A DNA stretch of 33,813 nucleotides from Sphaeroforma arctica JP610. Taxonomy: Eukaryota. The DNA is taken from the NCBI RefSeq assembly GCF_001186125.1, contig NW_014040537.1:200316-234128 (forward strand). Reading direction: 5' to 3'. This document shows positions 1 to 33,813 of this stretch, piece after piece; positions within the stretch are counted from its first letter, which is position 1, and the number at the start of each line of letters is the position of its first letter. Below the pieces are notes generated by a model. It saw only the letters and a program-made list of their open reading frames with translations, did not search any database and was not told where the DNA came from. The position numbers and the translations under genes are program-made.

Positions 1-9
1 TGGCAACTG

Positions 10-609
10 ATGGAGACACACGAGCTTATACAGCTGTTGAACCCTGACATTCAGGATGCACAGCAACGTACGACAGCACGTTTCCAGGGTCGCAACAACC
101 GCGAGGGCCCGACGACCAATGGAAGTCGCGACCACACCAATAGCCGCCCCAACCTACAGACGAGTAGACGACAAACGCGGAATTGGACTCAACGACCCCT
201 ACCTACGGTACCAACGACTTGTGCGGAGTGCCAGGCACAAGCGCCACCAGGTGGTAGGCACATCCCACGGTGTCATCATTTCAGGGCGTCGCAAGCGGTG
301 AGCTCGGAGGGTCGGGCAAGGCTATACGACAACAACCGTCCTTTGAGGGACGTACAATCGGTACACAGACCGTCCACAACGTCAACCGCAGGACAGGGGC
401 AGAATACATCCCAGACTAGAGACGTAGTCACAATACGTCCGACGCCTCAAGTACAGGTGAATGCGATTACACAGGACGAAGACTTGGCTCCACCATCGGA
501 AGCTACAGAGATTCATATCAACACGATTCTTTACGGAGACTTCGAGCACATGACGTCAACACCAAACCACACCTATGAGACGTGGGAGTCGGTAGCCGAT
601 CATGCATGA
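10..609 (+). pseudogene. Gag C-terminal region of Gypsy 1
   Basis: Low-complexity R/N/T-rich ORF with an atypical knuckle CAEC-x9-H-x3-C. In frame with the downstream protease across one TGA (607-609). Confidence 0.65.
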
Positions 610-618
610 GAGGTAAGG

Positions 619-911
619 GTGTCTGACTCGGATAGGAGCTTCATATTTGTTACCACGATTGGAGCAGTGATGGCAATACAAGACCCATTGCTGACGTCAG
701 ACAACCGAGTCTATATTCAAGTACAAATCAACGGACGAACGTTCAAAGCCTTGATAGACACGGGAGCAAATAGAAGTTGTATCTCACAGACATCCGCAGA
801 CCTCCTTGGCCGACCAATAACTCCGGCACCACCTGGGTCATTTATATATTTAGCTGACAAGGCGGTGCGAACTCCTCGACTGGGGACGACGGAAGTGGTA
901 CCTATAAGGAT
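619..911 (+). pseudogene. Retropepsin aspartic protease of Gypsy 1, C-terminal part missing
   Basis: VQINGRTFKALIDTGANRSCIS. The downstream ILGxD-type motif seen in Gypsy 2 (ILQGMD) is absent. Confidence 0.9.
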
Positions 912-1390
912 TTGGAAGCCAATGCGAAAATTGCCGACAACGCGCGCTGTCGTCTGGAAGGGAGTGAGGTAACCATCCCAGTAACCCATGAACAAGCGTT
1001 GCAGATGCGGAGATCGACGCGTCACTTCGTATCCGATCGATGGCTCCCCTATGTGGATGAACAAGGGAAGAAGTGGTTGACGGATTTGGTGATTGCGAAA
1101 CGAACGACACCAACGACTGTTAATCTTCCTCTCCTTGCGGTACCGACATTTGATGCGGAAGGCAACGTCAAGAAGGAGTTGATAGGTGATCGTTGGAAGG
1201 AGAGACATGCACAGGCGTGGCAGGCAATGAAGGACGCAGTGGTGAATGCTGTGGCGTTACACTTTCCGGTCGACGGCATTCCTTTGAACTTGGGAACCGA
1301 CGCTAGCGATTACGGTTTAGGGGGAGCGCTATTCCAATGGGTCGACGGAGAGACAAATGTGCTCCCAGACATGTTAAGTAGAGTACACGA
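912..1390 (+). pseudogene. Fused remnants of the RT N-terminus and RNase H of Gypsy 1
   Basis: PTTVNLPLL...GNVKK joins directly to WQAMKDAV...GTDASDYGLGGALFQWVDGE, which joins directly to TNVLPDMLSR. The YxDD core and the RNase H centre are absent. Confidence 0.88.
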
Positions 1391-1430
1391 GGGGACAGCG
1401 GAGCAGGACGAACTCGAAATAATGTATACA

Positions 1431-1835
1431 GACGGCTGGCAGTTATTCCCTAGTTACTTTGAACAAGCGCAACAACACTTTGGACCGAATGACATAGATG
1501 TACTGGCGGACCCAACCAATGCTCAGCTTCCTCGGTTCTGGACGAAGGATGATGGGGGAAGGAGCGTTTGCCCACGACTGGTCGATAGTCGATGGATGGA
1601 TGAACCCGCCTTGGGAACAGATACACAGGATGTTACGCAAAATACGAGCCGACGGCGCACGGGCCACAGTATGTCTACCATGGGTACCAAGAGCACCATG
1701 GTTCGACCTGTTCAAGCAGTTATTGCAGACAGAACCGGTGCTGGTACCACGGACACCACACACGTTCCTCAAGTACGCTAAGTACGCATGTGGGAAGACA
1801 CCATGGGGTCATACCGTAGTAGCACGGGTGGGTCC
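1431..1835 (+). pseudogene. Dam-like (phage T1/HP1 Dam, PF05869-type) DNA amino-methyltransferase domain of Gypsy 1
   Basis: DGWQLFPSYFEQAQQHFGPNDIDVLADPTNAQLPRFWTKDD, then a +1 shift at G5 (1554-1558), then GAFAHDWSIVDGWMNPPW (NPPW 1603-1614)...ATVCLPWVPRAPWF...TFLK...GKTPWGHTVVARVG. Confidence 0.85.
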
Positions 1836-1954
1836 TCCCAATGGATTCAAACTGAACCCGCTGTTTTCACAGCGACTTGGTTATGCAGAACCAAAGCATA
1901 CAAAATATGTGATGTGCTTAGATACCGCGCGAGAAATCTCAGTGGCACTGGCAG

Positions 1955-2914
1955 ATGCAGAGGGTCCCGGCGTTTGCACAAGCGAGTCCGACGGAGAAAC
2001 AGCGTCGTACGCAACTCACGCAAGCGCAACACGAACAAGGACATCATGGGGCGGCGGACACAGTCCAACAACTTCGTCAGAACGGTTACGTTTGGCCAGG
2101 GGCACTTGAGTTAGCCACGGAGGTTAAGCGGCAATGTGGCACATGTTTGGGACAGGACACACTTCGTAAAGGTTTCCACCCGATGATTAGCATCGATGCA
2201 CGCTACCCGTGGGACCATATTCAAGTGGACTACATCCCGATGCCACTGGAGTCCAGACGCAAGAACAATTATATTCTTCACGTCTTAGCCATCGCCACAG
2301 GCTATTCTATCCTTCGAGCCACACCGGACAAGACAAAGGAAACCACGACACAGACACTCATAGAGATTTTTGGCGAACATGGCTTCCCCCGTAAAATCCA
2401 AACAGACATGGGGCAGGAGTTCACCAACAAGATAGTGGAGCTTCTGGTCCAGGAAGTGGGGATGCTACATAAGGTGTCTCCACCATATCGACCCCAAGTG
2501 CTGGGCGCGGCAGAACGACGTCACAAGGAGATTACACGTTCTATTCGACAATGCTGTGAGGCAGTTTCCCTTCGATGGGACGAACGCCTTCCGTTTACGA
2601 TGCTATACCAGAACCTTCGGATATCCCGTCGCCATAGGAGTGCACCGTTTAGCGTGTACTTTGGCCGCCGCCATGTTCCGTTCGCCGATTTCACAGACGA
2701 GTTACCGGATTCCCAGCCGATGACGAATGACACCTGGGCACAACGATTAGACCAGTTACAGGACACTATATTGCCGACCCTCCACCACATTACCAAGAAG
2801 TATACAGGCAAGCTTACGACGACATTTGACCGCCTGCATGCTCACGACTTGGTACATTTCGACGAAGGAGATGTGGTCATGGTACGATCAGAAGGCTATG
2901 CGGCCATTGTTTGG
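1955..2914 (+). CDS. Retroviral-type DDE integrase of Gypsy 1, open up to the N gap
   Basis: HEQGH...CGTC zinc finger. Catalytic triad in WDHIQVDY, IQTDMGQEF and GAAERRH. APFSVYFGR. Confidence 0.93.
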
Positions 2915-2994
2915 NNNNNNNNNNNNNNNNNNNNCCAACGATCGAAGAAGTGCCATCTCAGGGTACTTTGGGTCCACAACGTAAGCGGTGAAAT

Positions 2995-3235
2995 TGTTTG
3001 GACAAAATCAGCACTGGCATCATTCTGCTCAGATACAAGTACAGTTCGGTGCACAGAGGAGGATGGTCAAATGACAGGTGTCATGAGGTGTCAAATAAGT
3101 TCACCAAAATAGGTCATGCATTTATGACTTACGTGTGACTACATATGCATAGGAGATGTACATATAAAACCCTCCGTAGAGGTGTAAATAGAGTCATTCT
3201 CTACTCAGTATAGTATGGTTCTATATGTTGAAACA
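2995..3235 (+). repeat. Copia 5' LTR
   Basis: 3163-3235 aligns without gaps to 17837-17909. Ends in CA and is followed by the PBS. The start at 2995 is inferred from TG, the short terminal inverted repeat and the TSD. Confidence 0.75.
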
Positions 3236-3243
3236 GGTTATGG
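3236..3243 (+). promoter_or_regulatory. Copia-type primer-binding site (half-tRNAiMet type)
   Basis: GGTTATGG directly after the LTR-terminal CA. Matches the start of the Drosophila copia PBS GGTTATGGGCCCAG, then diverges. Confidence 0.7.
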
Positions 3244-3304
3244 ACTTCGGTTAAATTATAGATAACCTAACAAATACATAACGCAAGTATAGTAAATATA
3301 TTAC

Positions 3305-5043
3305 ATGCGACGTATTCAGAGACCATCGACGACATTCTTGATCGCAAGTTACCAAAATCACGCGTATACATACAATAACATATCATCACGGGTACTATAT
3401 AAATCATTACCATCCCCGCCTCCTACCCGTCTCTTAAAGATGCACACGAGTTTGCTGCCAGAAATTGGCCAGGTTATCCACGATACGAGGCTCTCGACAA
3501 ATATAATAGATCACTACACAGCATTCATAACCTATATCAGGAGTTCGGGTACAACCCACTCGGCATACCAGTATCAACTGGTCGTCTCCTAGCACACTTA
3601 TCCTGCGCAAGAGCAACAATCGCCCTTATTCGAGTTCGTGCAGACGCAAACGAAGACGAGACCAGAAAGTACAAACAAGGATTAGTAGACGAAGAGTACG
3701 CGCTCAATGAAGAACGTGATACTAAACGTGCGCCAATCTAGTACAAAGGAGAAATTCGCAAAATGCGAAGCTGAACTCAATAGTACACGGGCTCAACTCC
3801 GCGAAGCAGAGACATATATAGGCACAGACCAGAAACATAATCTCCGTGCTGCTGAACTGCAAGGTGAAGCGGATGGCTTACGTTCGGCGCTCAATGAGGC
3901 CAACGACCAAATTAACAATCTCAACATAGCCAACAGAGCTCCTAAACATATTGCTGAGAGATATGGCATCACTCTCATAAAGCTTGCACTCGATGTTCGG
4001 GATACACCAAAATACAAAGATGTTTACAATGGTGGGTAACTTGAGGGTTGGCGAAACTTCGGCAACTGGATCACTGGTTTACGCATGAGTTAGAACACTT
4101 TGGTGTACTTCATCGCTGTCATCCAATGTGCAACGAACGCTGCGCAGGAGGAGGATCAGACCCAGCAGCAGACTCGAAATGTCGTCGTATACTCATACAT
4201 TCTATCAGCGAACCCCTGCTCAACTCCGTGTACAAAAATTACATGATAAAAGCACCACACGTCTTCCTCGATCACATATGTGTCACCACCAATACTGGCA
4301 GTCATGGAAGATTCTAAGGCGTACTGCAGAACCTAACCAGCTTAAGTCAACGGGCTCGCCTGATACAACGCTACAAACTTTGGAGGAGATTCGCCAACAC
4401 TTGGTCGACGTCGGTGAGAACATCCCAGACTCTTCGATCACATTTGTGTCACCACCAATACTGGCAGTTATGGAAGATTCTAAGGCGCACTGCAGAACCT
4501 AACCAGCTTAAGTCAACGGGCTCGCCTGATACAACGCTACAAACTTTGGAGGAGATTTGCCAACACTTGGTCGACATCGGTGAGAACATCCCAGACAAGT
4601 ATCTAATTTGTGCCCTACTCTATAGTCTCGACGACAACTACAACATACTCCGTGTGGACATATTCGATCACGATCTGGATGCCCTCACGATCAACGAGAT
4701 CTATAAAAAGGTACTCAAGTTTGCAGGTGATATTCAGCTCGATTCTTCAACACCGGCATCCGGTCTAATGTCTATTAAATTCCCTGCCGAACGCAGTGAA
4801 AAATCCACAAACAATGATGCCAGTAATGGTAACCAGAATAATTTCACCTAACGACGCGAACGTCCCAACTGTTCTATATGTGGCAAAGCAGGACACATCA
4901 TCTTCGGATTCTCTGATTCAATCTGTCGTCGTTGCGGTTCAGCTGACCATAAGGGAAATAAATGCCCCATCGGCCGTTCTACACTATCATGCTCCAAATG
5001 CGGCAAAGGGGGCCACAATGATACAGCATGCGTGTCTAAGTGA
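3305..5043 (+). pseudogene. Copia Gag, fragmented, with a coiled-coil segment, UBN2-like core and three CCHC-type knuckles
   Basis: LEEICQHLVDIGENIPDKYLICALLYSLDDNY. After the TAA at 4849-4851: CSICGKAGH, CRRCGSADHKGNKC, CSKCGKGGHNDTAC. Start position uncertain. Confidence 0.8.
4265..4596 (+). repeat. 166-bp tandem duplication inside Copia gag
   Basis: 4265-4430 is nearly identical to 4431-4596. The period is not a multiple of 3, so it shifts the frame. Confidence 0.95.
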
Positions 5044-5293
5044 AGCCACGGGGTCCCTCGAGGCGATATTAGCACTAGCTACGATATAAATACGAAATGT
5101 TCCCAAGGACACTGATAAGTATACTTATACGGACACAATATAGTCCTACAGAACTCAAAAAGCAAAATTCCAAGGAAACATATATTCCAAATAAAGCGGA
5201 CACAAACACAGTCACAGAACACTATCGCATACAGAGTGCAATATACCAAGATGGGCCCACAGCACCACTATACTTCGCCGAGTCTCTCATTGA

Positions 5294-5540
5294 TGTAGAG
5301 TATGGAGAGTAGCTGAAAGGTACTACACAATAAGATATAATGGACCTCTTCTCAAGTACAGTTATCTCAGCTAGGAAAAGTCCCTAGTCTGAGAGAGCCG
5401 AACTGAGTCTTTCTACCGCTAATATTTCTAATGACTAATATCATAAATATTCCAATCCTAATTCCAAAACTCAGTATTTAATTATTTTGGGTTTTGGGAT
5501 TTGGATTGGCTTTTTGATAATCTGGTCCCTAGATGCTACT
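5294..5540 (-). repeat. Gypsy 2 3' LTR (247 bp)
   Basis: Direct repeat of 13677-14002 that lacks a 77-bp internal block. TGTAG...GCTACT, with the terminal CA mutated to CT. Confidence 0.93.
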
Positions 5541-5554
5541 GCCCCCCAACTCTG
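5541..5554 (-). promoter_or_regulatory. Polypurine tract of Gypsy 2
   Basis: Minus strand reads AGAGTTGGGGGGC immediately before the 3' LTR. Confidence 0.65.
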
Positions 5555-5914
5555 TGCTTCGTAGCCTGCGTAGGAGTAGAAAGTGACATCTTACAGTACT
5601 AGATTATCTAGAGGTTGGTGTTTGTATACAGGGAAAGACTTGTCCCTTAGGGGGCATAAGATGAAAAACCTGCCACCATTATCTATTACATATTACCGAT
5701 TAATTAAATTTATACTATAGCAGGAGTTCTCTAACACGCTCATCGGAGTCAGTCTTGACCGGTGCTCTCGGCTGATCTCAACCTGGCTCAGGAAAACGCA
5801 TCTCAACGGTGGCTCTACAGCTGAGGCTCTGGTCCTTGTCCTTCTGGTGTGTGGGGGGGAGCATGCTTCTAGGCGAGAAAGGTGGGAGTGTCCTGTGGTA
5901 TCAGTGAGACTTGC

Positions 5915-6388
5915 TTAGGTCCCCCGCCTCGTGCGCTGTCTGTGGATCGCTGATCTTTCATCAGTGCTCGTTGTCGCTGGCTTCTTTGGCCTGGACTGCG
6001 TTCTTTTACGTCTCCGGCGTTGACGGTATGTTGTAAAGACATCAGCATCTGCGATGTCTGATTCATGCGTCCAGGTACGCTCACCATATGTCCATTGCAG
6101 TAGGTACTCCTGGGATCCATCACCTCGGATGGACGGCCTGTTGTCAACTATCGAAGAGAACTGAGCCTCTTCTTTTGGTTGTACGTGATTGTTGGAAATA
6201 AATGCTTCCGGAGCACTGGCCCTTTTAACGAGGCCAAGTAGCTCATTAGTGATCGAGTCAGGATATTCGGGGGCTTTAGTCCCATTAAGGTTACAGACAA
6301 AATACCTGTTGCCCTCCCTGCATACCATTTTGTATGGTCCGCCATTTGGTGCTGTTAACTTGTTCATTTCACCTTGATAGCGAACCAT
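5915..6388 (-). pseudogene. Integrase C-terminus with GPY/F motif and chromodomain (about 6020-6160)
   Basis: KLTAPNGGPYKMV. FSSIVDNR...GSQEYLLQWTYGERTWTHESDI...FTTY matches the chromo pattern EYLxxW...TW. Basic tail RRRRKR. Confidence 0.82.
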
Positions 6389-6419
6389 GACAAGGTCCCC
6401 TTCCTGGAAGTTTACATAC

Positions 6420-7245
6420 TTCTTTTAGTATTTTCGATCGTATGCTGCGCGCATCTTCTCTTGATACTGTGCAACGTTGCTATTTAGTTGTGGCCTGATG
6501 GTTTCTTATAGATGTTGCAGTCGTTCTTCCCAAGATACTGTTCTACTGGATACGGTCACTGGCTCATTGTAGTCCGTGAGTTGATTCTGTCTGCGACCAA
6601 AGTACATATTAAAGCGCGGGGACTTGTGTCTTCTGGATGTATGCAGATTGTGGCCCATCTGTACGAATGGAAGTCGTGAACACCAGTTACCTGGATTCTG
6701 TTCTACGAATTTCCGTAGCAGTGGCATGAGGTCTCTGTGTGATCGTTCGTTCGCACTTAAAACTTCAGGTTGATACGGCCGAGAGACTAGGTGTTGCATT
6801 GGCACTTGTTCAACAACTTTTGAAAGTATGTTGTTAACATATTCAGTGCCTTGGTCGGTCTGTATGATTTGTGGGAATCCATGTTCACACATGATTGGTA
6901 CCAGCGTGCGTGCTATGGTAGCCGCTAATTTTTCCATCATTGGACGCAAAATGACATATGATGAGTGTACATCAAGCCATACTAACACATCTGTGTGTCC
7001 TCTGTCCTCTGTTAGAATCCAATAGTGGACCTATGGTGTCCACTTGGACTCTGTCGCCGGGATACGCGGCTGTGATTGATTGTAAGGGGTGAAATACATT
7101 TTTGTGTAAAATTATTTTTTTGAGACATGGTATACATCCGTCAATGAACTTGTGTACATGTTGTTGGATATCAACCCAATCATGGCCATCTGTTTGCAAC
7201 TTGTGTACTGTTTCCTCAGGAGTGTAATGCCCCTAATTGTGGTAT
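6420..7245 (-). pseudogene. DDE integrase of Gypsy 2, with frameshifts and stops
   Basis: YHN*GH...CIPC, DRVQVDTIGPL, IQTDQGTEY, SANERSH. Confidence 0.92.
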
Positions 7246-7375
7246 TTCTCAATGATGTTGACATGTGTCTCATATTCTGTTGCCTGTGGTGCGTCTCCAG
7301 AGTGAACTGGTTCTGACGCTGCAACGTGTATTGCAGGTTGTTCCCGCGTTGAATCGAAGTATGGAGACTTAGCTC

Positions 7376-7766
7376 CTATCTTTGCAACTAATGCGACACC
7401 CCATTGGGTCTTGCCGCAAGCCTTCTTGCCCTCTTTGAGGAACGTATTGTTTGTGTTTTCCACTAGCATCGGGTCTTCTTCTACTAAAGACAAGAACTTT
7501 AGAATCCACGAGGCATTGGGGTAACATGGTACACATATCGTGATGCTGGTTGCCTCTTCAATGACTTTGTCAAGGATATCAGGTATAAGTTCCCATGGTG
7601 GATTCGCCCATGCATTAACTTCCTGCGCCCACTTTTGTTGTAGCGCATTCTGTTCTTTGGTGTAATATTTATCTGTGTGCGCATTGTGTGCCAATGCAAA
7701 CAGGTCTACTGTGAACTTCCCAAACCTTCGTTCCGCCTCTTAATAGAATCTGGGATGTAACATCCA
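7376..7766 (-). pseudogene. Dam-like DNA amino-methyltransferase domain of Gypsy 2
   Basis: WMLHPRFY*EAERRFGKFTVDLFALAHNAHTDKYYTKEQNALQQKWAQEVNAWANPPW (NPPW 7593-7604)...ITICVPCYPNASW...TFLKEG...GKTQWGVALVAKIG. In frame with the RNase H end and the integrase start. Confidence 0.87.
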
Positions 7767-7884
7767 AACTATAGCCGATATGACTATGGACATGTTTGTT
7801 TCCAAGGTGGTGTACTCTTGGCTATTGTGTGTTGCCTCATTCGCTTTTTGTAATACTTTTGACTCTTTAATACTAAAGGTATCT

Positions 7885-8330
7885 TCATAGAGACGCGACA
7901 ACATGTCTGCCATCTGGTTGTCCTTGCCTGGGACATGTATGATGGAGAATGGTGGTGGAACGTTTACGCTATCCATTTGGCTAGCATTGGGTGTAAAGTC
8001 TGTTGACTGTTCATTTGCGTGAGCGCTTTGTGATCTGTCCACAGTGTTATGTCCCCCCTCTTTACTGTATTCGGATAAATGTTCCAGGCTGTATACCAGT
8101 GCTAGTAGTTCTTTGGTATTTGTGCCATAGTGTTGATGTGCTGGGTTCAAGCCTTTTGATAAGTAAATAATGTATCGTCTAACACTATCGATGACTTGAA
8201 ATAAACACCCTCTTATGCCATAGTCACTAGCATCGTTCATAATTTGAAACGGTACCCCATCAACAGGGTATGCTAGCGTCGCTGAACAGGCGATGGCATC
8301 TTTGAGTTCTTCCCACTTCTTGATTAGTTA
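7885..8330 (-). pseudogene. RNase H (Ty3 type) of Gypsy 2
   Basis: YPVDGVPFQIMNDASDYGI, YGTNTKELLALV, HVPGKDNQMADMLSR. Confidence 0.92.
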
Positions 8331-9130
8331 CGGTGTCCATAACATGGATATGTTCTGTTTCATTTTTCCCTTCATTAGGTTCCGAAAGTGTTTCGTTGTG
8401 TGAGCAAAGTTGGGGACATGGTCTTGCATGTAATTTGCTAATCCCACTGCTTTGTGCAGATCTCTTTTTGTTCTGGGTAGTGGCCAATCCAATATTCTTT
8501 TCTGTTTCTCAGGATCTGCTTTGAGTCCCTTTATGGTGACTTTCACCCCAAGAATGTTGACCACTTTGACCGCAAAGGTACACTTGTTGTGATTGAGTCG
8601 GAAGTTTGCGCTATTCAGTCGCTTGATTACTTCACGAACTGGTTTGCCGTGTTCTTTTTCTGTAAGACTCGCAATGACTATGTCATATATATACACTTGC
8701 ACTCCTTTGATATCTATGAGCAGATTCACCATGACTCTCTGGAATTGTGCTGTGAGTGAGTGTAGTCCAAACGGCGCGGACTTGAATACCTTGTAGGTCG
8801 TGCAACACTTCCTTTATTTTTGGTAACACAAAATTGTCCTGATCGATCTCCCGTAAGTCTAGACATGTCCTGACTTTCTTAAATAGACCCGTTTGGTCAT
8901 GTTCACCTGTTGATAACAACGGCAGGTTTACCGTTGTGGGCTTGTCGCGTTTGTATATTTGGCCATCTTTAAGCCATCGTTGCACATTCTCGTCCGTTTG
9001 CGGAATGTATTTGTGCGGAACAAAGTTGAGTTTAGCGTGCCCCATTTGTCTGACGTTGATTTTATTTGCAGGTACCGTGACTGTGGAGCCTGGTAGGTTG
9101 CAGTGAACATCAGGAGGTATATTCGCAATG
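8328..9130 (-). pseudogene. Reverse transcriptase of Gypsy 2, decayed
   Basis: KKVRTCLDLREI, APFGL, VYIYDIVI (YxDD mutated), LNHNKCTF, VGLANY. Confidence 0.92.
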
Positions 9131-9259
9131 GTATTCAGGAGGTCTGTAAGTGACTCTCTGAAACCTTCTTGTTCATGCTCTTGGTCTTCTTCATGTGGTG
9201 TGAGAAGTGATTCCCATTTTACATCTGTCGGTATGAGTGTGTTGATTAACCCTGCTATG

Positions 9260-9565
9260 TATAAACCTATGTATGGTAAAATGTCCATACCTTGAAGTAT
9301 TTGTCTTTTTGTCTGGCAAGTCCAATACTTCAAAGCACTGAGAGGTCTTCATCCATCCATAGTTATTGTCACAAAATTATGTTGATCCAGTGCGTTGTAT
9401 TCTTGCATCTGTTTGTGCTAGTTGTATATACCCAGGTTACACTCTAACAGACAGGTATAGTTCTGAAACTACACTTTTGTCCATGCATGAGCGTTGTGCC
9501 CCTGAGTCTACTAGTACATTGTATGTATTGCCATTGATTTGTATATCAATGTGTAAACGTTGGTC
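9260..9565 (-). pseudogene. Aspartic protease of Gypsy 2 (not in the ORF track)
   Basis: Manual translation gives RLHIDIQINGNTYNVLVDSGAQRSCMD...ILQGMDIL, with internal stops. Confidence 0.88.
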
Positions 9566-9875
9566 TCGTGGTGCGGGAAGTAAAGATAAAGGTTGATAAT
9601 TTATATCATTTGCATTTATTTACAACGTTTCTTCATCTGTAAATACATTGAGTCTGCCAGTCAGGTTAATCATGTTCGCTTCCGCCCACCAGTGTTTTCA
9701 GNNNNNNNNNNNNNNNNNNNNNNNNNNNNNNNNNNNNNNNNNNNNNNNNNNNNNNNNNNNNNNNNNNNNNNNNNNNNNNNNNNNNNNNNNNNNNNNNNNN
9801 NNNNNNNNNNNNNNNNNNNNNNNNNNNNNNNNNNNNNNNNNNNNNNNNNNNNNNNNNNNNNNNNNNNNNNNNNNN

Positions 9876-10958
9876 TAGTGTCACAGACGCCGTTCTTATG
9901 TGTGTCTCAGTCATAGTACAAAACTTGGTATGTTCTATGTCAAACAGATGTCCTTCACTTCCATCAGGTTGCTTGTCTCCTTTGATTAAGAGGTCCACTA
10001 TTGATTTTAGTACATAGTACTTAAGTGCTAGGTACCATTGTACTTTGAGGATTTGGAAGTGTATGGGTTCCTTGTATGAGCTGCGGTATCCCTCCTGTAG
10101 CATCGCTATTGTCTTGTGCACATGCTCTGTGCGCACTTCGACGTTCATCTTCTTATTCTGCATGTCATTGAGAAACTTCTCCAATAGATAGTCTACTGGG
10201 TGTGATCTGAGTCGATCAATAATGATTCTATTGAACTGTTCGGGATCAGTGAAGTGCCTAGTTGTTTGTGTCTCAGAGTCTCTTATGTTTTTGACTACTG
10301 CTTTGGTTTTCTCCGTTTCATCAGTGGAATCTAATAGTCTTCTCACTAGTGCTGGATACTGACACAATGGCATTGACGTAGCTAAGAATAGATCACTACA
10401 TTGTGTAGTGAGCTCTATGATGTCCTCACAATTTTCCAATCTAAAGAAGCTATCCTTCGGCATCTTTGGAAATTCTGAGGTCTTGAGTAATTTCTTAAGA
10501 AATGATTCGTTATCGGATCGCCTAAACGTGAACGCATGAGCTCTAGCTCACTAATGTACAGACTGATTTGGATAAGTTTGTCTTCCTCATCATCACCGCA
10601 ATCGTCGATCGCTTGGCCAAATCGTCGTTTGAGCTCCGCATCTACTAGTGGCTGCGACGCTGGCTGTTGATCATGTATGCCTACTCTCATTTTGTGCAGA
10701 GTTAGTATGGGCACCGGTGCTGTTTGTTCCAATTTGGATACAAACCGTCTCACCAGAACATGATTGCCGTGACAGATACTCTTGTCTATGTCTAGACGCA
10801 TTGCTGACGCTGCGATGGGTACCCCCGCCGGTGTAGGCTGACCCGAACTAATGCCTGGACTTGCCTCCCCCATTGGGCTGACTCTAACGTTACCCGCGCC
10901 TTCACTACCTTCCCCCACTATTGTACACGCTTGTTCTGGTTGCTGTTGGCATTTTCAT
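9876..10958 (-). pseudogene. Gag of Gypsy 2, frameshifted, 3' part in the N gap
   Basis: Two overlapping minus-strand ORFs (10415-10918, 9666-10463) directly upstream of the protease. Assigned by position only. Confidence 0.65.
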
Positions 10959-11508
10959 AAGTCTGTGTTGTTGTGTGGGTGTTAGTGGATTATTACTAAA
11001 GACTCTGGTTATGTTTTGTGCGAAAGTGCGCACTTCACCCATCCCTCTTTAGTAATAAGTCAACATTTTGTTTTGTTTTGGATTTATGTTACTTACTTTT
11101 TATGTTGTTGTTGCTTTGCTGCACTTCCGCAGGAAGTGTTTACCTTGCTGTATGGTTCGGTAGCTTGTTGCGTTGTCCCCTATATTTATGAGGGGTGAAA
11201 TTGGTGTTTGTTAGTCAAGCTTATTCCGTCACCTGTGACGTCACTTGTGCGTATTTAGTCACGTGAGAACGTATTGTCACTAGTGTTATTTCGTCGTGTG
11301 AGAAATTATTTTCTCATGTGATCTTAATGAGATGTTCGGTCTTAGTGACGTCACCTGGAGGAGTTCGGTCCTGGTGATGTCACCTAAGAATTCCGGTCCC
11401 ATCTCTGACTGTGATTCAGTCACTTGTGTAAGTTCGGTCCTATTTCGAACCGTGATCTTTACCTTATTGTTTGTGGCGGGCCGCAAGGTTCGAACAGGCT
11501 CTTGTCGT

Positions 11509-11701
11509 GCTTGATTTAGGCGTGGTTGTACCCTTGTTTCTGTGATCAATAGGTGTGATTTCTTCCTGGTGAGTGTATGTGTCTCGAAGATCACTTAGAT
11601 GTTTTGTGTTAGGCTTGATTTAGACGTGGTTGTACCCTTATTCCTGAGATCAATGGGTGTGATTGCTTCTTGCTGAATGTATATGTCTCGAAGATCACTT
11701 A
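11509..11701. repeat. Tandem repeat, period 104 bp, in the Gypsy 2 leader
   Basis: GCTTGATTTAG...CTCGAAGATCACTTA at 11509-11597 and 11613-11701. Confidence 0.9.
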
Positions 11702-13676
11702 TATAGAATGCGTTACGCCTAGACACGGCTGACACGGCTCTTAGATGTCGGATCTAGCGTGTGCTAGTCTGTGTGTTGCGTGTCTCAATTGCTGACATTA
11801 CTGTTGGGTGTTTGTTGCACTCGTGTATCACATATGATTTGGCTGTGTGGCCTTGTGCATGTGCTTCCTTTTATTTTTGAACTAATTGTTCTTGTGTTAT
11901 TGACGAATGTTTTATTCTTGCCTGATTGTCGTGATTTGACTGATATACGTTAGTATTATCTTGTCGATGTCCCCATTCCTCAATTTGACACAAAATGTGT
12001 CAGGAATGTTTTTGGGTTATCAGTTATGGTTCTAATGTTTTGTTGTTGATCACTAGAATATTCGTTCTCGAGTGTTTTCGCATTTGTATTTGTCGTGCTA
12101 TCGTGATATAGTATTTGTCTTGTTTGATTTCTAATAATGTCCTACTCATAAACTGATGACCATCAATGTAATTGATACTCCTAATTTGAATCGTTCTGAT
12201 TCAGGAGTCCATCTGCTTGTGTCTTTGTTTACTCGTCTATTTGTATGTTTATTATTATCTTATAATCACCTTAGTTATTCAATACTACAGAAATACATGT
12301 GGCTCAGCCTGTGTCCCCGGGTTTGATCAGTGCCTCTTTTTGTTGAATATGATCGATTTGAGGACCCTTTTTGTGACTTGTGGCTGTGCGTCTATGTATT
12401 ATTTGTGTGGTGTAAACGCTTGTTGCACTAGTTATTGTTAAGTGACATGTAAAACAGTATAATGCTACTTTTCCAATGTAATCGATTGTCAGATCCTCTG
12501 ATATTTGAAAATCCTCTGGATGATTTGTGGCGTTATGTCTCTCTATTCTTTGTATGGTGCCTTTACTCAGCGTTTGTTATTTTGGGTGCTTTCCCACGTT
12601 ATGCAGGTCTATGGTTTGGATCACTTGTCTAACATTTAGCGCTTTAGTACCCAGTATGTGCTTCCTTGATCAGATCGCTATGATTCCTGACCTATGTGTG
12701 CTCATGCGTTGTGAATTTGTATATACGACAACTTGTTTCAGTTGGTTGTTGTAGCTACTTATATGTTTGTGATTGTAAGTCACTGTAGATGGCTGTTGTT
12801 TGTGTGTGGCAGTCCATCGATCTGATTTATCTCGTGTCTCTGTGAGATTGAAATTTAATGTTGGTGCAATATTCGATATCTGCGATCTTTACTCTATGCG
12901 GTGTGTTTTACAAGGTGTGAATGCTTTGTTATGGTTTGTGTGTGCCGATTGTGCGTATATGCATTTGTCTATGCTTTCATAGTGTGTATGTATACGTTTG
13001 TTTATGTATTCATAGTTGTTCTGAATTGGCGGTGTTGTTTGTTCTGTGGCTGCTGCTATTGCTTTGTATATGAAAACTGAGTAAAATAGCTAGTGTCTTT
13101 TTAGTGCACATTGCATAAGGTTATTTTCTTGTTCGAAAACCTATAAAAATCTTCTAGTTGATGAAATGATCACTGTGACGGCTTATGCCTTTTTCACTGT
13201 TTTAGCCTTCCTATCTAGCAACTCTTCACTGAATCGCGTTACACTGAGATACCCTCTTCCACAGTATATGTTTGTGAACACGTTATTATCACCTGTGTAT
13301 CCTGAACACCATATTCATATACGTTACAGTTGTATACGCGCTTATTTGCCTTGCTTGTCTTTCTTCTTCGTATCGCAAGTTGCACGTTTCACTTCTTGTT
13401 TCTTCGTGTACACCCTGTTATTAATTTCTGTTTGTTGGAAGTCTTCAGTCCTGTTCTCCTTTTCGATCCGAGTCTTCTCTGCTTCCTTGTTGACACTTCT
13501 CTGCTGGTCCAGGCCTCTTCTCTCTGTTATTGTTACTACTCGTTGGATAGTTCTAATGAAGTTTTGGTTTTTGAGTTGGCCTTGCCAAAGCACCTGATGG
13601 GTTAATTCCCACTTGCTTTCCTCTTAATCGTAGAGTGTAAGTTGTTAGACTTATCTAGTAAGGATATTGTAAAAAA

Positions 13677-14002
13677 TGTAGAGTATGAAGAGTAGCTGAA
13701 AAGAACGAGACAATAGGATACAGTAAACCTCTTCTCAAGTACAGTTATCTCAGCTAGGAAAAGTCCCTAGTCTGAGAGAGCCGAACTGAGTCTTAATTTG
13801 TGTTTTCACTAGACTCGGGATTTACTCGAGTATTTATCTCACACGCGGGAGTCCCGGTGTATCTGACCGGTTCTACCGCTATTATTTCTGATGACTCTAA
13901 TATCAGAAATATTCCAATCCTAATTCCAAAACTCAGTATTTGATTATTCTGGGTTTTAGGATTTGTATTGGCTTTTTGATAATCTGGTCCCTATATGCTA
14001 CA
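13677..14002 (-). repeat. Gypsy 2 5' LTR (326 bp)
   Basis: TGTAG...CTACA terminal inverted repeat. Direct repeat of 5294-5540. Confidence 0.95.
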
Positions 14003-14320
14003 TTGGTTCAGGCGCTATGATTCATATATTTTACACTACCAATAGTGATACAAATATCCAACGCGGCAACTTCATAGTCGAATTTCCGGACAAGTCTCAA
14101 AACGCTGAAAGAGCGGGGCACGCTTCCGGGATTAGGCCAACTACTTATCATGCCACAAGCAACGCAAAACATACTATCTGTCCGATTAATGCAACGCAGC
14201 GGTTTCGACGTCAACTTCCCAGCGCAGGCAAACGATACGCTACCTACAGAGTGCCGCATCACAGATCGAACAGGCCAGAAGCATACCATCCCAGACGTGA
14301 GCGGACAATACAAGATTTCC
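14003..14320 (+). pseudogene. Copia aspartic protease, 3' part (5' part ends at 5293)
   Basis: Removing Gypsy 2 and one TSD copy restores ESLIDSGAMIHIF. Later YHA/MP..TQNILSVRLM corresponds to the Copia V.YVP...NLLSV motif. Confidence 0.85.
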
Positions 14321-14419
14321 ACTTGTACGACCCGCACCCTAGCCGAATCCACGCAAAACGAGGCCAACCCTTGCGCAAAAAAAAACATCGACATATATGT
14401 AGCTAAAAGCGAGAACACA

Positions 14420-14845
14420 GACAACGGGAAGTTCCACCCTGATCTCGTTCAGAAACACGTCGTCGAGCCATTCGGCGCAGTATATATTGATTTACTTGCC
14501 TGTATAAACAATGCACAAGTTGCAAACTATTGCAGTTTAGTGGAGGGTGCACCACTTTACGATGTCTATAAACAGTCCTGGAACCAAGTGAGAGTCCATC
14601 TATATGGGAACATACCGTTCACCAAAAAGCATTGGTCTGCCACACTCAACAACCTGGAAGCAGAAAGCGGCATAGTTACTGTCGTATTTCCTTTAGCTCC
14701 CAGAAACAAGTGCTACCAACGAACACTGAAACAGTTACACTCACAGGTGGAAGGTGTACGCATGACACCTGCTACATTTCTTCGTAACGGCTCCGAAGTG
14801 GTCGGTCTACCAACGTGGAGATACATATGTGTTGCCCGATTAGGT
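14420..14845 (+). CDS. Dam-like DNA amino-methyltransferase domain of the Copia element (inside open frame 14150-15148)
   Basis: DNGKFHPDLVQKHVVEPFGAVYIDLLACINNAQVANYCS...DVYKQSWNQVRVHLYGNIPF (14609-14620)...VTVVFPLAPRNKCY...TFLRNG..VGLPTWRYICVARLG. Collinear with both Gypsy MTases. Confidence 0.8.
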
Positions 14846-14899
14846 AATACCAAACACGCCGTACCTCTGACAGCTAATCTGCTCACAGCCCAAGACGGT

Positions 14900-15720
14900 G
14901 TCCTCGCCCACCTTACTGATGAGTGCTTTTGCTCTACCTGTGTATCCTGCAAGACGCGTCGTCGGCTCATTTCAAACAAACTCAAGGATCCTGAGATTCG
15001 GCCACCACCGGGTACTGTATTTCATTTTGGCCTCGAAATTGGCTTGACACCCTCAGCAACAGGTTGCACTTCTAACATCAAATTTGTTGACGCCAACAGT
15101 GCAGTGCTCTTTTCTTACCCCACTCGAGTCCGAGGATGGGGCCGCTGAGACACTCGACATGTTTTATACTTGACTCGGGAAAGAGAAACTCGCCAAGCTT
15201 GAGGAGTTGAAGTGCGATAGAGGAGGGGAGTTCAACTCTAAATAATCTAAGGCAATCAATACTGTGGAACACGTCAAAGTCCCATACACATCTACTAACT
15301 CGCCAGCACTTCATGGTTTGGTGGAGCGTATGAATGAGGTAATCGTGGATTTGATGCGTGACTTTCTAGACCGTTCGGGTCAGCCTGAAGAGACCTGGCG
15401 AGAGGCCTTACGCTAGGCAACACTAACACAAAATATCAGTCGCAACGATCGGAATCCTGATAGTAAATCCGCTTGGGATATCTTTTACGGCGAAATCCCT
15501 GACAAACGACTTAAACACATGCACGTATATGGCTGCCAAGTGGCCTTCATCAACCAGGACCCCGAGAACAAACTAGACGACAGAGCCACACTTGGGGGGT
15601 ATTTTAGGCACGACACCGACTCTAAATAATACTATGGTGAGTGTAGAATTTTCAGCGTCAAGCCGGGCCGTGTATGCCATTCTAGATATGTCAAATTCAA
15701 CGAACGCGTATTTCCCACTT
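14900..15720 (+). pseudogene. Copia integrase, decayed
   Basis: CSTCVSCKTRR, FVDANS, LKCDRGGEF, SPALHGLVERMN, TWREAL, HMHVYGC, KLDDRA, by manual translation across stops. Confidence 0.92.
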
Positions 15721-16699
15721 GGTCCAAAGTTGGAAAACACTCCTACCTCGCTGTACAACACTACGAGACGACATACCAACTATACAAGAACTGATAATGG
15801 CGATCACTGCAACAAAGCCGAATACCACCAACACTACCCCACCTTCCACCCAGGCTGCCGACAACGATTCCAGTCAGGATGAAAGTCCAGGGAAGATTAG
15901 GACGGCACCTAGTAGTAGTTCTGATGCCGGCTCTGCTATTAACTCTACAGATACAGATTCAGACATAGATTCAGGGGAGTCGTTGAGCAATATATATGAT
16001 AGTGAGGCAAGCTCCAGTGATTCAGGGGAGGACTCAGCTGTTGACACTGAGGAGCACCAGCCCAACGACAGCGAGAAACACACTCAGCAAGATACAGGCT
16101 CCACAACAAACAAGAAGACTACAACTATAGAATACAGTCACAACGCCAACCTTCAATCACACATCGTAAAACATCCAACGTCGAGAACGCTACGTGGGTT
16201 AATCTTGGAACCACGTACGAACACTGGTGTGCTAAATGAGCCTGACTTACCAAATAACATGCGTATGATCCGTACACGTGCCCGACAAATGAATGAACAT
16301 ATTGAAGCAGTAGCCGAATAGCTCAACAGTATCCAAAGTGCCACTAGTCCGACAGAAAGACGTGTGCGCTGGTCAACCGACATTGAGAACTCTGGGGTTA
16401 CTGCCGACAATAGGACAACGATCACCGATGGCATTGTTCCTTTGTAACAGAACAAGGCAGACAGATACTTCCGCAGGGCTGCTCTAAAACACGCCAGTTC
16501 CAGCACAAACAAAGCAATCAAATCGCTAACTCAGCGAATCCCGCAACTCGCACTCGAGGAAGAACCACCCGACAACATACCACTATGGATCAACACGACG
16601 CCACCACCATCACCCGGAACCACGAACACTAACAGCAAGCAAGATGGAACTATTAAAGAGTTATATAGGATATGCGCAGAAATTCACATCAACCCACTC

Positions 16700-17520
16700 A
16701 CCCCTTGTAAATCCAATAAAAAGGCTCTCCGTGGCGGTGATGCTGCTCCGTGGCGCAAAGCAATCGAACGTGCGTTAAGCAGCCTTAATAAGTCGGGCAC
16801 CTACGACTTGCTCAAACCGGACGAAATACCAGATGACGCCTTCATTATAGCTAGCAAGTGGGTATTCAATGTAAAAATGATCGACGGGCTGGTGGATAAA
16901 TAAAAAGCACCGATTTGCTTCACGCAAACCCAAGGCGTTAACTACGACGAGACATTTGCTCCTAGTGTTCACACGAGACACTCAGAACGGTATCAGCGGT
17001 GTTTGCAGCGCTAACCTCGACGAATCAACTTATATACGTCCACCGAAAGGTCCTAGCGCCGTTGGTATACGGCTTAAAACAGTCAGGACGGCTCTGGCAT
17101 GCCCTAATCAAATCCAAGCTTCTAGGCATGGGGTTCAACCAGAGTGCATCGGATACTTGCATGTTCATCATAGCCGAAGCGGACTTTTCGTGCATCGTCT
17201 TACTCTACGTTGACAACTTTATTGTTTCCGGCAAGCGGGAATGCGATGTACAACACATCAAGGCCCCACTTCAGAAAGAGGTTAGTTGTAAGGATGCGTG
17301 TACTCACAGCGGAAGATTCTATAAGCCTCGTGCAGGATAAATACGTGACTGAAGCGCTAGCGACATTCGATCTCAGCGACGCACATACAGCCCCAACTCC
17401 AGCCACACTGAATGTAGTATACGGCTCATGAACGCCACCAATGCTCCTACCGCGAGTTGATCGGAACCCTTCAGTATAATCTTTCGATGCTCACTAGGCC
17501 TGATATCTCATCTCCGTTGA
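16700..17520 (+). pseudogene. Copia reverse transcriptase, decayed with deletions
   Basis: WRKAIERALSSL, SKWVFNVK, QTQGVNYDETFAP, VYGLKQSGRLWH, LLYVDNF (YVDD mutated), TRPDIS. Confidence 0.93.
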
Positions 17521-17545
17521 ACTTACACAGAACGCACCTACCCCG

Positions 17546-17830
17546 TTGCACTGCGACAATCAGTCGGCCATACACGTCATTGACGACACAGGCACAAATA
17601 AGCACCTAAAACATGTAGATATCCGTATCCACCACATACGGGATCTTAAAGACCAGGGTGTCATCTGCACTACGTATGTCAAGACACTTGACAATACAGC
17701 TGACATATTAACCAATAACACAGCTCGGCCAACACATTCTCGCCATACCAACTCAATGCTCTCAGCCTTTCCCAATCCTCTAACCAAAGCAACCGGCAAC
17801 AATCTAAGGAAGAAACAGGCCGCTACATGA
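17546..17830 (+). pseudogene. Copia RNase H C-terminal part
   Basis: HCDNQSAI, KHVDIRIHHIRD, YVKTLDNTADILT. Confidence 0.93.
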
Positions 17831-17836
17831 GCTCAC

Positions 17837-17909
17837 TATAAAATCATCCATAGAGGTGTAAATAAAGTCACTCTCCACTTATTATATTATGGTTCTATAT
17901 GTTTAAACA
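17837..17909 (+). repeat. Copia 3' LTR remnant (3' 73 bp)
   Basis: Aligns to 3163-3235. The upstream part of the LTR and the PPT are missing. Confidence 0.85.
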
Positions 17910-18327
17910 TAAATTTCGTCCACAGCAGTTGTAGTGACGGGGTTTTTTTAGCATGACCTAAGTTTCGGTATGTCTCGAGGTGAGAAGTAATAACATATTC
18001 TACAGAGTTTACTCTGACATATGTTGAAGACAACTCGGTAAAAGAGCCTGATTACCAATAATCATGCTGGAGTTGCTCACTTAATTATCTTATCAAGATG
18101 ATTAAGGGAGCATCCTCTCAGCAGAATCAATTTTGGTATTCAGACTCGTTCACCGAGCTCGTCTTATGTATTTAAGTCAAAATTGTACTAACGTATTATA
18201 TATCTTAAACCCTTCTCGTCCGCACCCGCTCACCCTCAGCAGTTATCATCTTATATCCTTTATAGGATGTACAAGCGTAGGCATATCCCAGTATATAACA
18301 TATTTATTGACAATCAATAGCGGTTAT

Positions 18328-18525
18328 CAAACACCGCCTGAAAAGTCACCTAGTGGTTTCAAACACCGCTAAACACAGGTATCGTTTGACTCTCGCAGCG
18401 ATAAACCATCCGTAGATGGCGTCTCTAGGGCCTCACACATAGTTTACGCTTGGCACCGACTTCGTCGAGACGAACCTTGAGGCTAGATACAAACCCTATA
18501 GCCTTCGATTATCAAACTGTAACTA
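18328..18525 (+). repeat. Dispersed ~200-bp repeat, copy 1
   Basis: Similar to 22764-22985. Flanked by a 40-bp direct repeat (18266-18305, 18566-18605). Confidence 0.88.
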
Positions 18526-18861
18526 GCGAGGTATTTTCCAAATAAAACTATTTAAAACTTTAGATGATGTAGAAGCGTAGGAATGTCCTAGTATATAACA
18601 TATTTCTTACTGAAACCGTAACCCTTTTTTAAGTCCCTGTCGACATTGTCACCGATTTCTTGTCCGTCGCCAACAAACGTCTGTGACGCTCCCCCCCCCC
18701 CCCCGGGGCTAGAATGTATTTTGCCCATTTGAGATCCTTCACAAAATAATCAATAGGCCCAAATGAGTTTTTGCCGTTTGGCTTTCAGTCCCCGCGGCGT
18801 CCCAGCCGTGTTTTATTGATAATCAATACGAATAATATTAATTATTTCAAAGGAGATAGGT

Positions 18862-19088
18862 TACAATATACGTACATATGGTATAGCTCTCATAGCCGTT
18901 GTAGTGGTTCGGGGAAGATCGATGGGGAGAAGTGAACAGTAAATTCCCGTTAAGCTGGGGCCAAGTGAGTCGACGATGGAGGATATGCGCTGGGTCATTT
19001 CAGGCCGGCGCTTACAAAAACCCGACACCATCGACTTTGCCGCGTATTCGATTGCTGACCTACTAAGTAGTGTACCCACCTCTGTGGT
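18862..19088 (-). repeat. Dispersed ~225-bp repeat, inverted relative to 25878-26106
   Basis: Both copies translate to EVGTLLSRS..EY...SMV..FC...PE.TQ.IS.IVD.LGPS...MRAIPYV. Confidence 0.85.
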
Positions 19089-19479
19089 ACGGATCAGGTC
19101 TGCACCGTGTAGTGTCGTGGAATGGGTTAGTGCAGAGTACGAAATGCCGAGTAGGACCAGGTTATCCGTCATAATTCTTGAGGAGCAAGGTTGGGGGTGA
19201 ACCGATGTCGCACCAGACCACGGATGCACTCGGTATGTGCTGGTTGGCCTAAATTGGAAGTATCATAGGCGAAACCAACAGGTGCGATGACTTGGTTTGG
19301 ACCGGAATTTGGAAGTAGTACCTCGACAGCGTGATTAGCCGGGGTATAGGAACATCTGTTGATGTGTCAGAGACGGGTGTAGAAACGAGGGCTATTCTAC
19401 AGGCCGGAGAAAGGATCCAAGGTGTTCGTGGAGGGTCCAGATACCGTGGAAATTGTGGCGCTCCCGTGATTGCTGGGAG

Positions 19480-21424
19480 GTCAGGTCCAATGGAATGCAA
19501 TTTTGGGCCTACCAGGATGCGTCGGATCAATTGTTGGATGTAGGCAAAGTGGCTGGTGGTGAATTTGAGGCCACCGTGACAGAAAGGGCAGAGACAGCCG
19601 TCGGTGCGGTAGTCGAGCAATGTGAACATGTACGTATTTGTTGCAGTTATAGCACGGAACCGGATCGTTGTAGGCTCGAAGCAGCGATTGAAGCTGTCGT
19701 GCCTGACTTTGTCCCAATTTGAGGTGGGCGGTTTGCCCACGACCAATTGGCAGCAGTACTAGCGGCGGGCCATTGCCGTGATCTTCTTGTTGGACCAGCG
19801 TTTCGTTGAGTTCTTTCGAACGTCGTCACAGCGTCGGCGGAGGGCTACATGGTCGAGTGCACGCCCGTGGTTTTTTATACAGTTTTAAGGTGGGCATAGA
19901 TACTGTACGGAAAGCGCAGTGATAGTTTGTCGTGGGTTCTAGGGCATAGATACTGTACGAGCAGCGCAGGATGGTTTGTCGTGGGTAGGCGGTTTGCGTC
20001 AAATTGGTGAGTGGGGTTGTACTGACCATTGAGTCGAGGTGTATTCCCAGGCAACCTCCGAGGTAGTCCGCAAATGGTCGCGTGGGGAGCAGGCCACAAA
20101 GGTGGAGTGAGTGTGTTTGTATGAATTTTTGGAAACCTAGGATATGTAGTGCCCGTGAGATGGCTGCTGAGTTATAGCGCTCAAACAGGGGGTCCAGTGT
20201 ACCCTTTCATATAGGCGGAGCCCAGACAATAATGTTCAGGCCATATGTAGCCGTGGATAGGATGAATGTTCTGAACAGCACCAGCCGGTTGCGGGGATGC
20301 CACCAGCTGAAGCCATAGAAGCCATAGGTGCGGAAGGAGGGGATACCCAGAAACAATGCTGCAACCAGAGATTCCATATGGTTGGCGAATTTGATCCCTG
20401 GTATTCCGTGGGAGAGTGAAAACCCCATGTATCTGGAGAGTTTAGGCTTGGTATGTGTGGATGCCATATTTAGGGAAAGGTAACGTGTGTTCCAAGGGGC
20501 ATCTGCAAGTGTCGGCGTGATAAGCTCACCATTTATACAGAGGCTTGGCGCCGCGTGTCGCAAGGCGGTAGATCGTACTCGGGGTTTGATGACAACCTGT
20601 TCAAGTCAAGGTCAAATTTACGTCCACAAGCATCAATGTCGTCTAGGAAGGGCTGAACTGGAGCCGGTTGGGGGGCTTGGATCTGTGTTGTGTCGTCGAC
20701 AAATAAATAAAAGCGGAAGAGCTTGAGCCGGAATTGTGGTAGCGTGACAGCTAATGAATTTATGTAAACAATAAAGAGCTGGATTGAGCTTTGTAGAATA
20801 CCATTCTTTCTATGGAATAGAGGCGAAAGCGTGCCGCGGTATGTGTCTCGGAAACCCTCTTAAATAGCGCGCGGGGGCAGTTGATCCAGTTTCGGGCATT
20901 CCAGCGTGGCGCATAGGCGCAGGAAAGCAACTTTGTTGCATGCCTATTGTCCAGACAGACGTCGTTCCACTCCTCTTTCGACTGTGTTTCAGATTCCATG
21001 GCGGCGAGTGCTTGGGTATGGTAAGAGTATCGTGATTTAAAGCCAACTTGGGTAGGCAGCAGACTCGTAATTAACTTGAGGAAACACTTCTCAATATCTG
21101 TTTTTTTATGCACTGTCACTGTCATGAGGCTGCAGTTTAGGGCTGCAGAAAAGATCACATACCCGCCTTCAATAGCTCAGTGAATGCTTCGGCAAGGAGT
21201 CTAATCAGTGGGCTATTGGCGTCAGGGCGTCCTAGTGTCCTGCTTTCGGCGGAGCGCCCCACTGCGGCCTTCAGATGAAGGATGTGTATTTTGTCAGGGT
21301 CAGTCCCTTCACTGGGACAGCGTAGTATAGCCTCCATTACATCGTAAGGGCGTATGGTGGGAGTTACATCTGGTGAGGGTTTGATATCCGGTGGGACCAT
21401 GTACTGTAAGATTCGGTCTATCAA
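19480..21424 (-). pseudogene. Decayed non-LTR (LINE-like) retrotransposon RT and C-terminal region
   Basis: IRPYDVMEAI...DPDKIHILHLK, TQVGFK, LFVDD (FVDD at 20692-20703), YMG, RLVLFRTFILSTATYG, CPFC..TTSH finger. No endonuclease seen. Confidence 0.72.
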
Positions 21425-22259
21425 GGCGATATTGACGCATTCGAGTAATTAAGCGCTTAGGTTAAGTCTAAGTATAATCAAATTCGAAATAAATAAACGA
21501 AATTAGTTTTTAGTAAAGTTAGGTATGCCCCGTGAAAACAGCAATACTCTGAGGTATTGTGAGGCTGAGACATTGCCTATATATAATCCTCTCAGTACTG
21601 TTTTCGCCGAAGGGATTCTATTTAGTGTTTCGTTGTCGCTCTATTAGAAACTATGGTATATTTCGTTGGGGCGAATCCGAGAGACTTGTAAAATCCTATC
21701 TTTAGAAAAATGAAAAGAAAAAAGAACAAAACTCATGACGTCCATAGTCATTGCATTAACCAATAACTTGCCACTTATCAAGAATTACCGACTTTGCCTT
21801 CATCAGACTGGCACATCTGGTTGGCTGAACGGAGGATAAACTAAGCAACGCTAATAGTCCTTAGAAACCTATGTTCGGCTGAGCCATCTCGCTACCAAAG
21901 TATTCAGACAAATAGATTTGGAAAGTAAAAATAGTTCTATCAATAGAACTAGACCAAATCTTATGTTTGGTATTTTACTGGAGCCTTTTAATGGCCTTGT
22001 CCAAGGATCTGATATGTAAAATGGAAAAGGTATTTAATTAATAAAAACCGTTAAAAACCATTTAAGGAAAACTTAAGTTTACGTACTTTTAAGAGTACGT
22101 GTTACGTACTATTAAGAGTACGTTTATATTACAAGATTCTAATGTGGAGGCCCGGCTTTTACAGTACGGGTTTGTAGAATTGAATAGGTCCTCAAACTAG
22201 TCAGTGAGGGTGACGCCTTTGTTATCGGCACCCGGTAGGCAGGGTAGGCGCGGAGATAG

Positions 22260-22763
22260 TCGTTGGCACACAATATCTTTGAACATTTGAGTATCACTTT
22301 GGGCGGTCAGACGTGGGTGGAACGAGTGGTTTGGCAGCCGTTGGACCCAAGGTCAGTTTATTTCGTAGTAGAATCTCCCGAAGGTTTGTGGGTTAGCGAC
22401 ATAGCGCCAGATGCGGTCGAGGATCCGTAGCAGCCCTTTTGCTGGACTGTGTAAGGTGAGATACGACCGTAGTAGGTTCTGACGCGCTCGGATTTTGGCT
22501 TGGATTTTGTTGCGTAGGTGATAAAGTCGATGGCGGTATCGGTTGTATACATGAGAAGGAAGACGTTGGTCAGGAGGCGGCGGCATTGCTGGCATTTGTT
22601 GGGACTGATGGATTTGTTCCGTTGGAAGTACCTGGAGATCGAGTCCAAAGGTGTGGTCACCACAGATACCGTAGTCCGTCAGCTTGTAGGTCTGGAGGGA
22701 GGTGGGGGTGGTAGGCCGGTGATGCATATGTTCTGTGCCAGTTGAGCCGCCAGCATCGGTTCC
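22260..22763 (-). pseudogene. Possible second non-LTR C-terminal fragment
   Basis: GC-rich patch with NKCQQCRRLLT and composition like 19480-21424. Weak evidence. Confidence 0.3.
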
Positions 22764-22985
22764 CAAATACCGCCTGAATAATCACCTAGTGGTTTCCAAA
22801 CACCACTAAACACAGGTATCGTTCGACTCTCGCAGCGATACATTATAACACCATCCCTAGATGTCGCCTAACTCGTCTCTCTAGGGGCCTCACACATATT
22901 TAGGTTGCGCTTGGCACGACTTCGTCGAGACGAACCTTGAGGCTAGTAACAAACCCGATAGCCTCCGACTATCAAACTGTAACTA
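22764..22985 (+). repeat. Dispersed ~200-bp repeat, copy 2
   Basis: Similar to 18328-18525, with small insertions. Confidence 0.88.
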
Positions 22986-23374
22986 TTTAAAAAACAAAAA
23001 CAAAAAGAACCCAGCAACATATCATTTTGGGTTGAGGTCATTTCTCATGTGTATAATGTAAAAACGTATTACGTTTTTGTTATCTTACCAACATATGGAG
23101 GTATAAGCGTATACGTATTGGAGGCCGACATCTATGTCACATTTTGGTCGGCACTCGGCACACGTTGGGGTAAATTTAAAATATGTAGAGAAAATTTGGC
23201 CGGGTTTTTTTTAACGACGGCTATGGATTCCTGGTGAGTACGGTTCGCACTTCGCACTGTATATTTCACTTTCCATTCGTTTAAAAAATAAATAAAATAG
23301 ACAACACTAAAGTACAGTTTGTTTTCAAATTGATGTAAATAAATATGGTGCAGACTGCAGTCTGCACTCTGCAC

Positions 23375-23887
23375 TCAAATAGATAGGGTTGGGAAAATAT
23401 CATAATATTTTTGAAGTTCCGTTTGTATACGAAATTTATTAATATTATTATAATATAAAAATGAAATAAAAATAAAAATTGGAATGTCAACCATGTTTAC
23501 CTCCGATTTAAAACAATGTTGGTGTTGTAAGTACCGAACTGTTCGGTAATGTTCCTGGGCGTTAATAAGATGTGCGAGAACTTCTAAGTGTGGGCGATAA
23601 CTGATAAGTGTGAAACTAATAAGTTTGAACAGTTCTAAGTTGTATTGTGCGGTTTGTTGGCGAACGGCCGCGCAGGCTCGAAAGAAGAGGAGGTTGGTGT
23701 ATGATTGGTGCTTTTCGAACCGAAGTGTGGGGTAATATGAGCTGGAGGTTGGCAGATGACGATATATGTTGAATGGACTTGTAAGCTCGAAATTGAGAAG
23801 ATACACGATTTGATTGGCGGCCGGATTCTCAAGGAAATCCTTCGGAGATAGTATAAATACTTGGTTTAGTTCATTCAAGAAGTTCAT
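23375..23887 (-). CDS. Hypothetical protein (170 aa), unassigned
   Basis: ATG-initiated open frame in AT-rich flanks. The last ~40 codons run into AT-rich sequence. No motif recognised. Confidence 0.3.
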   Translation of the reverse strand: MNFLNELNQVFILSPKDFLENPAANQIVYLLNFELTSPFNIYRHLPTSSSYYPTLRFEKHQSYTNLLFFRACAAVRQQTAQYNLELFKLISFTLISYRPHLEVLAHLINAQEHYRTVRYLQHQHCFKSEVNMVDIPIFIFISFLYYNNINKFRIQTELQKYYDIFPTLSI

Positions 23888-24329
23888 TCTGCTAAGGTAG
23901 ACATTTATTCAACAATCGAGGAAATAAATCTAAGTTCACGGTTACATTGTGTTTTGAGTCGATCTAAGATTACAAATAAACGTTAGTGGAAAATGGTTTA
24001 CGAGAAGGATAATGCAGCTGGGACTGGGCAACCTCTCTGTAGATATGTGAGAGGGGAGCCGATGACGACACTTATGGATCGATGGGATTACGTCAGGGGT
24101 ATCAAGGCTTATGAGCTCGAGGCGAAGAAAGGAGGGTCCCGCCCAGCGATGGCTCTTTTAAAGGAGGTTACACCAGAGACGAAGTCGGAACTAGAGGGCT
24201 AGTTGTAATTTATTCTGTATGTAATTATCTATCCAATTATATTGATTGTATGCCTTTTCAGATTATATTTTTTATACTATAAAATTCGTAATTTTTCAAA
24301 CTGCAGTAAAATAAAATTTAAAATTAGAA

Positions 24330-24957
24330 AGACATTGTCTACATACGACACCTGTCACTATAAAACTATTAACGCCCGAGGCCCCGAGCCCTACTACAGG
24401 AAACTAATACTAGAGTATTCCTACGTATTTATATGAACCGGGTGAGGGGGTTTTTTTTGTTGTTGGATTCATTGCGGTTACATAATGAAATCAGAACAGG
24501 ACAAAACCCCTTGGATATGAAATTTACAACAGACCGGGACAAAAGCAAATTCAACATTGTTGAACTACAGTGCAATTGTGCAAACCAAACGATCATATTT
24601 TACATGGCCTTCTTTTCTTCTTTATAATTTAATAGGAGGCTATGAAACGATATTTTTTTACTAAGGATCCACGAATTCACGCTCACAGCCTCACAGGTTT
24701 AACAGACCATTGGCTCTCTTTAGTCTGAGGCGTTGTATTCGGTTTCACATGTGATAGGTTAAGATTGTGTACCGAAAAATGATACTTGACTGTTGTATCG
24801 GTAAAGATCTTTTTTGCAAAGTGTACACGTAAAATAGTTCGGTACTTGGGCGAAAGTTGCCTTACCAGGGCCCATAAATATCGACCCTACCTTTGCTAAT
24901 GAACCGGATGCGGTATTGAACACGGGCTCGGGCGTTAATAAATTATAGTGACGGGTG
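24330..24957. mobile_element. MITE-like element, copy A
   Basis: Terminal inverted repeats CACCTGTCACTATAAAACTATTAACGCCCGAG (24349) and CTCGGGCGTTAATAAATTATAGTGACGGGTG (24957). Non-coding interior. Confidence 0.78.
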
Positions 24958-25850
24958 ACCTGCTGAACCACACCAATTAAAGGCTGATGATCCATCTCTA
25001 CTATAAGCACCTCGTACGATATCTTAATCAAACCCGCGAGCTTCAAAAACCCATATGCTAGCGCTATCAACTCTCTATCTGTCGGAGACAAATTAACATG
25101 GAAGTCTATCTTGGAACTCACAAAGCCCACAGGAAGCCATTCTCCATCTCTTCTCACAAAAAATCAAGCACCTATACCCGAATTCGACGCATCTGTCTGA
25201 AACCTAAGTTGCTCCTCTTGTCTAGGTTCTACCAAGACTGTCTTCGCCTGAAAAATCTTCCGAGCTGACTGAAAAGCCTTCTCCTGCTCAGGACCCCACT
25301 GGAACCGTACCTTCGTCTTAGGTCAAATCACTAATCGGAGCCAACACATTTGAGAAATTCGGAACGTATCTTGCCCACCATCCAAACTACTGATACCACG
25401 ACCTGACTTCGGCCTTGGTTTTGGGCCTGGGCATATCTAATATTGCCTGAAGCTTTGCTTCACTTATCATCGAGCCCTTATCTGTAACCTCTCGACCCAT
25501 CACAACTATAGAATCTTCTCGATACGTGAACTTACATTTTGACAGCCGCAACTGTATCCCTTTTGCTCAAAGCGCCTGATCATCTCCACAATACCATCCC
25601 AATGCTCAACTGGATCATCCGAACCCAACGTGGTATTATCAATGTATGTCTTAATTCCTTTAATTGCCTCCAATGTCTCATACATTAGTTGTTGGAACAC
25701 AAATGATGCTTCCTTCAAACCAAACGGCATCCCAATAAATTGGAATCTCTCTTCCCAGGGCATCAAAAATACAGTAACCCCTCGACTACCAGGCTCTATC
25801 ATTAACTGTCCAAAACCATATCCAGCGTCCACTCCTTCATAACTAGCCGT
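24958..25850 (-). pseudogene. Fragment of a third Ty3/Gypsy RT-RNase H
   Basis: DAGYGFGQL, MPFGLKEA, TYIDNT, FQWGPEQEKAF, QTDASNSGIGA, RELIAL, MDHQPL. Truncated by MITE copy A. Confidence 0.9.
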
Positions 25851-25877
25851 CGCCGCATGTCATAATTCAGGTGTCCT

Positions 25878-26106
25878 ACCACAGAGGTGGGTACTCTACT
25901 TAGTAGGTCAGTAAGCGAATATATGGAACATTCGATGGTAACAGTGTTTTGTCAACACCTGCCCGAATTGACTCAGCACATATCTTACATTGTCGACGCA
26001 CTTGGCCCAAGCTTTAAACGGGAATTTACTGACCACTTCTTCCCATCAATCTTTCCTGAACCACTACAGCGACTATGAGAGCCATACCATATGTTCATAC
26101 ATTGTA
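25878..26106 (+). repeat. Dispersed ~225-bp repeat, second copy
   Basis: Reverse-complement similarity to 18862-19088. Confidence 0.85.
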
Positions 26107-26225
26107 TCATACACACTTGCCATTTTTGAAATTAAATAATTTTGACACGGGCTCGGGCGTTAATAATTTTATAGTGTCGGGCTTTATAGACAAAGTTCTA
26201 ACTAGTGAGTATGTACCAACGCAGC

Positions 26226-26832
26226 GACCCGACACCCGTGACTATAAATTTATTAACGCCCGAGCCCGTGTTCAATACCGCATCCGGTTCATTAGCAAAG
26301 GTAGGGTCGATATTTATGGGCCCTGGTAAGGCAACTTTCGCCCAAGTACCGAACTATTTTACGTGTACACTTTGCAAAAAAGATCTTTACCGATACAACA
26401 GTCAAGTATCATTTTTCGGTACACAATCTTAACCTATCACATGTGAAACCGAATACAACGCCTCAGACTAAAGAGAGCCAATGGTCTGTTAAACCTGTGA
26501 GGCTGTGAGCGTGAATTCGTGGATCCTTAGTAAAAAAATATCGTTTCATAGCCTCCTATTAAATTATAAAGAAGAAAAGAAGGCCATGTAAAATATGATC
26601 GTTTGGTTTGCACAATTGCACTGTAGTTCAACAAAGTTTTGGTTTTGTCCCGTTCTGTTGAATTTCAGGTCCAAGGGATTTTGTCCTGTTCTGTGATTTT
26701 ATTAACCGCGAAATGTTTTTTAGACGAACATTTTATTCAAAATAATTTCACTTGGTTCATAAATTTACATAGAAATACTAGGGCTCGGACGTTTATAATT
26801 TTATAGTGATGGGTGTCGTTTAGGCAAAGTCT
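26226..26832. mobile_element. MITE-like element, copy B (inverted relative to A)
   Basis: Same TIR family. 26247-26634 is the reverse complement of 24557-24944. An extra solo TIR lies at about 26143-26198. Confidence 0.78.
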
Positions 26833-27366
26833 CCACACCGATTTGTTTGTTTTTTAAAAACAAAATATAATAAACAAATGGGGCTGTAATATTTACTCTT
26901 TATATCGAGGAACTAGATATTGAGCCAATTGGACTATGTAGTATTGTAGTTTGGGGTTGGGCTGTGAGTTTGGCCTCGGAGTCATCCATCATTTATTCAC
27001 TATTCAGTCACATTGTGTGCATAAATGAGAAAAACTATAACACAAAAAACAAAATGCACAAGCATTGTTCGTGATGAGATTTCCGTTGGAACGTAATTTC
27101 AGTTAACACTATTTACATCTCATAGCACGCAATTATTCAATCGATCGATAGAAATAATATAGAGTATAATTTCGATACCGTAAAACACACAAAGGAAAAA
27201 CACATAGCCTTCTGAATCACAAAACTTGATAATTCAGAAGGCTAGGATCTTATATACCATATAGTTATATATACTAGGATATGCGTCCCATGTAAGGTTT
27301 CAAGCTATTTTATTTCAGACGTATTTGTCGATTGCCTGAACAATTGTGACTTGCGTTGTGTCCATC

Positions 27367-28083
27367 TCATTGATGGTAAGGATGGTGTTCTGAATAGCGG
27401 TTTTTTCTACCGTGGCCGGATGTAGTACCCTCTGACGAGTATGTGCTTATAAAACTCTCGAAGAGAAACTGTTCCAGAATAGAAATAAGGTGATCAGAAA
27501 TACGAGCAAATGCTGCTGTTGTTGCCACTAGATCAGATTTCGTCAATTGTTTGATCACCTCCAGAGCCAAATCCTGTCCGATATTAACCTGATATTCGGA
27601 ACCATCCAGAACATATTTATCAACAAGGTCATGTGCCTGGTTGAGCACTAGATCTTCGCTTATCATGCCCTCGTAAAATTGTCGACATCTTAGCTTTCTG
27701 AAACGCTCGTAATCCAACATGAATAGTATATTCTCTTCACAGGTATATTTCCGAGCACGCACTAAGAAAGCCATTCTTAGTTTGCTGTAATTAGTAGAAT
27801 GTAAGAGCTGAGTAAGATTGGGACGTATGTTGCCATTGCTTAGCACCAATTCTTCGCCCACAGCATCAGCGATGGCGTCAGTAACCTCACTTATGATATC
27901 GAGAGAAGTAATACTTGTGCTCGCTATGGAATAGTCCTGTATCACACAGTCTGCACTATACGAGTACGTATGCCATTTCTTCTCGTAGCAATTTCGACAG
28001 TCCCGAATTGAGCTACAACCCAGGCAAGAACTACATAACTGACTATTTCGACCCGTCAGCCTTCGCAGAAGTCCTTTTACCAT
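27367..28083 (-). CDS. Regulator of G-protein signalling (RGS) domain protein
   Basis: AFLVRARKYTCEENILFMLDYERF...AHDLVDKYVLDGSEYQVNI...FESF matches the RGS box (about 27445-27820). Short Cys-rich N-terminus. Intact 238-aa ORF. Confidence 0.88.
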   Translation of the reverse strand: MVKGLLRRLTGRNSQLCSSCLGCSSIRDCRNCYEKKWHTYSYSADCVIQDYSIASTSITSLDIISEVTDAIADAVGEELVLSNGNIRPNLTQLLHSTNYSKLRMAFLVRARKYTCEENILFMLDYERFRKLRCRQFYEGMISEDLVLNQAHDLVDKYVLDGSEYQVNIGQDLALEVIKQLTKSDLVATTAAFARISDHLISILEQFLFESFISTYSSEGTTSGHGRKNRYSEHHPYHQ

Positions 28084-28108
28084 GGTTAGCCGCGCGTGCG
28101 TGCTCGCT

Positions 28109-28139
<31 letters not shown>

Positions 28140-28630
28140 ATACGATGTAGGTCGAATGTTGATACTATATAATGACGAACGCCTTTTGATGACCACCAAT
28201 ACTCAATAGCGAGTTGCAATCTAGTGGCCAGATTGCAACTGCAAGATCCTTCGCATGACATAACTGACTATTTCGACACCTTCGCAGAAGTCTTTTTACC
28301 ATGGTTAGCCGCGCGTGCGTGCTCGATAGCGAGTTGCAATCTAGTGGCCAGATTGCAACTGCAAGATCCTTCGCATGACATAACGTGACTATTTCGACCC
28401 GTCAACCTTCGCAGAAGTCCTTTTACCATGGTTAGCCGCGCGTGCGTGCTCGCTTGTGTGTGTGTGTGTGTGTGTGTGTATGCGTGTGTGTGTATGCGTG
28501 TGTGTATACGATACGATGTAGGTCGAATGTTGATACTATATAATGACGAACGCTTTTTGATGACCACCAATACTCAATAGCGAGTTGCAATCTAGTGGCC
28601 AGATTGCAACTGCAAGATCCTTCGCATGAC
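28034..28630. repeat. Modular tandem repeat A-B-C-A-C-A-B-C over the RGS gene 5' end
   Basis: A at 28034, 28259 and 28379. B contains (TG)n and lies at 28107 and 28452. C at 28206, 28326 and 28577. Confidence 0.9.
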
Positions 28631-30150
28631 CACTGGTTAGTTATTTCATTGACAAAACATCTACGACAGTATCCGAAATATCTTGCTCACGATCTGTGAA
28701 TTCGATAGTCAGTTAGTCATCGTTGTCATCACAGTGTTGTGTAGAGAAATAGTTTAATATACATATTTTTAAAAAACTAAAAAATAATAATTGGGTTTGT
28801 TTAAAAAATAAAAATAAGTGCAGATCTAGTACATTGTGTCTCTGTTTCTGCCTTCTGGGTTCTGGAACCTGGACCAGGTGTTTTATTTACTGTTTTTTAT
28901 ATATAAGATGTATGTATTTATGTATCTTTGAAACGTAAACAATTTAAAAAACATTTTCTATACATATATCAACTCTTTCTATTTACATAATAACTCCTTC
29001 ACATTCCGACTCAAGAGTACTCCCCACAAAGGCACACACTGTCACACAGTCACAGTTACAGTTACACACACATACACACAAGTGACTCATATGACATATA
29101 CTCGCACACACAGCAACAGTGCAACACGATTCTTCTTTTGCACGCGCAAAAGAAGAATCCGCAACAGTGCAATTGCCAATTGTGTCTGCGTGAGTCTATG
29201 TCTCCGACTCTCTGTGATTCTGTAGTCTGTGGAGTGTGGAGTGTGGAGTGTAGACTGGTATGGAGTGTAGTCTGTGAGTTTGTGACTGTGAGTGTAGACT
29301 GTAGAGTCACTGGAGTGTGGAGTGTGGTCTGTGAGTCTGTGATTCATGCGAATCTGACGCGAACAGGCGAACTTCCGACTGCCAGTGGCCAGTGGCCAGT
29401 TACTGGCCAACTGGTCACACGCGGCACGCGCCGCCCAGCTGCGGCCCCGAGCGTATGACTGGTAGCAGTGGTAGGCGCCTATATAGGCGGTGAGAGTTGC
29501 AATATATTTATTAAAAAAAATCCGTGTCATTTCTGTCCGACTCTGCGAGAATCGTGTGAGTAATGCGAGTCATGTGACTCGTATCCTGTCACCTGTGAGT
29601 CTGTGACTCGTCCCCAGTCCCCACACAGCCACACCATCAGGCACTGCGGGTAAGCGAGCAGCCCGGCTTACAGGCTATACTATTTAAGAGTAATTATTGA
29701 GTACAGATGCTGACTCTTAGAGTCTCAATATCCCAAATTGTTGGCTCTGGTATAAATTAAAAAAAATTTGATATGAAATAAATTTCAATAAAACTAAAGA
29801 GAAAAAAACAAAACAAAATTATCTATATTTTTCTCAAAGTCCGAAGTCCGCAGAGGCTCAGACCGAAGACCCATAAAAATCTGATTTAGCCTTTGATATT
29901 TAAAAAAAGGAAAAAAAAAGAAGCAAACAAATTGTAGTCTATTTGGGCTGCGTTTTATATATTTTTACACACAAAAAGAAAAGAAACAAAAGCGGATCAT
30001 TTTTATAGAAAGAAAAGATGTTCCAGGGCATCATCCCTGGGGCCTGGTTGTCCTGGACCCTTTGTCACTTCAGACCCAAGAGTTCAGACTTCAGAGTCAC
30101 TTCTTGTTGTGTTGCATTTAAAAAAATAAGTTAAAGGTGTCTTTATTTAC

Positions 30151-30610
30151 GGGATCAGAAATTTCTGATTTCGAACGTTCAGAATCAGAAATTTGCATTT
30201 AAACCAATGGGAAGGCCACAATATTTGTTTTTTTAAAACAATATACAAAAACAAAAGATATTTGTCTGTATTTTAGAAGGATGTGATAATTTTGTTTTTA
30301 AAAAATAAACCTTTTTCTGAACGAGTTTTTGTTCTCGAAATTTGGAATCAGAATCAGAATCAGAATCAGAAGTACGTCAGAAGCTTGTTTTACGAGAGCT
30401 GCGAATTAATTCCAGGCCATATAAAGTCATGGTGTTTTTCAAAAATATTTGATGATGAGTCACTTCTCTCAGAATCTCTGAAATGTAAATACGGATGCAT
30501 ACCTAAATTTTCAAAAAATAGACATTACAACTTTACAAGTCCCGTGAAGCACCAAAATTGTGCTTTTAAAAAAACAACACTTGTCCTTTCTGAACGGAAT
30601 TTCTGATCCC
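30151..30610. mobile_element. Possible MITE (460 bp)
   Basis: Perfect 13-bp inverted ends GGGATCAGAAATT / AATTTCTGATCCC plus an inner CGTTCAGAA match. Internal CAGAAT repeats. No clear TSD. Confidence 0.45.
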
Positions 30611-31621
30611 ATTTTAAAATGAGACACCCCATGATGTAAATATATAAAAGCAGAACACAAGCTGTCGACGTATTTTTTATAAAACAAAAGAGCCTTCGAC
30701 AATACAACAGCGGGCCCTCTATTCTTTTAAAAATAATATTTATTTATTTACAAAAACACCTCTATTTTAGAAGGCTATGAAAATATTTATAATAGGTAAA
30801 TAAAGGTTTTTAAAAAACCATATGTATAGTACTTGTTTTTTTAATAGAAATATGAACATTGTTTTTAAAAAACAAATACAAAATAAAAATATATATGTAC
30901 ATTTTTTATAGATACGTTTTGTTTAAAAAAAACATTATATTTTACAACTCGCTTCCTCCAAAAAAAAATTAGATATATATATATATATATATATTTTTTT
31001 TTGGGTATATAAATGCCGATTTTATATATTATATATATATTTTAGACGGTGATCTATATAGGCGGCTGCATCATTCGATTCAAATTTTGACCAAATACTC
31101 TCGTGAAATCGGATCATAGTTCATCATGTTCGTGTTCCATACTCTTGGCAAGTAAATTAATAGACCTGTGTAGGCTGTAAATACCCTGTAGAGTGTAACG
31201 GTCATATTTATTTAGGCGGTGATCTATAATATCCCTACAGGCGATTGTCATTGTACCCATCTACTGCATCCAGTAGTTGGACTTTTTGCAAGGGAATAAA
31301 ATCATATAATTTTCGGCCTTCGGGGTAGTACCGTGCAGAGAATATATGCTGTGAGCCTGTGACTGAGTAATACCACAACTTAAAGTATTTCGGCTTTCGG
31401 GGCTTGGGTAATGAGGCGCCTTGGGCCCGTGAACATGTGCCGCCGTATAAGGCGTGGTTGTATGGCATCAGTTCTCAAGGGTATCGTGTGAAATCATGGC
31501 ATGCTCACTTCAGTTTATGTTTTATATTTAGAAAAAGTACACACTTTACGATTATATTTAATGTGTAGTCCAAATGGTATCGATTATTCCCGCTTGCCAC
31601 TCTCAGAGATTATAGCAGGTA

Positions 31622-32771
31622 TCATGGTCGACTTCGCCATACATATCTCCACAAGCGTAACACCATGAGATGCCGCAAATGCAGCTCATGTGATTACAGC
31701 CCTGCATATTGTAATTTGTGATTGATTGTTAGATTCACGTAACAATGACTTCTTAATAATGCACGGTCTCAATTATCCAGTGAAAACCTTTCTTATATCA
31801 CAAGCAGTCAATAGAAAGCAACAATACAGAATGTACCTCGATTTTCTCAATCAATGTAGTGCAACCTGGACACCGTTTCCAACCGTGAATTACCGCAGCT
31901 ATTTCCAAGGCAAGGAAATCATCTAATTCTGCTGCCGGGAGTACGAATGATTTTGCACACAGCCTACAATTGAGCTTATTCTCAGGACTTGGAAATTGCG
32001 AATCCGTCGTCGGTTCGACGCACTCTGTGGTGCGAGAGAAAAGATAACGAATGAAGTGTTGTTAACTACACTTTACAAAGCATCATAAACAAATTATTTA
32101 AGGTGGATGAAAGTAATGACGATTCAACATTTCAATCAAGCAACCTGCGTTAGTATCTGATTATACCAGAAATTGGCTTCTGCAAACATTGGGGGCATAC
32201 TATCCCACCAAGCTTTCTCAGTTTAACAGCTCTCTTGTATTGTGCAGCAATCTTCGACGGAACAAAATTGCGTAGCATACTTGAGTCCAGTACTTTTCCA
32301 CAACATGAGATCTCTCGGATGTCACCTGCTATCACCATTTCAATCCACCTGTATTGCTCACAATATGTTAGTCATACTTAGGATCGAATAAAAAGTTCAA
32401 GCTCGCATATATGCACCGTGGACCAAGATGCAATACAGTAACAAGCCCACTGACCTTACTGTACAATCCTTGCAATAGCTGTGTTGGCAGAAATGTAAAA
32501 CATCTCGCCTACACCGCTTCGAGCAAATAATACACGGTCGCCTCTGGAACCATTTGGAAATGCAACAGACTCTGTGACGAAATGGACAAGTATTGAAACC
32601 AAGCGTCAGAAGTTTAAAATTAAGTTCTTCGCGTCGAGTTTTATGCAGAAGCGCTCGATAGGTTCCGTAGACAAGACATGCACATTCTCTCGTGGATATA
32701 CATATTTTTCTCAGGAATACATATACAAATGTAAGCCACCCTACAAGTATTGATTTTTTTTCAAAAGACAT
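31622..32771 (-). CDS. RBR (RING-between-RING) E3 ubiquitin ligase, spliced; exons 32771-32455, 32348-32167, 32024-31837, 31701-31622
   Basis: RING1 CIIC-x9-CQHSYCKDC...ISCC. Partial IBR CPQC...CRLC. RING2 KRCPGCTTLIEKIE/GCNHMSCICGISWCYACG with the catalytic Cys. Three GT-AG introns keep the frame; branch point GACTAAC in intron 1. Start codon uncertain. Confidence 0.88.
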
Positions 32772-33627
32772 GTATATTGTATATAACAGGGTTAGCTCCA
32801 CGCCAGGGATGCACTATTTTGTAGCTTCCGATATATATGTTTGGCGACCTATATGAAGAACATCCCGGCGAGACGGTCGACCATACCTATCAAAGAGTAG
32901 CATCGCTTAGCCTTTAAGCGAATGTTCACTTTCAAAGCAGGTGCTGAGTGTACTCGGTGATATCTCGCTCCGCTAGGTTAAATATTGTATTCTACCCAAC
33001 AGACTACATGGTGAAAGCAAGCGGTACGTATGCCACTACGCATATAAATATCAATTGAAGTAAAATTGCGTAGCGATGGTTTATGTACCTAACTACCTAT
33101 GGCAAAAAGATTCAGCCGCCCAATGAAATAAGATGTGTCATCAGTGGTTGCAATTTGACACGTGAAATTTCAATCTCACAATCGAAACATATTGACAGGA
33201 AATGCATCAATGATTGGGGGTTTGTATATTTGTAATATGTATCTCACGCTTGAAAGTATCAGTCTAGTCCCACATTCGCGATAACGTCGACAGTTATCCG
33301 CAACCATGGTACTAAAAGCCATCCAGAGAAACCCGGCCGCAATGGCTGCTTCGGCTATCGCGTGTATGCACTATCTTACAAGATTTTATGATTATGCTAA
33401 TACGGTCAACATGCTGTGCGCCATTTGTTTCTCGCGCATATCGGCACTTCTTTTTCAACTTCAATGTTAAAAGCAAGTCATGAAGTGAATCCGCTAATGA
33501 AAATAGAGGTTAAATGATGCAATAGAATATCTTATATCAAAGTAGGCAATCCTATATGTATGTATTTGTAAGAGTCCTAATTTTCGTGAAAGTATATGCG
33601 ACGTGTGAAAATGTTACATATCCATCA

Positions 33628-33785
<158 letters not shown>

Positions 33786-33813
33786 GTGGGACCTCTAGAG
33801 TCGACCTGCAGGC
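33786..33813 (+). other. Cloning-vector polylinker (pUC/pCC1FOS-type junction)
   Basis: GTGGGA[T]CCTCTAGAGTCGACCTGCAGGC, the BamHI-XbaI-SalI-PstI-SphI order, with one base missing. Confidence 0.9.

What the first reader, a model, noticed from the sequence alone, without database searches (positions are those of the whole stretch)
1431..14845. One Dam-like DNA methyltransferase family fused upstream of integrase in both Gypsy and Copia LTR retrotransposons
Seen: three distinct elements each carry a collinear ~135-aa domain (1431-1835 +, 7376-7766 -, 14420-14845 +). The shared pattern is FG..x(I/V)DxxA...NA....(Y/F)...W....N(P/I)P(W/F)...T(V/I)xxP...TFL+...G...W....VA+xG. Gypsy has RH-MTase-IN and Copia has PR-MTase-IN, so the only constant neighbour is the integrase N-terminus. 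Established: this motif order matches phage T1/HP1-type Dam (PF05869). A similar MT domain is known after RNase H in DIRS tyrosine-recombinase retrotransposons, but it is not a standard part of DDE-integrase LTR elements. Inference: an MTase-integrase module was swapped between, or captured separately by, two superfamilies in one host. It may methylate cDNA or target DNA (6mA or 4mC) during integration, to protect it or to license expression. I cannot confirm from the sequence whether this is already published.
Basis: partly seen in the sequence, partly recalled or inferred. Interest (0 to 1): 0.93.

Follow-up and report, generated by a model that had tools for sequence, protein, structure and literature searches.

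The report
Methylase planted inside Copia integrase
Three broken jumping genes here carry a phage-like adenine-methylase domain; the two Gypsy-type copies match a design described in a 2026 preprint, but the Copia-type family has the domain sitting inside its integrase's zinc-finger region, a layout we did not find described, which would likely carry the domain to each new insertion site.

Summary
All three domains are homologous PF05869-type N6-adenine methyltransferase-fold domains, in two decayed Ty3/Gypsy elements and one decayed Ty1/Copia element. The Gypsy half is known: RH-Dam-IN 'DAM-LTRs', including an ichthyosporean lineage, are in bioRxiv 10.64898/2026.05.21.726589, and this scan met Gypsy versions on other DNA. 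The Copia half is not in that preprint's main text (0 'copia'). It is family-wide: 6 of 7 Sphaeroforma arctica relatives carry part of the domain, at least as conserved as protease, and a relative's model has an amino-methyltransferase fold. In Copia the domain lies inside the integrase zinc-binding region: the His pair precedes it (3 relatives), the CxxC follows it (window, 2 relatives). In Gypsy it precedes an intact H2C2. The integrases are superfamily-typical, so no MTase-integrase module was swapped; the domain moved alone. Catalysis is unshown: the motif is NIPF/NPIW, and the preprint's E. coli assay was negative. No intact copy and no second host were found. New variant of a known kind.

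The parts
610..2914 (+). Gypsy element 1, decayed: PR, RT largely deleted, RH remnant, Dam-like domain, integrase; cut by an N gap at 2915-2934
   Evidence: Pfam gag-asp_proteas 4.9e-9, RT_RNaseH_2 3.8e-10, rve 1.7e-10; six-frame reading
1431..1836 (+). Dam-like domain of element 1, frameshifted near 1556; NPPW at 1603-1614
1997..2149 (+). Complete H2C2 zinc finger of element 1 integrase, wholly downstream of the Dam-like domain
   Evidence: PF17921 E 1.3e-6; His pair 2030, CxxC 2135
4089..5294 (+). gag and first residues of the protease of the Copia element (element 3), separated from the rest by the nested element 2
   Evidence: PF14223 E 8.4e-6; P0008 aligns both here and at 14002-14425; flank reads ...ESLI up to the LTR
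5295..5539 (-). 3' LTR of Gypsy element 2 (internally shorter copy), next to a purine tract
   Evidence: 92% identical to 13676-14001; pairing with element 2 is inferred from position, termini and purine tract
5915..10547 (-). Gypsy element 2 coding region, decayed: gag-like ORF, PR, RT, RH, Dam-like domain, H2C2, integrase core, weak chromo-like tail (6020-6151)
   Evidence: Pfam RVT_1, RT_RNaseH_2, Dam, rve; Chromo E 0.03; collinear with intact P0009
7374..7766 (-). Dam-like domain of element 2, one in-frame stop; NPPW at 7604-7593
   Evidence: PF05869 E 1.3e-14, TIGR01712 E 3.7e-12, phage Dam hits
13677..14003 (-). 5' LTR of element 2 (TG...CA ends); the LTR pair interrupts the Copia protease catalytic motif
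   Evidence: many contig ends fall at 14002-14003
14004..14300 (+). Rest of the Copia protease (SGAxxH half-motif; frameshift near 14100)
   Evidence: aligns with P0006, P0007, P0008; frames
14300..14419 (+). Position of the integrase His pair in relatives; degenerate in this copy (an HAKRGQ stretch in another frame at 14350-14367 may be its remnant, not established)
14420..14845 (+). Dam-like domain of the Copia element, open and in frame with the protease C-terminal part and the integrase; NIPF at 14609-14620
14930..14941 (+). CxxC of the integrase zinc finger, about 28 residues after the Dam-like domain
   Evidence: same place in P0004 and P0007
14990..15740 (+). Copia integrase core and SH3-like part, with a frameshift and stops
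   Evidence: 58% to P0003; PF25597 E 4.4e-4
16700..17764 (+). Copia RT and RNase H remnants
   Evidence: RVT_2 E 1.2e-11 at 17062-17301; RH recognised by recalled Ty1-type motifs only, no Pfam hit
17837..17909 (+). Purine tract and start of the Copia 3' LTR (inferred); 86% like 3163-3235

Best explanation
A Ty1/Copia family carries the same Dam-like methyltransferase-fold domain as the host's Gypsy DAM-LTRs, inserted between the His pair and the CxxC of its integrase zinc finger, so the mature integrase would carry the domain, which likely puts N6-methyladenine on the new cDNA copy so that the host keeps it transcribable. Shown: homology, position, conservation across diverged subfamilies, superfamily-typical integrases, and a predicted amino-methyltransferase fold for a relative. 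Inferred from established Ty1 biology (recalled): protease cuts Pol into PR, IN and RT-RH, so a domain inside the integrase N-terminal region cannot be cut away without breaking the finger, and it would be in the particle and on the cDNA ends. Inferred from the preprint's model: the mark is read and maintained by host AMT1. The domain probably came alone from another retroelement (Gypsy or DIRS); the direction is unresolved. All three copies in this window are dead.
For: Family-wide: 8 hits among 1.84 billion representatives; 7 are S. arctica proteins, and 6 of those 7 hold part of the domain. His pair before the domain in P0003 (WHDRLGH), P0006 (HARFGH; PF13976 E 0.064, ending where the domain starts) and P0007. 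CxxC after it in P0004, P0007 and the window; both in one protein in P0007. Three non-identical contigs bridge the domain's 3' end to the CxxC. Among the closer subfamilies the domain is 40-62% identical (one near pair 76%) against protease 33-46% and the integrase core 58%. A phage-only profile finds P0007 (E 9e-10) and P0002 (2e-5). The model of P0007 has pLDDT 76-95 per block over 190-350, and its best matches are CAPAM/PCIF1 (Z 8.9, rmsd 3.1, 132 aligned), KsgA and Erm. NIPF also stands in an intact Gypsy polyprotein, P0009, and NIPY lines the active site of Erm (PMC9386465). The preprint reports more 6mA and expression on S. arctica DAM-LTRs.
Against: No activity data. The preprint's E. 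coli expression of eukaryotic DAMs gave no 6mA, and Iyer et al. judged DIRS copies likely inactive (PMC4738411). The canonical NPPY/F/W motif is altered in every Copia copy where it is whole (NIPF twice, NPIW once). P0007's domain is only 23-27% identical to the other Copia domains, below its protease identity (33-35%). The window copy has lost a clear His pair, and in its 5' part 16 of 19 listed codon differences from other copies change the residue, as expected for decay. The relatives are annotated gene models that may splice over breaks. The model's CxxC region has pLDDT under 50, so it does not show a re-formed finger. The best structural matches are RNA methyltransferases, tied within 1 Z unit. 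No intact element was seen. The preprint's 6mA data concern families picked by its Dam hits, not this Copia family.
Confidence: 0.45

Rival explanations
1. The domain is kept as a non-catalytic nucleic-acid or SAM binder (pseudo-methyltransferase) that helps the integrase hold cDNA, read adenine or 6mA at the target, or mimic a host factor.
For: Altered motif IV in all whole Copia copies. Negative E. coli assay. DIRS copies called likely inactive and possible PCIF1 mimics. Earlier scan notes report conserved Gypsy domains without the motif (unchecked).
Against: The catalytic Asn and a following aromatic are kept in window, P0002, P0007 and P0009, and the DLFA-type stretch aligns with phage Dam. 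N-I-P-aromatic is the active motif in Erm.
Confidence: 0.27
2. The domain methylates RNA (the element's own genomic RNA, its cap-adjacent adenine, or the RNA strand of the hybrid) inside the particle, like PCIF1/CAPAM.
For: The top Foldseek and VIA matches are CAPAM, then KsgA and Erm. Iyer et al. place DIRS MT in the PCIF1 clade. RNA specificity would explain the negative E. coli DNA assay.
Against: Sequence kin are phage DNA Dam enzymes. M.TaqI and T4 Dam lie only 1.2-1.4 Z lower. Lodging inside integrase fits a DNA substrate better (inference).
Confidence: 0.15
3. The domain is a tolerated passenger: a chance recombination product that spread without selection on the domain.
For: All copies seen are broken. 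The 5' part of the window copy differs mostly by residue changes. No formal dN/dS could be computed.
Against: The domain is in frame and at the same site in subfamilies whose proteases are only 33-46% identical, and it is usually more conserved than the protease. At its 3' end 5 of 5 listed codon differences are silent.
Confidence: 0.08
4. One reading: a whole MTase-integrase module was exchanged between Gypsy and Copia.
For: The domain neighbours the integrase start in both superfamilies.
Against: The Copia integrase is Copia-type (PF13976-like His pair, PF25597, recalled core motifs) and barely matches Gypsy integrases. The insertion point differs.
Confidence: 0.03

Closest known systems
DAM-LTR retrotransposons, Ichthyosporean lineage (Fernandez-Moreno et al., bioRxiv 10.64898/2026.05.21.726589; whole main text read, supplements not seen)
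   Same: PF05869-type domain in DDE-integrase LTR elements of Sphaeroforma arctica and relatives; elements 1 and 2 have Ty3/Gypsy organisation with the domain before the integrase; NPP motif.
   Different: All lineages described there are Ty3/Gypsy-like or DIRS, classified by RVT_1; 'copia' occurs 0 times. Element 3 is Ty1/Copia, has NIPF and carries the domain inside the integrase zinc finger. Element 2 has a weak chromo-like tail (E 0.03), whereas that lineage is said to lack chromodomains.
MT domain of DIRS tyrosine-recombinase retrotransposons (Muszewska et al. 2013, PMC3783388; passages read)
   Same: Detected by Dam PF05869; lies after RNase H, as in the Gypsy elements here.
   Different: DIRS lack aspartic protease and DDE integrase; both are present here. 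No DIRS sequence was in my trees.
Phage T1-type Dam, PF05869 / TIGR01712
   Same: Collinear motifs from the N-terminal W through DLFA to NPPY/W and the following strand.
   Different: Stand-alone phage enzyme; the retroelement domains form their own clade (100/98) and have a different C-terminal part.
PCIF1/CAPAM clade of N6-adenine methyltransferases (Iyer et al. 2016, PMC4738411; passages read)
   Same: Best structural match of the Copia relative's model (Z 8.9, rmsd 3.1, 132 aligned).
   Different: CAPAM is a cellular cap-specific RNA enzyme with WW and helical domains; 13% identity; KsgA and Erm tie within 1 Z.
DNMT-bearing retrotransposons (de Mendoza et al. 2018, PMC5890265; search listing only)
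   Same: A retroelement that captured a DNA methyltransferase.
   Different: C5-cytosine enzymes, a different family, in other hosts.

Membership tests
DAM-LTR (Ty3/Gypsy) - elements 1 and 2 | Dam PF05869 domain in the pol region | tested here: met
   E 1.3e-14 (element 2) and 0.0036 for the N-half (element 1)
DAM-LTR (Ty3/Gypsy) - elements 1 and 2 | Ty3/Gypsy order PR-RT-RH-IN with RVT_1 and DDE integrase | tested here: met
   element 1 lacks most of RT
DAM-LTR (Ty3/Gypsy) - elements 1 and 2 | Asn-Pro-Pro catalytic triplet | tested here: met
   NPPW at 1603 and 7604
Ichthyosporean DAM-LTR lineage - elements 1 and 2 | Branches in that clade and lacks a chromodomain | tested here: inconclusive
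DAM-LTR as published - element 3 | Ty3/Gypsy-like RT (RVT_1) and organisation | tested here: not met
   RVT_2 E 1.2e-11 downstream of integrase, Copia gag
Ty1/Copia - element 3 | Order gag-PR-IN-RT-RH with RVT_2 | tested here: met
Ty1/Copia - element 3 | Contiguous HHCC (gag-pre-integrase) zinc finger | tested here: not met
   His pair and CxxC are about 200 residues apart in P0007 (155 and 355), with the domain between
Ty1/Copia - element 3 | Two matching LTRs with target-site duplication | tested here: inconclusive
   Only 73 bp match at 86% between 3163-3235 and 17837-17909, both preceded by a purine tract
PF05869-type / eukaryotic DAM family - Copia domain | Profile match to Dam | tested here: met
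   Relatives E 1.2e-5 to 0.0054, all below Pfam's cut-off, window copy none; phage-only profile E 9e-10 for P0007; retroelement clade 100/98
PF05869-type / eukaryotic DAM family - Copia domain | Amino-methyltransferase fold | tested here: met
   Model of relative P0007: all 11 best VIA rows are methyltransferases (one annotated putative), Z 8.1-8.9; the window copy folded alone failed (pLDDT 32)
PF05869-type / eukaryotic DAM family - Copia domain | Asn-Pro-Pro catalytic triplet | tested here: not met
   NIPF (window, P0002), NPIW (P0007); P0003 and P0006 break at the motif
Active N6-adenine DNA methyltransferase | SAM-dependent methyl transfer to adenine in DNA | not testable with these tools
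   Needs biochemistry or modification-aware reads
DIRS retrotransposon | Tyrosine recombinase, no protease or DDE integrase | tested here: not met
   Protease and DDE integrase present in all three elements

The most novel reading that the evidence does not exclude
A Ty1/Copia lineage has built a working adenine methyltransferase into its integrase: the zinc finger re-forms around a looped-out enzyme, and the intasome itself writes the host's 'active gene' mark on each new copy. That would extend DAM-LTRs to the second LTR superfamily and give the cleanest case of a methyltransferase that must travel with the integration complex.
Probability: 0.35. Interest if true: 0.8.

Novelty: new variant of a known kind. 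Interest (0 to 1): 0.58.

Why it matters
The 2026 preprint leaves open where and on what the retroelement Dam domain acts, and whether it acts at all. In Gypsy it lies between RNase H and integrase and could go with either after cleavage. In this Copia family it lies inside the integrase N-terminal domain, which would tie it to the integration complex and gives one protein to assay. It also shows the domain crossing into the second LTR superfamily, in a form that Pfam cut-offs and RVT_1-based screens tend to miss, so some of the preprint's 46% 'orphan' domains may be Copia and others may be undetected.

Tried and rejected
No host genome was held, so no genome-wide count, intact-copy search or dN/dS. 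Word-index protein searches found nothing (the last covered only 691-2000 aa). Searches for Copia-type or NIPF-type domains elsewhere found nothing: metagenomes and viral contigs. These use few exact patterns and do not show absence; eukaryotic genomes could not be searched. Two alignments were too diverse for pattern search. A profile comparison on a misaligned set was uninformative (probability 4.5). No PDB sequence match. The single-sequence fold of the window domain failed. The Atlas gave Dam only as a lead for the window domain and a Dam-named structural row for P0007. Idea that the His-to-Cys spacer was duplicated on both sides of the domain: no similarity in 9 of 9 pairs, dropped. Short window pieces around the His pair and CxxC gave no PF13976 hit. 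Direction of transfer: Copia domains nested among Gypsy domains in one tree but not when half-length rows and T1-type phage rows were left out; neither group is rejected as a clade (p-AU 0.09-0.16), and no DIRS was included. No RNA holder was listed on record, so expression is untested. Contig depth was not used as a copy number. The complex predictor, wanted for the two zinc-finger halves, was not available.


Full report
Observation. Domain 1 (1431-1836 +) is split by a frameshift near 1556; its first half scores Pfam Dam E 0.0036. Domain 2 (7374-7766 -) has one stop and scores E 1.3e-14; 209 phage records match it, and 24 of the 25 rows listed are annotated Dam or DNA methyltransferase. Domain 3 (14420-14845 +) is open, reads NIPF and has no Pfam hit. 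It matches domain 2 at 25% over 124 columns (E 6e-9), and 0 of 2000 shuffles reach that score. A profile from 6 non-window retroelement domains, 5 of them Copia relatives, finds the three domains and nothing else above 0 bits in the window.

Anatomy of the window. The region is a nest of dead elements. Element 1 (610-2914 +) is Ty3/Gypsy with most of RT deleted. Element 3 is Ty1/Copia: gag at 4089-4851, then PR, IN, RT (RVT_2 E 1.2e-11) and RH from 14004 to about 17800. Two 92%-identical repeats, 5295-5539 and 13677-14003, bracket element 2 (Gypsy, minus strand); I read them as its LTRs from their ends and a purine tract. They cut the Copia protease motif, whose halves read ...SLI on the left and SGAxxH on the right, with near-matching 4-5 bp flanks. 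Relative P0008 aligns to both sides. So gag and the downstream genes are one Copia element.

What is already known. A search found bioRxiv 10.64898/2026.05.21.726589; I read its whole main text but not its supplements. It describes five DAM-LTR lineages, one in Pirum, Abeoforma and Sphaeroforma arctica with Ty3/Gypsy organisation, and claims the first such domains in non-DIRS LTR elements. It reports more 6mA and expression on those elements, and no activity in Dam-deficient E. coli. Elements 1 and 2 fit this. It classifies by RVT_1 and contains 'copia', 'Ty1' and 'PF07727' 0 times. Supplementary trees could still hold Copia-derived domains among its 46.1% orphans. Further searches and passages of PMC3783388, PMC4738411, PMC6338049, PMC12477816, PMC13269885 and PMC12695648 showed no Copia element with this domain; the library lacks most subscription papers. 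Six earlier scan notes shown were all Gypsy. One note describes a Copia with DNA-methylase-like cargo in a dinoflagellate-like genome, compared there with cytosine enzymes; I did not check it.

Is the Copia domain a family trait? A full search with the Copia frame 14078-15145 gave 8 hits. Seven are S. arctica JP610 proteins; one, P0009, is an intact metagenomic Gypsy polyprotein PR-RT-RH-Dam-IN-chromo with NIPF. The host is therefore probably Sphaeroforma or a near relative (inference). Of the 7, four score Pfam Dam below the curated cut-off (E 1.2e-5 to 0.0054), two hold the 3' half by alignment, and one ends where the domain starts. In public contigs of two runs, two non-identical records cover the 5' part and three bridge the 3' end to the CxxC (16 of 49 pieces shown). 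Among window, P0002-P0006 the domain is 40-62% identical (P0004-P0005 76%; P0003's frameshifted 3' tail aside), protease 33-46% and the integrase core 58%; the distant P0007 is 23-29% in the domain and 33-35% in protease. Of 134 variant places, 40 were listed and I used the 37 inside 14420-14913: 16 of 19 codons in the 5' part change the residue, 0 of 5 at the 3' end and 3 of 9 just after it. That is no dN/dS; it fits decay of this copy on top of a conserved family.

Where the domain sits. In Gypsy elements 1, 2 and P0009 the whole H2C2 finger follows the domain. In Copia it does not. P0003, P0006 and P0007 have the Copia His pair (WHDRLGH, HARFGH, HRSEGH) about 25-30 residues before the domain, and PF13976 matches P0006 weakly up to the domain's first residue (E 0.064). 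The CxxC comes about 28 residues after the domain in the window, P0004 and P0007. P0007 has both, at 155 and 355. In P0006 and P0007 a lone Cys stands three residues before the domain's first aromatic, as if the insertion fell at a CxxC; this is a guess. The window copy has no clear His pair, and the relatives are gene models, so the order should be confirmed on genomic DNA. Integrase cores match within superfamily and barely across. The module-swap reading fails; the domain moved alone.

Fold and motif. A phage-only profile (19 of 79 stop-free IMG/VR hits plus 3 T1-type Dams) finds P0007 at E 9e-10, P0002 at 2e-5 and the window copy at 6.0 bits against a best shuffle of 5.9. The model of P0007 is confident over 190-350, moderately so over the His-pair segment, and poor over protease and CxxC. 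Foldseek ranks CAPAM/PCIF1 first (E 3.7e-4), then KsgA; VIA gives CAPAM Z 8.9, KsgA 8.8, ErmC' 8.1, M.TaqI 7.7 and T4 Dam 7.5. This agrees with Iyer et al., who place DIRS domains in the PCIF1 clade and think them likely inactive. NIPF need not be dead: NIPY lines the Erm active site, and intact P0009 has NIPF. A shared fold shows no function.

Origin. Retroelement domains form one clade against phage Dam (100/98; 100/99). The window-type Copia domains pair with Gypsy P0009 in both trees (89/84, 80/83, not starred). The root inside the clade moves between trees, neither Copia nor Gypsy is rejected as a clade, and no DIRS row was available. Donor, direction and number of captures are open.

Mechanism. 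In Ty1-type elements protease releases integrase as its own protein (recalled). A domain inside the integrase N-terminal region would stay with it, in the particle during reverse transcription and on the cDNA at integration. The most likely role is to methylate adenine on the new copy so that host AMT1 maintains a permissive state, the preprint's model (0.45). A non-catalytic binder (0.27), an RNA enzyme (0.15) and a passenger (0.08) remain. Whether the split finger re-forms could not be modelled.

Verdict. Real and correctly seen. Two thirds is already described; the Copia family with the domain inside its integrase zinc finger is a new variant as far as these searches reach. It is known from one host, from broken copies only, and without evidence of activity. 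Interest 0.58.

Noticed in passing
window 24483-26704: A 2.2-kb unit with 478-bp inverted ends (96% alike; 392 bp perfect) holds a decayed Ty3-type RT-RNase H on the minus strand, with no Dam-like domain after RH; it may be a foldback capture or an assembly inversion.
   Followed up: partly
window 6020-6151 -: Element 2 ends in a weak chromodomain-like stretch (Pfam E 0.03), although the published ichthyosporean DAM-LTR lineage is said to lack chromodomains.
   Followed up: partly
window 13657-14003 and 5295-5539: This LTR-like repeat draws far more contigs and summed depth than its surroundings in four runs, suggesting a very abundant solo-LTR or MITE-like family.
   Followed up: no
window 2935-3235 +: After the N gap lies what looks like the 3' end (RH remnant, purine tract, LTR start) of another Copia related to element 3 (86% over 73 bp with 17837-17909).
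   Followed up: partly
P0009 / P0011: Intact 1208-aa metagenomic chromovirus-like polyprotein PR-RT-RH-Dam(NIPF)-IN-chromo; a good natural candidate for assaying the NIPF variant and the nearest Gypsy kin of the Copia domain in both trees.
   Followed up: partly
window 18321-22985: A 4.4-kb stretch bounded by about 230-bp direct repeats (81%), with short broken frames and no Pfam hit in the pieces scanned; probably another decayed element. 18862-19089 also matches 25877-26106 inverted.
   Followed up: no
window 27367-28164 -: A 265-aa frame with an RGS domain (Pfam E 1.8e-8), probably a host gene, beside duplicated TG-rich segments at 28033-28630.
   Followed up: no
window 10550-13680: About 3 kb between element 2's 5' LTR and its gag, with a 104-bp tandem pair at 11509-11716 and no long frame; an unusually long leader or a further insert.
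   Followed up: no

What the first reader, a model, noticed from the sequence alone, without database searches (positions are those of the whole stretch)
14150..15148. Copia element with a methyltransferase between protease and integrase, carrying a variant NIPF catalytic motif
Seen: a 332-codon open frame runs from the protease end through the MTase-like domain into the integrase zinc finger (CSTC). The rest of this element is heavily broken. Motif IV reads NIPF, versus NPPW in the two Gypsy copies. The usual pre-integrase WHxRLGH motif is not recognisable; VARLGN sits roughly there. Established: canonical Copia pol is PR-IN-RT-RH with no extra enzyme at this position. Inference: this is a new Copia architecture. 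NIPF is either decay in this copy or a family-level change in activity.
Basis: partly seen in the sequence, partly recalled or inferred. Interest (0 to 1): 0.85.

Follow-up and report, generated by a model that had tools for sequence, protein, structure and literature searches.

The report
Copia integrase with built-in adenine methyltransferase
A dead copy of a Copia-type jumping gene carries a predicted adenine-methylating domain that, in related elements, sits inside the zinc finger of the integrase, so the enzyme would travel with the integration machinery and likely mark new insertions with a DNA tag linked to active genes.

Summary
A 332-codon frame runs from the protease end through a Dam-like N6-adenine methyltransferase domain (NIPF at 14609-14620) into the Copia integrase. 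Homology to Gypsy/DIRS Dam domains is solid (53.5 bits; best of 500 shuffles 5.4). NIPF is family-level, not decay: both readable sister copies, a 47%-identical Sphaeroforma arctica protein and one Gypsy Dam share it, and it fits the motif IV of active Erm/KsgA-type enzymes.

In relatives the integrase His pair lies before it and the Cys pair after it, so it sits inside the HHCC zinc finger. VARLGN is the last Dam strand. Here the His pair is probably hidden by compensating frameshifts.

The element is one dead Copia split by a nested Gypsy. Gypsy/DIRS Dam elements are described (bioRxiv, May 2026); that text never mentions Copia, and my searches found no Copia case. Activity is untested; other TE Dams were inactive in E. 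coli. The scan earlier noted Gypsy+Dam and, unchecked, Copia+cytosine-methyltransferase on other DNA, but no Copia+Dam.

The parts
3163..3235 (+). Copia 5' LTR (alignable part; ends in CA), followed by GGTTATGG, a Copia-type primer-binding site (label recalled)
   Evidence: 86% identical to 17837-17909 over 73 nt; sequence
3403..5100 (+). Copia gag, broken, with a 166-bp tandem duplication (4265-4596) and CCHC knuckles
   Evidence: PF14223 E 8.4e-6, under cutoff; zf-CCHC E 3.5e-6 at 4852-5037; D4
5270..5293 (+). Start of the Copia protease, cut at its catalytic motif; TTGA at 5290-5293 is the left target-site copy of the nested insertion
5294..14002 (-). Nested Gypsy B element (8.7 kb) with LTRs 5294-~5540 and 13677-14002 (TGTAG...CTACA, 92% identical); pol order RT-RH-Dam-IN-chromo-like
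   Evidence: the LTR lies at far higher contig depth than the Copia pol
7353..7820 (-). Gypsy B Dam domain, motif IV NPPW, between RNase H and integrase
   Evidence: PF05869 E 1.3e-14; P0007 hits 7820-7365 at E 3e-18
14003..14320 (+). Rest of the Copia protease, frameshifted; TTGG at 14003-14006 is the right target-site copy (one mismatch)
   Evidence: 22/51 identity to P0002 over the C-terminal part
14342..14371 (+). Expected site of the integrase His pair; probably out of frame between two compensating single-base indels (inferred)
   Evidence: ten codons between the flanking Leu and Cys, as in P0002; an indel pair puts His/Gly/His at the homolog's positions, found in 10 of 3000 shuffles; a sister contig breaks alignment at 14319-14379
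14420..14850 (+). Dam-like N6-adenine methyltransferase domain: motif-I-like DLLA at 14489-14500 (DLFA or DLFS in relatives), motif IV NIPF at 14609-14620, last strand VARLG to about 14845
   Evidence: fold of homolog P0007
14930..14941 (+). Cys pair (CSTC) of the integrase zinc finger, downstream of the Dam domain
   Evidence: aligns with CRVC of P0007 and CNPC of P0003
15000..15730 (+). Integrase core and SH3 domain, frameshifted, with stops; the first catalytic Asp reads Gly
   Evidence: tblastn 58-64% to P0002 and P0003; PF25597 E 1.7e-8
16700..17450 (+). Copia reverse transcriptase, broken
   Evidence: RVT_2 E 1.2e-11 and E 0.036
17530..17740 (+). Copia RNase H end (CDNQSAI...KHVDIRIHHIRD; motif label recalled, no Pfam hit)
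17837..17909 (+). Copia 3' LTR (alignable part), after a purine-rich tract
1400..1850 (+). Gypsy A Dam domain, frameshifted, NPPW; neighbouring element used for comparison

Best explanation
This is a dead copy of a Copia LTR retrotransposon family whose integrase carries a Dam-like, predicted N6-adenine methyltransferase inserted between the His pair and the Cys pair of its zinc finger (seen directly in relatives, inferred in this copy), so the enzyme would stay part of mature integrase and likely put 6mA on the cDNA or integration site, which host AMT1 would then maintain. Shown: Copia identity, homology to Gypsy/DIRS Dam, family-level retention, NIPF in sister copies, and His-Dam-Cys order in relatives. 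Inferred: capture from an LTR (Gypsy) Dam in the same host lineage; that protease does not release the domain, because cutting it out would split the zinc finger; catalytic activity; a DNA substrate; hand-over to AMT1 (the preprint's model for Gypsy, itself untested).
For: P0007 holds FHRSEGH (His 155, 160), Dam 184-335 and CRVCVEGK from 355 in one protein. P0002 (WHDRLGH) and P0005 (HHARFGH) have the His pair just before Dam, where PF13976 hits weakly (E 0.16, 0.064). P0003 has CxxCxxGK just after it. Dam is conserved about as well as its neighbours: against P0002, protease 22/51, Dam N-half 36/65, integrase start 25/44. Sister contigs in 4 of 4 runs cover the domain at about 80-90% identity and bridge Dam into the Cys pair. 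The motif IV Asn is kept in 5 of 5 Copia rows that cover it. The P0007 domain folds at pLDDT 76-96 and matches N6-adenine methyltransferases: KsgA Z 9.6, rmsd 3.2, 130 aligned; PCIF1 Z 9.4, 3.3, 135; ErmC' Z 8.9, 3.2, 126; E. coli Dam Z 8.2, 2.8, 109. (A/S/N)(L/I/V)P(Y/F) is a motif IV of active N6-methyltransferases (PMC6787224, passage). Gypsy DAM-LTR copies in S. arctica are 6mA-enriched and more expressed (preprint).
Against: No activity data exist for this domain, and DIRS, DAM-LTR and adintovirus Dams gave no 6mA in dam-deficient E. coli. Motif IV is unstable among Copia rows (NIPF, NIPF, NI-, NQP, NPIW), which could mean relaxed catalysis. The nearest solved folds act on RNA, though the top rows are tied within 1 Z and E. 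coli Dam is close behind. The zinc-finger halves are low-confidence in the model (pLDDT under 50). In this copy the His pair rests on a post-hoc indel test, and a plain six-frame profile scan did not single it out. The relatives are fragmentary gene predictions without RT context, and the host is inferred.
Confidence: 0.45

Rival explanations
1. The integrase-borne domain methylates RNA (genomic RNA, primer tRNA or the RNA strand of the hybrid) inside the particle, possibly twice (m6,6A), rather than the integrated DNA.
For: NIPF fits the consensus given for dimethylating N6-methyltransferases. The top structural matches are PCIF1, KsgA, Dim1 and Erm. Other TE Dams failed on E. coli DNA, and the authors raise hybrid substrates.
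Against: The same paper notes that PikR1 is reported as monomethylating despite NVPF, so the motif is not diagnostic. The fold rows are tied with DNA enzymes. By sequence the domain belongs with Dam-like TE domains, not Erm/KsgA.
Confidence: 0.2
2. The domain is kept as a non-catalytic adenine or 6mA binder that steers integration towards or away from host 6mA chromatin, as chromodomains do in Gypsy.
For: Motif IV drifts across Copia rows. Fish-type DIRS rows read AFPP or AYPP, without the Asn. The E. coli assay of other TE Dams was negative. The domain is attached to integrase.
Against: The Asn and the DLF(A/S) motif are kept in the Copia relatives, and NIPF is a known active form.
Confidence: 0.2
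3. The domain is a tolerated passenger, captured by template switching from a co-resident Gypsy into a loop of integrase and now drifting.
For: Copia examples were found only in S. arctica proteins (6 of 7 hits) and in this window's organism; two metagenome scans found none.
Against: It is retained across families only 23-55% identical to each other, with conservation like that of protease and integrase.
Confidence: 0.1
4. The segment is a secondary insertion or assembly chimera in this one copy, not part of the Copia family.
For: The window is a nest of elements with N gaps, and two Gypsy Dams lie nearby.
Against: It is only 24-28% identical to the neighbouring Gypsy Dams. It is in frame with protease and integrase. 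Independent relatives have the same junctions. No joint skipping the domain was among the 15 of 24 joints shown.
Confidence: 0.03

Closest known systems
DAM-LTR retrotransposons, ichthyosporean lineage (Fernandez-Moreno et al., bioRxiv 10.64898/2026.05.21.726589; whole main text read; supplements not seen)
   Same: Dam-like domain of the same TE family inside pol of an LTR element, next to the integrase N-terminus; likely the same host group. Window Gypsy A and B (RT-RH-Dam-IN, NPPW) fit this class.
   Different: All LTR cases in the text are Ty3/Gypsy-like; 'copia' and 'Ty1' occur 0 times and classification used RVT_1. In Gypsy, Dam precedes an intact HHCC (P0010: Dam ends at 818, His from 854, Cys from 889). 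Here it interrupts the HHCC, and the triplet is NIP, not NPP.
DIRS1-type methyltransferase (MT) domain (as described in PMC5890265, passages read)
   Same: Homologous Dam-like domain in a retroelement pol; DIRS rows score 52-88 bits on the A3 profile.
   Different: DIRS elements use a tyrosine recombinase and carry MT after RNase H; their domains form the other side of the tree (88/91).
Retrotransposon-borne cytosine methyltransferases (SymbioLINE-Dnmt, SymbioDIRS-Dnmt3, KnitGypsy-Dnmt3; PMC5890265, passages)
   Same: A methyltransferase captured into a retroelement and proposed to mark cDNA.
   Different: C5-cytosine chemistry; that paper says Symbiodinium Copia lack any DNMT domain.
KsgA/Dim1/Erm rRNA N6-dimethylases and PCIF1/CAPAM
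   Same: Closest solved folds; the N-I-P-aromatic motif IV matches ErmC' NIPY.
   Different: 7-14% identity, no sequence-level hit, and a different context; the resemblance is fold plus a four-residue motif.
Canonical Ty1/Copia pol (PR-IN-RT-RH)
   Same: Domain order, RVT_2 RT, SH3, short LTRs.
   Different: About 195 residues between His pair and Cys pair in P0007, against about 31 in Gypsy P0010. A screen of 4,811 plant Copia consensuses found no gained domain (PMC9289625, passages).

Membership tests
Ty1/Copia | Order gag-PR-IN-RT-RH | tested here: met
Ty1/Copia | Copia-type RT (RVT_2, PF07727) | tested here: met
   E 1.2e-11, 45.1 bits, cutoff 31.6
Ty1/Copia | Direct LTRs at both ends | tested here: met
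   3163-3235 and 17837-17909, 86% over 73 nt; 5' edges not defined
Ty1/Copia | Target-site duplication around the element | tested here: inconclusive
   5' LTR edge unclear; none recognised by eye
Ty1/Copia | HHCC zinc finger (GAG-pre-integrase) | tested here: inconclusive
   Cys pair present; His pair inferred out of frame here, plain in P0002, P0005, P0007; PF13976 only E 0.064-0.16
TE-borne Dam-like N6-adenine methyltransferase | Sequence homology to Gypsy/DIRS Dam domains | tested here: met
   53.5 bits against a best shuffle of 5.4
TE-borne Dam-like N6-adenine methyltransferase | Rossmann amino-methyltransferase fold | tested here: met
   shown for homolog P0007 with the window domain in its alignment; the window's own model was unusable, pLDDT 39.6
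TE-borne Dam-like N6-adenine methyltransferase | Methyltransferase activity on adenine | not testable with these tools
   needs an assay
Pfam PF05869 (Dam) | Curated score cutoff 28.1 bits | tested here: not met
   window 11.7 bits; Copia relatives 16.9-25.5 bits; not filed as a PF05869 member
DAM-LTR lineages of the 2026 preprint | Dam domain inside an LTR retrotransposon | tested here: met
DAM-LTR lineages of the 2026 preprint | Ty3/Gypsy-like RT (RVT_1) and organisation | tested here: not met
   RVT_2, integrase before RT; not filed in those lineages
DAM-LTR lineages of the 2026 preprint | Asn-Pro-Pro catalytic triplet | tested here: not met
   Asn-Ile-Pro here, in sisters and in P0001
DAM-LTR lineages of the 2026 preprint | Host with AMT1; 6mA-enriched, expressed copies | not testable with these tools
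   no genome held; no methylome
KsgA/Erm dimethylases (PF00398) | Motif IV (A/S/N)(L/I/V)P(Y/F) | tested here: met
   NIPF; consensus from PMC6787224
KsgA/Erm dimethylases (PF00398) | Sequence-level membership | tested here: not met
   no such Pfam or PDB sequence hit

The most novel reading that the evidence does not exclude
A Copia lineage has built an adenine methyltransferase into the zinc finger of its integrase, giving a single integrase-methylase that writes 6mA at the moment and place of integration, so each new copy lands pre-marked for the host's active-chromatin pathway. It would be the first Dam in the Copia superfamily, acquired from co-resident Gypsy elements, perhaps twice.
Probability: 0.3. 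Interest if true: 0.82.

Novelty: new variant of a known kind. Interest (0 to 1): 0.58.

Why it matters
It extends Dam capture to a second LTR superfamily that is thought to gain domains rarely, and points to domain traffic from Gypsy to Copia within one host lineage. The insertion site is informative: a domain inside the HHCC finger should stay on mature integrase, which narrows when and where TE-borne Dams can act and suggests why isolated domains may have been silent in E. coli. It also bears on the preprint's analysis: these domains score below Pfam's cutoff and go with RVT_2, so a Pfam/RVT_1 screen would miss them or class them as orphans, and such families may sit among its 'non-DAM LTR' controls (inference).

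Tried and rejected
No own genome was held, so there is no copy census or dN/dS. The word-index search of Dam residues 95-245 against longer proteins gave 0 of 110 candidates. Alignment A1 at near lengths returned only P0002 and P0007 among 5025 candidates. Alignment A3 at longer lengths gave 13 hits among 7996 scored, none with RVT_2 in its precomputed domains; this is weak evidence, and no full-length Copia-Dam polyprotein was found. Metagenome scans: 0 of 220 and 0 of 66 pattern matches confirmed. Viral-contig scans could not start. ESM Atlas: no usable hit for the window protein; not answered for P0007. PDB sequence searches gave nothing significant. The fold of the window ORF was unusable and was not searched. 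Folding the two zinc-finger halves of P0007 with Zn gave no answer (score 0.07, mark 0.34). No integrase N-terminal domain was among the fold rows shown, but the Dam domain fills those lists. A six-frame His-pair profile scan did not pick out the window site (6.7 against a top of 17.7 in 67,008 positions). One origin versus two for Copia Dam is unresolved (AU p 0.19; Gypsy as one clade p 0.056); P0003 and P0004 halves were left out of the tree. No RNA holder was listed. Exact look-ups of the RGS frame and two TE frames found nothing, so the host is not confirmed. Rejected: VARLGN as the pre-integrase motif; the repeat pair 5294-5540/13677-14002 as a Copia duplication (they are the LTRs of the nested Gypsy). 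Literature searches with no Copia-Dam report: (listings and abstract starts); two searches returned no papers. The preprint's supplements could not be seen and may list Copia or orphan Dams. RepBase, GyDB and REXdb could not be scanned.

Full report
OBSERVATION. The frame is real: 14078-15148 stop to stop, 332 codons from the ATG at 14150. It is the longest open stretch of a pol region that is otherwise full of stops and frameshifts. It holds the C-terminal half of a protease, a Dam-like domain (about 14420-14850, NIPF at 14609-14620), CSTC at 14930-14941 and the start of the integrase core. Pfam gives nothing for the whole ORF and Dam at only E 0.2 for the excised domain. Homology is nonetheless clear. 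It aligns with both neighbouring Gypsy Dam domains (E 3e-7 and 1e-8), one of which is a full PF05869 hit (E 1.3e-14). An HMM built from 12 non-Copia domains scores it at 53.5 bits; the best of 500 shuffles scored 5.4.

THE ELEMENT. It is one Copia copy in two halves. The 5' LTR end (3163-3235), a GGTTATGG primer site (label recalled), gag and the start of protease run to 5293. A Gypsy element of 8.7 kb (5294-14002, minus strand, LTRs 92% identical, 4-bp target duplication TTGA/TTGG) has inserted into the protease catalytic motif. The rest of protease, integrase with SH3 (E 1.7e-8), RVT_2 RT (E 1.2e-11), RNase H and the 3' LTR (17837-17909, 86% to the 5' copy) follow. This copy is dead. Six of the seven proteins found in the 1.84-billion representative search are predicted proteins of the ichthyosporean Sphaeroforma arctica, at 28-48% identity. 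The host is therefore probably a Sphaeroforma-like protist, which I could not confirm with a host gene.

FAMILY-LEVEL, NOT AN INSERTION INTO THIS COPY. Contigs of other copies at about 80-90% identity cover the domain in 4 of 4 runs laid, and one bridges Dam into the Cys pair; none of the 15 of 24 joints shown skips the domain. The S. arctica proteins have the same junctions at much greater distance. Against P0002 the protease part is 22/51 identical, the Dam N-half 36/65 and the integrase start 25/44, so the domain is conserved like its neighbours.

NIPF. Nine contigs per run overlap the motif, eight shown. In run X9, two are the window copy. An 83%-identical sister reads A-N-I-P-F directly, with only a synonymous change inside the motif. 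A closer sister shares its contig ends with the window copy across the motif, so it is identical there (inferred from assembly-graph logic). A further group of three contigs has Ala before the motif, but the motif lies too near contig ends to be read. P0001 (47% identical) reads GNIPF and an unrelated chromodomain Gypsy, P0006, reads ANIPF; P0005 reads NQP and P0007 NPIW. So NIPF is inherited. PMC6787224 (one passage read) gives NIPY for ErmC' and the consensus (A/S/N)(L/I/V)P(Y/F) for dimethylating N6-methyltransferases, but notes a reported monomethylase with NVPF. The motif is compatible with catalysis and does not identify the substrate. From recall, the second residue of motif IV contributes through its backbone carbonyl, which would explain the tolerance. 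This copy does show probable decay elsewhere: DLLA for DLFA, and Gly where relatives have Trp or Tyr at the domain start.

WHERE THE DOMAIN SITS. The His pair is before the domain: WHDRLGH in P0002, HHARFGH in P0005, FHRSEGH in P0007, with weak PF13976 matches there (E 0.16, 0.064). The Cys pair is after it: CRVCVEGK in P0007, CNPCFVGK in P0003, CSTC here. P0007 has all three parts in one chain: His 155/160, Dam 184-335, Cys from 355. In Gypsy P0010 the domain ends before an intact finger. In the window copy in-frame identity collapses to 1-2 of 15 exactly at the His pair. The spacing between the flanking Leu and Cys is ten codons, as in P0002, and a pair of compensating single-base indels places His, Gly and His at the homolog's positions, which 10 of 3000 shuffles allow. 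That test is post hoc, and a plain profile scan did not single the site out, so the His pair in this copy is probable, not shown.

STRUCTURE. The window's own model failed (pLDDT 39.6). With P0007 as target and 18 rows, residues 191-350 fold at pLDDT 76-96, while the two finger halves are predicted helical at under 50. Foldseek ranks PCIF1 first (E 7e-5), then KsgA and Dim1. VIA-align gives KsgA Z 9.6 (rmsd 3.2, 130 aligned), PCIF1 9.4 (3.3, 135), ErmE 9.1, ErmC' 8.9, E. coli Dam 8.2 (2.8, 109) and M.TaqI 8.1. This supports an N6-adenine amino-methyltransferase fold for the family, not a substrate. The SAM pocket of the window copy itself was not modelled.

ORIGIN. In a 19-row tree the Copia domains group with LTR (Gypsy) domains apart from DIRS (88/91, not starred). 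Four Copia rows join the NIPF-bearing Gypsy P0006 (86/95), and P0007 stands apart on a long branch. A single Copia clade is not rejected (AU p 0.19). Capture from a Gypsy donor is the simplest reading, but the tree is unrooted, small and not firmly supported.

MECHANISM. Best reading (0.45): the domain cannot be cut out without splitting the zinc finger, so it stays on mature integrase, reaches the cDNA ends and target DNA, and writes 6mA that host AMT1 maintains. The architecture is shown; every functional step is inferred. Rivals are RNA or hybrid methylation in the particle (0.2), a non-catalytic targeting module (0.2), a passenger (0.1) and an artefact (0.03). The main result against catalysis on DNA is the preprint's negative E. 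coli assay for other TE Dams.

WHAT IS KNOWN. Dam-like domains in DIRS are long known (PMC5890265, passages). bioRxiv 10.64898/2026.05.21.726589 (whole main text read; supplements not seen) reports them in Ty3/Gypsy LTR elements, including Sphaeroforma arctica, with more 6mA and expression. Gypsy A and B in this window fit that class. The text has no occurrence of 'copia' or 'Ty1' and classifies by RVT_1. Searches (listings and abstract starts) showed no Copia-Dam report; the library lacks most subscription papers and TE databases. A plant screen found no domain gain in Copia (PMC9289625, passages). PMC9386465 and PMC11673190 were seen as passages only and add nothing decisive. Earlier notes of this scan describe Copia with a cytosine methyltransferase between protease and integrase in other genomes (unchecked) and none with Dam.

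VERDICT. A real feature and a new variant of a known kind: a Copia-type element with a Dam-like domain inside the integrase zinc finger, so far seen only in Sphaeroforma-type sequences. Interest 0.58; 0.82 if integrase-coupled 6mA writing is shown (probability 0.3).

Noticed in passing
window 5294-14002 (-): Gypsy B is a DAM-LTR with a weak chromo-like C-terminus (PF00385 E 0.03), although the preprint says the ichthyosporean lineage lacks chromodomains. Full-length relatives P0010 and P0011 exist.
   Followed up: partly
window 13677-14002: The Gypsy B LTR lies at roughly ten- to several-hundred-fold higher summed contig depth than the Copia pol and has many loose ends, suggesting many solo LTRs.
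   Followed up: no
window 610-3150 (+): Gypsy A appears to run PR, RNase H, Dam, integrase with no RVT_1 hit in the frames scanned between protease and RNase H: possibly an internally deleted copy.
   Followed up: no
P0005 residues 249-254; P0007 residues 187-190: A Cys-x-x sits right at the Dam start (CNDY, CEAW), and PF13976 runs up to it in P0005: the insertion may have landed in, and partly duplicated, the Cys pair.
   Followed up: partly
P0013 (unnamed ENA record): Gag knuckle, Gypsy-type protease, then Dam (NPPW): a Dam between protease and the downstream pol, a further position.
   Followed up: no
P0014-P0021: These DIRS-type Dam domains read AFPP or AYPP at motif IV, without the Asn.
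   Followed up: no
window 24483-26704: Inverted repeats, 392 nt 100% complementary (96% over 478), enclose Gypsy RT/RNase H fragments; part of the interior is also inverted at 18862-19089.
   Followed up: no
window 27367-28630 (-): RGS-domain frame (PF00615 E 1.8e-8) whose 5' part is duplicated about 350 bases upstream (D3, D7).
   Followed up: no
window 19250-21200 (-): Broken frames that look like a non-LTR reverse transcriptase (label by eye, not scanned).
   Followed up: no
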